Sequence record: MT811961.1
Length of the DNA: 64,000 nt
Strand: one strand, 5' to 3'
The number at the start of each line of letters is the position of its first letter. Position 1 is the stretch's first letter. Positions 1 through 64,000 of this stretch are shown here, piece by piece. The position numbers were made by a program, and so were the translations under genes. Under the pieces are notes generated by a model, which searched no databases, was not told where the DNA came from, and saw nothing but the letters and a program-made list of their open reading frames with translations.

Positions 1-3000
1 AAAGGCAACTGGATAACCATTAAGGTCTTCATTAAACATTGCCAATGTTGGAATGTCTGCCTCACCAGAGCCTGTTGTCTTTTGGTTTGCACTGTGTGCT
101 TCAGAGTAGTAGAACGGTACGTTCTTTTGATCTCGGTTAGACATGCCGTATTGACCCATGCGAACTTTGTTGTTCGTGCGGTCATGACAGATCATGTACG
201 TTTCGTTGTTGTATGTGGTTGCAGCCACCTGTGCAATGTCGGTTAAGGCATCAACTACAACAAACTCTTTGTTAGCCGGAACAGCATCCATGAGCATGCC
301 GCCACTGTTGTTTAAGTAAGTAGCAACCGTAGATACTAAAGGCATTTCCCGCCAACCCAGAGGAATCATTCTTAATTCATCTACTTCACCAAAGTATCTT
401 TGACGAGATGAGCGGAATGGAATATCAGGAACACGTTCTAAGTTACCGCCTTCTCCAAAGAGAATAAGTTTACCTTTACCTGTTGTGATATTGTGTTTCA
501 TCTGCGTAAACAAACCATTGTGACAGAAGATACCTAGTTTAGGCGAGTACTCCATAAGAGCAGAACCTAGTTCTTTATCTCCGTCAGTTTGGTTTACCGA
601 TGCTTGACAGATACCCAGGAAGAGTCTGCCATTGTGTTCGATGAACTTAGGTCGCTTAAAGCCCCAGATACCGTTAACTAAACCACCCTGCCAAAACGCA
701 TATGTCGAAAGCGTTTGAATCGGCTCAATGATTTCTTTTGCAGGATCGAAAGTAAAGATCTCTAATGCCTGGTCAGCTGCCACAGAATGCGGAGTTGACG
801 CGAGCCAAATCTTTCCGTCGTATTCGAACATGTCACAATGGGCCTGTTGACCGCCAGTATCGACACTTGCTACAAGCTCACGAGAGACGCGTGTAGCGCC
901 GTTTTGGTTTTTACCAGTAAAACGTACACGGTATACTCTTAAAGCGCCCTGTGCATTACTACGGTTCGTATCTGTCAGGTTTGACTCTACTAGATAGTTA
1001 ACACCACCGGTTGTACGTAAACCAGCCACTGAACCAGCATGTGATTGGATATCTGGTACTGCAACACCACCACCCGAACCATGTTCTTCAAGCTGGCCGA
1101 TGTTTGTAAACAAGAAACGTTGACAGATATCAACACCGCCTTCTACTGGAACAAAGAGGTTAACATAGTGATAGCTGCTGCCTTCTAACTTAACTACGTC
1201 GAGTTCAGTAATCGAAGATTGACCTAAAGTTGCTTTAGCCCCTTCATTAAGATCGATGGTCATGATGCGACTTGTATTCGTCATCAAAATGCCACTGTAG
1301 CTCATGTCACGGAATACACTGATCTTCAAGTCAACAGGACGGTTCTTTGTTGGCTCTGGCTGGTCTGGTTGAGTTGGGTCAGGGGAAGTTCCTGTATTGC
1401 TCGTACCGCCTGGAGGATTGCTACTGTGCAAGACAATCGAGTAAAAGACATTGCCCACTTGGATTGCTCGAGCAGTGAGAACTTGTCTTACACCAGCACC
1501 AGGGATGTTTAACCAGTCATCGTAGTCAAGGGTACGAGAAGCACGTCTTACTGCATTACCAGTACCGAGGTTAAAGATACCGATTCTTGTTCTTCCGGCT
1601 GCACCAGAGTGCCAACCTTTTTGTTTCGTGTAGATAACCATTGCTACGTTTGATGTACCATCATTAACAATAGATATCGAAGAGCGTCCTTCCGTATAGA
1701 CATCGGTTAGGTCGTCATTTTGACCAGTCCATCTCATTCCAGAAGAGGTAATCTCATAGATGTTGATGCGGCCTTTTCCGTTCAATGCACTTTCATCCCA
1801 AACATCGAGACGTGGTTTGATGATTACAAACTTTTGGCCGGACGAGTTTGTGAATGGGATAATTTCGTCCAAGTTGGGCATCGATGAAATATTTCGATAC
1901 GGGGTGATTTCTTTAAGATGCTTTGAGTTTACAAATGTAAAGCCAGACGGGGTATTGTATTCTCCCTTTAGCATGAACGGATTGTATTCACGTTTAGCAA
2001 AGTTACCGCCATAATACTTTTCACTGATTGGTCGCGTGTCATCTGTCTTAAGACTAAAGTAATGTTTCATACCTCCAGCATCAATAAAGATACCTGCTGT
2101 AACTCGCGTCCCTAAGTTATGGCTAATAAACGGATTAGACGCCGTGTTTGTAGGTACGGTAAAGTCCATGACCTCAATACCGCCCTGTGGGCTATTTGGC
2201 AAGTGTACTGCCACGTGTGTTTTCTGTGCAGCAGTGATCTTCCATTTGCCACCAGAGATCGTGTAGTTCACGTTTACTACGTTTGTACGTGTTCGGTCGA
2301 ATTGCCAGTCGTACTTGCGGTTGTTCATGTAGTATGTGTACTTGCCCATCTGCGTTAAACCAGTACTCGCAGTAGGTACTGTCATGACAACTCCATCTGT
2401 ACCAGCAATTGTAAATGTGTACGCACTGCTGTCTAAGATGTTGTGTGTTTCTGCCGATGGTTCTGCCTCTACAAGCGTACCATCAAAGATGATTTCACTT
2501 TGGTGTCCATTTGACACAAGGTCAGGTGAAGTATAGATGCCCGTATCGATATCGTAGTTACCTGCAAACGAGCCTGTGTATTCTGGAATGAACTGAAAAT
2601 CAAAGATGGTTACGTTACCTCGGTCATTCGGGAATGTACCATCCAAGTTACCGATTTTTAACTTACCAGGGGCAACGCCAACAAACTGGTTTGCCGTACC
2701 AGAGGAACCAGTCGTGGTCGAATCCGGTTCTCTTCCATCCACGGTCGTATAGAACGTACCGCTTGATTCGGTAGATGAAACATGCAGTGTCAGGATACGT
2801 CCCGATGCACTGTCATTAAGGTTATGGTAATGAATGTGCTTTTGGTTATTGCTTGCAGTAAAGTGCGTTACAATCAACAGGCCAGCTTCTACTCGAACTG
2901 TAAAAGCACTATTCGGATAATCTTCTCGATGCATACGGATGAAAGTAATCGTGCCATCTTGTGCACCGTCAATCGCAAAGCGGACTTTCAAAGCCCAAGT

Positions 3001-3195
3001 TGTCAGATTACCAGAATAAGCAAACTCATAAACATGCTCAGTACTACGGTCAGAAATATCATCTGAAGAAAGTGAGATGCCACTACCTACATTTCCGTAG
3101 GCTTCGATATAAGAAGGTTTACTGGAGTAACCACAGTCTTCCCATTCTTTGTTGAGGGCTTTGCCGATTGCAAAGTTTACAAAAGGATATGACAT
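1..3195 (-). CDS. Large tail fibre / receptor-binding protein, 3'-truncated by the window edge (>=1065 aa)
   Basis: Manual translation from the ATG at 3195 (MSYPFVNFAIGKALNKEW...) stays open to base 1 with no stop, which is why the ORF track omits it. The protein is Gly/Thr/Ser-rich and beta-rich, has a Pro/Thr linker near 1340-1420, and is co-oriented downstream of tail fibre genes. Confidence 0.8.
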   Translation of the reverse strand, partial: MSYPFVNFAIGKALNKEWEDCGYSSKPSYIEAYGNVGSGISLSSDDISDRSTEHVYEFAYSGNLTTWALKVRFAIDGAQDGTITFIRMHREDYPNSAFTVRVEAGLLIVTHFTASNNQKHIHYHNLNDSASGRILTLHVSSTESSGTFYTTVDGREPDSTTTGSSGTANQFVGVAPGKLKIGNLDGTFPNDRGNVTIFDFQFIPEYTGSFAGNYDIDTGIYTSPDLVSNGHQSEIIFDGTLVEAEPSAETHNILDSSAYTFTIAGTDGVVMTVPTASTGLTQMGKYTYYMNNRKYDWQFDRTRTNVVNVNYTISGGKWKITAAQKTHVAVHLPNSPQGGIEVMDFTVPTNTASNPFISHNLGTRVTAGIFIDAGGMKHYFSLKTDDTRPISEKYYGGNFAKREYNPFMLKGEYNTPSGFTFVNSKHLKEITPYRNISSMPNLDEIIPFTNSSGQKFVIIKPRLDVWDESALNGKGRINIYEITSSGMRWTGQNDDLTDVYTEGRSSISIVNDGTSNVAMVIYTKQKGWHSGAAGRTRIGIFNLGTGNAVRRASRTLDYDDWLNIPGAGVRQVLTARAIQVGNVFYSIVLHSSNPPGGTSNTGTSPDPTQPDQPEPTKNRPVDLKISVFRDMSYSGILMTNTSRIMTIDLNEGAKATLGQSSITELDVVKLEGSSYHYVNLFVPVEGGVDICQRFLFTNIGQLEEHGSGGGVAVPDIQSHAGSVAGLRTTGGVNYLVESNLTDTNRSNAQGALRVYRVRFTGKNQNGATRVSRELVASVDTGGQQAHCDMFEYDGKIWLASTPHSVAADQALEIFTFDPAKEIIEPIQTLSTYAFWQGGLVNGIWGFKRPKFIEHNGRLFLGICQASVNQTDGDKELGSALMEYSPKLGIFCHNGLFTQMKHNITTGKGKLILFGEGGNLERVPDIPFRSSRQRYFGEVDELRMIPLGWREMPLVSTVATYLNNSGGMLMDAVPANKEFVVVDALTDIAQVAATTYNNETYMICHDRTNNKVRMGQYGMSNRDQKNVPFYYSEAHSANQKTTGSGEADIPTLAMFNEDLNGYPVAF

Positions 3196-3215
3196 TTTTT
3201 ATTCATCCTAGTCAT

Positions 3216-3233
3216 GCCCCTCCGAAGAGGGGC
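3216..3233 (-). promoter_or_regulatory. GC-rich hairpin with cUUCGg loop and no U-tract (processing/stabilising hairpin or weak terminator)
   Basis: The minus strand reads GCCCCTC-TTCG-GAGGGGC between two tail genes. Confidence 0.5.
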
Positions 3234-3241
3234 GTGTAGTT

Positions 3242-6200
3242 TTAAATGTAAGTCGTTACGTTATAGAAGACCTGACTGCCAATACAAACACCTTGAATAA
3301 GGTTATAGGTATTACGAAGCAAGTTAAGTTCTTCTGAACCCGCTGAACGCTTCCAACTCGACGGGATGTTGATTGCACGATTACCTGTGCCATCTTGTCG
3401 CAAGAGGAAGAAGAACGTTTGTGTTGTACCAGGCATTGTCGTTACGGAAATGTTTGTCGTACCGTTGATCGTACGAGACACCGTATTCTCACCTTCAGTA
3501 AAGTCAATATTAATATTGTTACTTGAACTGTAGTTAATCTTACTAAACGTTTTCGTACGGTTCTTTGTGATCCAAACACCATTACCTCGGTTAACGAGTT
3601 CTACGTACTCACCAGGCATGCGTAGGTACTCGTAGTCAGCAGCGTTAATCCCGTCGATTGTACCACCACTAAAACCAACCCATCGGCCGTTTGTGTTTGT
3701 ACCTTCACGACAGGTAACTGCGACCACTGAGTTGAGCTCGATACCTGAGGCAGGCAAAGTAATACGACGTGCTGCACCCATGCTCTGTAGGGTAAACGAA
3801 TACCCAAAGTTCGCTTGTGCAGTATGTGCTGTTGTGGTATCTATCCAAGTCAGGTTTGTTACCAGATCAAGCTTTCCGTTGTCAGTATTAATGCGCAAAG
3901 ACGAACTGGTGATTGTCCATGTATTGTACTGCTCACTGAACGTAAATGTGACCTCGGCCACTTCTGGCGGAATACGGAACGTCTTGCCCGCCTGGTTCAT
4001 CATTTCGTTCGTACCTTGAACACGCACATTTACCACATTGTTCTTAAAGATACGGTACTGGTGTTCATAGATCGTAATCTCGTCACCCTGTACTGCATTG
4101 GTCGGCAATGAAACAGTCATGGCCTTGTTGATTGGTACCTTTGAGTTTGGCCAAGGACTACCAGTATCTACAGGATAGGTATACTTGTTGTCACCATCAG
4201 GAGTCAATACAGGGAACCAACGCAAGCCAGCTTCATCGTAGCGTCCTTCAAACAAGATCATACCGCCATTGGCCGCGAGGCGCATATAAGAACGACCAGC
4301 GCCACCAATCAAAGGCGACGAAACCGTAATCGGATAACGACGAGACATGCCATATTCATCAACAAGACAGATTTGGTCACCTGCTTTTGAAGGACTCGGC
4401 AATACAACAGAAACACCAGCGGAACCAACACGGACATTATGCAAGTAACCATTCACTGCGGTGAAGTTACTCGTACGGCGATCATAATGATGAATGCCAC
4501 GTAACCAGTTTTGAAGCTTTGGTGTATTGCCTGTACTAGAGACGTTACGATAGTCCTGATAGGTTTCCGATACCGTTACCCAGCCTTCGGTTACGCGTTC
4601 CAGCTCTAGACGAACATAGCCTTTGCTAAACGTGCGCTCACCCCAACCATCGAGAGTACCAGTCTGAGGAACAAGTCGAATCTGTCTGCCTGCCCAGCCG
4701 CCATCATAGTCATAGATGACTACTCGCTCACCTTGTTTTGTGTGATCTGAATCCAAAGTGATTACGGCATTACCACCGAAGTCGGCACGATAGGAGAAAC
4801 CACCATAAGCTTCAAAGCTCGTGGTCTTTGTTTTAACTGCAATAGCAGAACCGTTCGTTTCGGCCAGGTACCATTTCTTCGTATTGCCAGTTTTCTTGAT
4901 ACGGAAACACCAAGACTCACTACCACCCATTAGAAGGTCGCCCTCTAATACATCGCCAGATGGACCTTTAACAAGGAAAAGGTTGGTTGATGCCTGTGCC
5001 GTATTCGAAACGTTGATAAGTCGGATAATCCCGCCTTCAGTTACGTTCGCCGGGTCAGGCAAGTTAATCGTAAACGAGCCAGAGGTTTGGATACGGTAAC
5101 CGGTATATGGGGCAGCGGTAAATGTACCTGTTTTATCTTCCCAGTGATGGACGTCTGTATATGTGTTACTTGACAGTGCATCCCAACGGTTAGTCTTTGC
5201 ATTAAAGATCGCTACGATGTGACCAAAACGTTCTGACAACACAACACGAGAACCATATGGGTACGAACTCTTAACACCAAAATCAACAGTCAATGGATTA
5301 AGATGCCATGTACCACGAGAGTCAGAGATATAGATCTTTTGTCCTGGACGTGGGTCAGCAGGCAACGTGATCGTAAAGGCCCCACCTGTGGTATTAGCAG
5401 GCGTTGTACGGTCTTCTTGTGCTGACATTTGGAATGAAGCGGTTCTTTCTTCATCCATGTAGCCATACTCGTATGTATTGTCACTTACGATAATCCATTT
5501 AGGAAGACCTTTGATGTGACGACACAATACAGTGACGCTACCGTAGTCATTGCCGATTTCGTACTCGCGTAGATTGCCATCAATGATTGCGTCTGAGCAA
5601 GCAAGCTTTAGTTTCTTAGCAAGACCTGCACCCACACCGTCGATGAAACGAACCATTGCACCATCTGGGGCATAGTTAGGCAATGTAAGCGTACAGTTAG
5701 TATCAGCCGTCAGTACATACTCTGTACGAGGTTGTGCTGTTGTACTACCTGTAATTTCAACAGACCCGACAAAACCAGATTCGTTTGTTACTGGGCTGCC
5801 ATTAAGGATAACATAGCCGATTGCTGAGCTGACATAAAACAACTCAAGAAAACCATCTTCACTGTTTACACGCAGGTCTTCTGACTTGCCGTCGATATTG
5901 TGTGTAGATGAAATAGTAAATGGAAACTTGTACCAGCTGTGCGTCGGATCAAAAAAGATGATATGATCACGAGGTACTGCTAGGTTATCGAGTGTGATTT
6001 TAAAACCACCACTGGATGTATCAACCGGAACATAAGCACTACCCGTTTGAGTATAAGCAGCATTCTTGCGCTCAACCAATGGCAGGTTGTCTTGTCCGAA
6101 TCGAACCCAGCGACCATTGATATAAATCTCGCCGTAACCGGTTGTTTCATCGCCTCGTATTTCACCAGGCAATGGAGTTGGGTTACGTTCTGATTGCGGA

Positions 6201-6268
6201 CCACATGGCGCGGCCAACTGACCATCACGATCAATCTGTAGGGCCCGCATGTTAGTAGGATTACGCAT
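3242..6268 (-). CDS. Tail fibre protein with T4 gp34-like N-terminal-type repeats (1008 aa)
   Basis: About 8 repeats of the type (D/N)TxxGxFTITLPxxPxxGxxIxxxD, e.g. NTTGGAFTITLPADPRPGQKIYISD and VSVVLPSPSKAGDQICLVD. An AAGGAA Shine-Dalgarno lies upstream. Confidence 0.75.
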   Translation of the reverse strand: MRNPTNMRALQIDRDGQLAAPCGPQSERNPTPLPGEIRGDETTGYGEIYINGRWVRFGQDNLPLVERKNAAYTQTGSAYVPVDTSSGGFKITLDNLAVPRDHIIFFDPTHSWYKFPFTISSTHNIDGKSEDLRVNSEDGFLELFYVSSAIGYVILNGSPVTNESGFVGSVEITGSTTAQPRTEYVLTADTNCTLTLPNYAPDGAMVRFIDGVGAGLAKKLKLACSDAIIDGNLREYEIGNDYGSVTVLCRHIKGLPKWIIVSDNTYEYGYMDEERTASFQMSAQEDRTTPANTTGGAFTITLPADPRPGQKIYISDSRGTWHLNPLTVDFGVKSSYPYGSRVVLSERFGHIVAIFNAKTNRWDALSSNTYTDVHHWEDKTGTFTAAPYTGYRIQTSGSFTINLPDPANVTEGGIIRLINVSNTAQASTNLFLVKGPSGDVLEGDLLMGGSESWCFRIKKTGNTKKWYLAETNGSAIAVKTKTTSFEAYGGFSYRADFGGNAVITLDSDHTKQGERVVIYDYDGGWAGRQIRLVPQTGTLDGWGERTFSKGYVRLELERVTEGWVTVSETYQDYRNVSSTGNTPKLQNWLRGIHHYDRRTSNFTAVNGYLHNVRVGSAGVSVVLPSPSKAGDQICLVDEYGMSRRYPITVSSPLIGGAGRSYMRLAANGGMILFEGRYDEAGLRWFPVLTPDGDNKYTYPVDTGSPWPNSKVPINKAMTVSLPTNAVQGDEITIYEHQYRIFKNNVVNVRVQGTNEMMNQAGKTFRIPPEVAEVTFTFSEQYNTWTITSSSLRINTDNGKLDLVTNLTWIDTTTAHTAQANFGYSFTLQSMGAARRITLPASGIELNSVVAVTCREGTNTNGRWVGFSGGTIDGINAADYEYLRMPGEYVELVNRGNGVWITKNRTKTFSKINYSSSNNINIDFTEGENTVSRTINGTTNISVTTMPGTTQTFFFLLRQDGTGNRAINIPSSWKRSAGSEELNLLRNTYNLIQGVCIGSQVFYNVTTYI

Positions 6269-6277
6269 TGTGATTCC

Positions 6278-7180
6278 TTATTTAATACTTAGCGGTTTAG
6301 TCAAGAACTTACCAGCCTTGCTTGACAGTGCACGAAGAACTGGACGACCATTGCTTACATTAGAACTAAAGGTAACCGTAACAGTACCCACTTTCACCGT
6401 ATTGATTTCGGCATGACTTGCAGATGAACCAGCAACAATGTTTATCAGCGTGCTCGTATGTGCCGAGCCATCATCTGCATCAAAGCATACTTGGAGGATA
6501 CCTGCGGGACCATACATATGTACATAGATATCTTCTGGGGCACCTGCATTGACTTCTTTCTCTGTAAACTTCGTAGACATGAAATCTGCCATGTCTTCTT
6601 TTAACTGGTTTACAATCGCCAGTAGTTCGGTTACTTTTGGTCCAAGGTTATCATTGCTTGTATATGGATTAGCCATGGCTTTAACCATGCGGTCCATCTG
6701 ACCGACCATAACTTCAAGCAAACCTTTTTCACCAAGATCAGGATGGCGCTGGATAATCTCCCAAAAGTTAGTTTGGCCCATTACACCCAACCAAGAGCGA
6801 AGATCTTTGCGATCTAGTGCGGCACCCTTGTTTGTGATTTCCTGCAAAAGGAAGTCGTCTTCATACTGACCAACAAGCTGGTAGTTTAAACGGATCTGTG
6901 TATGGTTCTTATCAACAAGCAGGATATAGGTGATCGTATCCATTCGCGTGGATGCCGAAACACTCAGAAATAAAGGAGAGTAAACATAATCCTTTTGTTC
7001 TTCTAGTTCTACCCAGGCACCGGCTTGAAGTGATTCTACTTTCATCTTTTCCGCATAGACTGGCCCATGTAGTGGAAATACCGAAATGTCCACGGACGTA
7101 TCCACGGCATGTACTTCATCTTGGATAGCATTGGCAGCTGCCTGACCGGTTGGGTCGTAAGGATATTGATTGGCTGGCAT
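6278..7180 (-). CDS. phiKZ-like virion structural protein, YPYDPTG family (300 aa)
   Basis: The N-terminal YPYDPTGQAAANAIQDE motif is shared with the neighbouring gene and is typical of phiKZ-like baseplate/tail proteins. Confidence 0.6.
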   Translation of the reverse strand: MPANQYPYDPTGQAAANAIQDEVHAVDTSVDISVFPLHGPVYAEKMKVESLQAGAWVELEEQKDYVYSPLFLSVSASTRMDTITYILLVDKNHTQIRLNYQLVGQYEDDFLLQEITNKGAALDRKDLRSWLGVMGQTNFWEIIQRHPDLGEKGLLEVMVGQMDRMVKAMANPYTSNDNLGPKVTELLAIVNQLKEDMADFMSTKFTEKEVNAGAPEDIYVHMYGPAGILQVCFDADDGSAHTSTLINIVAGSSASHAEINTVKVGTVTVTFSSNVSNGRPVLRALSSKAGKFLTKPLSIK

Positions 7181-7191
7181 TGTCTATCTCC

Positions 7192-8181
7192 TTAGTTGTC
7201 GATACGAATTGCTTTGATGTGTGCGCCTTGGCCCACTTCGGCAATCTTAAAAGATGGAACAATGGCATCTTTGACCATTGCTTGTAGTTTTACTGTCGCG
7301 TTTGCAGGAAGCGCCACGATAGCCCCGCGTACATAACTTTCATCTACCGCACCGCCATTAACAACAAAGCGATAACAGTGACGAGACGTAATCGGGAAGA
7401 TCGGTTGTTCTAAGGCTGACCAGTCAACGACATAGCTACCTGCTTCAACAATACCAATAGAAAGGCCTGTATCAACCCATATACCAGGATTCATTGCACC
7501 AAGGTCAACAACTACATTGCCTTGGAAGTGATCGTATTCATGTGGTAGGCGCTTCTGTAGCGTAAGTCCACGAATAGCTCCAGCAATGTCTCCGATACCG
7601 CTAATGAACGGAACAATGAATTGTACATCCAAGTCTTGTACGTCAGAAAGCGTCAAGCTATTGAATGGGTCAGCCAAAGCATCACGGATTTGCTGCATGA
7701 TTGTAATTACATCTGCAACCGCATCTAGGTCAGTCAATGGTTGAGTATGATGAGTTGGTGGGAAGGTAATATCTGTACCTGTCAGCTCAGTCCAGTCAAC
7801 ATGGATTAAATCGTTTAGTACGCCATAGCCATGATCAATTGCTTGCGTAATCGAAGTAACGAAATCACCACCTAGGGTATTGTAAGCAAATCGGAATTTA
7901 CCAGTGCGGTTTGGATCCAGAAACGTTACAGAGCCATAAACACCTAGGGCAAGGTTATCCTCAGCCTCTTGGAATTTATGAGTTAAAATATAATCGGTGC
8001 CTTCTTCTAAAAACTGGCTCGATGCCAGATCCAGAATACGCAACGAATGACCAAAGAATGGTGCATTGTGCGGAACGAGGTAGTTGAGGTTAACGCCATT
8101 TACGGAGATAATTTCTTGGTCTTCGTTAATGATGCGGTTACTCGCTGCTCGTCCAGTTTGATCAAATGGATAGATTGCCAT
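7192..8181 (-). CDS. phiKZ-like virion structural protein, YPFDQTG family (329 aa)
   Basis: N-terminal YPFDQTGRAASNRIINE, then PHNAPFF...LEEGTDY. Apparent paralogue of 6278..7180. AGGAG SD upstream. Confidence 0.6.
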   Translation of the reverse strand: MAIYPFDQTGRAASNRIINEDQEIISVNGVNLNYLVPHNAPFFGHSLRILDLASSQFLEEGTDYILTHKFQEAEDNLALGVYGSVTFLDPNRTGKFRFAYNTLGGDFVTSITQAIDHGYGVLNDLIHVDWTELTGTDITFPPTHHTQPLTDLDAVADVITIMQQIRDALADPFNSLTLSDVQDLDVQFIVPFISGIGDIAGAIRGLTLQKRLPHEYDHFQGNVVVDLGAMNPGIWVDTGLSIGIVEAGSYVVDWSALEQPIFPITSRHCYRFVVNGGAVDESYVRGAIVALPANATVKLQAMVKDAIVPSFKIAEVGQGAHIKAIRIDN

Positions 8182-8314
8182 TTTGATGCTCCTAAATTTT
8201 TTGCAAAAAATCTAACCACGAACCAGATGGCGTCCCGTCTGATTCTCGATGTGGTTCACTTAATTTGTCCACCCAGTATGGTTAATTTTATAGTCTAAAC
8301 TAAAGGAAAAGACC

Positions 8315-9526
8315 ATGTATATTTTGAATCGCTCCTATGTCTTCGATAGCTTTTTCGGCTCTTGGGACAGAAAGGATTTAAGTTTGTACAAGATCAGTGA
8401 GATAATGAAGTTTCCTGATTTTAAACTTATCCTCAGCCTACAAACGGAACCAGATAAAGAATTCGTAGTAATGAAAGAAGCGTTGCTAGAATACAACAAT
8501 GACTTTACTGGACGTTTTGCCTTAGCCGTATGGCTATCTGAATTTACCGAAGATCGACTACGTCGCTCTGATCGTCCTACTAACTTGCGTAATGTTAAAC
8601 ACGTATGGGCCAGAGAACTATTCCGAACCGGTGCTTGTGTACATAATGCCCGTATTCAGGGAGAGGACCTAGAACTACAATCGAGTCGTGTTGGTGCTCA
8701 GGTCTATGCTCCTGCTTATATGTACAAGAACTGCCTCATGGCAATCAACCGTCGAGTATTTAGAATCAGCAAGCTATTGAACAAATACTTTATCTATCAT
8801 GCTGGAGACTGGCTGCGAGATCAGCCTGACTATTCTGTTGGGATTATTGACTTTCAACAACTAGGCGGAATCGAAACGTTTGACATTGTTCCTGAGATGG
8901 TCACTGAGATTACCACAGAAACGGACAAGCTTAATCGACGTATACGCATTAGCATTAAGTTACCAGAGGAAGTAACCGGCAAGACGCCGTTCGTTGTTAC
9001 AGACGGACATCTTTCTATCTTGGATGGTAGCATCTTCCAAGCCAATGCTGATACCTTTGTCGTTACTTATGACAAAAAGCGTCTTGTAGAGAATGCACTC
9101 ATCGACAAGGATATCGGTGAACGACTTCCATATATGAGTAGTGCCAATATCTCAGAAGGCGGTGCACGTATTGATACTCTGGATATTGTTAAGTTAGTTA
9201 CAAACAACCGAAGCTTCTTTGGCTTTGTTAATCATGCCGACTTACTTGTGAAGTTCGAGGACATTCCAGTAAGTTCGAAGGGTACGTCTTATACCCACTA
9301 TCGCATCCCTAAAGGTATCTGTTACTTCGACAACGGTGAGATGGCACAGCCAACGGTATTTAACTACAACCAACATCATGCGACCTTAACCGTTCATGAT
9401 AGTATCCGCAAAGAATGGATGCACGATACATCTGACTGGACAGAGACAAAAGCCAAGTCTAAATCCGGCAAAGGCGGCAAGTTAAGTTTCCGTAATCTTT
9501 ACATCAAAGATATTTACTACTTCTAA
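8315..9526 (+). CDS. Probable virion structural protein (403 aa)
   Basis: Long ORF with an AAGGA SD. It sits beside the SbcC gene, as is usual in phiKZ-like phages. No enzymatic motif recognised. Confidence 0.5.
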   Translation: MYILNRSYVFDSFFGSWDRKDLSLYKISEIMKFPDFKLILSLQTEPDKEFVVMKEALLEYNNDFTGRFALAVWLSEFTEDRLRRSDRPTNLRNVKHVWARELFRTGACVHNARIQGEDLELQSSRVGAQVYAPAYMYKNCLMAINRRVFRISKLLNKYFIYHAGDWLRDQPDYSVGIIDFQQLGGIETFDIVPEMVTEITTETDKLNRRIRISIKLPEEVTGKTPFVVTDGHLSILDGSIFQANADTFVVTYDKKRLVENALIDKDIGERLPYMSSANISEGGARIDTLDIVKLVTNNRSFFGFVNHADLLVKFEDIPVSSKGTSYTHYRIPKGICYFDNGEMAQPTVFNYNQHHATLTVHDSIRKEWMHDTSDWTETKAKSKSGKGGKLSFRNLYIKDIYYF

Positions 9527-9533
9527 AAATAAT

Positions 9534-9568
9534 AAGCTACCGGCCCCCTTGCGGGGGCCGGTTAGCTT
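9534..9568. terminator. Hairpin terminator between convergent genes
   Basis: AAGCTACCGGCCCCC-TTGC-GGGGGCCGGTTAGCTT. Confidence 0.7.
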
Positions 9569-12048
9569 TATCGTAGCTGGATGTTTTCGTTATACGCGCC
9601 AGATGGTACCCCAATGTTATCAGGGTTCATTACCACCAAATCGGCATTCGTAAAACCACCATACTCAGAAGCATAATGTGATACCAAGAAGATAGAACGG
9701 AATTCACCATTATCTACTAAGTCACGAATGTACTTCATAAAGTTGCCGCGGTGAAGCGGATCCATATTTGCCGATGTCTCATCTAAAAGAAGCGGGAAGT
9801 TCGTCAGACCTAATTGACACATCACGACCATAGTCATTGCAAAGTTTACAATTTCCTTCTGGCCAGCAGATAAGTCTTTTATGTCTGGTCCGTTAAGTCC
9901 TTCGATTTGAGTAAAGAATTGGAAGTCCAACTTCTTACCAAATTCTGGAACAACAAGTTTGAGTTCTTTTTCCCAAACGTCTCCAATTATATCATTGATT
10001 GCTCTGGACACAGCCGAAATGACAGTAAGCAATTGTTCACCAACCAATCCTCGATTTGAACTCAAGCAATGTAAAAGTACTTCAAATGAAGCTTTCTTGG
10101 CAGAGAGAGCTTTTTCCTCTTCATCAAGTTCTTTAAGGCGGTTTTCAACAAGTTGATAATCATGGATAGTTTTGTTCATCATAGCCAAGTGCGATTGCTT
10201 TTCACGAACAACGTCGTTGGTTGCTTTTTCGCCCATCGCTTTTGCAAGATTGTGACAATGAGTCATGAATTCTTTTTCGTAATTAGAAAGAGCGTTCATG
10301 GCCTCGCCCATCTTTTGCAAAATTGCACGGATGGTTTGGTTACGCTTGTAGGACTCTTCGATTTCCTTCTTCAATTGATAGAGCTCGTTGAGTTCGCTTT
10401 CAACAGCTTTGAAGCGAGAAAGTATTTTTTCCTTTCCAGAAACATTCATTAACGATAGCAAAAGTTTCTTCTCAGAAATTGTTTTCTCCAAGTCACGTCG
10501 GCCGATTGCGTCTTTGACTGCAAGATGTTCCTGATGCAGATTGCTAATTGAGTTTCGTGTACCTGTCATTACTTGAGCAGGCGAGTCAGGAGCCATTATC
10601 GTACGTGTTTGTGGATAACGCATTGCAATACCACGCAGATGCTTCAGGGCGTCCATATAGTAATGCTGCTTCTGTCTCTCGGCATCGATTAATGCGAATG
10701 CCTTTTCCTCGTTTTCAAGTTTGATTTCTTCTTCACGCAGTTCTTGCTTTAAAGCACCGATACGTTCTAAAGAAAGTGCGCCATCTGCTAATATCTCAGT
10801 CTTACACTCTGGACATTGAATGTTGCCCTCGCGTGCTGCCTCTGCATGTGCTATCTTTTGTTTGATCGCATTGATGCCAGATTTTAAATTAGAAATGGAG
10901 CCGGTTAAATGATTATGTTTTTCGGTCGTCCGCTCAACATCATCGCGCTTGAAAATAACTGGAACCTCAGGAAATACTTCCATATAATTAAGGAGAGCTG
11001 CATGGCATTCTAATAGTTCCTGCATGTAGCCTTCCAGATTTGGCACCTCTTGCTGTGGAATACGAGAGTACTCTTTGTGCTCGGCTTCTAGTCTTTCGAT
11101 TTCCTTTTCTAGGTTTCCTTTATTTGTGTCCTCTGGCAAGTTAGCAAACTTTGCTGCTTGTTCTTCCAGTTGACCAAATTCTTTTACGTTCGTTTGAATC
11201 TTATTTGTAATGTCTTCCAAACGATGTTCGTCTTTTGCTACGCGGTCATTAACACCATCCAGTGGAATTGGCACATCGCCATCTCGGTTACTGTACTCTG
11301 GTGCAATAGCCTGTAGCTTTTTGATAAGCTGGCTATAGCCACGATAAACAGAAGCAATCTTGCCTTGAACCAATTGGATTGCAGTCTCATGTAGGTTCAC
11401 ATCAATAGAAAAGTTCGTACGAGGAATAATAGACGTCAACTCTTCTTGAAGTAATCTTGCTTGTTCTTCCAACTCATCTGTGTTCTGCATTGTAGCCAAT
11501 TGCTTCGCTGCATCTGCATATTTACCACGCAAGTGCTTTAATGCACCCTGGATGTCTCTGTGTGCAATTCTAAGCTTGTCAAAGACTTCTAATGCATAAT
11601 CAAGTTCTAAACCAGAGATCATAATCAGCAGGTCTTTGCGGGCGTTTGGTGACATCTCGGTAAATTGCAGTTTACCCGTCAATAGCTTATGATGGAAAGC
11701 CGTATAACCAAAATGGGATTCAACCAACTGCTTCTGAACTACACCTGTACCACCTTGGTTTAGGTTTACGTCACCCATCCAGAACTCATGATGAGGAGCG
11801 CTACCTTTATAGTGACTAATCATTTTAAAGGCGACGCCGTTTTCCTCTACTTCGAGTTCTCGGCAACCGCCCTTTTGAAATTCTTTCTTGTCTAACGGAA
11901 CAAGTGATAGTGCACGCAATAGCGATGACTTACCAGAACCGTTTGTTCCTACGATGATTTGTAATAGGCTTTTCGGTGTGTACTCTAATTCTGTTACTCC
12001 ACAGAAACCCATCGGAATAAAGCCTTTAAGATATAGGCGTGTGATCAT
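9568..12048 (-). CDS. sbcC: SbcC/Rad50-like SMC-family ATPase (826 aa; phiKZ gp165-like)
   Basis: Walker A GTNGSGKSS, long coiled coils with central zinc hook CPEC, signature LSAGQ and Walker B LLLDE. The start is placed at ATG 12048 (MITRLYLKGF, AGGA SD) rather than at 12291. Confidence 0.9.
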   Translation of the reverse strand: MITRLYLKGFIPMGFCGVTELEYTPKSLLQIIVGTNGSGKSSLLRALSLVPLDKKEFQKGGCRELEVEENGVAFKMISHYKGSAPHHEFWMGDVNLNQGGTGVVQKQLVESHFGYTAFHHKLLTGKLQFTEMSPNARKDLLIMISGLELDYALEVFDKLRIAHRDIQGALKHLRGKYADAAKQLATMQNTDELEEQARLLQEELTSIIPRTNFSIDVNLHETAIQLVQGKIASVYRGYSQLIKKLQAIAPEYSNRDGDVPIPLDGVNDRVAKDEHRLEDITNKIQTNVKEFGQLEEQAAKFANLPEDTNKGNLEKEIERLEAEHKEYSRIPQQEVPNLEGYMQELLECHAALLNYMEVFPEVPVIFKRDDVERTTEKHNHLTGSISNLKSGINAIKQKIAHAEAAREGNIQCPECKTEILADGALSLERIGALKQELREEEIKLENEEKAFALIDAERQKQHYYMDALKHLRGIAMRYPQTRTIMAPDSPAQVMTGTRNSISNLHQEHLAVKDAIGRRDLEKTISEKKLLLSLMNVSGKEKILSRFKAVESELNELYQLKKEIEESYKRNQTIRAILQKMGEAMNALSNYEKEFMTHCHNLAKAMGEKATNDVVREKQSHLAMMNKTIHDYQLVENRLKELDEEEKALSAKKASFEVLLHCLSSNRGLVGEQLLTVISAVSRAINDIIGDVWEKELKLVVPEFGKKLDFQFFTQIEGLNGPDIKDLSAGQKEIVNFAMTMVVMCQLGLTNFPLLLDETSANMDPLHRGNFMKYIRDLVDNGEFRSIFLVSHYASEYGGFTNADLVVMNPDNIGVPSGAYNENIQLR

Positions 12049-12112
12049 TGTGCTAATCCTTATAATCTCTACTATACAAATTGTGTAGTAAATTTTTAAT
12101 GAGGAGTCCGTT

Positions 12113-12937
12113 ATGTCCGGTCCAATCTTGCGTCGAGTTTCTCGTGGCATTGTTGCTGCGAATAAGTCACGCGGTACAGATCTAATATCAGCCTGGCCTA
12201 TTGATTTATTGCCAGAACTAAATGGTGAACTCACCACCGACAGTGAGACAATAGAAGTAAAAGCAATCAATGACATGGGCAGTCCTGTCACTTACCGCGC
12301 TAAACGCAGTGCTGTTTTAAAGAACATCAAATGGTTCGGTGAGACTAACCGTGTATTGCCTCCTGACGTACGTCGTGGGGAGCGCGTCGATATCTGGCAG
12401 ATAGGTAATGACGATCGTTATTACTGGGTCAGCGAAGGCAAAGACGATGTTCTACGTCGTTTAGAAACTTGGGCTTTTGCTATCTCGGCCAACCCAGATA
12501 ATGCAAAGCACAACGACGAAACAAATACCTATCGATGGGAATGGTCTTCTCATGACAAGCACATTACTCTTGTTACCACAATGGCTAATGGTGAACGTGC
12601 CGCTTGGATTGAACAGTACAACCTAGAAGAAGGCTACTGGGTACGAGAAGACGAGAAAGGTAATAGCTGGACTTTCGATAGTACGAATACCGATTTTAAA
12701 TTCGAGAATGTGGATGGCTCAATCATCCAGATGATCAAAGAAGACATTAACTTGAAGTGTAAGAACTTCAATGTCGATGCCGATAACATCACCGTTAAAT
12801 CCAAGAAAACCACATGGAGCAATTCAGATGCATGGAACCTTAGTACGGGCACCTTTGGTGTGGATGCGAAGAATTCTGCTGAGCTTAAAGCCGGCGGATC
12901 TGTTACCATTAATGGTTCTACTGTTGCGATCAACTAG
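12113..12937 (+). CDS. Baseplate central spike / puncturing protein (phiKZ gp164-like, 274 aa)
   Basis: The C-terminal half is made of short beta-strand repeats (beta-helix-like). The gene is divergent from SbcC and upstream of a PAAR gene. GAGGAG SD. Confidence 0.7.
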   Translation: MSGPILRRVSRGIVAANKSRGTDLISAWPIDLLPELNGELTTDSETIEVKAINDMGSPVTYRAKRSAVLKNIKWFGETNRVLPPDVRRGERVDIWQIGNDDRYYWVSEGKDDVLRRLETWAFAISANPDNAKHNDETNTYRWEWSSHDKHITLVTTMANGERAAWIEQYNLEEGYWVREDEKGNSWTFDSTNTDFKFENVDGSIIQMIKEDINLKCKNFNVDADNITVKSKKTTWSNSDAWNLSTGTFGVDAKNSAELKAGGSVTINGSTVAIN

Positions 12938-12946
12938 GAGTAGAAT

Positions 12947-13567
12947 ATGTCATTACCAGGTCCGATTGAATCAGCCAGTAATCCCTTTGAACTCACCGTC
13001 AATGTCAGAGAAGATCCGCTTGGCTTTACAATGGTTGAAACCTCCGTAATTGAAGACCAGTATATTGTATTCGGAGTTCAAAAATCACTTACTGCCGGAG
13101 GAGGCTCATCTGGCGGTGGTGGTGCAGGAGACGAAGGTGGCGACGCAGGTCCTCCACCTCCTTCCTGGACTCCAAAGTCTTTAGTTGTAGAAGAACTCAC
13201 CAACACGGGGCTTACTTATAGCCCCGAACACTTTAGTTTTAGTGGACGATATGCAGCATCTCTATTTGGCAACGCCAAGATCCAATATCTTAAAGCCGAC
13301 CAGAAAACAATTGTTACTGTGTACTCTTGGTCTGATGTTCCTGAACCTACCGACCCTGATTTCTTTAGTCTCATTCTTTTTCAAGACAGTGGTGTAAGAA
13401 CCACAACAGCCCGCTACAAAGCAACGGCCGTTATCGAGAAAGACGAAATGGGCGTCAAGACAGAAGAGACGATTAGCTCAGAGTTTACACAGATAGTAAC
13501 CAACGACTGGACAAGTGGCAGAGATGCCTTAGTCGACTCAACCAATCCAGGAGGTACAGATGGGTAA
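12947..13567 (+). CDS. Hypothetical baseplate-associated protein with Gly/Pro-rich insert (206 aa)
   Basis: AGGAG SD; 8-nt overlap with the PAAR gene; contains GGGSSGGGGAGDEGGDAGPPPPS. Confidence 0.6.
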   Translation: MSLPGPIESASNPFELTVNVREDPLGFTMVETSVIEDQYIVFGVQKSLTAGGGSSGGGGAGDEGGDAGPPPPSWTPKSLVVEELTNTGLTYSPEHFSFSGRYAASLFGNAKIQYLKADQKTIVTVYSWSDVPEPTDPDFFSLILFQDSGVRTTTARYKATAVIEKDEMGVKTEETISSEFTQIVTNDWTSGRDALVDSTNPGGTDG

Positions 13568-13859
13568 ACCAGCTTCATCGGGTACACAGCCCTGTACAGG
13601 ACATGGATGTTTCCCACCGTCTACTGTTACTGGCACTTCTCCTGATGTCACAATCAATGGCCAGCCTGCAATGTTAGCCGGGGATCCCATGGCTCCTCAT
13701 ACCTGTGTTAGAAAACCCTATCCTACACACGGCTCGACTATTGTCGGTGGCAGTGGAACTGTACTGATCAATGGCAAACCTTCTGTAAGAATCGGAGACC
13801 CAGTGGGTTGTGGTTCTGCCGTTGCCGGTGGTTCATCAGATGTCTTTATTGGCGGATAA
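13560..13859 (+). CDS. PAAR-repeat spike tip protein (99 aa)
   Basis: Repeats V(T/L)INGxPxxxxGDP with Cys/His metal ligands (CTGHGC, HTC, H, C) and C-terminal VFIGG, as in T4 gp5.4 / PAAR proteins. Confidence 0.92.
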   Translation: MGKPASSGTQPCTGHGCFPPSTVTGTSPDVTINGQPAMLAGDPMAPHTCVRKPYPTHGSTIVGGSGTVLINGKPSVRIGDPVGCGSAVAGGSSDVFIGG

Positions 13860-13864
13860 TAAAA

Positions 13865-13902
13865 CTCCCTCTCCCTTTCGGGAGGGGGAGCTTATCTTTT
13901 TT
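13865..13902. terminator. Rho-independent terminator between convergent genes
   Basis: CTCCCTCTCCC-TTTC-GGGAGGGGGAG followed by a T-rich tract. Confidence 0.75.
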
Positions 13903-14512
13903 AGCCTAATAGGTCACGAAGACGAATAATCTCTTCTTGGAACAATATGATGCGTGTAGCTTGTGCGGCGATAATCTTCTGTTGTTCAATTACCTTTTGC
14001 TCACTCGATGGTGTTACCTCTCGAAGTGTTGCACGCATTGCTTCAATCTGTTCATGTTCGGCATTAGTCACTGTGTTGGTTACCGGATGGGCAACTTGTC
14101 GTATCAGTGGCGTGATACCAATATCTGATTTAACAACGTCTTTAAGTCGTTCTACAAGAGAAACAAAAGAAGTATTGCCAGGCAACATACCCAGTTGAAT
14201 TGCCAAGTAGTACTGGTTGTACTCAACCGCATCGACGCCAGGGGCTTGAAGTATATAACTCGTAGGGACAAGAATTGGATCTTTCCCTTCTGCTATTAGC
14301 GTAACGATATCTACTTTGTTTAATTTATCCTCGCGGAACTTGGCCTCATCGATTCCAAGTGGAGAATAGTAACGAAGATAAACATCAACACCGGCTAACT
14401 CTAGTGCTTCGAAACCATTAATTGCCTGACAACTATAAACGATACTAGGGTCAGCTGTAAACGGTTGCTCTAGAACCCACTGACCTGTCGCATTAATTTC
14501 TGGACGGATCAT
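13901..14512 (-). CDS. Conserved phiKZ-like hypothetical/virion protein (203 aa)
   Basis: Clean ORF with an AAGGA SD; C-terminal coiled coil. Confidence 0.55.
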   Translation of the reverse strand: MIRPEINATGQWVLEQPFTADPSIVYSCQAINGFEALELAGVDVYLRYYSPLGIDEAKFREDKLNKVDIVTLIAEGKDPILVPTSYILQAPGVDAVEYNQYYLAIQLGMLPGNTSFVSLVERLKDVVKSDIGITPLIRQVAHPVTNTVTNAEHEQIEAMRATLREVTPSSEQKVIEQQKIIAAQATRIILFQEEIIRLRDLLG

Positions 14513-14522
14513 TGCTTATTCC

Positions 14523-15818
14523 TTATGGACGAACGTAATCGGCTTTGACAAGCATTTTGAATAACATACCATCTACGGCTGTTTCCAGGAATGTCTTGTT
14601 GTTGATCACATTGCGAGTAATGTTACCAGGTAAAACAGTTACACCTGAATAAGCTTCTGCCAGCATGGCCAGAGTCTCAAGTGTTTGAATCGCTGTTTTC
14701 GTAGTATTGGATACGTGACCAGAAACTGGTTCGTTAACCATGAACATTGTGTAGTCAGGATACATAGTCGAGAACAAACGCTCTTCGTCTGAGTTACCTA
14801 GACCGCCGATAACTACCATAGGTAATGACTTCTTGAAGATGGTCATCATCTCGCCCTGTTCTGTCCATTCGGTAGCATTACGAGTTTGGAAGTTTTCAGC
14901 ACCAATCTTAATTGCCTCGCCCATATTTAGAATAGGTCGATAGTATGCATCAATGCCGTTACCCGCCGATACTGCTTCTTGGTCCCAGATCGGTACAAAA
15001 GTAAAGTTATCTTCTACTTGGATATCTGGAAGGTAGTTACGCCAAGTGTCGATACTCGAGCCAGAGTTAAGTGTCAGATAATCACGAATCGCTTGAAGGA
15101 TAACATCAGTACGCATTGACTCCGCACCCCAACCCAAGATCGTCCAGAAAGTATTGATCTGGTTGTTCTCTGCGTCTTTCCAGCGCAGGCGATAAACGGT
15201 ACGATGCGAGTTTGGTGTCTTACCAATCGTGTCTGATTCCAGTGCAGCGATGTCTGTTGGGTCTACGTTGTTCAGTAGTGCGACTACGTTTGTAAATGTA
15301 TCTTGAAGTTGCGTTACAGGGAAAATAGGTGGCACAACGGCGATTTCATATTCCTTGTAGTTTGCTTCAAAATAGCTACTCGACATATAAAGACGCAATA
15401 GGAAAGTATTACCGCCAACATCAAAGTTTACTTCGATGTGGTCAATCAGAGTCTTGCCCGATACTGGTACATCGCTACCCACGGCTACGTTGTAAAGGTC
15501 CGTAAATGTAGTCTCCAAGAACGAACGACCAGTAGAACCACCCGTGTAGTTCAAAGAAATCTGATGGGCAATATCCATTGCCTTACTAACACCTGCTAGA
15601 GGCACCGCTACATCCGCTTCGTTTTGCTTGCAGCTAAACACTTGGATTGTAGTACCAGGAAATACACCTGGGTCACTATAAGTTCTAAGGTCACGCGTAT
15701 ATGCCTTGGCGCGTGGAGACAGTTCACCCGCCGGTGTCGTAACCTTATTGTCGTTGCTGATCAGTGACTGGATTTCAGCGAACGCATCAATAATATAAAC
15801 CACGTCTCTATTCTCCAT
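14523..15818 (-). CDS. phiKZ-like virion structural protein (431 aa; gp157-like by position)
   Basis: Long ORF located between the spike module and RNase H, matching the phiKZ-like arrangement. Confidence 0.55.
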   Translation of the reverse strand: MENRDVVYIIDAFAEIQSLISNDNKVTTPAGELSPRAKAYTRDLRTYSDPGVFPGTTIQVFSCKQNEADVAVPLAGVSKAMDIAHQISLNYTGGSTGRSFLETTFTDLYNVAVGSDVPVSGKTLIDHIEVNFDVGGNTFLLRLYMSSSYFEANYKEYEIAVVPPIFPVTQLQDTFTNVVALLNNVDPTDIAALESDTIGKTPNSHRTVYRLRWKDAENNQINTFWTILGWGAESMRTDVILQAIRDYLTLNSGSSIDTWRNYLPDIQVEDNFTFVPIWDQEAVSAGNGIDAYYRPILNMGEAIKIGAENFQTRNATEWTEQGEMMTIFKKSLPMVVIGGLGNSDEERLFSTMYPDYTMFMVNEPVSGHVSNTTKTAIQTLETLAMLAEAYSGVTVLPGNITRNVINNKTFLETAVDGMLFKMLVKADYVRP

Positions 15819-15906
15819 CTGGGTTGATAAAAAGTTCTATCTAATTTATCTCCATCGTTTTGAACAAGCAGACGCAATTAAATAGTGAAAATTCTGGAGT
15901 AAACCC

Positions 15907-16290
15907 ATGCAACGTTTAGCCTTTCTACTCAGCGTAGTAAAATACCTACAAAAATATTATTCTATTAGTACCGCAATAATCATCACCGTACTTTTAAACA
16001 TTCTTGTTACCTTGCCTCTTTACACTGTGGGGGAACAACCAACAGATAGTGTCGAGACTGTTAAGACTGAACTAGTTCAAACACAAAACGAACTCGCAGA
16101 GGCAAAACAGTTTCTTGAATCCTATCGAGCCGAACTAAAGAAAACGAAGGCAGAAAATGAACAACTACGAAAAGACCTTCAGTCCGCAATGACAGCTCTA
16201 AATGAATACAAAGTCGCACTGGCCGAAGCCAAGGCGAACGAATCAGAAAAAGTTACTACTACACCGAACCCACAAAAGTGGCCATGGTAA
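15907..16290 (+). CDS. Putative i-spanin (Rz-like), 127 aa
   Basis: N-terminal hydrophobic segment (ISTAIIITVLLNILVTLPLY) followed by a long coiled coil; directly upstream of a lipoprotein gene. Confidence 0.6.
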   Translation: MQRLAFLLSVVKYLQKYYSISTAIIITVLLNILVTLPLYTVGEQPTDSVETVKTELVQTQNELAEAKQFLESYRAELKKTKAENEQLRKDLQSAMTALNEYKVALAEAKANESEKVTTTPNPQKWPW

Positions 16291-16307
16291 TATAAGAGGA
16301 ATCCACC

Positions 16308-16664
16308 ATGAAAAACCTATTTACTTTCTTCGCATCTCTTTTGCTTCTAGCTGGTTGTACAATCAACGTTAATTACCCTGATGCTCCTGGAGGTCTGCGT
16401 GATGTCAATATTGATATCCCTGCACCAGTTGTCAATGTAGAAGCACCCGACGCCAAGCCAATGATTGTCGAAAAAGAAATCGTCACCAAATACTGTAAGA
16501 TACCAGCTCTTGAACGTTTGCTTTTATTAGAAGAACCACGAGAAGCTGACTACAAAGCAAACAATGATTGGCAAGGTTATGGCGAAGCATTAGAAGCCTA
16601 CATCGCACGAATCAAAGAACTTAAAACCGAAATCCAAATCCAGCGACTGGACTGTGAGGAATAA
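16308..16664 (+). CDS. Putative o-spanin lipoprotein (Rz1-like), 118 aa
   Basis: Signal peptide II with lipobox LLLAG-C, a Pro-rich segment, and two further Cys. GAGGA SD. Confidence 0.65.
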   Translation: MKNLFTFFASLLLLAGCTINVNYPDAPGGLRDVNIDIPAPVVNVEAPDAKPMIVEKEIVTKYCKIPALERLLLLEEPREADYKANNDWQGYGEALEAYIARIKELKTEIQIQRLDCEE

Positions 16665-16666
16665 AA

Positions 16667-18028
16667 ATGAAATCTGTTACTATCCACACCGATGGTGGTG
16701 CAACAGCTGATGCTGAAGTTGGCTACTATGGTGGCTGGGGCGTTCACATCTCGGTCGACGAAGAAGATACTGAACTACTTATCTGTGCGGCATGTCCACA
16801 TGGTGACACAAACAACCGTGCAGAACAACGTGCTTATATCCGTGCAATGAAATGGGTATTGGAAAACGATGTTACTTATGCTCGCTTTATCCTCGATTCT
16901 AAATACGTAATCGAAGGTTCAATGCAATACATCCACATATGGGAAGCAAACAACTGGGTAACAAAAGAAGGCAAGCCAGTTAAGAACCGTGATTTGTGGA
17001 TCATGATTGATGCGTTACAACAACAGATGCAATCAAAGAACATCAAGTACCGACTAGACTGGGTTAAAGGTCACTCTGGCAAACACGGTAACGAAATGGC
17101 GGACCAAGGTGCTACACGCGGTACGGCTTTTGCTCGTGCAAGTGACTTCGATGAACGTATTCTTGATGTTAAGTCAATGCAAGAAGAAGTTGAAGCCAAA
17201 GCAGCTGAACGCAAGAAAGTAAAAGCGGTTGATCCTTTTGGTCTTCTTTGTGGTCGCCGTATGCTAGAAGTAATGAATGCTGAACGCATGACTGTTGACG
17301 GCAAGCGTGCGTACATGACTTGTAGTTACGACGACACAGACCCAATCAAAGCCCGTGGTCTAGGCGTACACTCTGGTGAACGTTTCGAAGGTTTGGTTGT
17401 TCCTAATGAACAGTTGGAAGCCTATGAAACAGTTGTCAATCACCAAGAGTCTATTCTATCAGATAGTTTGATTCGTCCTACTATTGTTTACTGGGATAAA
17501 CTTAAATCCACTCAAACCTGGAAACAACTTGCTTTAGATGGTATTGGTATTTTTCTTCAGCGTCGTGATGATCTAGTCCTGTCTGACAAAGCAACACCGA
17601 TTACGAAGTATCTAAACCCACCACGTCAAGCGCGTCGTTGTCTAGAGTCGATGACTAACAAGAAAGAGATCATTGAATCACTTCTTGCCGGTGGTGACTA
17701 TGATCGTATCGATGTTACTGATTTGTTCTTCGAAGAGAATGCAAAAGGTAAACTAGCCATTCGCCCAGATATTGCTAAAGAGAAGTCGGTTGAATACAAC
17801 TGGAAAGTAGATTCACGTACTGCTCGTATCATCATGGCGTTTGACTATGAGATTCCTAACCGCAACTCACTGGCGAAAACACTCAAGCAAGGTAAAGAGA
17901 TCAAGTGTGAACTTATCATCACTGACCGCACAGAGAACACGTTCCGCTGGCACATGCTGGTAACTACGCCGATTGGTTATGGTTTGTTTAACAATCCCTC
18001 AACTAACTTGTATGTTCTACCACATTAA
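16667..18028 (+). CDS. rnhA: Ribonuclease HI with C-terminal extension (453 aa; phiKZ gp155-like)
   Basis: RNase H motifs TDGG, TNNRAE, DSKYV and WVKGHSGKHGNEMAD in the N-terminal ~155 aa. Confidence 0.92.
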   Translation: MKSVTIHTDGGATADAEVGYYGGWGVHISVDEEDTELLICAACPHGDTNNRAEQRAYIRAMKWVLENDVTYARFILDSKYVIEGSMQYIHIWEANNWVTKEGKPVKNRDLWIMIDALQQQMQSKNIKYRLDWVKGHSGKHGNEMADQGATRGTAFARASDFDERILDVKSMQEEVEAKAAERKKVKAVDPFGLLCGRRMLEVMNAERMTVDGKRAYMTCSYDDTDPIKARGLGVHSGERFEGLVVPNEQLEAYETVVNHQESILSDSLIRPTIVYWDKLKSTQTWKQLALDGIGIFLQRRDDLVLSDKATPITKYLNPPRQARRCLESMTNKKEIIESLLAGGDYDRIDVTDLFFEENAKGKLAIRPDIAKEKSVEYNWKVDSRTARIIMAFDYEIPNRNSLAKTLKQGKEIKCELIITDRTENTFRWHMLVTTPIGYGLFNNPSTNLYVLPH

Positions 18029-18040
18029 TAAATAATAGTA

Positions 18041-18080
18041 CCTCTCTCCCGTTTGGGAGAGAGGATACATATTTTTTTTT
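18041..18080. terminator. Rho-independent terminator between convergent genes
   Basis: CCTCTCTCCC-GTTT-GGGAGAGAGG followed by a long T-run. Confidence 0.8.
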
Positions 18081-18920
18081 TTACTCTTCGAATTTACGAA
18101 GCTTGTCTACTGTTTTATTCCACGCTTCAATCGCGGTATTGGCAGTAAACAACATGACAGAAAGATATTCAGTTTCAACAGCAAGCTGCATTAGAGTTTG
18201 TGCCATCTGCTTCTTAGCACCCGCAGATAGTTCCGCCTTATCACCATTCGCTATTTTGTCTAGTAGCAGATTAAGATCTTTTAGGATCACTGCTTCTTTC
18301 TTTTGGAGTTCGACCAGATTTACTGAGCTTAGCATTTCTCCGATTTTAACCATTAGCTGCTCGGTATCTTTAAGACCGCGCATATTTCGGAAAGTTTTGC
18401 CGAATGCCTCGACTTCCGATACGACCTTAAGATCCTCAGGTTTATCTCCCTCGGCGTTAACACGCTTCAGATCTTTCTTCATCTTGTCAATGTCAACTGT
18501 GCGATAGTCACGAGAAGTCATCGGTTTGTTATGATAACCATCAAGTGAAACAGAGAACTGCATGTGCTCTGCCACTGGGTCATACAAACGTTGCTCGATG
18601 TCATGCAGCATCGTTAGTTGCTTGTAGATCTCTGTTGCATAACTAAGTATATCAGTTTTACAATAAGGAGGCAAATAAACATTTACGTCACGCAAGGCAG
18701 TATAGCCCAGTGACTCTAATTTCTGATGGTGTACGCCAAGTACATCTGGCGTAACGATGTCAGCAGTTTTCTTGTTGTTCAGTAGCCAATCGAGCGTCCC
18801 CGTAATGGCATCTTCTACATTGTCTACAAAAGAGTCGAAGCTTTCAAACTTTTCTGTGTCGAATTGGAACTCCTGCTTAATCGCATGTTCGGTATCGTCT
18901 AAAATAAATTCTAAAGACAT
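18081..18920 (-). CDS. Probable virion head protein (279 aa; gp153-like by position)
   Basis: Helical, acidic N-terminus (MSLEF...) and GGAG SD. It lies between RNase H and UvsX, as in phiKZ-like phages. Confidence 0.5.
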   Translation of the reverse strand: MSLEFILDDTEHAIKQEFQFDTEKFESFDSFVDNVEDAITGTLDWLLNNKKTADIVTPDVLGVHHQKLESLGYTALRDVNVYLPPYCKTDILSYATEIYKQLTMLHDIEQRLYDPVAEHMQFSVSLDGYHNKPMTSRDYRTVDIDKMKKDLKRVNAEGDKPEDLKVVSEVEAFGKTFRNMRGLKDTEQLMVKIGEMLSSVNLVELQKKEAVILKDLNLLLDKIANGDKAELSAGAKKQMAQTLMQLAVETEYLSVMLFTANTAIEAWNKTVDKLRKFEE

Positions 18921-19014
18921 GTTGGTTCTCCGGATGAATCAATCGTCAATTAAAACACAATTGTATAATTTGTTAGTGGAACTACTAAATTTGACACAAA
19001 GAGGAAACAATAAG

Positions 19015-20484
19015 ATGTTCGGTCAAAAATTGAAAGCTATCCCGCCTGCTCAGGCACACAAGGTAGGCTACCCAATCCGCATGCTTCGCGATATCCCTGC
19101 TGGTGAGTTCGTACAAACTCCTAAAGGTAACTGGGTACTCATGGGTGGTTTCCATCCAATCAACTCTACCACTGGTCCAGGTAACACACATAAAACCGAT
19201 GAGATTTTGTATGGACCAATGAAAGTACTAAGTCACATCAAGGCTTCTTCTGTTCTTGTTTATGACACAGAGAACTCTCTTGGCTACAAACGTTTCGAAG
19301 ACCGTAAAGGTATGTTCTATGGTCTAGAAGAGTTTGACTTTGTTAACGAACAGTATCAAGAGCGTCCTCGTTTTATGCTTTGGCAACGTAGCCAAGTAGA
19401 AGGCGATGAATTCTTCGACGCTATCAAAGAGTTCGGCAAAGAGCGCATTAAAGATAAAAAGAACTTTATTACGCTGCCTCATACTGACCCTGTTGGTAAC
19501 CCAATCAAAATTCCTGCACCTTGTACGACAGTAATTGACTCACTGTCAGCAATGTCTTCTAACACGATTCAAAACAACATCGTTGAAAAGAACGCTGTTG
19601 GTGAGTCCGGTGCAAACACTATCTTTATGAAAGATGGTGCGATGAAGACACAGATGATTACTCAGCTTCCAGTTGTTACTGGTAAGTACGGTATCGGCTT
19701 CTCTATGACGGCACACATTGGTAACCATATCCAAATGGACCCGTATGCACCTAAGCCTGTTACACTACAGTTCTCTAAGAACGGTACAAAACAGAAAGGT
19801 GTTCCAGAGAAGTTCCAGTTCATCAATGACTTTGTTGGTGAAATCTACTCTGCGCGTCCATTGCTTAACCCAAGTGACAAAGCACCTAAGTACCCTTACT
19901 CGGATGTTGACCGTGAAAAAGGTAATGACCTTATCCAAATCACAGAAGTATCTTCTCGTAACAAGAATGGTCAGTCTGGTCTAACTCGTGCAATGATCGT
20001 TTCTCAGCGTGACGGTATGCTGCCTGGTCTTACTGAGTTCGATTACATCAAAGAGACCTGTGGTAAGAACGGCATCTCTGGTAACAACACGACTTTCCAT
20101 ATGGACCTGTACCCTGATTGCAAAATCTCTCGTACAACAATCCAACAGAAGCTTCGTGCCGATTGGCGTCTAGATACAGCAGTTCGTCTTACAGCTGAAC
20201 TGAACCAAATGCGTCAGCTATGGAAAGGCATCGATGACCTGATGTGTACTCCTCAAGAACTTTACGATGACATCAAAGCTCTTGGTTACGATTGGGACAT
20301 TCTGCTATTCACTCGTTACTGGTGGGTTCCTCTTGAAGAAGAGAAAGGTCAAGACTTTAACGAGCTGACTATTTACGACCTACTGAAAATGCGTAAAGGT
20401 GAATACCACCCTTACTGGTTGGAAGACGACAAGAAGACAATCAAGAAAGCTTGGATGCCTAACATCGACCCAACTGCAACTTAA
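19015..20484 (+). CDS. uvsX: UvsX/RecA-like recombinase (489 aa; phiKZ gp152-like)
   Basis: P-loop variant TTGPGNTHKT, then VYDTE, Walker B VIDSLS and MTAHIG. The start is placed at ATG 19015 with a GAGG SD. Confidence 0.8.
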   Translation: MFGQKLKAIPPAQAHKVGYPIRMLRDIPAGEFVQTPKGNWVLMGGFHPINSTTGPGNTHKTDEILYGPMKVLSHIKASSVLVYDTENSLGYKRFEDRKGMFYGLEEFDFVNEQYQERPRFMLWQRSQVEGDEFFDAIKEFGKERIKDKKNFITLPHTDPVGNPIKIPAPCTTVIDSLSAMSSNTIQNNIVEKNAVGESGANTIFMKDGAMKTQMITQLPVVTGKYGIGFSMTAHIGNHIQMDPYAPKPVTLQFSKNGTKQKGVPEKFQFINDFVGEIYSARPLLNPSDKAPKYPYSDVDREKGNDLIQITEVSSRNKNGQSGLTRAMIVSQRDGMLPGLTEFDYIKETCGKNGISGNNTTFHMDLYPDCKISRTTIQQKLRADWRLDTAVRLTAELNQMRQLWKGIDDLMCTPQELYDDIKALGYDWDILLFTRYWWVPLEEEKGQDFNELTIYDLLKMRKGEYHPYWLEDDKKTIKKAWMPNIDPTAT

Positions 20485-20499
20485 TAAAGGTACAGACAC

Positions 20500-20814
20500 A
20501 TGCATCTTTTAGATGAATGTGGAGTATGGTTACAAACCCATATTGACGGGGACAATGCTGCTCGATTTCTTGCTCTGGTTCAGAACTGGAAAGAAAAGCT
20601 TGTCCCTGCTGTGATGCCAGACGTTAATCCTAGTCACTGGCTAGTTGAATTCTGGCTTTCACAGATGGCGATGGCAGGTATCCAAGTAACTCCACAACAA
20701 CGCAACCATGCGTTCAATGTTATGAATGAAAAAGGCATGGAAGGTTTCATGCGTACTTTCAAAACCCTTATTGAAGAACACAACCTACCACGGATACCTA
20801 AAATCAATGGCTAA
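20500..20814 (+). CDS. Hypothetical protein (104 aa)
   Basis: Co-oriented ORF with an AAGG SD and an 8-nt overlap with the next gene. Confidence 0.6.
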   Translation: MHLLDECGVWLQTHIDGDNAARFLALVQNWKEKLVPAVMPDVNPSHWLVEFWLSQMAMAGIQVTPQQRNHAFNVMNEKGMEGFMRTFKTLIEEHNLPRIPKING

Positions 20815-21496
20815 GTTATACATAAAGGAAACTGAAAAGTTTGTTCTCAATGCCGTAAAACAAATGCCTAATGCGGAACTCAATGTTCCGCTTTATGAGG
20901 ACACGTTTAAAAAGATGACTCAGGAACACTGGGAAAAGATTCTAGAACGTTTCCAAGCAGGCAAGTTCTACTTCCCTATTATCGTTGATAACATGGGCAA
21001 GGCACGCATTGACGAACACAAAGTAATGAAGTTCGGTAAGTCTATCGGCGTTGAGTATTTCCAACACTGTACGCTTACTGACCATGTTTCCGGTGAACGT
21101 TATACAACCCCAATCAAATATTTGGTACTCGACCTACCTGGCCGTCGTCTAATTCAACACATCCTAGACAAGATGTCTACTGCCGAGCACTCTCGAGTTA
21201 CTGACCACCTAGCGGGTCAGGCTACTGGTGCATCGAAAGCTTCTTCTATTAGTTCCCCTGAGCTGACAGTAATGAATGCTAAAGAACTTACTGTTTCTCC
21301 TCTTGAGTTCATGAAGGTACGTGGCGGTGACGCCATTGCTTTTGAAGCTGCTTTAAAAGAGATCGAAGAGACCGGTACGTTCTCAATGGAGAACATCACC
21401 AAGCTTGGATCTAAACCAAAAGCAGTAGAGACATTGGATGAGCTATTGCTAGCGACATACATCCAAAGTAACTTACAAGGAATGAGCAATGTTTAG
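20807..21496 (+). CDS. Virion RNA polymerase beta subunit, C-terminal fragment (229 aa; phiKZ gp149-like)
   Basis: LVLDLPGRRLIQHILDKMS...GQATGASKASSISSPE matches the layout of the beta C-terminal LxHxxxDK...TQQPxGGxxxxGGxxxGEME region. The start is placed at ATG 20807. Confidence 0.8.
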   Translation: MAKLYIKETEKFVLNAVKQMPNAELNVPLYEDTFKKMTQEHWEKILERFQAGKFYFPIIVDNMGKARIDEHKVMKFGKSIGVEYFQHCTLTDHVSGERYTTPIKYLVLDLPGRRLIQHILDKMSTAEHSRVTDHLAGQATGASKASSISSPELTVMNAKELTVSPLEFMKVRGGDAIAFEAALKEIEETGTFSMENITKLGSKPKAVETLDELLLATYIQSNLQGMSNV

Positions 21497-21896
21497 TGCC
21501 AAACCAGTAGAAGAAAAGCCGACCTATCTTGAAATCATGGGACGCTATGCAAAGCTAAAGTCAAATGGTTTTAGTTTTGTTTCTTTTGTAAACAAGGCTT
21601 GGTTAGAAAGCTACCAAAAGTCTTCTATCCAGAAGTCCGTTAACAGCATGATTGCCGATGGTACTTATGCCGAACTCGTCAGCGAAGTAAACAGCCAGCA
21701 ACTAAAGAAAAAGATCATCAACACACTTGGTGTTTTCTTTGGGCGCTGTGTTCAGTCACAAGAAGAATCCGATATCTTATTGGAAGGACTTGCGTCTGAT
21801 GCTTGGCTTTATGGTAAACAAACAAAGGATATTGTGACAATCTACAAGAAGAAACCTGAACTTGTTTGGTTGCGCATTATAGAACTCTATGTCTAA
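21489..21896 (+). CDS. Hypothetical protein (135 aa)
   Basis: Translationally coupled ORF with 8-nt overlaps on both sides. Confidence 0.6.
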   Translation: MFSAKPVEEKPTYLEIMGRYAKLKSNGFSFVSFVNKAWLESYQKSSIQKSVNSMIADGTYAELVSEVNSQQLKKKIINTLGVFFGRCVQSQEESDILLEGLASDAWLYGKQTKDIVTIYKKKPELVWLRIIELYV

Positions 21897-22572
21897 GATC
21901 TACATTGATTTCGACTCTATCTTTGATACTCGTATTGCTGTCATCAAAAAGCTTAATCGCAGCGCAGCTAAGCGACTTGAATCATCAACGCGATATCGAA
22001 GACGTCTAGACGATAAGTTCTGGAAGATGGATAATGCCATTACTGAAGCTGACTTCCGTAAAGCCTGGGAATCAAGAGCAAGTCTTATTGACCCGAATGA
22101 TTTACGAATCACCGGGGTCATGGTGGAGATGCGCAAAGAACGCATTGAGCGAGATAGTTTCTTCGCACTAGGGGTTAAGGCCGAGCTAGATGACTTAGTT
22201 GTCAATACATGGCCATTCTCCCTGGATGACGAAACAAAAGAAGTTCTGTCTGAAGTGCTCATGGAGACTGCTCGTCCCAACTCGGTTGAATTTGTTCAAA
22301 TGGATCCAGCACATATTCCTTCTGATTACTTCGGTGGTTTTCGTGAAGCCATCATGTATGACATGAACCATTGGTTTTCCAAACAGTGGGAAGGAGTAGC
22401 TAAACGTCCATTAACGCATGTACGTGTCATCACACCACTTTCTTTTAAAGGCAAGGATTTGCCTAAGTGTGACATTGCGACGCTTGTAGCACAGGCTACG
22501 GAAGAGCTACGTCCATACATGAACTACAACCCCGTACCATCTGACATGTTCTGCTGTCTGACAGAAAAATAA
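21889..22572 (+). CDS. Hypothetical protein with HAD-like N-terminal DxD motif (227 aa)
   Basis: Begins IYIDFDSIFDTR. The other HAD motifs were not clearly identified. Confidence 0.5.
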   Translation: MSKIYIDFDSIFDTRIAVIKKLNRSAAKRLESSTRYRRRLDDKFWKMDNAITEADFRKAWESRASLIDPNDLRITGVMVEMRKERIERDSFFALGVKAELDDLVVNTWPFSLDDETKEVLSEVLMETARPNSVEFVQMDPAHIPSDYFGGFREAIMYDMNHWFSKQWEGVAKRPLTHVRVITPLSFKGKDLPKCDIATLVAQATEELRPYMNYNPVPSDMFCCLTEK

Positions 22573-22575
22573 AAG

Positions 22576-22606
22576 ACACTTCTCCCTCTTTCGAGGGAGA
22601 GTGTTT
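22576..22606. terminator. Terminator hairpin between convergent genes
   Basis: ACACTTCTCCCTC-TTTC-GAGGGAGAGTGT. Confidence 0.7.
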
Positions 22607-22642
22607 CTATCGCTTTGTCTGAAACTTGGGAAGACACATTAT

Positions 22643-23047
22643 TTAGTCTTCGTCAGAAGGAGAAGCTACATCTTCATACTCTGGCGAACCCAAAGTAGTG
22701 GACATATTTTCAGGGGTAAGGGCCATTTCAATCAATGGTCCTTCGGCTTTAGGTGGCTCACGGTCAACCGGAGCTGCTGTCACAAAAGGATTCTGGTTTG
22801 ACTGGCGTAAGTTAGCAGCAATGGCTTGAATTGTTGCACGGTCTTTCTCAGAGTTTTCATTGTCTGATTGCAGACGTTTTCTAGCCATCGATGTATCAGC
22901 TGTATGCTTTAGCAGCTGAAGCATATCTTTGTCTGGCGCATGTCCATCCAAGATCATTTGATAACGACGCTGCTGAATAATATCAATTAGTTCATCGTCT
23001 TGTGGTAAACTTGGATTCGCTACTGCGTCGTCTGATTCGTCTGACAT
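22643..23047 (-). CDS. Hypothetical protein (134 aa)
   Basis: ORF with a GAGG SD; acidic termini. Confidence 0.6.
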   Translation of the reverse strand: MSDESDDAVANPSLPQDDELIDIIQQRRYQMILDGHAPDKDMLQLLKHTADTSMARKRLQSDNENSEKDRATIQAIAANLRQSNQNPFVTAAPVDREPPKAEGPLIEMALTPENMSTTLGSPEYEDVASPSDED

Positions 23048-23083
23048 TGTCGTATACCTCGTAAGTTTCAGTCTGTCTTAAAT

Positions 23084-23100
23084 TCTATATTACCAATGTG
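23084..23100 (+). promoter_or_regulatory. Candidate early promoter (phiKZ-type TATATTAC)
   Basis: TCTATATTACCAATGTG upstream of the 23129 gene; the same motif occurs at 60221. Confidence 0.55.
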
Positions 23101-23128
23101 GTATAGAAGCATTAACTAAGGAGTGACT

Positions 23129-23635
23129 GTGGTTTATTTAAAAAAGTTAAGGTCTAAAGCTAGACTCTTTGTCGCCCATTATCGAATGTGGCTGACAGAA
23201 GAAACTCATGACATTAATGAAGCTCTCTTTAAATCGGGAGAATACATTCAATGCATATCAAAAGTTTTGGGTTCGTTAAAGTTGGAAGATGTTAATTCTT
23301 CAAAGCTGTGTGATAGAAATCCACTATGGCATTATGGTCCACAGGAGTTAATTCAATGTATTGACTTAACTAGGCTGGCATTGATCGATGATCGCAAACT
23401 TGCAATCGGTGATGCGTCGCGTTTAAAAACAATAAACGCCTTTAGCTATATCTGTGGCAAACCAGACGAAGAGGAAGAAGACTCCAAAACACATTTTGAG
23501 CGAATACAAGAATCTCTCTGTGGCCTAGCAAAGACGCTAGAAAAGAATCAATTGACTCGCCACAATGAAAGAATGTTGAAGCCCCTATGTGATGACTTGG
23601 AGCTTGTTGCTAACTTGATAATCGAACAAAGGTAA
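23129..23635 (+). CDS. Hypothetical protein (~168 aa)
   Basis: The GTG at 23129 lies 5 nt after AAGGAG and is in frame with track ORF 23123..23635. Confidence 0.6.
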   Translation: MVYLKKLRSKARLFVAHYRMWLTEETHDINEALFKSGEYIQCISKVLGSLKLEDVNSSKLCDRNPLWHYGPQELIQCIDLTRLALIDDRKLAIGDASRLKTINAFSYICGKPDEEEEDSKTHFERIQESLCGLAKTLEKNQLTRHNERMLKPLCDDLELVANLIIEQR

Positions 23636-23637
23636 TC

Positions 23638-24297
23638 ATGCATACCCACATTTATGATCTGTTAAAAGAAGACATCCAGCATGTCGTATCGACAAACCAT
23701 GTACTTGCACGCGCTTGGCGCTATTTGTTGTTTCAACTACAAGTGCCGCCGTCGGGATGGGATACTCTTTTAACTACATATATTTCTAAAGCAAAGGAAT
23801 ACAAAGGACAAAAAGAAGCAACTAACTTAAAGGGCAACCTGCCTAAACGTTTGGCATGCGAAGAAGTTACCTTTAAAAACCTTTGTCGTGGTATTAGTGT
23901 TTTTAACTTCCATAAAACCATAATCTCTCTTGACCTCATCAAAGATGATGTTGAGAAAACACTAGAGATTGAGATTCCGCCAACCTTTGATGAAAAGGGT
24001 GGTCGCTACCTCAAGGTCTTATGGCTAAAGATGATTAAGGAGTTTCCTCATTGTACAGAAAACTGGAAAGAGCACGTCGACAAGTATCGCAAGTACTGTA
24101 AAGAAGTCGAAGGACTTGAAGTAGATGCGGTATCTAACTTGCCACGTTCTTTAGATGCAGAAGCATTAACCTGGAACTCATTCTACAAAGGATTGTTGAT
24201 TCATGACTTCGATGGAATTAAGTTCTCTATCACCGTGTATAAGCGTTCTGCACCAAAGGTGCCCATCTCTATCCAATTAGTTATAAAGAAACCTTAA
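23638..24297 (+). CDS. Hypothetical protein with an internal duplication (219 aa)
   Basis: Two similar halves: L..W..L.....W...L..Y......NLP..L..E..T(F/W)..(L/F)..G. Confidence 0.65.
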   Translation: MHTHIYDLLKEDIQHVVSTNHVLARAWRYLLFQLQVPPSGWDTLLTTYISKAKEYKGQKEATNLKGNLPKRLACEEVTFKNLCRGISVFNFHKTIISLDLIKDDVEKTLEIEIPPTFDEKGGRYLKVLWLKMIKEFPHCTENWKEHVDKYRKYCKEVEGLEVDAVSNLPRSLDAEALTWNSFYKGLLIHDFDGIKFSITVYKRSAPKVPISIQLVIKKP

Positions 24298-24305
24298 AAC
24301 AAAGT

Positions 24306-24351
24306 ACAGGGCCCCTCACGGGGTCCTGTGCATCCAGCTTTCTTTTTTTTT
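24306..24351 (+). terminator. Rho-independent terminator
   Basis: ACAGGGCCCC-TCAC-GGGGTCCTGT followed by a T-run. Confidence 0.7.
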
Positions 24352-24394
24352 CTCAAATTAGATAGAACTATTTTCAACCAACGAGGACTTAACC

Positions 24395-25489
24395 ATGGCA
24401 AAGGCTGATCTAAGCAAGAGCACCTTTTCTAACGACCCTAAAGATACTGCACTTGTTCCTGACATCTATAATGAGGAAGCAGTAAAGTCATTTTTAGAAA
24501 ACGTCTTACCAGAAGGCGACTTTTCTTTATCTTCCGTATTCCCAGATGTTCCATCCGATGTTTTAAGTCTGGGCCCATCTAAAGAAATACTCGGCGTCAT
24601 CTCAGACACGGCGAGCGGACTGGATAAATTAAAGAACCTGGGTTCGAGTGAAAACTTACTCGATACCATTCGTATCCTTAAAGCAAATATTCCTCCTGCT
24701 GCAATGCTGGATAAACTCATGGCTACCTATGACATCGCCACACTTACAGAAGGTCTAAGAAAGATCCGCAGTATTCTTTCTCCTAGTCGATGGCAGAAGA
24801 TCGGTAATGACTTCTTGACTGGTGTGTTTGACAACATGAGTTACCTAGCTGAAGCACTTGGTTTTGAATGTGACTTCTGTAAGGGCATCTGTGGTGAGTT
24901 AGGTAACCAGTACGGAGGTAACTATCCTGACTCTGAATATTGGGAAGGGGCTATCCTGCTGCATGACCTGGAAGATCTATTGCGATGTAACCTATGGGAG
25001 CAAGCCCTATCTATTGTAGATGGTCTATCTGGCGGCATACTATCAGACGGCACAGTCGGCAAGATATTAGCAAGGGCAAGTCGTGTGGCTGCTATCATGC
25101 AACGCTTCGATTTCGTACAGGATTGGATCTATAAAGCAAAAGAATACTTTGGTTCTGAAGACAGAGCCGCCGTTCTGGAAGGCACTATCTCTGGCTACAA
25201 GATCAATCGCAACCTTAGTCCTAAAGACTACGAAGAAGAAGCCGTGCGTATTGCAGACATCCTTACTGAGATCAATCCAAACTGGTTCTATCAGAACACA
25301 GCCAATGGACAGATACAATCGACGAAGTATCTACGCGATGTTCCACGAGACTTTGCAATGCTCATGGCCTACCATCCGACGTACTGGCCAATCGGTATTG
25401 TTGCCGATACGTTCAATCCTGTTACTTTACCATGGAAAGAAGTTGCTTACCGTGACTTTCCAACTATCCGCTTCCACGAAACAAGATAA
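24395..25489 (+). CDS. Probable virion structural protein (364 aa)
   Basis: GAGGA SD; convergent with the gp182-like gene; no enzymatic motif seen. Confidence 0.5.
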   Translation: MAKADLSKSTFSNDPKDTALVPDIYNEEAVKSFLENVLPEGDFSLSSVFPDVPSDVLSLGPSKEILGVISDTASGLDKLKNLGSSENLLDTIRILKANIPPAAMLDKLMATYDIATLTEGLRKIRSILSPSRWQKIGNDFLTGVFDNMSYLAEALGFECDFCKGICGELGNQYGGNYPDSEYWEGAILLHDLEDLLRCNLWEQALSIVDGLSGGILSDGTVGKILARASRVAAIMQRFDFVQDWIYKAKEYFGSEDRAAVLEGTISGYKINRNLSPKDYEEEAVRIADILTEINPNWFYQNTANGQIQSTKYLRDVPRDFAMLMAYHPTYWPIGIVADTFNPVTLPWKEVAYRDFPTIRFHETR

Positions 25490-25496
25490 AAAGCAT

Positions 25497-25526
25497 GCCC
25501 CCTCTCCCGAAAGGGAGAAGGGGCTT
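25497..25526. terminator. Terminator hairpin between convergent genes
   Basis: GCCCCCTCTCCC-GAAA-GGGAGAAGGGGC. Confidence 0.7.
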
Positions 25527-25528
25527 GT

Positions 25529-27553
25529 CTAAATATCTCCGGCTTTCAAAAATGCCGAAACGGTTTTGCCCGGCATCGTTCCTGCAAACCATTGCGAGAA
25601 GTATGTGGGCGAAGAGAATGTATTCCAATCCGCGACTGTTTTCTTCCATGCTCGTTTTAGACGAGGTACAGCAAAGTACTGGTCGTACATACTCACACCT
25701 GCCAGTGAACCAAGGAAGTCAGTCAGCGTTGTATCTTCATCAAATGCAGAGAAGCTGGTTATGCTATCTAGGACACTGTCACTCAGAGGAACTGACATCA
25801 TCTTATCCATGTTCTCAACGGTCATCGTTACTTTAATGGCTGTTGGCAACTGGTTGATCTGACGACCGATGTTTGAAGTACCCAGTTCGATATTAACACT
25901 GCTGATTACACCGAGACGAATATCTTCAAATGCCTGTGAATGAAGTCGACATAAGAATGGCTGTACATATGAGTTCTTACCAGAGCGTCTAGGCAGTACG
26001 CCTGCCAGAATACAACAAAGTGGCAAATAGACACGAGTCAGGATTGAGAACTTGTTGCCATAAGGAGTAGCAAACGTCATCGTATAGTCTTGACTGGCGA
26101 TTTCCGCAGAGCTATCATCATAGACATCTGACATGTCCATCATTGCACCTGAGAGCGCGCCCTCTAGACCAATACCAATAGAACTTACTGCACCGGCAAC
26201 CAAGTCCTTGATAGCACCAACAGTACTTTCCATCGCATTGAATACAATGTTGTCGCCGATGTTACCACCGAACATACTGATCTGAATATCTCTGGCTTGT
26301 TGAGCCACGCCATTCGCAGTTTCTTTCAATGGTGCTTCTTTCGTCGTATTGCTGAACGAATGACTGATTGGGCCTGTCTTATCCACATGGAAACTAACAA
26401 AAGCTGAACCTTCTTGTAAGTCTGCCTTCATGTATTCCCATAATGAAGTTATATCATCCCAAACCTTTTGTTCTTCTTCAACAGCAGGACCGGCGTCTTG
26501 TGCCACAGCACTGGAGTTACGCTCCCTTGCTGCTTCTAGTGCTGCTTGGTTTTCTGCTTCGACATTGTTTAAATTGGCCGAATTGAAATATCCCGTATAC
26601 TCATTCATTGCTTCTGTATGAGTCTTAGGACGCTCATCCTTGAGTGTGTTTTCTTTGCCGAGATTCTTCAGTCCAGTGACATAATCCTGGCGTGCTTGTT
26701 CACCAGTCGTTTTGATGCCGCTCTCTAACTCGAAAAGGGCCTCATTGAACTGGTTGGCCATACGTTGTGAACGAGATGCGATAGCTTTGACATCAATGTA
26801 TGCCGAGCCATTCTCTCCTTCACCACCGCCGCCAAGGAACACATCAGGCAGCAGTCGTTGCAGCTCATCTACTTTACTTGGTGCTTGACCATTTAAGTCA
26901 ATCTTCCCGTCTTTGATTTCGTCTGCGCCGACCGGATCCATCACTCCCATGTCCACAGCAAGTTTGTTAAACATGAGTGCCACGGCATTCCAGTAGAGTG
27001 CCATCGTAGGCTGCATATAATAAAACTTACTGTATGGGTTACCGCTAATCGCAGCAGAGATTCGGTTGACGAGGTGATTGAGACCAAAGAAAGTCTGTAA
27101 TGGCAAAGTAAACAAAACACCAGCTGCATAACCGATGGATTGGAAAACACTGCCGTTTACCGTGCCATATTTTGCCATAGCCGCTGCTGCGGGACTATAG
27201 AAGTTTGACATAAACGAAGTCATTGAGTTGTACTTTTGTATACCGAACTGCAATGAGATTCGCTGAGCATTGTCATCGATGGCTTCTTTGTAACCCTGTC
27301 CCATGGAACGACATCCTGCGGCAATGGTATTTACCTTTGGGTCACTCCATCTACAGAACTGGGGAGGTGGGTTCAATACGCGATTTCCACCAAGAGTTGT
27401 ATCGTAGTAGTTATAGCTATTATTGATGTCGGCACTATTTGTACCCGCACCACCTAGGGCTTTGCCCGCATAACCACGGTTACCACCACGTTTAAAGAAT
27501 GCCTGTCGTACCCAGGCAGTATCTCTGCCTCTGGCAGTTATTTCGTCCGCCAT
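25529..27553 (-). CDS. Virion structural / baseplate hub-like protein (674 aa; phiKZ gp182-like)
   Basis: Directly downstream of the giant tail protein; GGAG SD; position matches phiKZ-like synteny. Confidence 0.6.
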   Translation of the reverse strand: MADEITARGRDTAWVRQAFFKRGGNRGYAGKALGGAGTNSADINNSYNYYDTTLGGNRVLNPPPQFCRWSDPKVNTIAAGCRSMGQGYKEAIDDNAQRISLQFGIQKYNSMTSFMSNFYSPAAAAMAKYGTVNGSVFQSIGYAAGVLFTLPLQTFFGLNHLVNRISAAISGNPYSKFYYMQPTMALYWNAVALMFNKLAVDMGVMDPVGADEIKDGKIDLNGQAPSKVDELQRLLPDVFLGGGGEGENGSAYIDVKAIASRSQRMANQFNEALFELESGIKTTGEQARQDYVTGLKNLGKENTLKDERPKTHTEAMNEYTGYFNSANLNNVEAENQAALEAARERNSSAVAQDAGPAVEEEQKVWDDITSLWEYMKADLQEGSAFVSFHVDKTGPISHSFSNTTKEAPLKETANGVAQQARDIQISMFGGNIGDNIVFNAMESTVGAIKDLVAGAVSSIGIGLEGALSGAMMDMSDVYDDSSAEIASQDYTMTFATPYGNKFSILTRVYLPLCCILAGVLPRRSGKNSYVQPFLCRLHSQAFEDIRLGVISSVNIELGTSNIGRQINQLPTAIKVTMTVENMDKMMSVPLSDSVLDSITSFSAFDEDTTLTDFLGSLAGVSMYDQYFAVPRLKRAWKKTVADWNTFSSPTYFSQWFAGTMPGKTVSAFLKAGDI

Positions 27554-27567
27554 AATTACTCCAGTCT

Positions 27568-27594
27568 AAAAATAAGAGAGGGCCGAAGCCCTCT
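27568..27594 (-). terminator. Terminator-like hairpin after the giant tail gene
   Basis: The minus strand reads AGAGGGC-TTCG-GCCCTCT then CTTATTTTT. Confidence 0.65.
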
Positions 27595-27595
27595 T

Positions 27596-30500
27596 TTAAC
27601 TACCCAAGTTTACTACAGGTGTCAGATTGGCTGACTGTCCTGCTTTCTTGGACTTCGTTTTACTTGCGTTACCGCCATCGATCACAACTGGCTCTTTGTT
27701 GTTAATCGCCTCGGTCAAGAGTCCGATTGCTTTAATCAGTTCGTCTTGCTTATTGGCAATTGTTTCCAAGTGGCCTGTTTGTGTCTTAAGTTCAGCAGTA
27801 GACTTACCAGTTGCATTGCCCAGGTTGGCCAATTGCTTGTTGGTTGCATCTCGCTGTGCGGTATCGAGCGTTTCTTTTGCAATTTGAGTCGGCATGAATG
27901 CACGTTTGTTATCATCGGTTTTCTTGATGACTTCTTCCGGCATTGCATTTGGATTGGCCGCAGTCTCGATTGTATCGATCCCTTCTATCGACTTCTCCGG
28001 ATCCGCCTTCTGTTCTTTGCGTATGTCGCGCTCTTGAGTCTTCGCCTGTTCTGCCTCTTTCGAGCCATTGACGATGTATTTAAGTGGGTCATAGGCGTTA
28101 GTATCATTCCACATACCGTCGCGTAATTCGAAGTGCAAGTGTACACCACGAGAATGGCCCGTGTTACCCATTGTCCCTAATAGGTCACCCTGTTTAACAC
28201 GATCGCCTTTTCTTAATCCAGAAGCAAAGCTATGTAGGTGTGCATAACGAGTATGCCAACCACCTGGATGTCGAATGTAAATACACTTGCCGTAAGACTT
28301 ACTGTATTCGCGACGCATTATAATCCCGTCGGCTGCGGCTACAATAGGAGAGCCCTCGTAGTCTGCCCAGTCGACACCCTTGTGCATGTGTTGACGTCCA
28401 TTGACCGGACGCATACCAAACGGAGAAGTTAATCGTCCGCCACATGGCTTAATAAGCTTAATTTTCTTGCCGCCGAATTGTTCTTCTTTGGACATTACTC
28501 CTTTACGAAGATTTTCCAATGAAGTCTTTTGGGTGGCCTTAGCTTGTGTATTGTTCTTTGATGCTACAATAGGAACATCGTCAACTTTATTGGCTGCTTG
28601 CTTGGCTTTCTCTGCCTCAGCATAAGCGCGATAAGCTGCACTAGTCGATTGTACTGCCGTACTGTCGCCATGAGCTTCTTTTAAAGTCTTACCAGCTTCA
28701 CGTGTTTGTTTCGTTACGTCTGTTTTACCAGAGTACTTCGCAATCAAGCTATCGTGGTAGATTTTAACTTCTGCTTCTGTCAGTAGTCGGTCAATCATTG
28801 GAGCTGCTGAACCAGTATACTGAAGCGGCTGCTTGCCAGAGAATGCATTTACTTTCTTAAGGAAGCGGATGATGTCTTTGTCATCGATCTCGTCATCTAT
28901 GTCGAATAGATCTAACTTACGATCAATTTCAAATACTGCTTTGGCATGAAGTGACAGTACCGGAGCAACACGCATACGAATCCAATCAGCAAAGTTACCG
29001 ATCTCCGCGCGGTTGTCCATGCTCACACCCCAGAAGTCAGCAATCTCTTCCCAATCAATATCGCTCGTATTAACTTTTAGTCTCGTACCAGTTTTACTGA
29101 CTGATTTGTAAAGCACCTTCTCGGTATTACGAATGGCTGCAAGGTAATCCCCATTTTCTGGGTCAAGACCATACTGCATGAAACGTAGCTTTTCCAGTTC
29201 TTCTGCATCGGAGCGTTCATAGAAGTATTCTCCGATTTCCCAAACCGTCCAAGCTGCACCAGCCGCTGCCAAAGCAGGAGCTGCAATGCCACCCAATACT
29301 GCACCACCGGCTGCAAGTAAACCTTTCTTAACAATCTGACCACCTACTGCTTTAGCAATACGCGTACCAGCTGCACCGACTAGTCCTTTAGCACCACGAA
29401 TAGCCGCACCGCCAAACTTGCCGATCTTGCCTAGTTTACCTAACTTACCAGCCTTGCGTCCTCGACCAGTCATATCGCCCGCTACATCGGCGGCATCACC
29501 CAAACCACCGGCGATACTATTTGCAGTCTTGGCCATGAACATGCGTTCCATCCAAGCTTTGGCTGTACCAACCAAACCACTCAGACTTGTACCGATTACA
29601 CTAAGACCCATCAGCAACTTACCCCATGGGCTATCGTCGTCTTTGGCTTCTTCTTTAGCAATCTGTTCCACATCTTCAGTAGTCGCACCTTCACGTCTAC
29701 GTTGGATTCGATCCATCAGTGAGTTATCACGATCACCGTCACCATCAGTATCTCCGGATTTCTTCGCTGGTTTACCTTGGTCAACCAAAGTTTGCAGGAG
29801 CGTCTCTGTAGGAGACGCAGTTCCCATTGGCCAGCGTTCCATCATGAAGCTAAGGATGCCGTGTAGGTATTGTTCACTTCTTCCAGCTGGAGCATCGCTG
29901 TCGCCAGTCTCACTAATGCCTGTATTTGGTCCGACGCCACGAATGCCGTCTAAGACCGCCATTGGCAATTTAACGGCACCTTTGGTCAAAGCAAGGCCAA
30001 TGTCCACGCCACCTTTAACAGCGGCAACACCGAGGCCTACAGAGCCTTTAACGGCACTCCAGCCTAACTGCACACTTCTCTTAGCTAGCTGGAAGGCACG
30101 GTTAGCATCAATAGGTACACCAAAGCGGTCCACCAGTCCACGAAGGATCTGTTGATGTGATAGAACGACGTTGCCGTCTCGGTCAAATACCTGTCCATCG
30201 ATATCAGAAGGTTTCGTAATAGGAGTACCATTCTCACTGTAGTAGCCGCCTTGCTTCATCAACAATGCAGACAGTACAGGGATCTCTGGTTCACCTTTAA
30301 CGAAAACGTCCCGTGGTCGATCAAGCATCTTGTTAAGTAGCTTAACCGGAACACCGACTGCCGCACGCATTGCTGCAAAGGCCATTCGATATTGAATGCC
30401 AATAGCACCGCCCACCATATTGAGGCCACTGCCTACAATGTTCGTTAATGCAGATAGTTTGCTACCTTGGCGGTCATAGAGGTTAGAAGCCGCATCCTCG

Positions 30501-33391
30501 GCAGAGATAATCTCATTGCCCTCAGAGTCAACCACTTGTCCAGTGATGTCTTTTAAGCTTCGTACTGGATTGCCTGAATTGACGTCGATGAAGCGACCAG
30601 CTTTAAGATCGCCAATATTAATTACTGGCGTTGAGCTGCCTGCGATATAAATATCACGAGGTCTGAAACGATCACCTAGAATGCCTAGTGCACCACCGAC
30701 TGCGTTTAATCCGCCGCCGACAATACTACCACCAGCACCGATACCGGCTGCCGTCATCTTGTAAACACCAGACGTATAGCTACTTAGTAGATTTAGACCC
30801 GCGGAGGTTATAGCAGAGCCACCTCCAATAATCTTACTCATCAGTCCTTCTGGTGCCTGAACCTCTACAGTTAGGTCTTTCTGGAAGATCATGTTAAGAA
30901 GTTCTGCTTGAGTAACAAATCCGCGTTCTACCATTTCGAACATGTTGTTACGCCAACCATCATCCTGTGGACCAGTTGGAGCACCGGTGTCCACCATCGG
31001 CTGTGTACTGCCGAATTGACTTACCACATGAACAGGAACACCTTCGATCTTATCGCGAACTACTGTAAACATTTTCCAGAAGTCAAATGCCGTTGCTGCT
31101 CCCGAAGGAGTATAGTCCATATTACCACGCTGTTCTGTAGTAGGGCGACGACCAGCAGACTGCATCTCTTCAAATGGGTTGTCCATTCGTTCTGGTACTT
31201 TCTGTTCACCGAACATTAGTTCGTCACGGATTTCATTCTGACCACGTAGGTTTTGGTTACGTGTAATGATACCGGTGGACTGTAGAGTATCTGTTGCACC
31301 AGCTGCATACAAGCGGTTAATCTGATTTTGCATATCATGGAAAACATTACCAGTCTCACGAGCTGCTTTAGCAATAATACGGTCATTTTCACGTGGGTTG
31401 TTTTCTGAGCTGTCAATTACCTTCTGGATCTCTTCAGCAATCTCTGGTCCAAAACCACGCTGTGCAAATGCAGCAGCCATTTCTTCGAACTTAGGGCGAG
31501 TTGCCTCAAGTGCATTATCCGTGAACCATAGTTCCAGTGCATTAAGTGCTTCTTTTGAAACCGCTTCTGCGCTTGGGTTGATACGACGCAAAGCATCCTT
31601 AGCAATCATTGTCTTACGAAGACCACTGTCTTGACCGGCAGCCAGACGATCAATAATATCGTTTTGGCCATCGGTAGTACCACTTGCTTTTGTCAACGCT
31701 TGGTCGATACGCTTACCCATGCGCTCATTGCCAGTATCGAAGAAATGGTCGACAATACTGAAAGCATTGATTTCCTTACCAGCTTCACGAAACTCTTTGA
31801 TTGTACCAATAAGACTATCGACAACCTTAGGGTCCATAGGACGACCGCCGTTCAAGAGCTTCATTACTTCTAGCTCTTGTTCACGTCTCGTTTTACCTGC
31901 GGAACCTTGAATCATGTTCATTGCGGTTTGGGCGGCTTCTGCTTCTGTTGTAAATGTTTCAGTATTTACATCGTAAACAACTCGCTCGACACCAGGTCCA
32001 TTATTAAAGATCATTGTTTGTTCTAGGATTCTGGAAAGGAATCCAGGAATGATCTCGATAATAGACTTACGAGTAATCTCGTCAAAGTATCGTTCTTTTG
32101 TAGCCCCATCACCAGCAAGGTTGTTGCTGATACCTAAGGAGATATCATCCATGCGTGGAATCAGAGCACGTAACTCATCGGCCATTGCCTCGGAGCGAAT
32201 GCGTCCAAGGAACGGGAATTTTTCTACGATCTCTTCTGGGAAGCCACCGTCCCAATTATCCAGAGCTTCTTGTAGTTCACTTGGATAGTTCTCAGCATAG
32301 AATGCTAGCTCTTGTCCATACTTAGCGATCTTTGGGTACTTGTTGAGTATTCGACGGAATCTATCCCCAAGGGCTTCGCCGCCATATTCTGCGGCCATGG
32401 AAACACCCATGCCACCTACCATTTCCAGTGGGTTGATTTCATCACCCATTCCGGACATAGCGCCAGTGGCCTCGCCAATGGTTTCTGCAAACTCGACAAC
32501 ACTGCCTACGACTTCATTTAGTCGATTCTGAATGTTTTCTTGTAGCCTACCGCCAAAGTTACGGAAGTAATCACTTGCTTTTTCGGATACCTTGCCAAAG
32601 ATACGGTTTTGTGCCTCTTCAGAATAACCCTCCATTAACGTTTGTTTTGCGAAGTCAGGAAGAGAGGTATTCTTAACGAGAGCCTTGTTACTTGACTGAC
32701 TATCGGCAGCAAATGCTTTCGTTGTCGCTACTAGTTCTTGTTGTCCAAAGAACATGCGTTGTTGCAGTTCTAAAGACTTGCGCATATAGTTGTACTGGAT
32801 TGAATCTTGGAAAGAAGTCAAACGATTCAGTTCAGCTACAATTGCATTTGTATTTTGTTTACCCGCTACGAGTTCTGTTTCAAGTAGCTTGGCATCTTTT
32901 TCTTTGTTCTCGTTATCGCGAGTAAAGATAGAATTAAGTACCGCATCGACAGCATTGTCTTGCGGATTTTGGGATGTTAGATTTGAACGCGTCTCTTCTT
33001 CTTCTGGTCTTAGAAAGCTAGCAATGGAGTCCATCTTGAATCCAAGGAAGGATTCTTTTTTGCTAGTTTCAGCCATCTCTGCCAAGTCTTTACGAATGGC
33101 ATCAAATGGTCCTTTTAACTGCTTCTTCGTGTCATTGTATAGAGATGTTGCATCTCTTGTCAAATTGCGAACTGAAGTAAGTGCAGTACCATAACCTTCT
33201 GGTAAAGAGTTTTCTAGGACAACGCGAGCCACATCAGCTTGCATGTCTTGATCAAGGACAGATTCCAAAGCACCGTCAAACAGTGCTTGTATGGGTTCGC
33301 GCTTATCTTCATCGACATCATCGATTCCGAAATCATCGCTCCACAGGTCGTCCATATCTAGGTCGTCATCATCGAGATTGAATTCGCTCAC
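27596..33391 (-). CDS. Giant tail (tape-measure-like) protein with a C-terminal M23 peptidase (1931 aa; phiKZ gp181 position)
   Basis: Long helical and Gly/Ala-rich segments. M23/LytM motifs HKGVD, YAHL and HLHFE lie at about 28065-28465. The gene is divergent from the virion RNAP genes. Confidence 0.85.
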   Translation of the reverse strand: MSEFNLDDDDLDMDDLWSDDFGIDDVDEDKREPIQALFDGALESVLDQDMQADVARVVLENSLPEGYGTALTSVRNLTRDATSLYNDTKKQLKGPFDAIRKDLAEMAETSKKESFLGFKMDSIASFLRPEEEETRSNLTSQNPQDNAVDAVLNSIFTRDNENKEKDAKLLETELVAGKQNTNAIVAELNRLTSFQDSIQYNYMRKSLELQQRMFFGQQELVATTKAFAADSQSSNKALVKNTSLPDFAKQTLMEGYSEEAQNRIFGKVSEKASDYFRNFGGRLQENIQNRLNEVVGSVVEFAETIGEATGAMSGMGDEINPLEMVGGMGVSMAAEYGGEALGDRFRRILNKYPKIAKYGQELAFYAENYPSELQEALDNWDGGFPEEIVEKFPFLGRIRSEAMADELRALIPRMDDISLGISNNLAGDGATKERYFDEITRKSIIEIIPGFLSRILEQTMIFNNGPGVERVVYDVNTETFTTEAEAAQTAMNMIQGSAGKTRREQELEVMKLLNGGRPMDPKVVDSLIGTIKEFREAGKEINAFSIVDHFFDTGNERMGKRIDQALTKASGTTDGQNDIIDRLAAGQDSGLRKTMIAKDALRRINPSAEAVSKEALNALELWFTDNALEATRPKFEEMAAAFAQRGFGPEIAEEIQKVIDSSENNPRENDRIIAKAARETGNVFHDMQNQINRLYAAGATDTLQSTGIITRNQNLRGQNEIRDELMFGEQKVPERMDNPFEEMQSAGRRPTTEQRGNMDYTPSGAATAFDFWKMFTVVRDKIEGVPVHVVSQFGSTQPMVDTGAPTGPQDDGWRNNMFEMVERGFVTQAELLNMIFQKDLTVEVQAPEGLMSKIIGGGSAITSAGLNLLSSYTSGVYKMTAAGIGAGGSIVGGGLNAVGGALGILGDRFRPRDIYIAGSSTPVINIGDLKAGRFIDVNSGNPVRSLKDITGQVVDSEGNEIISAEDAASNLYDRQGSKLSALTNIVGSGLNMVGGAIGIQYRMAFAAMRAAVGVPVKLLNKMLDRPRDVFVKGEPEIPVLSALLMKQGGYYSENGTPITKPSDIDGQVFDRDGNVVLSHQQILRGLVDRFGVPIDANRAFQLAKRSVQLGWSAVKGSVGLGVAAVKGGVDIGLALTKGAVKLPMAVLDGIRGVGPNTGISETGDSDAPAGRSEQYLHGILSFMMERWPMGTASPTETLLQTLVDQGKPAKKSGDTDGDGDRDNSLMDRIQRRREGATTEDVEQIAKEEAKDDDSPWGKLLMGLSVIGTSLSGLVGTAKAWMERMFMAKTANSIAGGLGDAADVAGDMTGRGRKAGKLGKLGKIGKFGGAAIRGAKGLVGAAGTRIAKAVGGQIVKKGLLAAGGAVLGGIAAPALAAAGAAWTVWEIGEYFYERSDAEELEKLRFMQYGLDPENGDYLAAIRNTEKVLYKSVSKTGTRLKVNTSDIDWEEIADFWGVSMDNRAEIGNFADWIRMRVAPVLSLHAKAVFEIDRKLDLFDIDDEIDDKDIIRFLKKVNAFSGKQPLQYTGSAAPMIDRLLTEAEVKIYHDSLIAKYSGKTDVTKQTREAGKTLKEAHGDSTAVQSTSAAYRAYAEAEKAKQAANKVDDVPIVASKNNTQAKATQKTSLENLRKGVMSKEEQFGGKKIKLIKPCGGRLTSPFGMRPVNGRQHMHKGVDWADYEGSPIVAAADGIIMRREYSKSYGKCIYIRHPGGWHTRYAHLHSFASGLRKGDRVKQGDLLGTMGNTGHSRGVHLHFELRDGMWNDTNAYDPLKYIVNGSKEAEQAKTQERDIRKEQKADPEKSIEGIDTIETAANPNAMPEEVIKKTDDNKRAFMPTQIAKETLDTAQRDATNKQLANLGNATGKSTAELKTQTGHLETIANKQDELIKAIGLLTEAINNKEPVVIDGGNASKTKSKKAGQSANLTPVVNLGS

Positions 33392-33457
33392 GACATTCCC
33401 CTTTAATTGTGTACGGTCTATTTGATTTGGCCGCTTCGAAAACCAGGAGTTATACCA

Positions 33458-34933
33458 ATGCCAAAAGCGTCTCTTAAACTGAGACAGATCCCGTTCAACA
33501 TAAGTTTGTTGGACAATAGCAGAGGACGACTGAAAACATTACTGCCAGTACGTTCTTTGTCTACGATGGATCACTTGTCTTCAGACTTTCAACAAGATGG
33601 TTTATATTCCACTCTGATCTTTGGTCAACAGGGCACACCACAGCGCGATAAACGACGCAGTTACATCGACCTGAAAGTTCCTGTCTTTAACCCAATTTAC
33701 TTTAAAGAACTTAAACGACTTAAGTCTCTTTACACTGATATCATCCTTGGTCGCGAATACGCCGTATGGGACGAAAAAGAAAAAGATTTCGTTCGTTCTA
33801 AAGAAGGCATCCTAGATGGTCAAACTGGTTTCAGTTTCTTTTTGAGTCACTTTAATGAACTCGAGTTTAAACAAGGTGAATCGAAAGAACGTCAACTTCG
33901 TATCGAGGTACTTGAAGAATATCGCTCAGTGGCCTTGGTAGACTTCCTACCTGTACTGCCTGCTGGTTTGCGTGACGTTCAGTTTGACGAAGCCTCTGGT
34001 CGTCCAGTAGAAGAAGAGATCGGTCCATTGTACCGAAAAGCAATCTCTGCTACTAATGCAATTCCAGTTGGTCTGGATGACAAAAACAGTCCATTATTTG
34101 ATGGTCCACGTCGTTCGGTACAGATTGCCATCAATGGTATCTCAGAATACATCATCAACATCCTTGCAGGTAAGAAAGGTTTCCTTTCTGGTAAGTTTGG
34201 TTCTCGTCGTGTATTCGGTACTACTCGTAACGTATTGACCTCAATGGAAACAGGTTCTGAGTTCTTGGGTGACGATCGTCAACCTGACTTGAGTACGACC
34301 ATCAATGGTCTCTTCCAGTTCATGAAGGGCGTAGAACCAATCCTTGCTTTGAACAAACTTCCTAAAGGTTTCCTTGTTGACTTCATTGAGAACATTGACC
34401 AAACGGTTAGTCTTATCAATCGGGACACATGGAAAGCAGAAGATACTGTGGTATCGCCAAAACAGCGCGATAAATGGGGCACTAAGCAAGGCCGTGAAAA
34501 ATTGATCAACGGCTTTAAGAATGCGAAGTCTCGTCACAAACCTATTATGGTTGACGGCTACTATCTCAAACTTATCTATCGCGATGACAAGTACTTCAAG
34601 GTTATGAACTCTATTGATGAGTTACCTGAAGGCTATCCGAAAGAAAACGTATCTCCGATGACATGGGTAGAAATGTTCTATCTTCATTGTGCGGAGATCA
34701 TGCCTAACGTTCGTGTGTTCAATACACGATATCCTGTAACTGGTCTTGGCTCAAACTACCCGAGTGAAATCTACATCAAGTCCACGAACACGGGGTATCG
34801 TCTAAAACAACTAGATGACAATTGGGCAGAAACTGACAACGAGGTTTTGGAATATCCGAAACCAGGCATGTCGTTCTACGAATCAATGGCAGTTCATCCA
34901 TCGTTCCTCTCCGGCCTAGGTGCTGATTTCGAT
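33458..34933 (+). CDS. Virion RNA polymerase beta-prime subunit (phiKZ gp180-like), exon 1 (492 codons)
   Basis: GKKGFLSGKFGSRRVFGTTRNV corresponds to beta-prime GKxGRFRxNLLGKRVDYSGRSV. The exon ends in ...GLGADFD, the first part of the catalytic motif. ATG 33458 has an AGGAG SD. Confidence 0.88.
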
Positions 34934-36327
34934 TTAACCTGGGACGAGCATATCTATTAACAACTTTATAGTTGAGTCTAACCATATGGACTTATAACAA
35001 AGAGTTAAAAGATATAGAATGAATGCCAAAGAAATACCAGACTACACTGGCTATGTTATTGACGCCATCGGCGTCATAAAAAATAAGACTACTGGAAATT
35101 TACTAAAAACCTACGTAAATGACGCTGGTTATCCTGTGCTTCGCATAAAACATGACAAGCGCGGTCATGCCATAGTTCGTTTGCATAGACTCGTTGCATT
35201 GACACATAACAATCCACCACCCAATCACGAGGAAATGGTTGTTAATCACATCAATGGCGATAAAACCGACCCAAGAAGTGTAAATTTGGAATGGCTCACC
35301 AAACGAGAAAACAATATCCATGCGATTTTGACCGATCTCAATAAGGACGCCATCGACATACAAATAAAATCACTTGAAGACGGTCGAGAGTTTATTTTTG
35401 AATCTCTTACTCGTGCTGCACTCTTCTTCAAATGGCCACCGACTAAGTCTAGAACTTGGTTAAAATACGGACACGTTGATCCAGAAGGCAAATATGTCTT
35501 TAAATATGTTTGTGATCCCAGAGATTTTGAAACATTAAAAGACACCAAGTACGTAACGGCAAAAGAACTACCACGGAAAAAAGTTTTTGACTCTGTTTTA
35601 GCGAGAGACATTAACACAGGAAAAATTTTAGAATTTAAATCTGTGTCCGCTGCTCAGCGAGAGTTAAAAGTTTCGTCTGTTGTACTGCGAAAAAGACTAC
35701 GCGAAAAAGACCAGTTTCCAATTGGTTCGTTTTCAGTCAAGTACAAAAAAGACATTACCGAATGGGAAATTTGGACGCCAGAAAGAGTAGCCAAAGAAGA
35801 TAGGTCAAACAAAAAAGTAGTCAAGGCAATTGATGAGAAGGGTAATGTGTTTACGTTTCCTAGTCTCTATGCCTTTTACGTTTTTACTGGTGGGAAATCA
35901 AGGTCCACCACGAATGTAAAAACCGCCATAGCCAAAACTGGCAAATACAAAAATTTTATAGTTACATACTAAAAATCCCTGTCGAAATAAAACTCCGTGA
36001 ATTGCTGGGACGTCACACACTATAGAAATAACCAAAACGGAATCCGAAAGGATATGCGGCAACGGTCGTCTAAAGACAGAAAAGATATTTCTATTGTCAT
36101 ATGTGTTAATAGCACTAAGTGACCAAAAGAGTGGGTATCAGCAGCTATGGGCCTAAGTATTGTCGAGATGACAAGATACGGTCAGTGTTCACAGACTATC
36201 GAAAGCGCCTTCGGGCAGTGAGTAGAGTAGCGTAAGTCCTATCACAGGCGGCGAAGTGCGGAGCCTCTAATTAGCACTGAAGAAGTGAGTAAGGTTAGAG
36301 TGATGATATAGTCGAACTAACATGTTG
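34934..36327 (+). mobile_element. Group I intron (IA-like, 1394 nt) in the vRNAP beta-prime gene
   Basis: The 5' exon ends in U and the intron ends in G. Core elements: P AATTGCTGGGA (36000), Q TATCAGCAGC (36136), R GTTCACAGACTA (36187), S ATGATATAGTC (36303), P3 CTCCGT/GCGGAG. Splicing restores GADFD|GDMLSCN. Confidence 0.9.
35019..35972 (+). CDS. Intron-encoded HNH homing endonuclease (NUMOD4-HNH-3xNUMOD1, I-HmuI-like; 317 aa)
   Basis: HRLVA...VVNHINGDKTDPRSVNLEWLTKRENNIHA; N-terminal IPDYTGYVID; three C-terminal F.S...A helix-turn-helix repeats. Confidence 0.92.
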   Translation: MNAKEIPDYTGYVIDAIGVIKNKTTGNLLKTYVNDAGYPVLRIKHDKRGHAIVRLHRLVALTHNNPPPNHEEMVVNHINGDKTDPRSVNLEWLTKRENNIHAILTDLNKDAIDIQIKSLEDGREFIFESLTRAALFFKWPPTKSRTWLKYGHVDPEGKYVFKYVCDPRDFETLKDTKYVTAKELPRKKVFDSVLARDINTGKILEFKSVSAAQRELKVSSVVLRKRLREKDQFPIGSFSVKYKKDITEWEIWTPERVAKEDRSNKKVVKAIDEKGNVFTFPSLYAFYVFTGGKSRSTTNVKTAIAKTGKYKNFIVTY

Positions 36328-36495
36328 GGGGACATGTTGTCATGTAACTACGTGTGGAGTCGTGACTCTGTACAAGAAGTAGACGAACTAATGGGAAGCT
36401 GGAAAAACTATCTATCTCCTAATGGTGGTCTAACCGTTAAATCATTCGATGACGTTTCCGAATGGGTGCTGTCATTTATGACTGGTAACGAATAG
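36328..36495 (+). CDS. Virion RNA polymerase beta-prime subunit, exon 2 (55 aa)
   Basis: Open frame GDMLSCNYVWSRDSVQEVDELMGSWKNYLSPNGGLTVKSFDDVSEWVLSFMTGNE-stop. It supplies the GD of DFDGD. Spliced product is 547 aa. Confidence 0.85.
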   Translation, partial: GDMLSCNYVWSRDSVQEVDELMGSWKNYLSPNGGLTVKSFDDVSEWVLSFMTGNE

Positions 36496-36503
36496 GAATT
36501 AAA

Positions 36504-37886
36504 ATGTTACAACTAGAATCATTTGTAAAGAAGTATGAGCATCGACTCAGCGCTTCTTTATCTACACCGAGACTTATTGATGCATGGGAAATTGAGTTGC
36601 CGCTGGGTGCTTTGATTCACCACATCAGTGACTCTCAAGCAGATATCGGTATTCGTGGTAGTCATCCCCTACTGCAAAAAGAAGAAGGCAGTGCACGAAT
36701 TGCTTTTAGTACCGAAGGTTATGGTAAGTTTGGTAACTACTCGAAAATCAACTCGAATACCAGCAGTCTAATTAAAGCTTATCGTGCTAGTCAACGCGGG
36801 ATGCAATACTTCGGCACAGTCGATCGCGCAATTGCCCGAGAAAGAGAACTGGCCGTTGTGGACTATAGTCTACTTACTCGCATGTTCCGTTACACTAACT
36901 CAGTTGGTCGTTTCTATGACGAATGGCGTAACCTAACAACTGCTATTGTTGCACAAGTCAACGACCAGACCTATCTGCGTAACCACATCATCCCAATCAA
37001 GTTCCCTTCAAACCTGCCTACCGAAGCTAACTTCAAAAAGGCTGAAGATGAACTACCGCGTGACTTAATGGATGACTTCACTGAGTCAGGTCACTTTTGG
37101 CTACGTGAACTACGTAACTTAATGCTAGGCAAGGCCGAAGTATTAAAGCTGGTTGAGCCTAAGCGTGTTTGGTTTGTTATTACCGAAGGTCGTAACAGTG
37201 TTGTATTATCAGCACAACAACTCATAGAGCGTGGTGAGTCACAAGTCACTAAGATCTATGACATGTTTGAGAAGACACTTGCTACGCGTCCTGGCGGTGA
37301 TAATGACGCATTGGCAGATGAAGATACAAGTGGCCCGGATATCACAAGCGAGGAACAGATTCTTCCTGGCACTCCAAATAGCCTTATTCGCAAAGTATCT
37401 TCACTAGCAGAAGCAGGTAAACTGACTCCTAGTCAAGCACGTGCAATGATCAATGTTCAACAACGAACAAAGCAATTGCCTAATCCCTTTGATACTTCTA
37501 AGTCCATCGAAGAAGCATCGAAGATTACTCCGGAAATGACAAAGGTTAAAGAGCGTCTTGTTTCCTCTGTTAACCCATTGTCGGTTCCATCACATGCGTT
37601 GAATGCATCGACTAACTCTCTTTATGCCGACTATGTTAAGTCAGGTCTCTATGAAGCAGACATCTTGAATATGTTACAGCATTTCTCTGCTGCTGGTGTA
37701 ATGATTCAAGACATCAAGAAAGAAGACAAAATCGATGCATTGAATGACGCGATGACTCTGAAGGTTAAGCTACTGCCGGTTAATGGTAAGTCTACTACCT
37801 TACCAATCGAGCTATTCAATGTAAACGAAGACGGTACATTCAAGGCCGACGGAGTGAGATACGCACTTGATAGCCAAAAGGTGGAT
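36504..37886 (+). CDS. Virion RNA polymerase beta subunit (phiKZ gp178-like), exon 1 (461 codons)
   Basis: The ORF ends ...RYALDSQKVD just before a TAA that begins the second intron, and joins in frame to VPIRK at 39437. Confidence 0.8.
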
Positions 37887-39436
37887 TAAAACTCAAATAG
37901 AATAACCATAATTTTATAGTTAGATTTTATCTAGGTATATGATTATGAAAAGATTAGATTTCATCGCCAGAATTAAAGCTAAGTTTGGCGACATGTTTAC
38001 ATTCGAAAAAACGGTTTATGTCAATAACAAGACAAAGGTAATACTTACTTGCAAGGTCCATGGTGATAGGGAATACCTTCCTGGAAATATCCTTAGACCG
38101 GCGCATCGAGGCTGTCCTTTCTGCAATGGCATTAAAGACAGAGAAGCTTTTGTCAAAGAGGCCAAGGAAAAATACGGCGATGTTTATGACTATTCCAAAA
38201 TAGATTATAAAAACATCTCAACTGAAGTGACGGTGATCTGTAATAAACACGGTCCATTTCAGGCCATTCCGCTCAGACATCTCGAAGGCAAACGCTGTAT
38301 GGAGTGTTTCCGAGAAAGCAAGCGCCTTACATTCGATGAGTTTGAAAAACGCGCCGAAGAAATCCATGGCAAAAGTTATCTTTTTCTAGAGTCCTCTTGG
38401 ATTTCAGGAAGACACCATGTCAAAGCCGTATGTAAAAAACATGGAGAATTCGAAGCAAGGGCCAGTAGCATTCTGGCCGGCACCGGATGCAAAAAATGCT
38501 CCGATGAAAAACAGCGTCGGGCAGTCGAAGATGTTATTGAAGATATCAAAAAGATACACGGAGATCGATATTGCTTTTCTGAATTTGTCTACAAAGGCAA
38601 TAAAACAAAAGTTACTTTGATCTGTCCAGACCACGGGCGATTTGAAAAAACTCCAAATGACATACTTACAAATAAGGGCGGCTGTCCTACATGCAAAGAG
38701 TCAAAAGGCGAGCGACAAATCCGAATGTTTCTGGAGCGAAAAGAAATCTCCTTTGAGCGCGAATACCGAATAGAGGGTTTTAACTTTAGATGGGATTTCT
38801 ATCTGACTGACTTTGATATCTATGTCGAGTACCATGGTATTCAGCATTATAAACCTGTTGAGCGCTTTGGTGGTTTTGCAGCACATAGGGAGTGTGTCGT
38901 CCGCGACTTCGAAAAGAAGAAGATCGTAAAATCCCTAGGGGCCAAACAGATAACCATTTCGTGTTTGTCCGGTAAAGCCCCGGAAGAAATTCTCGAAACT
39001 CGGCTAAAAAGAATGAAACTAATCTGATTCTATTATGCTTTTACACGGCATAGTCCACTTAAAACCTACCTAATTGCGGGAACTGCTTATACGTAGTAAC
39101 TACTACTTTGTCCTGGAAACAGAGATAAATACCTCATCCAGTAATGGAGGCATGAGGAATAGTGAAAACGTTACTATCTTGCAGAATCGACGCAGCGAAG
39201 TCCCTAAGTCTATTGAGAGATATGGGATGAGTTCAGAGACTATCGAAAGCTTAACCCTTGTGGCGACATAAGGGGGACAATAGCCCAAGGCCAACATACC
39301 TTGGGGGAAGCGAGTAGAGTACAGCCAGCAAAAGGCGCTGGTGTCATTGTGACTTAAATGGAAACGGTAGGGCCTAGTCTAGACTCACGCAGTTTAACTA
39401 GGTATGATATAGTCCTGCACTATGGAGATAGTGTAG
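37887..39436 (+). mobile_element. Group I intron (IA-like, 1550 nt) in the vRNAP beta gene
   Basis: The exon ends in U (GAT) and the intron ends in G. Core elements: P AATTGCGGGAA (~39072), R GTTCAGAGACTA (39231), S ATGATATAGTCC (~39404), P3 CCTACC/GGTAGG, P9 GCACTAT-GGAG-ATAGTGT. Confidence 0.9.
37939..39027 (+). CDS. Intron-encoded homing endonuclease: four Cys/His repeats plus a Vsr/DUF559 (EDxHD-like) nuclease (362 aa)
   Basis: Four repeats F...(H/Y)G.Y.......V...CxxHG.........GCxxC, then SKGERQI...WDFYL...VEYHGIQHY. Confidence 0.85.
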   Translation: MIMKRLDFIARIKAKFGDMFTFEKTVYVNNKTKVILTCKVHGDREYLPGNILRPAHRGCPFCNGIKDREAFVKEAKEKYGDVYDYSKIDYKNISTEVTVICNKHGPFQAIPLRHLEGKRCMECFRESKRLTFDEFEKRAEEIHGKSYLFLESSWISGRHHVKAVCKKHGEFEARASSILAGTGCKKCSDEKQRRAVEDVIEDIKKIHGDRYCFSEFVYKGNKTKVTLICPDHGRFEKTPNDILTNKGGCPTCKESKGERQIRMFLERKEISFEREYRIEGFNFRWDFYLTDFDIYVEYHGIQHYKPVERFGGFAAHRECVVRDFEKKKIVKSLGAKQITISCLSGKAPEEILETRLKRMKLI

Positions 39437-42001
39437 GTGCCAATTCGTAAGACACATCCACATCGTGCGGCGTTGACTTCTTACTTTGGTAAGCTATTCA
39501 TTCAGCGCTCTGAGTTAGTTAAGTACAACTACTCGGCCTGGGTTGAAAAGAACATTCGTTCTGCTGGTCTGCTTTCAGACGATAGTCGTGTTCAAAACAT
39601 CCGCTTTGGTGAGAACCATATTCCGAAGAAGATTCAATTGCCACGTGCTTATACCGCTGTAATGCAAACCATTTCTGAATTCAAGTCAAAAGGTATTACG
39701 TATTACTTTGAATATGTCCATCGCGATGAGTTCTTTGGCGAGGGCGCAATCAAGAAATATGAAAAGAATGGTCATGTCCTAATCGGTAAGAACAAAGACT
39801 GGGCATTCACGATTGACATGAATGACGTCGTGCATCGACATCAACCTAAGAAGTCTGAACCGGTTGGTGACTTCATGGAAGCGATTGGTGGTGGATGGGG
39901 CAAACGTCCTCAGGAGTTCTCAGAGCTTAAGAACCTAAAAGGCAAGCGTGTACCTATCGGTATTCTTCTGGCGTACTCTATGTCCTTTACAAAGCTTCTG
40001 CGTAAGCTAAATGTAAAATACCGCAACGAACCATCTAACGTTCGCTCTACGGCAAAAGACAATGAGTTTACTATTACGTTTGCTGATTACCGCTATCACT
40101 TTACGTTCCCTAATAAGACAGCTGAATTCATCATTGCTGGCTTTACTGTGGCTGACGATATCCTCAAAGGCTTCAATGCGGGTGACCTAAACAAACGTGA
40201 TTCGTACACACCAATCTTCAAGTCACTTGGTCTTGGTAACTACCATCTGAACGAAATCGATTTAATCGAAGAACTTTTCGTCGACCCAATTACAAAAGAA
40301 GTATTGGAAGAGATGAAAGAACCAACAGACATTCTTGATCTGTATGTTCGTTGTTCTGAGCTGGTTACCAACGATGAGTTCCCAGATGAAACAGACCCTA
40401 ACTTCATGCGTGAGCGTCGACTAGAGCGTATCCCTGGATTCGTTTATTCGGCAATGGCTAAGGCAGTACGTGAACAACGTAACAAACCTAACCCTTCATT
40501 ACATCCGGTTTATGTTGGCCCTCGTGACGTCTGGACAGCGGTTACTTCTGACAGTACTTGTCAGCTAGTTAAAGAACTAAACCCTGTTCACACTCTTAAA
40601 CAACTAGAAGCGGTTTCACTATCTGGTGAAGGTGGCCGTGCGGCAGAAACTCTGGTTAAGTCTTCTCGTGTTTTCCACAAAGAAGATGTTGGTCGTTTCT
40701 CGGCAGATACACCTGACTCGGGTAAAGTAGGTATCCGTACCTTTGCTCCGCCTAATACGAAGATCCGCAACCAACGTGGCATGCATGGTTCATTCGACTT
40801 TGAACGTGATGGTGCTACATCTGTATTGTCGACAACTGGTCTATTGCTACCTGCGATGCACCACGATGACGCTAAGCGTCAGAACCTTGGCTCAGTTCAG
40901 ATGTCAGCATTTACTCCTGCTATTGGCTACGATGTAATGCCATGTCGCACTGGCTACGATGCAGTTGTTGCATCTCGTCTCGGTTCACTATATGTTGTTA
41001 AGGCGGAACAGGAAGGTAAGATTGCGAAGATCGATGATCGTTACATGAAACTAGAATACAAAGACGGTTCTACGAAAGGTTTTGAGATTGGCATTATCCA
41101 CGGCAAGGCCGAAGGTAAATCTATTCCTCATCACTTCGAAACTGATTTGAAAGCTGGCGATACATTTGTAGCCGGTGACATTCTTGCATGGAACGTTGGC
41201 TTCTTTGAGCGTGACTTCTTTAGTCCTCGTAACGTAGTTATGAAGACTGGTGCAATGTTCCGCACGGCACTAATGGAAAACAATGATACCCTAGAAGATG
41301 GTTCTCGCATCGGCCCACGTGTTACTAAGAAACTTAGTACATGGACTTCAAAAGAAAAAGGTCTTTTGATTCGTGCAGATCAATCAGTCGAAGGTTTGTT
41401 AGAAGTTGGTACTGATGTAGAAGACGATACGATTCTTTGTCGTATTCTTGAAGGCGGTACAGAAGGCATTGCTAATACAGATGCTTCTCTTGCTGCTCTT
41501 GATAAACTAGTTGGCTCTAACCCAACTGCTGGTAAGCAAGGCAAGATTACACGAATCGAAGTTGTTTACAATGGTAAGCTTGAAGACTTCAGTCCTAGTC
41601 TACGCACAATCATTGAAGCCGATAACAAACGACGTGCAAAACATGCTCGTGAAATGGGTGGACGTATCGCCAAGACCGGACAGATCTCTCGTGCTACTTT
41701 CGTAAGTGGTGAGAAAGTAATCGAAGGTACGATGGTAATCTCTATCTTTATCGATAGTCTACTACCCCACTCTATCGGCGATAAGCACGCCATGGGCAAC
41801 CAGCTTAAGTCTGTTCCTGGTGGTACACTAGATGGTGTAAACCAAACAGAGGATGGAAAAGAGCTGGATGTTATCTTTGGTTATCGCTCAGTAAACGACC
41901 GTATTGTAGGTTCTCCTATTAAACAAGGTACGGTTAATACGACGATGATTCGAGTTACCGAAATGGCCATGGACATTCTTGTCAACGGACCAAAGAAGTA
42001 A
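39437..42001 (+). CDS. Virion RNA polymerase beta subunit, exon 2 (854 codons)
   Basis: Beta motifs DTPDSGKVG (ETPEG-like), HDDAKRQNLGSVQM (HDDANR-like), NDTLEDG, GDKHAMGNQLKSV (GDK-like) and LDVIFG...NDRIV. Spliced product is 1315 aa. Confidence 0.9.
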   Translation: MPIRKTHPHRAALTSYFGKLFIQRSELVKYNYSAWVEKNIRSAGLLSDDSRVQNIRFGENHIPKKIQLPRAYTAVMQTISEFKSKGITYYFEYVHRDEFFGEGAIKKYEKNGHVLIGKNKDWAFTIDMNDVVHRHQPKKSEPVGDFMEAIGGGWGKRPQEFSELKNLKGKRVPIGILLAYSMSFTKLLRKLNVKYRNEPSNVRSTAKDNEFTITFADYRYHFTFPNKTAEFIIAGFTVADDILKGFNAGDLNKRDSYTPIFKSLGLGNYHLNEIDLIEELFVDPITKEVLEEMKEPTDILDLYVRCSELVTNDEFPDETDPNFMRERRLERIPGFVYSAMAKAVREQRNKPNPSLHPVYVGPRDVWTAVTSDSTCQLVKELNPVHTLKQLEAVSLSGEGGRAAETLVKSSRVFHKEDVGRFSADTPDSGKVGIRTFAPPNTKIRNQRGMHGSFDFERDGATSVLSTTGLLLPAMHHDDAKRQNLGSVQMSAFTPAIGYDVMPCRTGYDAVVASRLGSLYVVKAEQEGKIAKIDDRYMKLEYKDGSTKGFEIGIIHGKAEGKSIPHHFETDLKAGDTFVAGDILAWNVGFFERDFFSPRNVVMKTGAMFRTALMENNDTLEDGSRIGPRVTKKLSTWTSKEKGLLIRADQSVEGLLEVGTDVEDDTILCRILEGGTEGIANTDASLAALDKLVGSNPTAGKQGKITRIEVVYNGKLEDFSPSLRTIIEADNKRRAKHAREMGGRIAKTGQISRATFVSGEKVIEGTMVISIFIDSLLPHSIGDKHAMGNQLKSVPGGTLDGVNQTEDGKELDVIFGYRSVNDRIVGSPIKQGTVNTTMIRVTEMAMDILVNGPKK

Positions 42002-42019
42002 AAGCAGCACAAATAGGAT

Positions 42020-42038
42020 AGGGCGTGCGCGCCCTTTT
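42020..42038 (+). terminator. Short terminator after the RNAP genes
   Basis: AGGGCG-TGCG-CGCCCT followed by TTT. Confidence 0.55.
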
Positions 42039-42099
42039 CTATAAATCAGCGTCCTAGCCAAAAGCGCATTGGCAAAAGAAGGACAAACTGGAGTTTAAC

Positions 42100-42285
42100 A
42101 TGTTAACAGATCAAATAAGAAAACAAAATGCAACAGTTGCTGTTGCAGCTATTGATCTTGTATGCCAGACCATGAAGACAATGGAAGGTGGCTATCTTGG
42201 CAAGATCGATATGGACTCTGTAGCACAAATTGCTGCTGCGGAATACAACCAAGAACTTATTAACCGGAGAGAACATAATGCTTAA
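42100..42285 (+). CDS. Small hypothetical protein (61 aa)
   Basis: GGAG SD; 8-nt ATGCTTAA overlap with the next gene. Confidence 0.55.
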   Translation: MLTDQIRKQNATVAVAAIDLVCQTMKTMEGGYLGKIDMDSVAQIAAAEYNQELINRREHNA

Positions 42286-43774
42286 TTCACATAGTACTGC
42301 CCAAGGCATGGTAGTTGCAGGCAATGCTAGTGCACGCGGCTTGGTTCTTTCTCCAATCCCTGCATCTCCACTTGCGGCTATTGTGACTACGTTGAGTGGC
42401 ACTACAGAAGCAGAATTTCGAAACAAAGGCGCTGATGCAATTATCAGTGCATCTGCACCGCATGCGTTAAATCCACACGACCACGGCGAAGAAGTAGCAG
42501 TACTTGCGCATAACTTGAAAAATGTTCTTGAGCGTAAAACTCTACGTCTTATCCAAGAAGAGATCAATCCGCTTGTTCGTGAAATTCGTAGCGAGATTAC
42601 TCGTGCGCGCATCGAGATTGCAGAAGAAAATGCTTTGGGTCTTGGCGTTCAATTGCATCGCCTACCAAATGTTTACTCTAGCTCTTACTTGGAGCAAGCA
42701 GTTAAGAACCCTAGTCTACGCGAACAGCGTAAAAAGTCTATCGGTAACAGCCTGCTTCGTAAACTTATTTCTGACCTTACACTTCCTCAGCTAATCGAGA
42801 CAATGAAAACTCCTTCTACTGAAATCAACACAGAGCTTGCTGCTCTTGTAACGAAATCGAACGAAGGTTACGTTGGTAACGAAAAGAGCTATGTTGAAAC
42901 TGGCTTTGAAGTTAGCGGTGCTATCTTCCTAGAGCCTAAACGCATTGGTCTCATGTCTGCTTACCTTGAGCATAGTGATCTATTGACGTTCATGTTCTTG
43001 CGTGGTGTTCGTGCTGGTAATCATCCTCTTGTATCTCCTGATGCATTGGATGCAAACGAACGCGTTGAACTAGCTGGTGCTATTTCTTCTTACCAATGGG
43101 CTGTTAATCAGCGCATGGATTACCTTGCTCGTGAAGCAAAAAGCGAACGTGTGTTTATCGGTACGGAAGGTAAGACAACAGTTCACGCCGACGAAGCACG
43201 CTACATGAAATGGATTGAAGTAGAAGAGAATACAAAAGAACTTGTTCTTGGTGCTCTTGTAAATTATGGTTCGACTGCTACCAACATTCTTAACAGCGAA
43301 ATCAAAGACCGTAAAGAACTAGTTGATCGCTACAACTTTGCACTGAAGAAAGCATCAGTTATCTCTCGTACTGTTTCTGAATCTCAAATCGAACGCATTA
43401 CAGAAAGCGCGATTGTTCGCCATCTGAATACCGAAGCAGAACGTTCAGAGACAGCGAAAGAATCTCTGCGTGATGATGTTGCTGCGGTACGCGAATACTT
43501 CAACTGTACTCGCAAAGACCAATTGACTTCCGATGCGGCATTTGTAACTCGTGCAGTTTGCAAGACGATCGGTCGTGGTCTTGATGCTGAAGTAGTTATT
43601 ACTGAAATGCAAAACTACCTAGAACGAGATGGCAATGAAGATGCTTCTTTACAGAAAGCACTTGAGTTTGGTATTGCTCGTTTACTTGCTCGTTTTATGG
43701 CGAAGCAAACACTTACCCAACCGTTTAACAGTGGTGCTGGTTTGAACGCTCCTACTGTCGCTACAGCGGGTTAA
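42278..43774 (+). CDS. Probable virion head structural protein (498 aa; gp177-like by position)
   Basis: ATG 42278 has a GGAG SD. The protein is helical and lies between the vRNAP beta and protease genes. Confidence 0.6.
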   Translation: MLNSHSTAQGMVVAGNASARGLVLSPIPASPLAAIVTTLSGTTEAEFRNKGADAIISASAPHALNPHDHGEEVAVLAHNLKNVLERKTLRLIQEEINPLVREIRSEITRARIEIAEENALGLGVQLHRLPNVYSSSYLEQAVKNPSLREQRKKSIGNSLLRKLISDLTLPQLIETMKTPSTEINTELAALVTKSNEGYVGNEKSYVETGFEVSGAIFLEPKRIGLMSAYLEHSDLLTFMFLRGVRAGNHPLVSPDALDANERVELAGAISSYQWAVNQRMDYLAREAKSERVFIGTEGKTTVHADEARYMKWIEVEENTKELVLGALVNYGSTATNILNSEIKDRKELVDRYNFALKKASVISRTVSESQIERITESAIVRHLNTEAERSETAKESLRDDVAAVREYFNCTRKDQLTSDAAFVTRAVCKTIGRGLDAEVVITEMQNYLERDGNEDASLQKALEFGIARLLARFMAKQTLTQPFNSGAGLNAPTVATAG

Positions 43775-43780
43775 CAAAGG

Positions 43781-43817
43781 ATGCGACTGGGGTAAACCTG
43801 GTCGCATTTTTCCTTTT
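43781..43817 (+). terminator. Rho-independent terminator
   Basis: ATGCGACTGGG-GTAAA-CCTGGTCGCAT followed by a T-rich tract. Confidence 0.7.
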
Positions 43818-43829
43818 AAGGATTTATCG

Positions 43830-44558
43830 ATGGAATTTGATCGCAAGAAAAGAAATCGCGATAAAGTCATAGCGGCGATTCATGAAGAAAGCAAGTACAA
43901 CAAATGGATTGCCAAAGAAAAGATCAGAATTCTTTTTCCCAAGCGTTATCTTGGCGGTAAGCTTGGTAACCTAGATGAACGCTTCAATACGGTAGCTATC
44001 TTTGTTGTTGTACTAGAAGACGGCTCATGGGACGTATGTTCTATCTGTTCAATCATACCTTTAACACCGGCAGGTTCAACAATCGTCAAAATCAATCAAG
44101 TCGACTACTATGAACTCACTTGGGAAAAAGGCGATGTGATTTGTCCAAACTTGAATCTCGTCCAGCGCTCTTCATTGGCGTTTGAGATTTACGATGAGTT
44201 CGTTACGAAAAACCGAATTCCTCCTTATATGGACAATATCGATCAATGTAAGCTACTTGATACAATCAAAGAGTTTACTGGCGTTGACCTACAAACAAAC
44301 TATTCTCTTCTTCGTATCTATAATGCAACCACAACTCGTGCTACGCAGGATAGAACTCAACCGGCTCGTGAACTATATAAGAAGCAAAGTGATTTCCATG
44401 CAATGGATGTAGATCGCATTGCATTGCGTTCTGTTGCCTATGTTGCCGATAACACGACTACGCGTCTGCTTGGTTCTTATCTGGCACAGGGCTTCAACTC
44501 TGCCTTAGTTAACCCGTCGGAAAACATCGAAGAAGTAGAGCAAATACTTATCTCATAG
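43830..44558 (+). CDS. Conserved phiKZ-like protein (242 aa; gp176-like by position)
   Basis: Clean ORF immediately upstream of the prohead protease. Confidence 0.55.
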   Translation: MEFDRKKRNRDKVIAAIHEESKYNKWIAKEKIRILFPKRYLGGKLGNLDERFNTVAIFVVVLEDGSWDVCSICSIIPLTPAGSTIVKINQVDYYELTWEKGDVICPNLNLVQRSSLAFEIYDEFVTKNRIPPYMDNIDQCKLLDTIKEFTGVDLQTNYSLLRIYNATTTRATQDRTQPARELYKKQSDFHAMDVDRIALRSVAYVADNTTTRLLGSYLAQGFNSALVNPSENIEEVEQILIS

Positions 44559-44566
44559 AGGTTGGC

Positions 44567-45388
44567 ATGGATAATATTGCATACTTCGGAAGTGACGTAC
44601 TAAATGTACAACAAGCTTCGGAACTACAGACGGACAGCAAGGGTTATCGCTTAGTAACTCTTAGTGCGTTTAACTACTCGAACCGCGGTGACGGTCGAGC
44701 TTATTACAAATTCACTCGTGAGCTAGAAAACTTATTCAAAGCTTCATCTCAGTTAATGACGCGTGCACATGAACGTAACCTTTATGGCGAATGGGGTCAT
44801 CCTACCCTACAGCCAGGTGAATCGATTCAGTCTTTCTGTAACCGTTTTCGTACGGTTACTGAGAAGCACATGTCACATCACATCAAAGACATTGTACTGA
44901 AACACGCAAAAGACCACGAAGGCAATGACGTTGTTTTAGCGATGGGCTGGGTTAAACCTTTTGGTCCTTATGCTAGTTGCCTAGAGTCTGCTTTTGGCAA
45001 TGACGAACAAAACTGTTCGTTCTCTATTCGTTCTGCCTCTAAGCGCCACGAGCGCACAGGACCAGATGGCAATCTACGACTAGAGAAAGAGATCCACACG
45101 ATCTTTACATGGGACTACGTTAACTTACCTGGTGTTGACCTTTGCACGAAATACAATACTCCTGCTCACTTCGACACAGAAGGCTTTGTTGACAATGCTG
45201 GTATGGATTCTCTACTTGAGCTTGAGTTCTCTTTGGAAGACCTGAATACAGCAGCGGCTGTAGCAGATCATCTATCTAGCCTAACTGGTATCGAAGACTC
45301 TAAAGCCGTGTCAACTACCATGATCAAAGATGAGCTTGGTTGGAACAAAGTAGAAGTATTAAATCTACATGCGACGGATCTCTTCTAA
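44567..45388 (+). CDS. Prohead (head maturation) serine protease (273 aa; phiKZ gp175-like)
   Basis: LYGEWGHP (catalytic His), CSFSIRS (catalytic Ser) and TWDYVNLPG motifs of T4 gp21/phiKZ gp175-type proteases. Confidence 0.88.
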   Translation: MDNIAYFGSDVLNVQQASELQTDSKGYRLVTLSAFNYSNRGDGRAYYKFTRELENLFKASSQLMTRAHERNLYGEWGHPTLQPGESIQSFCNRFRTVTEKHMSHHIKDIVLKHAKDHEGNDVVLAMGWVKPFGPYASCLESAFGNDEQNCSFSIRSASKRHERTGPDGNLRLEKEIHTIFTWDYVNLPGVDLCTKYNTPAHFDTEGFVDNAGMDSLLELEFSLEDLNTAAAVADHLSSLTGIEDSKAVSTTMIKDELGWNKVEVLNLHATDLF

Positions 45389-45654
45389 TGACACACCTTG
45401 TGACACGATGTCGCTATCTTAAAAAATTAAGTACCGCAAAAGATTGCGAAGTATTTTTGCAGCGAGCTAATTCCATAAGGTCCCTGGACCTTATTGCTGA
45501 AAACGTACTGCGTACTAACAACGTCAAGGTCGACCTAACCAACTGGGAAACAGCACGTAACTCTGCACAAGAACAGGACCTACCTGAAATCGTACAGATC
45601 TTTATTCATGCTGCTGGTAACCGCTGGTTAAAGCTGGCAACAAAACAACGATAA
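45388..45654 (+). CDS. Hypothetical protein (88 aa)
   Basis: The ATG overlaps the protease stop (TAATG). Confidence 0.55.
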   Translation: MTHLVTRCRYLKKLSTAKDCEVFLQRANSIRSLDLIAENVLRTNNVKVDLTNWETARNSAQEQDLPEIVQIFIHAAGNRWLKLATKQR

Positions 45655-45655
45655 A

Positions 45656-45688
45656 AGATACGGGGTTTCGGCCCCGTATCTTATTTTT
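45656..45688 (+). terminator. Rho-independent terminator
   Basis: AGATACGGGGT-TTCG-GCCCCGTATCT followed by ATTTTT. Confidence 0.8.
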
Positions 45689-45703
45689 CAAAAGTTTTTC
45701 ATT

Positions 45704-45720
45704 TCTATATAACTGAAGTG
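45704..45720 (+). promoter_or_regulatory. Candidate early promoter (TATATAAC variant)
   Basis: TCTATATAACTGAAGTG aligns with the motifs at 23084 and 60221 and lies just after a terminator. Confidence 0.45.
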
Positions 45721-45803
45721 CATAGGGTTGTTAAACTCTAATTGTTGATATTTACACGCATGCTGAATAGTGTGCAACTAACCATTTATTAAAAGGAATA
45801 CAC

Positions 45804-46232
45804 ATGTCTTCTAAATTCGATATGATCAACACCATGGCTGAAACTGTACAAAAGAACGTGAAGCTTACTGGCAACCACGTTAGCGGTGACAAATCAGTAA
45901 TGGAGTCGGTTCTACCAGAAGGCCTATCAATGGCTACTCTGGAACAAGCAGAAGAGTTTGTGGCTGACTTTGGTGCAGCGTCTCTTATTGCATCTGCACG
46001 TGTTATGGCAGAAAACAATCTAGACCACATCACTACGCACTTTGAAACTACTCGCGGTTCTATTGAACATACGGTAGACAAAGAAATTGAAATTGCCGGT
46101 GAAACCAAACAAGGTTATGCAGTAACAGCATTCAACATTGTAACACATGGCAAAGACGACGTTCTATCTTACGCTACTGACCTAGTAGCAGGCATGGACT
46201 TCGGTACAGGCGATCTGGAAGCAGACGCTTAA
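45804..46232 (+). CDS. Acidic hypothetical protein (142 aa)
   Basis: AAGGA SD; first gene after the candidate early promoter. Confidence 0.7.
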   Translation: MSSKFDMINTMAETVQKNVKLTGNHVSGDKSVMESVLPEGLSMATLEQAEEFVADFGAASLIASARVMAENNLDHITTHFETTRGSIEHTVDKEIEIAGETKQGYAVTAFNIVTHGKDDVLSYATDLVAGMDFGTGDLEADA

Positions 46233-46273
46233 TCAACCCCTCTATCACACACCCTTAATCTGGAGATTTTATT

Positions 46274-46594
46274 ATGACTACTCTTTATGGTCGTGGCCGT
46301 CGTACTTTTGGTGATCGTCGTCGTTCAGCACCTCGTGATGAACATCGCAATGGTCCTCGCATTGTTCATAAGCAACCTAAACAAGATCCTAATGTTGATC
46401 GTGTTCTTGTTGGTATGCTTGCAGAACTTTGCAAGAATTCTTTCAAACTAGCTGAGTTAGGTAAGCGTTGGCCTGGTCGTGTTAAACGCGAAAAGATTCC
46501 TGCCAACACTGGCCGTGCCACTGTCATTACAGTGCGGGCACAAATCGAAGCGCAGAAAGTTGAACTTGCCAAATATGCGGGACTGCTAGCATAA
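46274..46594 (+). CDS. Basic protein with an Arg-rich N-terminus (106 aa)
   Basis: GGAG SD; N-terminus GRGRRTFGDRRRSAPR. Confidence 0.7.
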   Translation: MTTLYGRGRRTFGDRRRSAPRDEHRNGPRIVHKQPKQDPNVDRVLVGMLAELCKNSFKLAELGKRWPGRVKREKIPANTGRATVITVRAQIEAQKVELAKYAGLLA

Positions 46595-46683
46595 TGGAAG
46601 ATCAAGATTACGAATGCGATCCAAACACGGCGTTTGAAGATCCAGAGGAATCAGACTACGAAGACGGCATGTTTGCCGACTAA
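46594..46683 (+). CDS. Candidate 29-aa acidic micro-protein
   Basis: MEDQDYECDPNTAFEDPEESDYEDGMFAD; TAATG overlap with the upstream stop; below the ORF-track size cutoff. Confidence 0.5.
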   Translation: MEDQDYECDPNTAFEDPEESDYEDGMFAD

Positions 46684-46695
46684 GTCTTAATAACA

Positions 46696-47117
46696 AGAGG
46701 TCATAATTTATGGCCTCTGATTATTACGATTTAAGAGACACAGTTATCCAATGTTGTTAGAAACGATATGTGTAACTGAGATGTGCGGGCATCTTCAACT
46801 TGGCGGAATGTCATGATTGAACCACAGCCTCTGGAAATAAGTCTCCACCCGCTAACTGTGTCTCTTTACCCAATTACCAAATGGTAATACCGCGCAACAG
46901 CGCACTTTCCAATTAACTTCTGGATTACATTACAGAAGCAACTTAGCATCTAATGTGTGCATGCCACCTTGTCTCTGGCGGGTGGCTCAATTTCTCTTCA
47001 GGAAGCGTCCTAGCGTGTAGTTCGTTTCTACAAGGGTCATTGACCTCACAAAAGCTATGAAACGTGTGAGTGCTCACCTCCTTTGGGGGTGAGCCTATCT
47101 CGTTCCTTTTTATTTTT
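46696..47117 (+). ncRNA. Candidate structured non-coding RNA of unknown class (~420 nt)
   Basis: No ORF of 60 aa or more. Contains a perfect 14-bp long-range stem (46733-46746/46853-46866), several further hairpins and a possible pseudoknot, and ends in a terminator. The strand is inferred from flanking genes and the terminator. Confidence 0.45.
47072..47117 (+). terminator. Rho-independent terminator
   Basis: GCTCACCTCC-TTT-GGGGGTGAGC followed by a T-rich tract. Confidence 0.7.
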
Positions 47118-47158
47118 AACCTTTGGTAGAGAACCTACCATTGAATGGAGAACCCATT

Positions 47159-48169
47159 ATGTTTACTCGTGAATTAAACCTATCTGAAATTCTTAACATC
47201 CCTACTGAAACAGCTGTCCTTGTTGATCGCCTTGTTAAGTCAGAAACACTTACCTGGGAACAAATCTTTAAAAGCGAATTGCTGTGGGCATGGGGCTGGA
47301 AACCTGTTAAAGATCAACCTGCAATGGTTCGTACAAAAATTGATTATGGTACCAACAAACTGTATGTCATTACTGCACGTAGTCACACCCTTTGTCTTGT
47401 GACAAAAGATATCGATACGGATACACTGCAAGGAAAGATCCGTGAGAAATTGCCACTAGGTAATGTTATGCCAAGTCTGGAGAAGGTTCTTGCTGAACAC
47501 CAAGAACTAGTCATGGAACACAGTATCCGAGCAGCTCAAGAAGTATTTGAATTAGAAGAGTATACAAGAGAACGTCTATACGTCGACTATGATAATACTG
47601 GCATGCATCCAAAGAAAGAAATTGGTGATTGGGTTGAATCATCAGCTTTCGGTGCACATGCGATCACTGCGCGACAGTACTATGAGAATGGGGAATACAA
47701 AATCGAAAACTCTCCAGAAGTACTTATCTCCAATGTCATTGCAGACAATCCTGCGGCGTCTCGTACTGAGTACCAGCTACATGTACCGCACCTGCCTCGT
47801 GTTGAAACAACAGTCAGTAACTTCAATGAACGTCGTATCGTTGTCGCAAAATCCGATCATGGTCATCCGAAACTCAAAGGCGTATCTGTTGTTACCGAGT
47901 ACAATAACCTTGGTCTTGTCCTTGATGTGAAACGAGAGGATGCAAATCTAACAAGGTTCTACTACACAGAAGGCAAAGAAAAGTTACTTGCCGCCACGTA
48001 CCTAGAAACAACAACGTCGTTCCGTGACTCCCTTATCTTTAAATACGATTACCAATTCAATGATGATGGTACACTGTACAGCATTACCATTCGTAATCGT
48101 ACAATGCAGTATACAAAAGACTGGTCACTAAACGAAAAAGAAAATGTTGTTGCCAAGTTTTATTTTTAA
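47159..48169 (+). CDS. Hypothetical protein with YD/RHS-like C-terminal beta repeats (336 aa)
   Basis: ATG 47159 has a GGAG SD. The C-terminus has TEYNNLGLVL, RFYYTEG and YDYQFNDDGTL. Confidence 0.65.
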   Translation: MFTRELNLSEILNIPTETAVLVDRLVKSETLTWEQIFKSELLWAWGWKPVKDQPAMVRTKIDYGTNKLYVITARSHTLCLVTKDIDTDTLQGKIREKLPLGNVMPSLEKVLAEHQELVMEHSIRAAQEVFELEEYTRERLYVDYDNTGMHPKKEIGDWVESSAFGAHAITARQYYENGEYKIENSPEVLISNVIADNPAASRTEYQLHVPHLPRVETTVSNFNERRIVVAKSDHGHPKLKGVSVVTEYNNLGLVLDVKREDANLTRFYYTEGKEKLLAATYLETTTSFRDSLIFKYDYQFNDDGTLYSITIRNRTMQYTKDWSLNEKENVVAKFYF

Positions 48170-48181
48170 AAAATAAAGACA

Positions 48182-48228
48182 CCCTCCTGCCTTCGGGCAG
48201 GAGGGCTATCTTATCTTATTTTTTTTTT
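48182..48228. terminator. Rho-independent terminator between convergent genes
   Basis: CCCTCCTGCC-TTCG-GGCAGGAGGG followed by a long T-run. Confidence 0.85.
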
Positions 48229-48266
48229 CACCAACGTTGCTAGCGAACAGCTAGCCTATGGCAAGA

Positions 48267-49133
48267 TTAAAGGTTGTTAGCTACGGCTTGTGCGCCGCCA
48301 CGTAGACCTACACCACCTGTTGCGTCTTCCATCAGATCAGGGTTGATTTGAGAGATAAACGGTTTAAGTGCTGCTGGAGAGTAACCCTGCTTATTGATCG
48401 AGTCTAGGTACGCTTTAGCTAGATCAGCAACTGCTACAACTTGGTCACTTGTTAGTGTAAGTGCAGTAAAGTCAATTGCATGCTCTACAGCTGTACGTGC
48501 CGTGCCGTACTCCAATGCCGCTTCATTAGGAACCGAGATTGGTTTCATGTTAGAACATAGGTACGCGAAGTCAACGCCAGTTAGGTTGTGGTTCGGTTGA
48601 ATGAACAACACAATCATAGAAGTTAGATGATCAAGCAGTTCAGGGTAACCATCGTCAGCATATGCTTGGTACTTGATTACACCTGGAGCTCCGGTCATCG
48701 GATCTTCCATTAGATCAATCATCCAGCGAGACAAGTCTTTGTAGATAGGCATGCCGCGGTATTCATTCCAAACAAAGTTCGGGTTAGAACGTTCACGACT
48801 TACCTTTGTTAGAGTCTGGTGCATTTCACCTGACTTACTAACCTGAATCTCTTCAAACTCAGCTGTTAGTGTTGAGTTTAGACCGGTGATTGATTTCGCC
48901 TTGGTTTCTACCAAAGCTTTAAGGCGCTTGGTCATACCAGCGCCATCTGGCAGCCACTTAAAGCCAAGTGGTGCCTGTAGAAGAACTGGCATTACTTGAG
49001 GTCGCATGTAGAATGCTGCCTTCGTCCAGTTCTCTGGGTCTTGCATGTGACCCAGCTGAGAGCCAGTGCTAATGTCCATCACACGAGTGTGGGCAGATAG
49101 CGGGTTCTCGGCATTCAAAAGTGCTTCAGCCAT
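48267..49133 (-). CDS. Tail tube protein (288 aa; phiKZ gp30-like)
   Basis: Immediately downstream of the sheath gene; size and position match phiKZ-like tail tubes; GAGG SD. Confidence 0.7.
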   Translation of the reverse strand: MAEALLNAENPLSAHTRVMDISTGSQLGHMQDPENWTKAAFYMRPQVMPVLLQAPLGFKWLPDGAGMTKRLKALVETKAKSITGLNSTLTAEFEEIQVSKSGEMHQTLTKVSRERSNPNFVWNEYRGMPIYKDLSRWMIDLMEDPMTGAPGVIKYQAYADDGYPELLDHLTSMIVLFIQPNHNLTGVDFAYLCSNMKPISVPNEAALEYGTARTAVEHAIDFTALTLTSDQVVAVADLAKAYLDSINKQGYSPAALKPFISQINPDLMEDATGGVGLRGGAQAVANNL

Positions 49134-49167
49134 TTTGGGTTTCCTCTATTTAACTAAGCTTTTTAGA

Positions 49168-49184
49168 GAGGGGCAAAGCCCCTC
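49168..49184 (-). promoter_or_regulatory. GC-rich hairpin without a U-tract between sheath and tube genes
   Basis: GAGGGGC-AAA-GCCCCTC on the plus strand. Confidence 0.45.
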
Positions 49185-49187
49185 GCA

Positions 49188-51218
49188 TTAGGAAAGGCGG
49201 TTAACGGTAATGTTGTATTGACCAACAGTACGCATTGGATCCGCAGCAGCATTGATGTCCAGAGCCCAAGAGAAGCCACGTAGACTATCGTCAGGAGTAA
49301 TAACGGTTGTACCGCTAATTACCATCTTACCTGCGAAACGACCTTCGATTAGTTCAGCCCAGTCATCATCAGAACGCAACTTGAACTGATCTTCTGTCAA
49401 ACCAGTAGAACCAGTATTGATAGACCAGTGGTAACGTGCTAGACGTTTCAAGTACGTTAGGATGTTAACGTATTGACGACCGTTAAGTACAGATGTGTCT
49501 TCTTCGTAACCAGTTTGGTACGCTGCCCAGAATACGTCAGACATGCTGCGTTTCTGAGGGTAGTTGATACCAGTTGACCAGAATTGGTCTTGAAGCTCAT
49601 CAGGCTTAAATGTATGAGTAAGCTTAACAACTTCAGATACTGAGTTGCGAGTACGATCTGTGTAGTCACGCTGTGCGTTAAGGAAGCCAGAACCTGCACC
49701 GCCGAACTCTGCGAATTTCTTCGCAACGTCAACGAATGAAGAACAACGACGACCATAGATAGAAGAAGCTGCTTGACCTTCGGAACCCCACACACTAAAG
49801 CGACAAGCTTGTGTACCGTGGATGATAGACTCTGGGTTCAATAGGCCACGAGCAACAAGTGCTTGGCCGATTGCTAGCTCAGTAGCTAGATCGTTTTCTG
49901 CTTCTGATGCGATGAATGTACAAACGTCGACAGTAATGTCGTCACGCTTAGACATACAGTCAAGGAAAGCGTATTTCGTTTCCAATGCGAAGCCAGAATC
50001 TTGAAGACCACTGAATGGGTAATCAGCCCAAGAGTTCAGAGGTTCTTCTGGATTATTCCAGTCACCCTCTAGGTAAGCTTTAACAAGCTCATCTAGTTTC
50101 TCTTCAGAAACTGTACCGTCTAGACCACCTTGTAGATAGTTAGTTGTGATACCGTCCATTACTAGGCTGTTGTCTACAACAGGACCAGCTTGAAGAGTAG
50201 AGTAAGCACGACCTTCGTAGTCTAGCTCACCGAAGATGTTCATTTCTTCTTTAGCTTTTACTTTCGCGCCAGCTACCGCAGACTCTGCCGTGTAAAGCAG
50301 TTCTTGTAGTTGGTCGATAAATGCCGAGTAGAAATGTACGTTTTGTACTGGACCAAAGCGAGGAATGTTACCAGCTGTAGTATCTTCCCACTGTGTTTGT
50401 AGTTTACGGTAATCGTAAACTTGGTTGGTCTTGATGTTGGTCATACCAGGTTTGAAGCTGAAGTCAATTGAATCAGCAGACAATAGTGATTTTTGGATCA
50501 CTGGGGTTGCACCAACTTTGGCACGTTTCATCCAAGAGAAGCGGTAAAGAATAGCTTCTTGATCGCGCTGTGCGAATAGAGAAGAAGGTTGTGCAGAAAG
50601 AGAGCTTTCTTGTGATAGACGGAAACCAACATTGTTGCCATCTTCACCAACTTCGCCGATGAATGCCATTACAGGATAGATCTTCGAAGTCTGACCTGTA
50701 CTACCAGTCCAAGTACCGTCAGTTACGACTTGCTTGTTCCAGTTGTACATATCAACGCCAGTCATGCGAACAACACGAGCCAGGTAACCCATTTGGGTTT
50801 TACCTGAGTCAACGCGTTTGCCGTTGATATCTAGTTTGTATTGACCGTTAGGCAATAGTTCCCAAACTACGTTTTCGTTTTCAACGACTTCAACACCGAT
50901 ACAGATTACCGGAGCACGAGCATCGTCAGCGAACAAACGTTTTGTTGCAACAAGCTGACCAGCGCCAGTGGTTGTTGTCATCAAATGAGTTTGGTGAGAG
51001 TAGAACTTACTTGTTTCTTCAAACGCCTTGCTACCGTACATTTTTGTAAGATGAGCACCTGCACCAAACTGAATACCAGCACGGCCTTTTGGAGCCATGA
51101 TAAAGTAAAGCGGACAGTTTTGTGGGATGGCTTGAAGTTCTACTGGAGTTTCGCCGATCGACTCATCCTTGAAACCATCCAAGTATGCGCGTGGCGTAGC
51201 TAAAGTAAATTGTGCCAT
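49188..51218 (-). CDS. Contractile tail sheath protein (676 aa; phiKZ gp29-like)
   Basis: Size, position between the tube gene and the terminase cluster, and a sheath-like C-terminal region (G(I)NYP...VFW..YQT.Y.EDTSVLN). Confidence 0.82.
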   Translation of the reverse strand: MAQFTLATPRAYLDGFKDESIGETPVELQAIPQNCPLYFIMAPKGRAGIQFGAGAHLTKMYGSKAFEETSKFYSHQTHLMTTTTGAGQLVATKRLFADDARAPVICIGVEVVENENVVWELLPNGQYKLDINGKRVDSGKTQMGYLARVVRMTGVDMYNWNKQVVTDGTWTGSTGQTSKIYPVMAFIGEVGEDGNNVGFRLSQESSLSAQPSSLFAQRDQEAILYRFSWMKRAKVGATPVIQKSLLSADSIDFSFKPGMTNIKTNQVYDYRKLQTQWEDTTAGNIPRFGPVQNVHFYSAFIDQLQELLYTAESAVAGAKVKAKEEMNIFGELDYEGRAYSTLQAGPVVDNSLVMDGITTNYLQGGLDGTVSEEKLDELVKAYLEGDWNNPEEPLNSWADYPFSGLQDSGFALETKYAFLDCMSKRDDITVDVCTFIASEAENDLATELAIGQALVARGLLNPESIIHGTQACRFSVWGSEGQAASSIYGRRCSSFVDVAKKFAEFGGAGSGFLNAQRDYTDRTRNSVSEVVKLTHTFKPDELQDQFWSTGINYPQKRSMSDVFWAAYQTGYEEDTSVLNGRQYVNILTYLKRLARYHWSINTGSTGLTEDQFKLRSDDDWAELIEGRFAGKMVISGTTVITPDDSLRGFSWALDINAAADPMRTVGQYNITVNRLS

Positions 51219-51436
51219 TTTTGTTTCCTCTAGAATTCTATTTGAGGTATTTCGTTTAAATTTAAACCTCTGCTTCTCAGCAGATTCGAAACGCTTAGGA
51301 CGAATCGAATAGGATGTCCCTGTCTCCTAAGCCTAAGCTGAAACGGGGACAAGACCTATACAATTGGATTGATCTAGGTTACAAAAAACATCCTAAACAA
51401 ATAAGCTTATTTTGATTTTAACCCAGGAGAACAAAA

Positions 51437-52378
51437 ATGAATGTTCTTACTACACGAGTGAACTCTGCTTTCGGCAAACAAATCGCCGAGGTCAAGCGCA
51501 TGGCCGAAGAGGCACTCACGTTAGATAACGGGATGTTTATCCCTGTTCCTGAAGTTTCAGACTTCAAACTTTACAAAGTTCGCCCAGACATCAAAGACAG
51601 TGAAATTCCAAACTGGAACATGGTCATTGACATGAAGCTTGGCGACGAAAACATTTACATCATCGATGCTCGTCCATACGAAAATGCAAACCGCAGACAC
51701 AACCCAGTACAATACAATCTGGCAGTAGAACGTGCACGTGCAGTGAGAGTATGGTATGAAGAAGCTTCTATTTTTACTGGTATTCGTTTACCTCTTGTTT
51801 CAGTGTATATGGATTGGGTCGGCGGTCTACTTCGCACTAACGCATCTTTAACTCCTGTACAACAAGCTCAGTTTGAATTGCTGTTTGGTCTTTACCTTTA
51901 CTGTGCAATTACAAGCCAAGCGGAACCTGGCACAGAAACCGAAGAGTTGATCAACGGTTACCGTCGTTTATTGACATCTCGTCTTAACACAGCATCTATT
52001 GTTGTTAACTCTATCTTTGAAGGTGACAACCTACCTGTTGTTATCGAAGCGATCAATGACGCATTTGGCTACAACCGTGGTTTACATGCAAGTTCACTAG
52101 ACATCATGTGTCGCGCAATGAACATGATCGTTGATACAAAAGCAATTACTCTGGATGGCGCTACAATGGCTACTCTATCTACAAACAGTTGGATGGGTGA
52201 CAATGCGGCAATGCTTTCTATGAATGCGGTTCAACATCCAGCCATCCTTGCTTCGATGATTGCCATTGCTTCTGTAACTCCTCTTTACCGTCGTTCACGC
52301 ATCGGCCAAGCAGTAGAGACACAGAAACGCAAACGCATCGATGTTCTTGGTGTACACAAGGCGATTGCCCGTGGCTAA
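51437..52378 (+). CDS. phiKZ gp28-like conserved protein (313 aa)
   Basis: AGGAG SD; first gene of the cluster leading to the terminase. Confidence 0.55.
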   Translation: MNVLTTRVNSAFGKQIAEVKRMAEEALTLDNGMFIPVPEVSDFKLYKVRPDIKDSEIPNWNMVIDMKLGDENIYIIDARPYENANRRHNPVQYNLAVERARAVRVWYEEASIFTGIRLPLVSVYMDWVGGLLRTNASLTPVQQAQFELLFGLYLYCAITSQAEPGTETEELINGYRRLLTSRLNTASIVVNSIFEGDNLPVVIEAINDAFGYNRGLHASSLDIMCRAMNMIVDTKAITLDGATMATLSTNSWMGDNAAMLSMNAVQHPAILASMIAIASVTPLYRRSRIGQAVETQKRKRIDVLGVHKAIARG

Positions 52379-54992
52379 CCTTGTTCAAACGGTTGTTCGA
52401 AATGCAGCAATCGATTTGATGTGGGCCAATCAGGCTGAAGACCGACAGGCGGTGTTTAAACTAACCCGCCTTTCTCCAGCACGTGGCACACGAGGAAACC
52501 TAGATCTTCCTTATATCAACCTAGCCAAACCAGAGGCTAATAAATACTTTGTTTATTATTCTTTGGGCGGCACATGGTCAAAACGACTAGGTATTGAAGA
52601 TCACAGTCTATTGTCTTGGCAGCGTCTCGAGGACGTTGTACAAGGTGAAGACATGTTAGCGTTTCCTTATATCCAGCAAAGACTACTTCCTTTAACAAAG
52701 GTGTGGTTACGTCGCATTGAAACCGGCGCTTTATTCTTTGCTGTAGAAGTCGACAACCTTAAAGGAATTTATGACTTCAAACAAGATCTTGTAATTCGTT
52801 TCTACTCCAACGCATGGTTCTTTACTACACAAGCCGGTAAAGAGGCTATCGGTATTCGTTCCTTTAGTGGTGTCGTTGGTGATGACTTTACAGGCGGCGA
52901 GGTCATATCAAAATATAATGCTTATGTGGCAGCTTATCCTGCTGAGCAAATCATGGTCTTTCGTAATGGCTACTATGTTACGAATCCCAATGTTCCAGAG
53001 ATTAAGAATGGTGATTGTTTTAACATCTACCATGACAGCTCTATTCGAGAATGTTTTGACATCGACTTGAAGGGGGCCCATTACTTTTTCTCTAAGCTGG
53101 ATACTGATCGACGCAAGTTATTGCTCCCGGTACCAGAAGAACTAAGATTGGGAATCCAGTGGAATGACGACATCGAGTTTCTATTAGTCGAGGATCAAAA
53201 GACGACTCCGGCTAACGACAAAGGTGTTTATATTCCGAAAGCCAAGATTGGCGACATTCGTAACGTAACAACGAATGACTATTCTCTGGATGAAAAATAT
53301 CTCATTGAGTTGTTCCAGTCACATGGCTTTGTTGATGATTTTGGTAATACCAAGATTCGCATGATTCTACGTGAACCTGATCGACCAGAGTTTCTTTTCA
53401 AAGATGGTTTAAACTTGCACGACTTCTTTATCATCCCTCATGATAAACGTATTCGTATTCTTAAGGGATTGGAGTCGACTGAGTTCGACCATTGGACTGC
53501 GGCTAACCTGGAAGCTTCTGACTTCATGCAGTTTGCTTTTACTTTGAAGCAATGGGAATATCCACTGAAGAAGATCTTTAACTTCTATGGTAACCAGTAC
53601 TACTCGAACCAACCATACAAAATCAGAGAGGGTATTTTTAGAATACCGCCTTCGATGGTAGATGGTGGACTTTTACTTGAGTTCGACAAAGAGGGCATTC
53701 TCTTACGCGTCAAGCCTTGGGTAGATAGACACATTCAGTTGCGTTACTATCCGGATGCTGAAGTAGACCTCATTCGTACAATCCCAGGTAAACAAGTATT
53801 TAGTGCAAAGGATCTCGATCAGTTTTCTGACTACATCGACGACCCAGTAACGACTTGGTATGAAGAGCGCTATTACAAATCACCAAACAACGAAGTTTGG
53901 ACGATGGCCCAGCTAGGCAAGGACTTCTTCCTTAAAGACGGCAAGGCCAACTGGAGCTCTGCTTTCCTTAACTACGAACGTCGTAAGCGTGTTGCCGACC
54001 ACTATGTCTACCGTACTTACGAGATCGATTCTGTTGATCTAGGTAAACCACTGGACATGTTCGATGACTACAGTACTACCTATACTGGTTTGGACTTTGG
54101 TCACTATTATGTATTCTTGAATAACCGCATGCTGGTTTATGGGGTGGATTACGAAATACGTTTTCCTCAGGTTTACATTAACAGTGCTGAATATGCCGAC
54201 AAGTCAGGCAGTAACCAAGTTATCATCTTGGCACATGGTGCACCGAACTTTAACGCCGACCCAGAGGTTGGATTCATTGAACGTGGTTTGATTACTACGA
54301 AGAATGGCTTCCGCCCACTACTACATCGAAACCGTGACTTCATTGTCAATGGTCGACTTGTAGACGAAAACAAAGTTGTGTTTGATTCTGGCTATAAGCT
54401 AGCACATAACTTTAATACTCGTTTAGACGCGAGCTATCGGGAAGGTGCATTGTTCGGAATCGATGACCACACAAACCACATGGGGCTCGAAGACATCGAG
54501 GCGATTACTGAAACTCAAACTGAGGCACTACAAACTGACGAGTTTGCTAGACTTGCTTTGGATGAGTACTATCCATCACCGGATACATCAGAACTCCCTC
54601 CGGTTATCATCGAAGTCAAGCATACGGTTGTGAGTGTTGTCCTAAGAACCATCATTGACGACATACTTACTGGTCGTCTTGTTATTCCAGATGTTGGTCT
54701 ATCGGACCTAGCAGCCGCTGTTAAGTTTCAACCTTATCGCGAGCTACTCGACATCGATATCAGTAACAAAGATCTAGAGCATACATACATCGAAGTGGCG
54801 GCCCATGCTGGTCGTGCCCGCATAGGTGTTACTATTGCCGAACATCAATTCATCGACATTGTCAATCGACTTTATCTGAATGGTCGTTGTGTATTACCAC
54901 AATACCTAGATATCGGTGATGCGAACACCGTAGATAACTTCCATGAAGAAATGCGCTTGCACGCAACGAAGAAAATCTACAATAACCTATAG
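52371..54992 (+). CDS. Virion structural protein (~873 aa; phiKZ gp27-like)
   Basis: The GTG at 52371 overlaps the upstream stop by 8 nt (an alternative in-frame ATG lies at 52341). Assigned by synteny. Confidence 0.6.
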   Translation: MANLVQTVVRNAAIDLMWANQAEDRQAVFKLTRLSPARGTRGNLDLPYINLAKPEANKYFVYYSLGGTWSKRLGIEDHSLLSWQRLEDVVQGEDMLAFPYIQQRLLPLTKVWLRRIETGALFFAVEVDNLKGIYDFKQDLVIRFYSNAWFFTTQAGKEAIGIRSFSGVVGDDFTGGEVISKYNAYVAAYPAEQIMVFRNGYYVTNPNVPEIKNGDCFNIYHDSSIRECFDIDLKGAHYFFSKLDTDRRKLLLPVPEELRLGIQWNDDIEFLLVEDQKTTPANDKGVYIPKAKIGDIRNVTTNDYSLDEKYLIELFQSHGFVDDFGNTKIRMILREPDRPEFLFKDGLNLHDFFIIPHDKRIRILKGLESTEFDHWTAANLEASDFMQFAFTLKQWEYPLKKIFNFYGNQYYSNQPYKIREGIFRIPPSMVDGGLLLEFDKEGILLRVKPWVDRHIQLRYYPDAEVDLIRTIPGKQVFSAKDLDQFSDYIDDPVTTWYEERYYKSPNNEVWTMAQLGKDFFLKDGKANWSSAFLNYERRKRVADHYVYRTYEIDSVDLGKPLDMFDDYSTTYTGLDFGHYYVFLNNRMLVYGVDYEIRFPQVYINSAEYADKSGSNQVIILAHGAPNFNADPEVGFIERGLITTKNGFRPLLHRNRDFIVNGRLVDENKVVFDSGYKLAHNFNTRLDASYREGALFGIDDHTNHMGLEDIEAITETQTEALQTDEFARLALDEYYPSPDTSELPPVIIEVKHTVVSVVLRTIIDDILTGRLVIPDVGLSDLAAAVKFQPYRELLDIDISNKDLEHTYIEVAAHAGRARIGVTIAEHQFIDIVNRLYLNGRCVLPQYLDIGDANTVDNFHEEMRLHATKKIYNNL

Positions 54993-55003
54993 AGGAAAAA
55001 CCA

Positions 55004-56665
55004 ATGGCTCTTTTAAGACCAGAAGACCAACGGTTTCGAGTATGGTCTTGGGACCAGATGTACTTTGGTGGCGTGGAAACAGGCCACCAAGTATGGCCTA
55101 GCGTTGGGGACTTGGTTGTTAACTTGGAGACTGGTATTTGGTCAGTCACCGTTGTTGACAATGTTGGTATCCCGCAGCTCGAGTTGCTTTTCCGTTGGCA
55201 ACGTGATCCAAGTCTAAGTGCTCAAAACGATTCAATCATTACGGCGATTAGTGAATATCAACCATCACTAACAACGCCTATCTTCTATGATACTACAAAG
55301 AACCCTTTTGAAATGGTAGTCGACACAAGTTATCCGATCATGGATACAGCTGGCGAATACATGATCTTCTTCAAGGGCACTGATGTAAGTACAAATGGAA
55401 CGGTAGTAAGTCAGGTTTATGTTGGTAGTACAGTAGTCGACAACAAAGTAGAGCTCGAAGAGATCTATCCTGGTTCAGTTATCCAGAGACCTAAGCCGTT
55501 TACAACAAAGGTTGTTCTTCGTCAGAACGAGTTTGTTACTGGCGTTGTTTACAACAAAGATGATCGGCCTATTGGTAAACGTACCTTTGTCGTAGAAGAA
55601 AGTGCAGCTATTCGTCCTGCCAGTCAGAATGACAACAGCTTGACTGGTGTCAGCCTTAAGTCAGATTTGATTGACCCAATTGATCGTACTCTGATTAAGA
55701 ATGACTTGAATATTCCGTTTGCAAGTTCTTTGACAAAAGCTATTCTGCATTATGCAGATGGTACTTCGAAGGAAATCGATATTGACGGGAACAAGTGTGT
55801 GCTTCGCGGCCTGTCTGATGTTAACTACACCCAGGCTATCAAACCACAGCAGTTCTCGCTCATGTACTTCCCAGACAGTAATGAACCATATGTTAATGCT
55901 GTTGGTACAGTACCACATCTTGTCAAGCATTATCGCCTACAAAACATATACAAAGAAAACTCGTATGGACTAAAACTATACTTGATTCCTGAGTTTATTG
56001 ACGTTGCGCGTGGCTACAAGATCAACTTCCGTCTATGTAGTGTTGAACGAGATGTCGACATTGACGTTACTGATTCTGTCGTTGTACGTAAGTCTGGTGG
56101 TGTTACATTCGAACCAACCAACTACGGAGCAGAGCAGATTCTTGACTGTATGTTAGAACTAGATAAAGTAGCACCTGGACTTTACCCTGGTTTTGTGTTT
56201 ACTGAACGTATCTTGCTTACTGTTAACCTGCCGGGCATTCTTGAGAAAGACCCATGGGTTATCGACTACAATACTGACGGCAACAACCGCTTTGGCCTCA
56301 ATGCACAAGCATCGATTGGTCCTGGTATTGGCCAGCCTGTACGTGGCAATATTCGAATTCACTTTGGTAACGACCGTGGCTCTGTTGATAACTGGCTACA
56401 TCAACTTTACCATACGATCGAACCTATCTTCGATACAAGTGCACTCATGGTACCTGTTACTCCAACTCACTTCCGTTACGTTTACGATGGACTTGAGTCA
56501 GAGATCTTCGAAGTCGGTCGCTGGAATGATGAGATCGATATGCTTTCTGGTATTCCTGCCTTTGAGGCACACAAAACAGTTACGATTGTTTGGTTGTTCC
56601 GAGATGGTTCAGAATACGGCGTACTTGGCCACAGTCCATTAATGACTGAAGCAGACTTAGTATAA
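55004..56665 (+). CDS. Virion structural protein (553 aa; phiKZ gp26-like)
   Basis: GAGG SD; directly upstream of the terminase. Confidence 0.6.
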   Translation: MALLRPEDQRFRVWSWDQMYFGGVETGHQVWPSVGDLVVNLETGIWSVTVVDNVGIPQLELLFRWQRDPSLSAQNDSIITAISEYQPSLTTPIFYDTTKNPFEMVVDTSYPIMDTAGEYMIFFKGTDVSTNGTVVSQVYVGSTVVDNKVELEEIYPGSVIQRPKPFTTKVVLRQNEFVTGVVYNKDDRPIGKRTFVVEESAAIRPASQNDNSLTGVSLKSDLIDPIDRTLIKNDLNIPFASSLTKAILHYADGTSKEIDIDGNKCVLRGLSDVNYTQAIKPQQFSLMYFPDSNEPYVNAVGTVPHLVKHYRLQNIYKENSYGLKLYLIPEFIDVARGYKINFRLCSVERDVDIDVTDSVVVRKSGGVTFEPTNYGAEQILDCMLELDKVAPGLYPGFVFTERILLTVNLPGILEKDPWVIDYNTDGNNRFGLNAQASIGPGIGQPVRGNIRIHFGNDRGSVDNWLHQLYHTIEPIFDTSALMVPVTPTHFRYVYDGLESEIFEVGRWNDEIDMLSGIPAFEAHKTVTIVWLFRDGSEYGVLGHSPLMTEADLV

Positions 56666-56672
56666 TAATAAC

Positions 56673-56694
56673 CTCTCCCTCCAAGGAGGGAGAG
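56673..56694 (+). terminator. Hairpin upstream of the terminase (weak terminator/attenuator)
   Basis: CTCTCCCTC-CAAG-GAGGGAGAG followed by ATCTTT. Confidence 0.5.
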
Positions 56695-56710
56695 ATCTTT
56701 AGGAGAACCC

Positions 56711-58900
56711 ATGATTCTTTATTTGTCCGATTGGCAAAAGTATCCTCGAGCTATCGTTGATACTCAAACGACAAATACGTCCTTCTTAGAGTTAGCAGAA
56801 ACTTATCGCCAGATGGGTGTTGTTAACTGCATGTTCCCGCTAGCCCTCTACCAGCCGGAATTACAAGGCGTCGATCCGTTTGACCCTAACCTATCTTTAG
56901 AAATGAAGCTGCGTATTGCAGACGAAACAAAATACAATCCTTGGTACTATCTACGTGAGATTGCTCGCGTACCGGTATCGGGTTCCCCTGAACCTACACC
57001 CTACCTAGCAAACCGTGCCAACGTTGCAATGATGTGGTGTTTCCTTAATGGTTTTGACTATGCCAACATCATGCCTCGTCAGTGTGGTAAGTCAGTAGGG
57101 GCCGACGTATTGAACAACTGGTTATTACACATTGCGGGTAACAACACGGTTATCCAGCTGTTCACTCACTCGAACAAACTACGTAATGCCAACGTTAAGC
57201 GTCTAAAAGAAATTCGTGACCTATTGCCAGACTACCTAAACTTCTTCCAGCCTGGAGTTGACCCAGATAACCAAGAACGTCTAGCATGTAATGCACTAGG
57301 TACAGAATACTTAACATCAGTAGCACAGAAAGATAAAGACGCAGCGCACAACGCTGGACGTGGACTTACATCACCATGTATCCAGGTGGATGAGGGTCCG
57401 TTCTGTCCTAACATCGAAATCAGTCTTCCGGTAGCACTTGGTTCGACTGGTGCGGCACGCGACTGGGCTGAGAAACGCGGAACCTTTATGGGGAACTTGT
57501 TTACAACAACCGCTGGTAAACGAGACTCTAAAGAAGGTAAGTACATGTATGATCTTATTCATGATGGCATGTACTGGAATGAGAAGCTGCTTGATTGTGC
57601 AGGCAAAGAGTCTGCGAAAGAGATGGTTCGTGTTAACTCACGCAACAAAGACATCCTAATGATCAACGGTACGTTCTCTGCATTGCAGATCGGTAAGTCT
57701 ATTGAATGGCTACGAAACAAGATTGCGAACGCCCGTGGTCCTCGTGAGGATGCGGAACGAGACTACTTGAATAAATGGACCTTTGGTTCTGCCGAGTCTC
57801 CTCTCGATCCACACCTATTGGAAATTATCCAACAATCCGAAAGGGACCCTCAATACACAGAGGTATCAAAAGAAGGCTACATGCTTCATTGGTACATTCC
57901 CAAGGATGAGATTCCTCGACGTATGGCTTCTGGTCGTTATGTAATGACTCTCGATACCGCGAACATGAGTGGGCTCGATGCGAACTCAATGACCATCATG
58001 GATCTGAAAACTATGGAAGTTATTGCTTCCTCAGATATCAACGAAGGTTCATTGTATCGTTACCACGATTGGCTTTTCCGTTTGTTGGTTGCTTACGATC
58101 GTGTTACTCTGATCATGGAAAACAAGATGTCTGCGCAAGGTATCTTTGATGCATTGGCAATCAAGATGATCGCTATGGGTATCAATCCATTCAGAAGAAT
58201 GTTTAACTACATTGTAAATGACCGCACAGTAAACGAGAAGGCATGGAAAGAACTAGAGGAACGTGAACGCCAAGGGTTAATCACAGAATCGTTCTACGAG
58301 CGTTACAAGAAGAAATTCGGATTTATGACTACTGGTAAATCACGTCTTACTTTGTATGGCGAAGTATTCCAGCGTGCAGCTAAGACAACCGGTCACCTTA
58401 TTGCTTCTACTGACCTATCTCGTCAGATTCGTTCTCTTGTTATCCGCAACAACCGTATCGACCACGAAGTTGGCGGCAATGACGATATGGTAATCTCATG
58501 GCTAATGGGTCACTGGTTTGCAACAAAAGCAATCAACTTGACCTATTATGGCATTGAGGCTGGTCTTGTCCAATCTCTTGTATCTGAACAGGGTGCGACA
58601 GTTTCTAAAGAAGAAATTGCACACCGCAAAGAACAAGAACAGATTATGGAACAGATCAACTTCCTTAAAGAACAACTGGATATGGCAGGTAACGAAATAC
58701 TTCGTCGTACTGCTGAAATGAAGATTGCGAAACTTACACGCAAGCTTGATGATTCAGATGCAGACAAAGTTATGGAAGAACTTATGTCTCGTTCACGTCA
58801 AGAACAAGCGGAGCATAAGTCATTGTCTAAAGCGATTAAGAAACAAAAACTTAAACGTCACGGCAAAGGAAATCCATACGGATACCGCAGAGCAAGTTAA
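56711..58900 (+). CDS. terL: Terminase large subunit (729 aa; phiKZ gp25-like)
   Basis: Walker A IMPRQCGKS, Walker B IQVDE, and nuclease acidic motifs LDTA and NDDMVIS; AGGAG SD. Confidence 0.9.
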   Translation: MILYLSDWQKYPRAIVDTQTTNTSFLELAETYRQMGVVNCMFPLALYQPELQGVDPFDPNLSLEMKLRIADETKYNPWYYLREIARVPVSGSPEPTPYLANRANVAMMWCFLNGFDYANIMPRQCGKSVGADVLNNWLLHIAGNNTVIQLFTHSNKLRNANVKRLKEIRDLLPDYLNFFQPGVDPDNQERLACNALGTEYLTSVAQKDKDAAHNAGRGLTSPCIQVDEGPFCPNIEISLPVALGSTGAARDWAEKRGTFMGNLFTTTAGKRDSKEGKYMYDLIHDGMYWNEKLLDCAGKESAKEMVRVNSRNKDILMINGTFSALQIGKSIEWLRNKIANARGPREDAERDYLNKWTFGSAESPLDPHLLEIIQQSERDPQYTEVSKEGYMLHWYIPKDEIPRRMASGRYVMTLDTANMSGLDANSMTIMDLKTMEVIASSDINEGSLYRYHDWLFRLLVAYDRVTLIMENKMSAQGIFDALAIKMIAMGINPFRRMFNYIVNDRTVNEKAWKELEERERQGLITESFYERYKKKFGFMTTGKSRLTLYGEVFQRAAKTTGHLIASTDLSRQIRSLVIRNNRIDHEVGGNDDMVISWLMGHWFATKAINLTYYGIEAGLVQSLVSEQGATVSKEEIAHRKEQEQIMEQINFLKEQLDMAGNEILRRTAEMKIAKLTRKLDDSDADKVMEELMSRSRQEQAEHKSLSKAIKKQKLKRHGKGNPYGYRRAS

Positions 58901-58907
58901 AATAATA

Positions 58908-58945
58908 CTCCCCCTCCCGCAAGGGAGAGGGAGATATCTTTTTTA
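58908..58945. terminator. Terminator between convergent genes
   Basis: CTCCCCCTCCC-GCAA-GGGAGAGGGAG followed by a T-rich tract. Confidence 0.75.
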
Positions 58946-60157
58946 TCGATAACGATTAATCGTCAACATGCGTAGAGCAATATAGATCATCACAGCAATC
59001 TGAGTAGCGACCTTGATTGGATCACGGGCAGTAGGGATGGCATCCTCTACTAGGGTACGGAAGATCTCTTTTAGTTCAAGTGCATCTTTCTTCTTAACAC
59101 GAGATGATCGCATTGTGGAACGCAGACGACCAATGATCTCGGAAGCTTGGTTTAGGTTAATACGGCCTTGGCGTGCTTCGGTAAGAATAAAGACAACTAG
59201 TTTAGAAACCGTTTCTTGGTATGCAGGAACTGATGAAACATTATCCGCGAGATAGTTCAGTGTTCTACGGAAATGTGTTTCTTCAGCAGTCGAAATGATT
59301 TCCAACGTTGCGTCGACTAATTCATCGCGAATAAAGTCCCGGGGATCTTTTGCGATCTCAAGCATGTCTTTAACAAGATGCCGTTCCTTTGAAATGAATT
59401 CAGCGAGAACTGCTTCACCTTCAATACTGTTGATTGGAGAATTAAGGGTAAGGCGATCTGAGTTATTCTTGATTTCATGGTACTTCTCTGTCAATAGGTT
59501 AATCTGTCCGGCTAGGCGGTCCTGAATATCACCACACATGTAAAGTACATCTTTATCACGTGCCATTGTCTGCCATGTTTTGCGCGCGGTATGAATACCT
59601 TTAGGCTCTAGCATTTCCAGGGCTGTATTGCGCATCATGTTAAACCAACTACCATAGCGCTTTAGGTGTGACTTGTTATCGAGCGATTCATATAGTTGCT
59701 GTGCAATGATTTCATCACTAGGGAATTTAAAACGGTGTGATAGAAGTGAACACATGTGTTTTGACAGGTTCATGATAATCGTAAGAATTAATGCTTCGTC
59801 TTTTGTCTTTTGATCTAGTTTAGAGATCGCGATGCGATGCATTATATAGATGAACGACAGGTTAACAATATCACTGCGTACACGATGATTCTTTTCTACA
59901 TGTTCAACAGTAAACAACGCCTGTTGACAGTCGCGTTTCTCGTCAATGCCCAGTATGTCTTCTAGCCAGCGAATTGCATCGGCATCTACATAACGAACAG
60001 GACGAACACCCACAAGGTTACTACCGAAGTGAGCAGTATGTGTTTCGTTCTTGTTAATGAATCCGTAAACATAGAACGTAAGTTTTTGGATAAAGTTTTT
60101 ATCCACGGTCAGGTTACTGAATTCATCGAACACTGCACGAATGGAAGGATAAGCCAT
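58943..60157 (-). CDS. Conserved phiKZ-like hypothetical protein (404 aa)
   Basis: Strong GAGGAG SD; all-helical character; convergent with terL. Confidence 0.65.
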   Translation of the reverse strand: MAYPSIRAVFDEFSNLTVDKNFIQKLTFYVYGFINKNETHTAHFGSNLVGVRPVRYVDADAIRWLEDILGIDEKRDCQQALFTVEHVEKNHRVRSDIVNLSFIYIMHRIAISKLDQKTKDEALILTIIMNLSKHMCSLLSHRFKFPSDEIIAQQLYESLDNKSHLKRYGSWFNMMRNTALEMLEPKGIHTARKTWQTMARDKDVLYMCGDIQDRLAGQINLLTEKYHEIKNNSDRLTLNSPINSIEGEAVLAEFISKERHLVKDMLEIAKDPRDFIRDELVDATLEIISTAEETHFRRTLNYLADNVSSVPAYQETVSKLVVFILTEARQGRINLNQASEIIGRLRSTMRSSRVKKKDALELKEIFRTLVEDAIPTARDPIKVATQIAVMIYIALRMLTINRYR

Positions 60158-60220
60158 GATATCTCCTCGTCTTGGCCATGTGTTTTACTATATGATTAGT
60201 TTTCTCAATGCTTCGTCAAG

Positions 60221-60237
60221 TCTATATTACCTACATG
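60221..60237 (+). promoter_or_regulatory. Candidate early promoter (TATATTAC)
   Basis: TCTATATTACCTACATG in the divergent intergenic region. Confidence 0.55.
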
Positions 60238-60313
60238 ATGATTCACAGATGAATTATCAATGGGTCTAAGTTGGGTCTATCAATAATTTATTTCATAATC
60301 AAAGGTATATATC

Positions 60314-61015
60314 ATGTTTAATATTAATAAAGAGAGGGACTATACTTGTCAGTATTTTCTCGAACTAATTGAAAGCGGTACAGCAAACGGCAAGACTCTG
60401 ATTATCAATCCACAGATGCTGAAAGATCTGAACTACTCCATTCCACCTCACAATGGAGACATCATCTTTGTCGGGTTTGATGCTACGGATCCATTGCGTA
60501 TTCGCCGTAACTGGCGTTCCAGTGGACGTGTATTCATTGTTAATTCAATCATCAGTACGATGTCAGAATGTTTGTTTGAAGGTGGCATTACACTCATTGA
60601 GTCTGATATGTCGATAGTTGCAAAGATGCGACAGCCAAGATGTGACTTCTTTATGGACCCAGCAAGCTTTGAATTCTATCAGGAGAAAAAGCGTCATTCA
60701 AAGACGATGGCTAATCTAACTATCTTCGTCAAGCCAGAGGAAGAACTTCGTGCGGAACTAAATGCATCGGCAAACGAATCACCCAAGATAGATTTGTTAA
60801 GTTATATCACAATTACACAACCTGATCTTTCTTCAAAAGAGACAGACTCAGGAATTAGAATAGAAGGAAAAACTTTAAAGTTGTATGGTCCCTTTCTATT
60901 CGATATGACAAACATTCAATCTATCGACGCCGACATTTATCTAGAGGACGTTTTGAATCAAGACCTCACAGGCATAGAAATCAAGGGGGACATCGACGTA
61001 ACTAACAGGTACTAA
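60314..61015 (+). CDS. Hypothetical protein (233 aa)
   Basis: AAGG SD; first gene after the candidate promoter. Confidence 0.65.
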   Translation: MFNINKERDYTCQYFLELIESGTANGKTLIINPQMLKDLNYSIPPHNGDIIFVGFDATDPLRIRRNWRSSGRVFIVNSIISTMSECLFEGGITLIESDMSIVAKMRQPRCDFFMDPASFEFYQEKKRHSKTMANLTIFVKPEEELRAELNASANESPKIDLLSYITITQPDLSSKETDSGIRIEGKTLKLYGPFLFDMTNIQSIDADIYLEDVLNQDLTGIEIKGDIDVTNRY

Positions 61016-61016
61016 G

Positions 61017-61337
61017 ATGATTCGCACTATAGTTAAAAACCATCCACTCGTCATTGTTGGCCAGCATTTCTTTTGGAGAGGTCGCTTGCATCAACGCATC
61101 GGCCTCAATAGCTATTCTAACGCAGAAGAACTTGAAGCACTATTCTTACAGAACATGCTAGAAGGTCCTGAAAACTATCAGGTATTATCAGTTCACGAAG
61201 ATCCGATTGTTCGACAGTTAGTTGCGGCTAACCTAGAACAATTGGATGTTCTTCAAAAAGACACTGATCAGCAAGTTGCCTCAATGGCCAGTCTTTATCA
61301 AACCGTTTTGCCCGCTGTGGGGCAAGCCTACGTTTAA
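61017..61337 (+). CDS. Hypothetical protein (106 aa)
   Basis: Starts 1 nt after the upstream stop. Confidence 0.65.
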   Translation: MIRTIVKNHPLVIVGQHFFWRGRLHQRIGLNSYSNAEELEALFLQNMLEGPENYQVLSVHEDPIVRQLVAANLEQLDVLQKDTDQQVASMASLYQTVLPAVGQAYV

Positions 61338-61414
61338 TCTTTCTTTTTTGATAAATTATATGCGGGGAGCTGCGTCTCCCCCTTTACCAGTTTAACCTTT
61401 TTAGGAGAATCAAA

Positions 61415-62446
61415 ATGTCCTATGGATATCGTGGCGGTCGCCGCGGAGGCGGTGGTGGTGGCTTTCAACCTAAACCTCGTCCTCAACTAGCTCGCGAGCA
61501 TGAACTTCACCCTCTAATCGAAGCAGCATGTAAACACGAAAACAAAGCAGCCCTGCGTGACTTCGGTACACGTGGTACTGAAGTTTCAAAAGAAACGATT
61601 GTACTTGATGGCGATCCTAGTCGTACTCCTCTACCGATTCCAGTAGCGGCCATGTACAACACAATGCAGTTTGGTATTCACCACACACATCCGGAATTCC
61701 CACGTCTAGAAAAGTTTGATACGAACTACGAAAGTAACTTCTATCATGCTAAGTACAGCTCACCGATCATGTGGATCCATAACAGTGAAGAAACTGACTT
61801 CCGTCACATTCCTACTTACACTCGTTATGTAATCGACAAACATCGTCGTGTATTAAACGCTTACAACGGCATGGAAGTGAAGCCTGCGAATAAGTTCATG
61901 ATCGAACTTGTACCAGATGGCCCAGCTAACCGCCTATCTAAAGTAAGTATTGACTTCTTGATGTTTATGGCATTCTCTGCTCTACCAGATGATTTTGTAG
62001 ACTACGGCTTCCGTACGTACTCACATGACTTTGGCATGGATCTTGAAGGTCGTCAATACGGTCTTGTTAAGAAAGGCAAAGTTAAAGTCAAGAACAACGA
62101 AGTTAATATGGTTGCCGAATATGACAACCTACCTGAATTCATGAAACGCTGTCTAGCGCCTAAAGAGTTCCAGGTGATGAAAGAAATCAATGAGCAATCA
62201 CGTGATGGTTTCCGTGGCGCAGTTATCTCAGCTGGTCCATTCTCTATTCGTGAAAGTATTGCTTATGTTCCGCCAGCAGCTATTCCATCTGTAAATTCAG
62301 GTCAAAGCCAAGCTCCAGCGCAACAGTCACAGCAGCAAACTGATGAGTTCAACACTGCACCACAACAGCAGCAACAACCTCAACAACAAGCGCCGCAGCA
62401 ATCACCAATGCAAGACGACATTAACTTCGATGAAATCGAGTTCTAA
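61415..62446 (+). CDS. Putative nucleic-acid-binding protein: RGG N-terminus, degenerate NUMOD4/HNH-like core, Gln-rich linker and acidic SSB-like tail (343 aa)
   Basis: N-terminus MSYGYRGGRRGGGGGGF; core FRHIPTYTRYVID; C-terminus ...QQQQQPQQQAPQQSPMQDDINFDEIEF; AGGAG SD. Confidence 0.6.
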   Translation: MSYGYRGGRRGGGGGGFQPKPRPQLAREHELHPLIEAACKHENKAALRDFGTRGTEVSKETIVLDGDPSRTPLPIPVAAMYNTMQFGIHHTHPEFPRLEKFDTNYESNFYHAKYSSPIMWIHNSEETDFRHIPTYTRYVIDKHRRVLNAYNGMEVKPANKFMIELVPDGPANRLSKVSIDFLMFMAFSALPDDFVDYGFRTYSHDFGMDLEGRQYGLVKKGKVKVKNNEVNMVAEYDNLPEFMKRCLAPKEFQVMKEINEQSRDGFRGAVISAGPFSIRESIAYVPPAAIPSVNSGQSQAPAQQSQQQTDEFNTAPQQQQQPQQQAPQQSPMQDDINFDEIEF

Positions 62447-62453
62447 TAAAAGC

Positions 62454-62500
62454 CCTACTCCCTCCGGGGAGTAGGCTTGTCCTTTTATTCTTTTTTTTTT
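62454..62500 (+). terminator. Rho-independent terminator
   Basis: CCTACTCCC-TCCG-GGGAGTAGG followed by long T-runs. Confidence 0.8.
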
Positions 62501-62508
62501 GTTAAGCG

Positions 62509-62537
62509 AAAAAAAAATACCCACCCCGAAGGGCGGG
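62509..62537 (-). terminator. Rho-independent terminator
   Basis: The minus strand reads CCCGCCC-TTCG-GGGTGGG then TATTTTTTTT. Confidence 0.85.
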
Positions 62538-62540
62538 AAG

Positions 62541-62621
62541 AAATAGTATCTTAACCAATTAGAAGAACCAGTAAGCCCTCACTTACTCTGTCCCGAAGCT
62601 TTTTAAAAAGCCATACTATTT
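62541..62621 (-). ncRNA. Candidate small structured RNA (possibly Y-RNA-like) downstream of the Ro60-like gene
   Basis: The ends pair over 9 bp (AAATAGTAT/ATACTATTT) and enclose two hairpins. The segment lies between the Ro60-like stop and a terminator. Confidence 0.3.
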
Positions 62622-62624
62622 GGT

Positions 62625-64000
62625 TTATTTTGCGAGGAAGATATCTACAAGCTTGGTTTGCAGAGTACCGATTCCTTTTACTGTTAACAGTCCAGCATGA
62701 CGAGGTTCATCCAGAATCACTGTAGCGTCTTCTACGGCGACATGATGAACTATCTTAGTCAATGGGTTACGTCCAGTCAAATACGTATCCAGGGCGTCTA
62801 GGAAGCCTTTACGGAAGTGTTCTGACTTAACCACTGGTCGATGTTCATAGATAACCACATTGTCATATGCTACCGGCTGTGTCATCAGAATCTGAATAAA
62901 CGACATCGAAGGCATAACAACTCGATCTTTAGGAACTACACGCAGATGATCATAAAGGGCATCGACAGTAACGTTCTTAGGATCTAATACAAATGTACCT
63001 TCTCCAACAATAACAAGATTGCAATGAAGTGACTTGGCACGATCAAGTGCACCGGCAACAACTTCTTTAGAAATCTCATCCCAGTTAAGGAAAAGGAATA
63101 CTGCATTGTTTTCAATACCACGTTCAGGATATTCAACTTCTTCATAGCGACGAAGTAGCAAACGTCTTGTTTCAGGGAAACGTTCTGCATCCAAGGCCTC
63201 ACGATAAATCAATAGATCCACTGGTGTGATGCGCTGGTCTCTTAGCCAACCAGAAACAATACACATAAAGCGATCTGCTAGTTTGTCATCCAAGAATTCA
63301 AACGAAGGATCTATTTTTGCGATTTGCAGGAAGTTTTCCGGAGCTACATGTTTGCCATAGAATAATGCGCTCAGTATCTCAGCATAGTACAAGAACTTCT
63401 TCGGATAGACAGTGTGGTCGAAAGGTAAACCTTCTATCATCTTCGCAGCGGTCTCTACAGAGCCTTTAGCGCACAAGTTAAGGCCTAACACCTCTGAATA
63501 CGTTAAGAAGCGCTGAGGGACTTCTGAGGCGTCTCCACGATATCCTTTGATAATTCGCAGACATGCATCCTGTAGGTCATCACTGCCACGCAGAAACAAA
63601 CGACGTACAAGACTACGGTGGCTAAATGATATCGGTTTTTCATCGAACTGTACCGTTACCTTTTTATGGGCCAATACCTCACCGAGTAGATCACGAGGGT
63701 CTCGTTCAAGATACCAGCGACTAAGTACTTTCTTAACCATGCGGCCAAAGCCACGATAGTAAGAGATGAAACACGCAAAGCGAAGAATGTCTTCTGCATC
63801 CATACACAGATCTACTGCTGTATTTAGAGCATAGCTACTTGCTTCGAAGTCATCCGTATTGCCGGCTACCTTAGCCAGGATGAATAACCGATTTGCTTTT
63901 GTTTCTTTTGTAAATGAATACGATTGGGATACAACAAAACTAGTGATCCCTCTACCGCGTTGCTTGATCTGTTCCTCATAGCCATTGAAAGCCAAGTCGG
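62625..64000 (-). CDS. Divergent Ro60/Rsr (TROVE-domain) RNA-binding protein, probably 5'-truncated by the window edge
   Basis: Collinear Ro60-like blocks: LFILAKVA...ALNTAVDLC...ILRF, GFGRMVKKVLSRWY, FSHRSLVR, RITPVDLL, and C-terminal GLLTVKG. The frame is open to 64000. Confidence 0.72.
   Translation of the reverse strand, partial: DLAFNGYEEQIKQRGRGITSFVVSQSYSFTKETKANRLFILAKVAGNTDDFEASSYALNTAVDLCMDAEDILRFACFISYYRGFGRMVKKVLSRWYLERDPRDLLGEVLAHKKVTVQFDEKPISFSHRSLVRRLFLRGSDDLQDACLRIIKGYRGDASEVPQRFLTYSEVLGLNLCAKGSVETAAKMIEGLPFDHTVYPKKFLYYAEILSALFYGKHVAPENFLQIAKIDPSFEFLDDKLADRFMCIVSGWLRDQRITPVDLLIYREALDAERFPETRRLLLRRYEEVEYPERGIENNAVFLFLNWDEISKEVVAGALDRAKSLHCNLVIVGEGTFVLDPKNVTVDALYDHLRVVPKDRVVMPSMSFIQILMTQPVAYDNVVIYEHRPVVKSEHFRKGFLDALDTYLTGRNPLTKIVHHVAVEDATVILDEPRHAGLLTVKGIGTLQTKLVDIFLAK

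Follow-up and report, generated by a model that had tools for sequence, protein, structure and literature searches.

How does Vibrio jumbo phage vB_pir03 obtain a working RNA polymerase subunit from a gene whose catalytic motif is divided between two separate reading frames? The phage forms plaques (PMC7765460) and, if the polymerase gene is taken as essential, as in phiKZ, the gene must yield an active product. We analyzed a 64,000-nucleotide stretch (the window) of the 286-kb vB_pir03 record (MT811961.1); coordinates refer to this window unless stated otherwise. A preliminary description of the DNA had proposed that a group I intron splits the catalytic DFDGD motif of the virion RNA polymerase (vRNAP). 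We consider it very likely that a mobile group I intron at 34934–36327 interrupts the gene for the vRNAP β′ N-terminal subunit, with self-splicing restoring DFDGD and an HNH endonuclease responsible for homing.

Similarity and gene order both identify the interrupted gene as orthologous to phiKZ gp180, which encodes the vRNAP β′ N-terminal subunit. The exon-1 gene had gp180 as its sole match in phiKZ (E = 1e-86, 35% identity over the full length). A gp181-like lysin gene, the gp180-like gene and a gp178-like gene follow one another in vB_pir03, matching phiKZ gp181/gp180/gp178. The earlier label of virion RNAP is upheld by this orthology and gene order. PHROG 2986 matched exon 1 with an E value of 3e-160 (profile positions 3–486), and tblastn with exon 1 found matches in 309 phage records. 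Neither exon matched any Pfam or NCBIfam profile, because this β′ is too divergent, and the AR9 non-virion β′ was the only match when the exons were searched against the PDB. An IMG/VR search for related loci returned two distant loci only. In phiKZ, gp180 is a vRNAP subunit that carries DFDGD and is present in virions (PMC10612078); by extrapolation, the vB_pir03 protein is probably packaged as well. A phiKZ chimallin query gave no match in vB_pir03, a result that is uninformative on nucleus formation.

The exons were searched separately; the query spanning the junction was the uninterrupted gene that phage sm033 carries naturally. Exon 1 ends with GGT GCT GAT TTC GAT (GADFD) at 34933 and exon 2 begins with GGG GAC ATG (GDM) at 36328. 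This places the insertion after the codon for the second Mg-binding aspartate and before that for the third (GADFD|GD). In two intron-less phages the tblastn homologues of the exons abut directly, at 147281|147282 in sm033 and at 25673|25674 in BONAISHI, both reading GADFD|GDML. The PHROG 2986 match likewise passes from position 486 in exon 1 to position 487 in exon 2 with no gap. By all three comparisons, removal of the intron restores a conserved, uninterrupted reading frame. The homologues and the profile match, together with the P1/P10 pairing and the terminal G described below, bear out both the proposed group I intron within DFDGD and the proposed junction, 34933|36328.

A search with group I covariance models had been suggested in the preliminary description. 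Rfam RF00028 matched 35945–36339, with E = 5.7e-8 when 6 kb was searched and 6.3e-10 for the entire 286-kb record. The match is significant genome-wide, but at 40.7 bits it falls short of the family's gathering score of 50. The model had no means of scoring the true P1, which is 1 kb distant, or P2 and P9, which the intron lacks. The alignment covers model positions 1–253 and runs 12 nt beyond the true 3′ splice site because the model takes a hairpin across that site for P9. All four core elements claimed earlier were located: P (36000–36011), Q (36137–36145), R (36187–36198) and S (36305–36313). The coordinates of all features are collected in Table 1.

Table 1. Features of the interrupted vRNAP β′ gene of vB_pir03 and of the adjacent intron (window coordinates)
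Feature	Position	Strand	Remarks
Exon 1, vRNAP β′ N-terminal subunit gene	33458..34933	+	492 codons, ending GLGADFD; PHROG 2986, phiKZ gp180, tblastn
Group I intron, 1,394 nt, IA-like	34934..36327	+	RF00028; boundaries set by intron-less homologues
P1 5′ strand (AUUUCGAU)	34926..34933	+	8/8 pairs with 35981–35988; U34933 supplies the U of the U·G pair at the 5′ splice site
False C-terminus of GenBank QNI20974.1 (CDS 33458..34960)	34934..34960	+	LTWDEHIY + TAA read-through
Intron-encoded HNH homing endonuclease, predicted, 317 aa	35019..35972	+	In P1 loop, between 5′ splice site and guide
Internal guide sequence UCCCU-G-UCGAAAU	35976..35988	+	P1 + P10 pairing 13/13; 4 nt past endonuclease stop codon
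P3	35993–35997 with 36259–36263	+	Rfam alignment, located strings; encloses P4, P5 extension, P6, P6a
P4	36003–36008 with 36138–36143	+	Rfam alignment, located strings
P5 extension, long	36011–36137	+	Rfam alignment, located strings
P6	36150–36153 with 36180–36183	+	Rfam alignment, located strings
P6a	36158–36164 with 36170–36176	+	Rfam alignment, located strings
P7, GACUA/UAGUC	36194–36198 with 36309–36313	+	Encloses P7.1/P7.2 insertion and P8
P7.1/P7.2 insertion, ~60 nt, structured	about 36199–36258	+	Between P7 and P3′; subgroup IA feature
P8	36265–36272 with 36293–36300	+	Rfam alignment, located strings
7-bp hairpin AACAUGU/ACAUGUU, 3′ splice site in loop	36319..36338	+	Competes with P10; read as P9 by Rfam model
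Terminal G of intron (omega G)	36327	+	First G of five-G run
Exon 2	36328..36495	+	55 codons (GDMLSCNYVW...) + stop; PHROG 2986 profile positions 487–538
Second group I intron, 1,550 nt, in adjacent vRNAP β gene	37887..39436	+	Endonuclease ORF 37939–39027; RF00028 45.4 bits

The pairing of the guide with the exons was assessed using 8 + 5 nt at the exon ends as the pairing register. Within the guide, 35982–35988 pairs with exon 1 and G35981 with U34933 to form P1, while 35976–35980 pairs 5/5 with exon 2 at 36328–36332 to form P10. The 13/13 guide is unique within the intron and occurred anywhere in only 32 of 5,000 shuffles (0.64%); by this measure the match to a group I intron exceeds chance expectation. 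Another guide near the 5′ end (GACGAG, 34943–34948) was discarded, as it has one mismatch and lies outside the best-scoring windows. Subgroup IA is typical of phage group I introns, but its P2 and conventional P9 are absent here: AAAA alone separates the guide from P3, and 14 nt alone lie between P7 and the terminal G. In the sole other copy of the intron, in the sister phage C-ZP2022, the ribozyme core is identical and hence offers no covariation support.

Splicing itself is predicted from these features. Among public sequencing runs, no RNA run containing the sequence was found. In the pre-mRNA, the last eight nucleotides of exon 1 would pair with the guide about 1,050 nt downstream to give P1, in which a U·G pair marks the splice site; at this distance, the whole endonuclease ORF would fall within the P1 loop. 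The first five nucleotides of exon 2 would pair with the adjacent part of the guide as P10, and the P3–P8 core would carry out guanosine-initiated excision followed by exon joining. The ligated exons are predicted to read ...GAUUUCGAU followed directly by GGGGACAUG and would encode a protein of ~547 aa in which the DFDGD motif is whole. The earlier view that such an intron could be lost only through exact deletion follows standard reasoning.

The main alternative to autonomous self-splicing is that the intron is removed in vivo but is no independent ribozyme. Having lost P2 and P9, it would depend on a helper protein, be it a chaperone of phage or host origin or its own endonuclease in the role of a maturase. 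The sub-threshold Rfam score is in keeping with such a dependence, since the introns of the same gene in phiKZ and in Vibrio phage Yong score 92 and 70 bits and keep the P2 hairpin; so are the short distance from P7 to the terminal G and the hairpin at 36319–36338, which competes with P10. P2 and P9 are peripheral elements, however, whereas P1/P10, the G-binding P7 and every helix of the catalytic core are intact, and HNH endonucleases are not known to act as maturases. We therefore regard a helper requirement as improbable.

A group I intron with a different junction, for instance at one of the other Gs in the run of five or at 36339, where Rfam predicts the end, is the least probable of the alternatives. 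The run (36327–36331) does offer several candidate terminal Gs, and the Rfam alignment does end at 36339, but only 34933|36328 restores the frame and DFDGD followed by the conserved MLSCNYVW (compare sm033), and the P10 pairing fits this same register. It is also highly improbable that the gene is split rather than spliced, that is, that a free-standing HNH endonuclease cut it in two and that two polypeptides (exon 1 with an eight-residue tail, and exon 2 from the ATG at 36322) rebuild the active site, as in some endonuclease-split phage genes. Such a split would agree with the two separate proteins of the GenBank annotation, with the in-frame ATG 6 nt upstream of exon 2 and with the natural division of jumbo-phage RNAP subunits into several polypeptides (PMC7598289). 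It would leave unexplained why the interval separating the two pieces holds exactly a complete group I core, together with a guide matching both exon ends at 13 of 13 positions. No Shine-Dalgarno sequence was seen before the ATG at 36322, whereas the neighbouring genes have one, and placing the three Mg-binding aspartates on two chains has no precedent among 174 contiguous homologues.

With splicing of a group I intron at 34933|36328 as the preferred reading, the public annotation of both vB_pir03 and C-ZP2022 is corrected. The exon-1 frame runs eight codons into the intron (LTWDEHIY) to a TAA stop at 34958–34960. GenBank QNI20974.1 (33458..34960) thus stops inside the intron, and the earlier verdict that this naive ORF is a mis-annotation was right. 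QNI20978.1 (36322..36495) consists of exon 2 with a false ATG start within the intron. What is currently listed, as separate proteins, is exon 1 with its false tail, exon 2 with its false start and two spurious ORFs that lie within the ribozyme; the true catalytic subunit of 547 aa does not appear. The vB_pir03 genome paper nowhere mentions introns.

I-HmuI is a nicking homing endonuclease encoded by a phage group I intron, and the ORF within the vB_pir03 intron encodes an I-HmuI-like HNH/NUMOD1 endonuclease that is predicted to be active. Its product matched Pfam HNH_3 at residues 54–99 (38 bits; cut-off 24.8), NUMOD1 at residues 197–225 (23.4 bits; cut-off 22.8) and PHROG 59 (E = 1.6e-27). 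The N-terminal HNH region aligns with I-HmuI (PDB 1U3E) over residues 3–99, including the H-N motif block (E = 6e-5). The two differ in host gene, which for I-HmuI is the SPO1 DNA polymerase, and in length (174 aa for the 1U3E chain versus 317 aa). In co-infecting relatives, the endonuclease most probably nicks alleles of this gene that lack the intron, which would drive homing, the copying of the intron together with flanking exon sequence.

Introns of this kind are known from phiKZ and other jumbo phages, and that of vB_pir03 is a further example, correctly recognized and absent from the published annotation; it leaves the current understanding of group I introns unchanged. On comparison of gene and motif, its closest precedent is the phiKZ gp180/gp179 intron, which lies in the orthologous gene and motif, 6 nt upstream (GAD|FDGD). 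As cited in PMC10914365 and PMC11512511, that group I intron was predicted by Mesyanzhinov (2002) and Ceyssens (2014). In both, an HNH_3-type endonuclease ORF separates the 5′ splice site from the guide. The phiKZ intron, in contrast, has a P2 hairpin and scores 92 rather than 40.7 bits; gp179 is only 32% identical to the vB_pir03 endonuclease and has an extra N-terminal region, and the ribozyme cores gave no significant blastn match. The differences in site, P2, endonuclease and core point to independent insertions. Four records of Vibrio phage Yong have an intron at the phiKZ position (XC31, examined in detail, scores 70 bits). The non-virion RNAP β′ genes, whose motif is paralogous, carry group I introns with endonuclease ORFs at other positions, NAD|FDGD in vB_pir03 itself (81750|83074 of the record) and N|ADFDGD in phiKZ gp55/gp56. 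The former shares a 55-nt block, 87% identical, with the intron at 34934–36327. With the site described here, the (N/G)ADFDGD-coding DNA of jumbo-phage RNA polymerases gains a third insertion position.

The parallel drawn earlier with PhiPA3 stands in that an intron with an HNH endonuclease interrupts a PhiPA3 virion RNAP gene, but the gene is that for β, not β′ (PMC11620839). The gp210 intron of PhiPA3, in the vRNAP gene gp211/209, belongs to group I, and its HNH endonuclease is a nicking enzyme (Birkholz et al., 2024, PMC11620839). Like the vB_pir03 intron, it lies beside conserved aspartates; unlike it, it follows the two aspartates of a ‘DD’ in the β subunit gene (the gp178 homologue). PhiPA3 gp210 offers a model for how the vB_pir03 endonuclease may act on intron-less competitors.

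The distribution of the insertion is patchy: with the intact sm033 gene as query, 174 of 209 phage records were contiguous across the site. In close relatives, the reads of four DNA runs contained the intron and no intron-less allele of it. By blastn, vB_pir03 and C-ZP2022 share at least 99% identity over 34391–40863, intron included, against 85–89% elsewhere, marking this tract as recently exchanged. Within it, the phages differ in the presence or absence of two further introns. The adjacent vRNAP β gene (the phiKZ gp178 orthologue) is divided in vB_pir03 into exons at 36504–37886 and 39437–42001, with the junction QKVD|VPIR, and the intron-less allele of this second intron was found in C-ZP2022 and in two DNA runs. 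Conversely, the β-gene site HHDD|AKRQ (40870|40871), which corresponds to that of the PhiPA3 gp210 intron, is empty in vB_pir03 and occupied in C-ZP2022. The argument for mobility comes from the patchy distribution and the identity tract, which could also result from general recombination.

We tentatively suggest a broader scheme, although it is rather doubtful, in which the endonuclease acts both as a weapon and as a drive element when Vibrio jumbo phages co-infect, as has been demonstrated for PhiPA3 gp210, and nicks the DFDGD-coding DNA of intron-less β′ alleles. If so, the 4.9-kb near-identical tract shared with C-ZP2022 (34391–40863) would be the footprint of homing-driven gene conversion, and the catalytic-motif DNA of jumbo-phage RNAPs would be a hot spot, with at least three independently hit positions within 12 nt. 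Because the guide starts 4 nt past the endonuclease stop codon, a ribosome terminating there would stand in the way of P1; a given transcript could then either be translated into endonuclease or be spliced, but not both.

As vB_pir03 is a candidate for phage therapy in aquaculture, mobile endonucleases that recombine with relatives also deserve notice. Together with C-ZP2022, vB_pir03 forms a natural pair for studying how introns home and how endonucleases mediate competition among marine Vibrio jumbo phages. The right edge of the near-identical tract between the two lies exactly at another intron insertion site.

A group I intron splits the DFDGD motif in the gene for the β′ N-terminal subunit of the virion RNA polymerase (vRNAP) of Vibrio phage vB_pir03, and the preliminary description had rightly read it as such. 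Exon 1 ends GGT GCT GAT TTC GAT at 34933 (GLGADFD) and exon 2 begins GGG GAC ATG at 36328 (GDMLSCN), both as first described; past 34933, the exon 1 frame runs on for eight codons (LTWDEHIY) to a TAA at 34958–34960. Four independent lines fix the junction at 34933/36328. When the exons were searched as separate tblastn queries, their homologues abutted exactly in the intron-less sm033 (147281/147282) and BONAISHI (25673/25674), both of which read GADFD/GDML (slash, insertion site). In the PHROG 2986 profile, exon 1 covers positions 3–486 and exon 2 positions 487–538. A U precedes the intron, whose final base is G. Lastly, a 13 nt guide, UCCCU-G-UCGAAAU (35976–35988, 4 nt upstream of P3), pairs at 8/8 positions with the end of exon 1 (P1, U·G pair included) and at 5/5 with the first bases of exon 2 (P10). 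The intron holds no other 13/13 guide window, and 32 of 5,000 shuffles had one anywhere.

The group I covariance model RF00028 (Rfam) matches 35945–36339 with 40.7 bits, below its gathering score of 50 (E = 5.7e-8 in a 6 kb search and 6.3e-10 for the entire record). All four core elements reported initially were found: P (36000), Q (36137), R (36187), and S (36305). The Rfam alignment ends 12 nt beyond the 3′ splice site, having taken 36319–36338 for P9. This is a 7 bp hairpin with the splice site in its loop and exon sequence as its 3′ arm, and it competes with P10. A conventional P9 is missing (only 14 nt link P7 to the terminal G), as is P2 (only AAAA joins the guide to P3). The core is IA-like, from a P7.1/P7.2-type insertion (about 36199–36258) and a long P5 extension. 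Part of this extension (36031–36085, 55 nt) is 87% identical to the intron in the non-virion β′ gene of pir03 and turns up as well, seen in loose ends at 36031, in unrelated metagenome contigs; it is apparently a peripheral module common to marine jumbo-phage introns. Because the guide lies downstream of the endonuclease ORF, the entire ORF (35019–35972) sits in the P1 loop. Its stop codon is 4 nt from the start of the guide, a spacing at which a terminating ribosome would cover the guide. The encoded protein carries HNH_3 and NUMOD1 domains, both over Pfam cut-offs, matches PHROG 59, and aligns over residues 1–99 to I-HmuI (PDB 1U3E, E 6e-5). Judged from sequence, the intron is predicted to splice in pir03 and its endonuclease to be active.

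Against the phiKZ genome, exon 1 matches only gp180 (E 1e-86, 35% identity, full length). Gene order is conserved, with a divergent gp181-like tail lysin upstream and a gp178-like β gene downstream. Since phiKZ gp180 is a vRNAP subunit with DFDGD found in virions (PMC10612078), orthology supports the label "virion RNAP," and the pir03 β′ subunit is predicted to be packaged.

Introns are reported to interrupt jumbo-phage RNAP genes often (bioRxiv 10.1101/2020.12.14.422802). The parallel originally drawn, to PhiPA3, holds insofar as an RNAP gene contains an intron, but the PhiPA3 gp210 intron lies in β, after two Asp, and not in β′ (PMC11620839). The closest precedent is phiKZ gp180/gp179, where exon 1 ends GAD, exon 2 begins FDGD, and the intervening DNA encodes the HNH protein gp179 and contains a group I core scoring 92 bits. 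Where PMC10914365 and PMC11512511 cite this intron, it is as a long-standing prediction. This GAD/FDGD site is also occupied in Vibrio phage Yong XC31, by an intron scoring 70 bits. The intron of pir03 and Vibrio phage C-ZP2022 is inserted 6 nt downstream of that site and lacks the P2 hairpin present in the other two. Its core has no significant blastn match to theirs, and its endonuclease is only 26–32% identical to their enzymes. These comparisons point to an insertion into this motif independent of theirs. Two further positions are used in paralogous non-virion β′ genes, one in pir03 and one in phiKZ (gp55/gp56, N/ADFDGD); both RNAP catalytic motifs of pir03 are therefore interrupted. The base before the non-virion intron of pir03 is C, not U. 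The kind of intron is thus already known, but this one was previously unannotated and occupies a new position within a motif repeatedly struck by introns.

The stretch 33400–37900 is identical (100%, same coordinates) to vB_pir03 MT811961.1 (286 kb, host Vibrio harveyi) by megablast, which also gave a 97% match to C-ZP2022. In the genome paper, ORF 29 is listed as an RNA polymerase subunit, ORF 30 appears as an HNH endonuclease, and the word "intron" does not occur (PMC7765460). GenBank carries the pieces as separate CDSs, and four "hypothetical protein" entries within two ribozyme cores are almost certainly spurious.

Group I introns and GenBank CDSs of the vRNAP region and related loci
Feature	Coordinates	Site	Remarks
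Intron 1, vRNAP β′	34934–36327	GADFD/GDM	1,394 nt
Second intron, vRNAP β	37887–39436	QKVD/VPIR	RF00028, 45.4 bits at 39016–39433
Non-virion RNAP β′ intron	MT811961.1 81751–83073 (outside window)	NAD/FDGD, junction 81750/83074	group I, 54.7 bits, with ORF
C-ZP2022 β intron	C-ZP2022 locus 11928–13360	directly after two conserved Asp	group I, 40.2 bits, with endonuclease
CDS	33458..34960
CDS	35019..35972		"putative endonuclease"
CDS QNI20976	35997–36122		almost certainly spurious
CDS QNI20977	36131–36235		almost certainly spurious
CDS	36322..36495
CDS QNI20981	39074–39271		almost certainly spurious
CDS QNI20982	39358–39450		almost certainly spurious

Site occupancy was surveyed with the intact sm033 gene segment across the insertion site; 174 of 209 matching phage records are contiguous there, including several phiKZ-like Pseudomonas phages. 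The phiKZ gp179 intron is itself patchy, with close phiKZ-like phages (SL2, PA7, PA02, 2PS, and others) uninterrupted at its site. Against a background of 85–89% identity over 44 kb of the window and in the adjoining 27400–34390 and 40871–43894, pir03 and C-ZP2022 reach at least 99% identity at 34391–40863. Ten positions distinguish their copies of intron 1, all of them outside the ribozyme core. The left edge of the tract is 543 nt upstream of intron 1, and its right edge is the HHDD/AKRQ site (40870/40871), where only C-ZP2022 has an intron, at the position of the PhiPA3 gp210 intron. The tract looks like a probable recent gene conversion tied to intron homing, though it might also stem from general recombination. 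The second pir03 intron also lies within the tract, and both C-ZP2022 and the contigs of two DNA runs lack it precisely. Its endonuclease ORF (37939–39027) differs from the intron 1 enzyme, having DUF723/CapR/treble-clef domains and matching PHROG 559. Three synonymous differences lie directly at its insertion site.

Follow-up and report, generated by a model that had tools for sequence, protein, structure and literature searches.

PhiKZ-like jumbo phages transcribe their genes themselves, and the well-studied members of the group separate transcription from translation by means of a proteinaceous nucleus. To our knowledge, almost nothing has been described of RNA-level control in these phages beyond a few short, leader-derived sRNAs. 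The GOLLD and ROOL RNAs, with which we also compare our locus, measure ∼580–800 nt. In phage 201phi2-1, 8 of 11 sRNAs arise by premature termination in 5′ UTRs, and one is conserved in phiKZ, EL and PA3 (PMC11512511).

Here, we describe a gap in the genome of Vibrio phage vB_pir03, a phiKZ-like jumbo phage. The window that we analysed is the 64-kb stretch formed by positions 1–64000 of record MT811961.1 (100% match). An evolutionarily supported RNA structure of ∼400 nt at the boundary between a head-maturation operon and a fast-evolving gene family offers a concrete opportunity to test for RNA-based regulation, or for a new ncRNA, among these phages; its practical value is limited for now, as the element is carried by two lineages only and known from sequence alone.

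The gap and its surroundings

The gap (46684–47158) spans 475 bases without a gene. It is flanked by an acidic ORF of 29 aa on its 5′ side and a repeat-protein gene of 336 aa on its 3′ side, both on the + strand, in surroundings that include phiKZ-type tail tube, sheath, S80 protease and multi-subunit RNA polymerase genes. The initial annotation had taken it for the largest non-intron gap in the window; with all gaps counted, intronic or not, 2015–2781 and 35973–36503 are longer. The 29-aa ORF shows identities of 0.93, 0.97 and 0.90 at codon positions 1, 2 and 3 to its counterpart in phage C-ZP2022, and small ORFs occupy its position in the sister lineages sm033, L005 and L010 as well. The 336-aa protein shares 81% amino-acid identity with its C-ZP2022 counterpart and is weakly similar (E = 9e-4) to the product of a gene at the corresponding place in sm033. 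Searches of Pfam and PHROG assign the vB_pir03 protein to no family, and RHS/MORN-like leads are weak.

Table 1. Features of the gap and its borders, with the base pairs compensated between vB_pir03 and C-ZP2022 (vB_pir03 to C-ZP2022)
Feature	Position	Strand	Description
29-aa highly acidic ORF	46594–46683	+	Ends the prohead-protease operon as its last cistron and borders the element on the 5′ side; annotated in vB_pir03 and C-ZP2022
H0, extended hairpin directly 3′ of the stop codon	46688–46726	+	Inner stem 46696–46705/46709–46718, outer stem 46688–46693/46721–46726; single-sequence and comparative folds
ATTATTAC, candidate promoter	46720–46727	+	6/8 match to the early-promoter core TATATTAC
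Domain 1, 134 nt	46733–46866	+	P1 closing helix; P1a stacked on P1; hairpins P2, P3 and P4
P1, 14-bp helix	AAGAGACACAGTTA 46733–46746 with TAACTGTGTCTCTT 46853–46866	+	100% complementary (repeat search)
P1, compensated pairs	46741:46858; 46744:46855	+	C-G to U-A; U-A to C-G
P1a	46785–46789/46848–46852	+	5 bp; loop GCGGG complementary to CCCGC
P1a, compensated pair	46785:46852	+	G-C to U-A
AGATG/CATCT stem	46779–46794	+	Loop GCGGG 46785–46789
Domain 1 hairpins	P2 46751–46784; P3 46796–46819; P4 46832–46847	+	Comparative fold
P3, compensated pair	46802:46812	+	G-C to A-U
P4, compensated pair	46832:46847	+	U-A to A-U
Domain 2, hairpin row	46873–47070	+	P5 46873–46888; P6 46892–46903; P7 46917–46938; P9 46963–46986; P10 46987–47043; P11 47045–47070
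P9, compensated pair	46968:46981	+	C-G to U-A
UUUCCA, candidate anti-Shine-Dalgarno	46906–46911	+	Predicted pairing with UGGAGA 47146–47151 (RNAalifold columns 228–233 with 471–476)
Terminator-like G+C-rich hairpin	47072–47094	+	47072–47081/47085–47094
G+C-rich hairpin, compensated pairs	47074:47092; 47077:47089	+	U-A to C-G; C-G to U-A
T-rich tract TTTTTATTTTT	47107–47117	+	3′ of the G+C-rich hairpin; length differs between lineages
Shine-Dalgarno-adjacent hairpin	47124–47140	+	Loop AGAAC repeats part of the GGAGAACCC ribosome-binding motif
Shine-Dalgarno GGAG (47147–47150) and 336-aa ORF (ATG 47159)	47147–48169	+	Fast-evolving protein with beta-hairpin-repeat-like features

The GenBank record lists three tiny ORFs within the gap (46783–46887, 46953–47060 and 47083–47172). 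None of them is kept in C-ZP2022, where the sequence carries an insertion of 4 nt, a truncation and non-synonymous changes at scattered sites. As no small ORF is conserved, we reject a small-protein explanation, and the region holds up as non-coding.

A scan of the window with Rfam 15 (4227 models) gave no match at gathering thresholds, and the related loci gave none either. At E ≤ 10, positions 46400–47400 match snoR66, DLEU2_5 and bicoid_3 only, at chance level and far below threshold. ARAGORN finds 0 tRNA or tmRNA genes in the window and none in the next 50 kb; these empty scans agree with the initial annotation, which had recognised no tRNA, tmRNA or riboswitch signature. We also considered a group I intron splitting a gene and rejected it, since the 29-aa ORF has its own stop codon and the downstream ORF its own Shine-Dalgarno sequence and ATG. 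Model RF00028 has no match in 46400–47400 even at E ≤ 10, and it does detect an intron in this genome at record positions 82646–83025 (54.7 bits).

The lineage of C-ZP2022 is the sole holder of a homologous gap: blastn and tblastn searches of 50,697 phage records retrieve vB_pir03 and C-ZP2022 alone, so that related phages provide one lineage for comparison and none beyond it. No further homologous gap was found in IMG/VR (two flanking proteins and two exact DNA patterns), JGI metagenomes (tail-tube profile and one DNA pattern), GTDB genomes (tail-tube profile) or a database of 5.8 billion proteins (336-aa protein and tail tube). The sole extra copy is on Logan contig L013. C-ZP2022-type alleles of Domain 1 recur in two further sequencing runs, one of them a seawater metagenome, and the runs over this region also contain a partial third variant, which covers 47010–47300 only.

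Predicted fold and covariation

Every stem that had been listed from the sequence is present at the coordinates given for it, and we arrange these stems in the fold summarized in Table 1. The inner stem of H0 comprises 10 bp, including one G.U pair, and the hairpin as a whole is terminator-like with a weak U tail. The perfect long-range helix reported previously is borne out as P1; no other perfect inverted repeat in the window has arms of 14 nt or more separated by 200 nt or less. A possible pseudoknot had been proposed on the basis of the complementarity between GCGGG and CCCGC, but it is not required, because the two segments can form an ordinary nested helix, P1a, stacked on P1. The AGAUG/CAUCU stem and the combination of P2 and P1a represent mutually exclusive helices.

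Domain 2 contains the stem sequences ATTACC/GGTAAT (P5), CTTCTG/CAGAAG (P7), GCCACC/GGTGGC (P9) and CTCACA/TGTGAG (P11). A further stem, TGTAG/CTACA (47016–47032), is present but lies outside the consensus fold, and one of its pairs is lost in C-ZP2022. Compared with dinucleotide shuffles, the fold of a 442-nt stretch is unusually stable, with z = −5.9 on the + strand and −3.2 on the − strand; the effect is milder when measured against the genome's own 442-nt windows (z = −2.6, rank 14/1516).

The gaps of vB_pir03 and C-ZP2022 are 87% identical, compared with 65% and 59% at the third codon positions of the two flanking genes. Divergence of the gap therefore amounts to about one third of the local synonymous divergence, and this sequence comparison supports purifying selection on the gap relative to neighbouring synonymous sites. 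Other intergenic regions of the two phages are conserved even more (95–97%). Within the gap, identity between the lineages reaches 95% at 46884–46923, and there are long invariant single-stranded stretches (e.g., 46904–46916 and 46939–46962).

In the one pairwise comparison that carries the covariation (there are effectively two independent lineages, because seawater contig L013 is nearly identical to C-ZP2022), RNAalifold predicts 140 pairs; in 8, both partners have changed with pairing maintained, in 11 one partner has changed, and 0 are broken. The eight compensatory double substitutions are spread over six helices. In addition, P1 pair 46745:46854 changes from U-A to U.G, and the substitutions in P10 and P11 are situated in internal loops or yield G.U pairs.

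For an unbiased assessment of the same two sequences, we used a scripted test based on each phage's own minimum-free-energy fold. It gives 6–7 double changes, compared with 0.9 expected (P ≤ 0.0002), and 9–11 broken pairs on the + strand, compared with 17–20 expected (P about 0.002). On the − strand, this test reveals no deficit of broken pairs, and G.U pairs are tolerated on the + strand only. Such one-sided preservation of pairs is indicative of a structure in RNA, not in DNA.

We consider it very probable that a functional + strand RNA structure exists in the gap. The compensatory changes, the purifying selection and the lack of an Rfam match support the part of the initial annotation that proposed a previously undescribed structured RNA of a jumbo phage. 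As to its designation as a candidate ncRNA, a discrete RNA of that kind is no more likely than a long leader or an intercistronic element.

Possible roles of the gap RNA

Our tentative preference, to which we give somewhat less than an even chance, is a cis-acting long leader or intercistronic element of the 336-aa gene, and this ORF is probably the gene that the gap RNA regulates. Read 5′ to 3′, the structure begins with H0, the hairpin at the close of the prohead-protease operon, and continues with the 134-nt Domain 1, six more hairpins, the G+C-rich hairpin, the U-rich tract and the Shine-Dalgarno-adjacent hairpin; the transcript ends and the regulatory mechanism are what we infer. The folded RNA would set the amount of transcription or translation that reaches the 336-aa gene, either by pausing or attenuation at the G+C-rich hairpin and U tract, by occlusion of the Shine-Dalgarno site through 46906–46911 or the AGAAC hairpin, or by both. 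A stable leader-derived RNA of ∼350–400 nt may be released as a by-product. The modelled pairing of 46906–46911 with the Shine-Dalgarno region over 6 bp is a candidate on which covariation has no bearing, because both sides are invariant.

The gap contains none of the upstream motifs that recur in this phage. That neither TCTATAT[TA]AC nor AAATAGA immediately precedes the 336-aa gene is consistent with transcription reading through the gap. On the other hand, 5′ UTRs of phiKZ are typically 31–40 nt long (PMC8244752), which argues against a leader of this size. Furthermore, GGTAGAGAACC (47125–47135) resembles a motif containing TAGAG that precedes the tube and sheath genes and, judged by this resemblance, could be a proximal promoter of the 336-aa gene. 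If real, it would place the structured part outside the 5′ UTR and set the structured RNA apart as a unit of its own.

Such a unit would be a stand-alone, trans-acting ncRNA of ∼340–390 nt, a possibility that we regard as unlikely. It would be transcribed from ATTATTAC as a degenerate early-type promoter, start near 46733 and end at the G+C-rich hairpin and U tract, and its partner would be a protein or RNA of phage or host, for which it would act as scaffold, decoy or sponge. Several observations are consistent with this arrangement. A TATTAC sequence follows H0 in the same relative place in vB_pir03/C-ZP2022 and in sm033, and a start ∼8–10 nt downstream would coincide with the first base of P1. 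The element has a terminator-like hairpin on one side and another hairpin, with its U tract, on the other, and the invariant single strands 46904–46916 and 46939–46962 are possible binding sites.

However, the ATTATTAC copy, although identical in C-ZP2022, departs from the promoter in both core and flanks, whereas TCTATATTAC is present in five exact copies in non-coding DNA, 34–93 nt upstream of + strand genes, within 114 kb. On sequence grounds, we therefore treat ATTATTAC as a weak promoter candidate. Moreover, no complementarity of at least 14 nt to a trans target occurs within the first 114 kb of the phage, and the restriction to one lineage would be unusual for a core trans-acting RNA. 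Less likely still is a more specific proposal, namely, that a phiKZ-like and probably nucleus-forming phage produces a discrete RNA of ∼350–400 nt that acts in trans as a scaffold or decoy for an RNA-binding protein or nuclease of host or phage, with a fast-evolving version in each sister lineage. If true, lineage-specific, fast-evolving versions at one locus would be the signature of an arms-race RNA.

The sister lineages do carry structured sequences at this site. In sm033, L005 and L010, we found stable folds of their own (z = −2.4, −5.5 and −6.4, respectively), which cannot be aligned with that of vB_pir03; in sm033 and L005, the structure is a domain closed by a long helix. Searches of the gap against the same-site gaps of sm033, L005, L008 and L010 with blastn and nhmmer found nothing, and a covariance model of Domain 1 with default filters found nothing in 216 kb of related DNA. 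With filters off, the model gives noise-level matches, one of which lies over the same-site domain of L005 (10.5 bits, E = 0.62, not significant). The Shine-Dalgarno-proximal hairpin of sm033 occupies the same place with another stem (CCGG/CCGG), has the same AGAAC loop and is followed by the same AUGGAGAACCCAU. Different structured RNAs at one site suggest rapid turnover of such elements.

This pattern is also what would be expected if any stable fold sufficed, as in a compound terminator or insulator combined with an mRNA-stability element, in which protease-operon transcripts would be ended or processed at H0 and the later stems and shielded there at the 3′ end, and neither the size nor the details of the fold would mean anything more. 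H0 is kept in sm033 and L005, with the AAGAG/CUCUU base of the stem conserved and the inner stem sequence different; in L005, the closing helix of the domain is directly followed by a U run; and terminator-bearing intergenic regions are in general very conserved between vB_pir03 and C-ZP2022. Nevertheless, we judge this explanation improbable. A region of ∼400 nt with 12 helices far exceeds what termination needs, and selection maintains the internal helices P1a, P3 and P4 as well as long unpaired stretches at 95% identity. Genuine terminators of this genome are single hairpins of 10–13 bp with an adjacent T run. The G+C-rich hairpin had been annotated as a terminator: the hairpin itself is present and compensated, but the T run begins ∼12 nt downstream, a spacing atypical of a canonical intrinsic terminator (a weaker alternative stem, 47085–47107, was found by the terminator scan and adjoins the T run).

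A relic without a function of its own is very unlikely. It could be a mobile element, with Domain 1 as a MITE-like insertion and the two strands of P1 as its 14-bp terminal inverted repeats, or else a decayed paralogue of the repeat-protein genes nearby; the gap is indeed ∼220–260 nt longer than those of sm033 and L005, which have three similar-sized genes where vB_pir03 has one, and perfect inverted repeats do bound Domain 1. Yet the sequence has no paralogue in the record, where it occurs in a single place, and no copy in the 216 kb of related DNA, and the flanks of Domain 1 (GATTT and TACCC) form no target-site duplication. No similarity to any neighbouring gene product is detected by tblastn, and we reject a pseudogene on this basis. 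The low divergence relative to synonymous sites, the compensatory changes within the inverted repeats themselves and the tolerance of U.G on one strand only argue against a relic of either kind.

Finally, a DNA-level element (replication origin, packaging site or attachment site), as the initial annotation had suggested in part, would agree with a long non-coding stretch rich in inverted repeats but is scarcely credible, given a GC content of 0.43–0.45 like that of the flanks, the lack of an AT-rich unwinding region, of a skew switch and of direct or tandem repeats or iterons in the gap, the absence of an annotated integrase from the inspected parts of the record, and a deficit of broken pairs on the + strand only, an asymmetry that a DNA cruciform would not give.

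Comparison with known RNA systems

The long helix closing a multi-branched domain is reminiscent of Y RNAs (YrlA/YrlB and Yrl1/2), the partners of Ro60/Rsr (PMC4201824, PMC12135203). The record annotates a "TROVE domain" protein at 62625–64175 on the − strand, an annotation that was not reproduced by Pfam or PDB sequence searches. Whereas genes of YrlA-type RNAs share the strand of the Ro60/Rsr gene and lie no more than ∼4 kb from it, the gap element is 15.5 kb away on the opposite strand. The GNCGAAN0-1G/CGAA motif is found on neither strand of 46600–47200, and the element is three to four times larger than Y RNAs, with no match to Rfam Y_RNA or YrlA and no tRNA-like module according to ARAGORN. 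Given the distance, strand, motif and size, we reject a Y RNA.

With GOLLD and ROOL, large ornate RNAs frequently borne by phages and prophages (PMC12286853, PMC5737381), the element shares a length of several hundred nucleotides, multiple helices and a function unknown at the time of discovery. It differs from them in its smaller size (∼400 nt), its restriction to one narrow lineage, the lack of an Rfam match even at E ≤ 10 and the lack of adjoining tRNA genes.

Riboswitch and attenuator leaders resemble the gap element in being structured leaders whose ribosome-binding site is preceded by a hairpin and a U tract, in the possible anti-Shine-Dalgarno pairing and in mutually exclusive helices (here, AGAUG/CAUCU versus P2 and P1a). 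In contrast to riboswitches, the element matches no known aptamer in Rfam and is much longer than is typical.

As far as descriptions can be compared, the 5′ UTR-derived sRNAs of phiKZ-like phages (201phi2-1 sRNA005 and the phiKZ gp182 leader RNA; PMC11512511) differ from the gap element in that the filter applied by the authors admitted only RNAs below 250 nt and in that the starts and terminators of these RNAs have been mapped, whereas ours is ∼350–430 nt long, precedes another downstream gene and has been recognised solely by sequence analysis. From the candidate start at ∼46733 to the hairpin or U tract (47094–47117), it would measure ∼360–385 nt and thus exceed that filter. At the same time, these sRNAs belong to the same phage group, are structured and positionally conserved, and are situated upstream of a late or virion-associated gene, with a hairpin before the start codon, as is the RNA described here.

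Gene context and coding potential of the gap

Vibrio phage vB_pir03 (pir03; MT811961.1, 286,284 bp, window and record coordinates identical) is a phiKZ-like jumbo phage. Its tail tube gives 217 tblastn matches among phiKZ-type phages (e.g., BONAISHI, Goslar, PCH45 and RP12), the Pfam families phiKZ_gp29PR (sheath), PhiKZ_VTX and Peptidase_S80 occur in relatives, and several split RNA polymerase beta and beta-prime genes are annotated in the record. The gene-free gap at 46684-47158 (475 nt) is flanked by an operon on one side and a 336-aa ORF on the other, both on the + strand; beyond the ORF lie the convergent tail-tube and sheath genes. The gap had been taken for the largest non-intron gap in the window, but those at 2015-2781 and 35973-36503 are longer. 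Neither 35973-36503 nor 39028-39436 has an Rfam match at gathering thresholds. Outside the window, ~2.4 kb at record about 66290-68750 (L012:2290-4750) are annotated only with ~30-aa "hypothetical proteins" on both strands and are therefore probably non-coding; they hold no tRNA (ARAGORN) and no Rfam family (gathering thresholds).

In sister phages, the place of the single 336-aa gene is taken by two to three tandem genes of 285-388 aa (L003:6965-9662, L005:10968-13805, L008:10928-13304). Their products barely resemble the pir03 protein (E = 9e-4 against sm033), a sign that the gene set adjoining the tail-tube gene is fast-evolving.

The GenBank record annotates three ORFs of 29-35 aa within the gap, whereas the annotators of Vibrio phage C-ZP2022 placed none there. 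In C-ZP2022, a 4-nt insertion disrupts the 34-aa ORF, while the 35-aa ORF is shortened to 26 aa and shows scattered non-synonymous changes; on neither strand do the two phages conserve any further ORF of 12 aa or more. Conserved small ORFs, named in the initial annotation as a competing explanation of the sequence, are thus not kept in C-ZP2022. Nor are remnants of a dead gene visible: tblastn of neighbouring proteins and of sister-phage genes at the corresponding position found no match in the gap.

Fold and covariation

All stems of the initial annotation were recovered at the positions given there by sequence check and repeat search, among them the perfect 14-bp helix P1; no other perfect inverted repeat in the 64-kb window has arms of 14 nt or more and a spacer of up to 200 nt. 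The 442 nt from 46684 fold on the + strand with -140.8 kcal/mol (z = -5.9 against dinucleotide shuffles; - strand, z = -3.2). Because this fold ranks 14/1516 (z = -2.6) against a GC-corrected genomic background of 442-nt windows, thermodynamics alone is suggestive, not decisive.

The window's most stable 442-nt fold for its GC lies at 48805-49246 on the + strand (-174 kcal/mol, z = -4.6 against the genomic background) and exceeds that of the gap in extremity. This stretch runs antisense to the tube-sheath spacer and to the 5' portion of the tail-tube gene, and no long inverted repeat accounts for its stability.

Features of the gap and its surroundings, with helices of the predicted RNA fold
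Feature	Position	Strand	Description	Compensated pairs
Upstream operon		+	virion protein, S80 prohead protease, 88-aa ORF, terminator, 142-aa ORF, 106-aa ORF, 29-aa acidic ORF
29-aa acidic ORF	end at 46683	+	last ORF of operon
H0	46688-46726	+	extended hairpin right behind stop codon
Domain 1	46733-46866	+	closed by P1
P1	46733-46746/46853-46866	+	14-bp helix	46741:46858, 46744:46855
P2	46751-46784	+	hairpin, domain 1
P1a	46785-46789/46848-46852	+	GCGGG/CCCGC, stacked on P1	46785:46852
P3	46796-46819	+	hairpin, domain 1	46802:46812
P4	46832-46847	+	hairpin, domain 1	46832:46847
P5	46873-46888	+	hairpin, domain 2
P6	46892-46903	+	hairpin, domain 2
P7	46917-46938	+	hairpin, domain 2
P9	46963-46986	+	hairpin, domain 2	46968:46981
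P10	46987-47043	+	hairpin, domain 2
P11	47045-47070	+	hairpin, domain 2
Last hairpin	47072-47094	+	G+C-rich, then T-rich run 47107-47117	47074:47092, 47077:47089
SD-proximal hairpin	47124-47140	+	loop AGAAC
GGAG	47147-47150	+	then ATG 47159
336-aa ORF	start 47159	+
TCTATATTAC, window	23084-23093, 60221-60230	+
TCTATATTAC, record	64484-64493, 70427-70436, 88646-88655	+
AAATAGA(G/A)	49150-49165, 51240-51255		- strand genes
AAATAGA(G/A)	upstream of 37939, 24395, 15818

Homologous gap sequence was found only in C-ZP2022 (OM319461.1) and in a near-identical seawater-metagenome contig (L013). Between pir03 and C-ZP2022, the gap is 87% identical (54 substitutions, 8 gapped columns). In the flanking genes for the 106-aa and 336-aa proteins, third codon positions reach only 65% and 59% identity, and the gap has therefore evolved approximately 3-fold more slowly than nearby sites close to neutrality. 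Other short spacers between genes of this phage pair are 95-97% identical, above the gap, so non-coding conservation is a general trait of these phages.

RNAalifold places 140 pairs on the two sequences. In 8 of them both partners have been substituted without loss of pairing, and in 11 a single partner has, in most cases creating or removing a G.U pair; no pair is broken. Since RNAalifold is rewarded for compensated pairs, the count was redone on each phage's own minimum-free-energy fold against 5000 randomisations in which the same substitutions were placed anew. Double changes number 6-7, with 0.9 expected (P <= 0.0002), and broken + strand pairs 9-11, with 17-20 expected (P about 0.002), whereas the 18-21 broken pairs of the - strand equal chance expectation. 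This asymmetry, due to tolerated G.U pairs, points to a + strand RNA and not a DNA cruciform. As judged by this one pairwise comparison of two lineages, a genuine + strand RNA structure of ~400 nt is kept by selection in the gap.

The GCGGG:CCCGC pairing, annotated as a possible pseudoknot, is real and includes one compensated pair, but the consensus fold has it as a normal nested helix. It would compete with the small AGAUG/CAUCU hairpin and form no knot with it, since a knot would put strain on the 5-bp stem, five of its six loop bases having to pair outward. The TGTAG/CTACA stem is absent from the consensus fold and loses one pair in C-ZP2022. The G+C-rich hairpin of the proposed terminator is present, but the U run lies ~12 nt off, unlike clear terminators elsewhere in the genome.

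Sister lineages and promoter-like motifs

In the sister lineages (tail-tube protein identity: sm033, 75%; L005, 70%; L008/L009, 68%; L010/L011, 55%), blastn and nhmmer found nothing alignable to the gap, and a domain 1 covariance model had no match with default filters. With filters off, its sole full-length match at the corresponding site was a non-significant one in L005 (10.5 bits). Same-site gaps nevertheless fold stably in sm033 (252 nt, z = -2.4), L005 (216 nt, z = -5.5) and L010 (699 nt, z = -6.4), and the locus thus seems to need "a structured RNA" of rapidly changing sequence. The sm033 and L005 folds have a multi-hairpin domain with a long closing helix (15 bp in L005) and keep H0, with a conserved AAGAG/CUCUU stem base and a different inner stem. 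The SD-proximal hairpin is kept in sm033 with an unchanged AGAAC loop on a different stem. Among gaps retaining this kind of downstream gene, the 475-nt gap of pir03 and C-ZP2022 is the longest.

A survey of 114 kb of genome yielded two recurrent upstream motifs, TCTATATTAC (variant TCTATATAAC) and AAATAGA(G/A). The former matches TATATTAC, the published early-promoter core of phiKZ/201phi2-1 (PMC7058600). Copies of this 10-mer lie in non-coding DNA, 34-93 nt upstream of + strand genes; TCTATATAAC precedes genes at 45804, 78386 and 83756, and GGTATAGA or GGTAGATAGA comes after three copies. AAATAGA(G/A), ~20-25 nt upstream of start codons of sheath, tube and other genes, may be a late-promoter or start-site motif. 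A motif scan found neither type in the gap. ATTATTAC at 46720-46727 matches the early core at 6/8 positions with wrong flanks and, if active, would place the RNA start at approximately the first base of P1; GGTAGAGAACC at 47125-47135 loosely resembles the TAGAG-containing motif.

Candidate roles of the gap RNA

Since both motifs are missing from the gap, ATTATTAC and GGTAGAGAACC match poorly and the final hairpin stands apart from its U run, three readings are left. We rank first a long leader or intercistronic element that is transcribed from upstream and acts in cis, because the gap is co-directional with and directly adjacent to the next gene, because a structured leader persists here across lineages with only distantly related downstream genes, and because possible Shine-Dalgarno occlusion is built in. 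Inferred from the structure, such occlusion would come about through pairing between 46906-46911 and 47146-47151 and through the AGAAC hairpin. A separate ncRNA, as initially annotated, and an elaborate boundary or stability element remain as the other two readings.

An origin or attachment element, also initially suggested, and a pac site are disfavoured by GC like that of the flanks, an unchanged skew, absence of iterons and strand-specific pairing. A group I intron is rejected because the core model has no match in the gap, although it detects another intron elsewhere in the genome, and because exons that could be joined are absent. That intron (RF00028, 54.7 bits; record 82646-83025, + strand, L012:18646-19025), outside the window, separates two ORFs annotated as RNA polymerase beta-prime fragments. 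A Y RNA is disfavoured by the distance of the annotated TROVE gene (62625-64175; 15.5 kb away, opposite strand) and by the element's lack of a GNCGAAN0-1G motif, of an Rfam match and of a fitting size, characterised Y RNAs being reported at 80-130 nt (PMC4201824) and the element far larger. A MITE is dismissed, as there is one copy only and no target-site duplication.

The 516-aa product of that - strand gene (window part 62625-64000) is a "TROVE containing domain protein" (Ro60-like) in GenBank; the assignment is unconfirmed, since neither Pfam hmmscan (E <= 0.01) nor a PDB sequence search reproduces it. Just outside the window, upstream of this gene on the same strand, non-coding record 64176-64534 (L014:1777-2135; annotated with three ~30-aa "hypothetical" ORFs) holds a G+C-rich structured stretch of ~280 nt (z = -5.3) in which GAUCGAAUC occurs. 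As a possible Y-RNA-like partner, this stretch is a stronger candidate than the gap element.

The gap RNA lies outside every described family, so far in one narrow phage lineage; it is a good candidate for further work and alone leaves the known kinds of phage RNA elements unchanged. Our ranking of the cis-acting leader first also draws on 201phi2-1, in which most sRNAs come from premature termination in 5' UTRs (PMC11512511).
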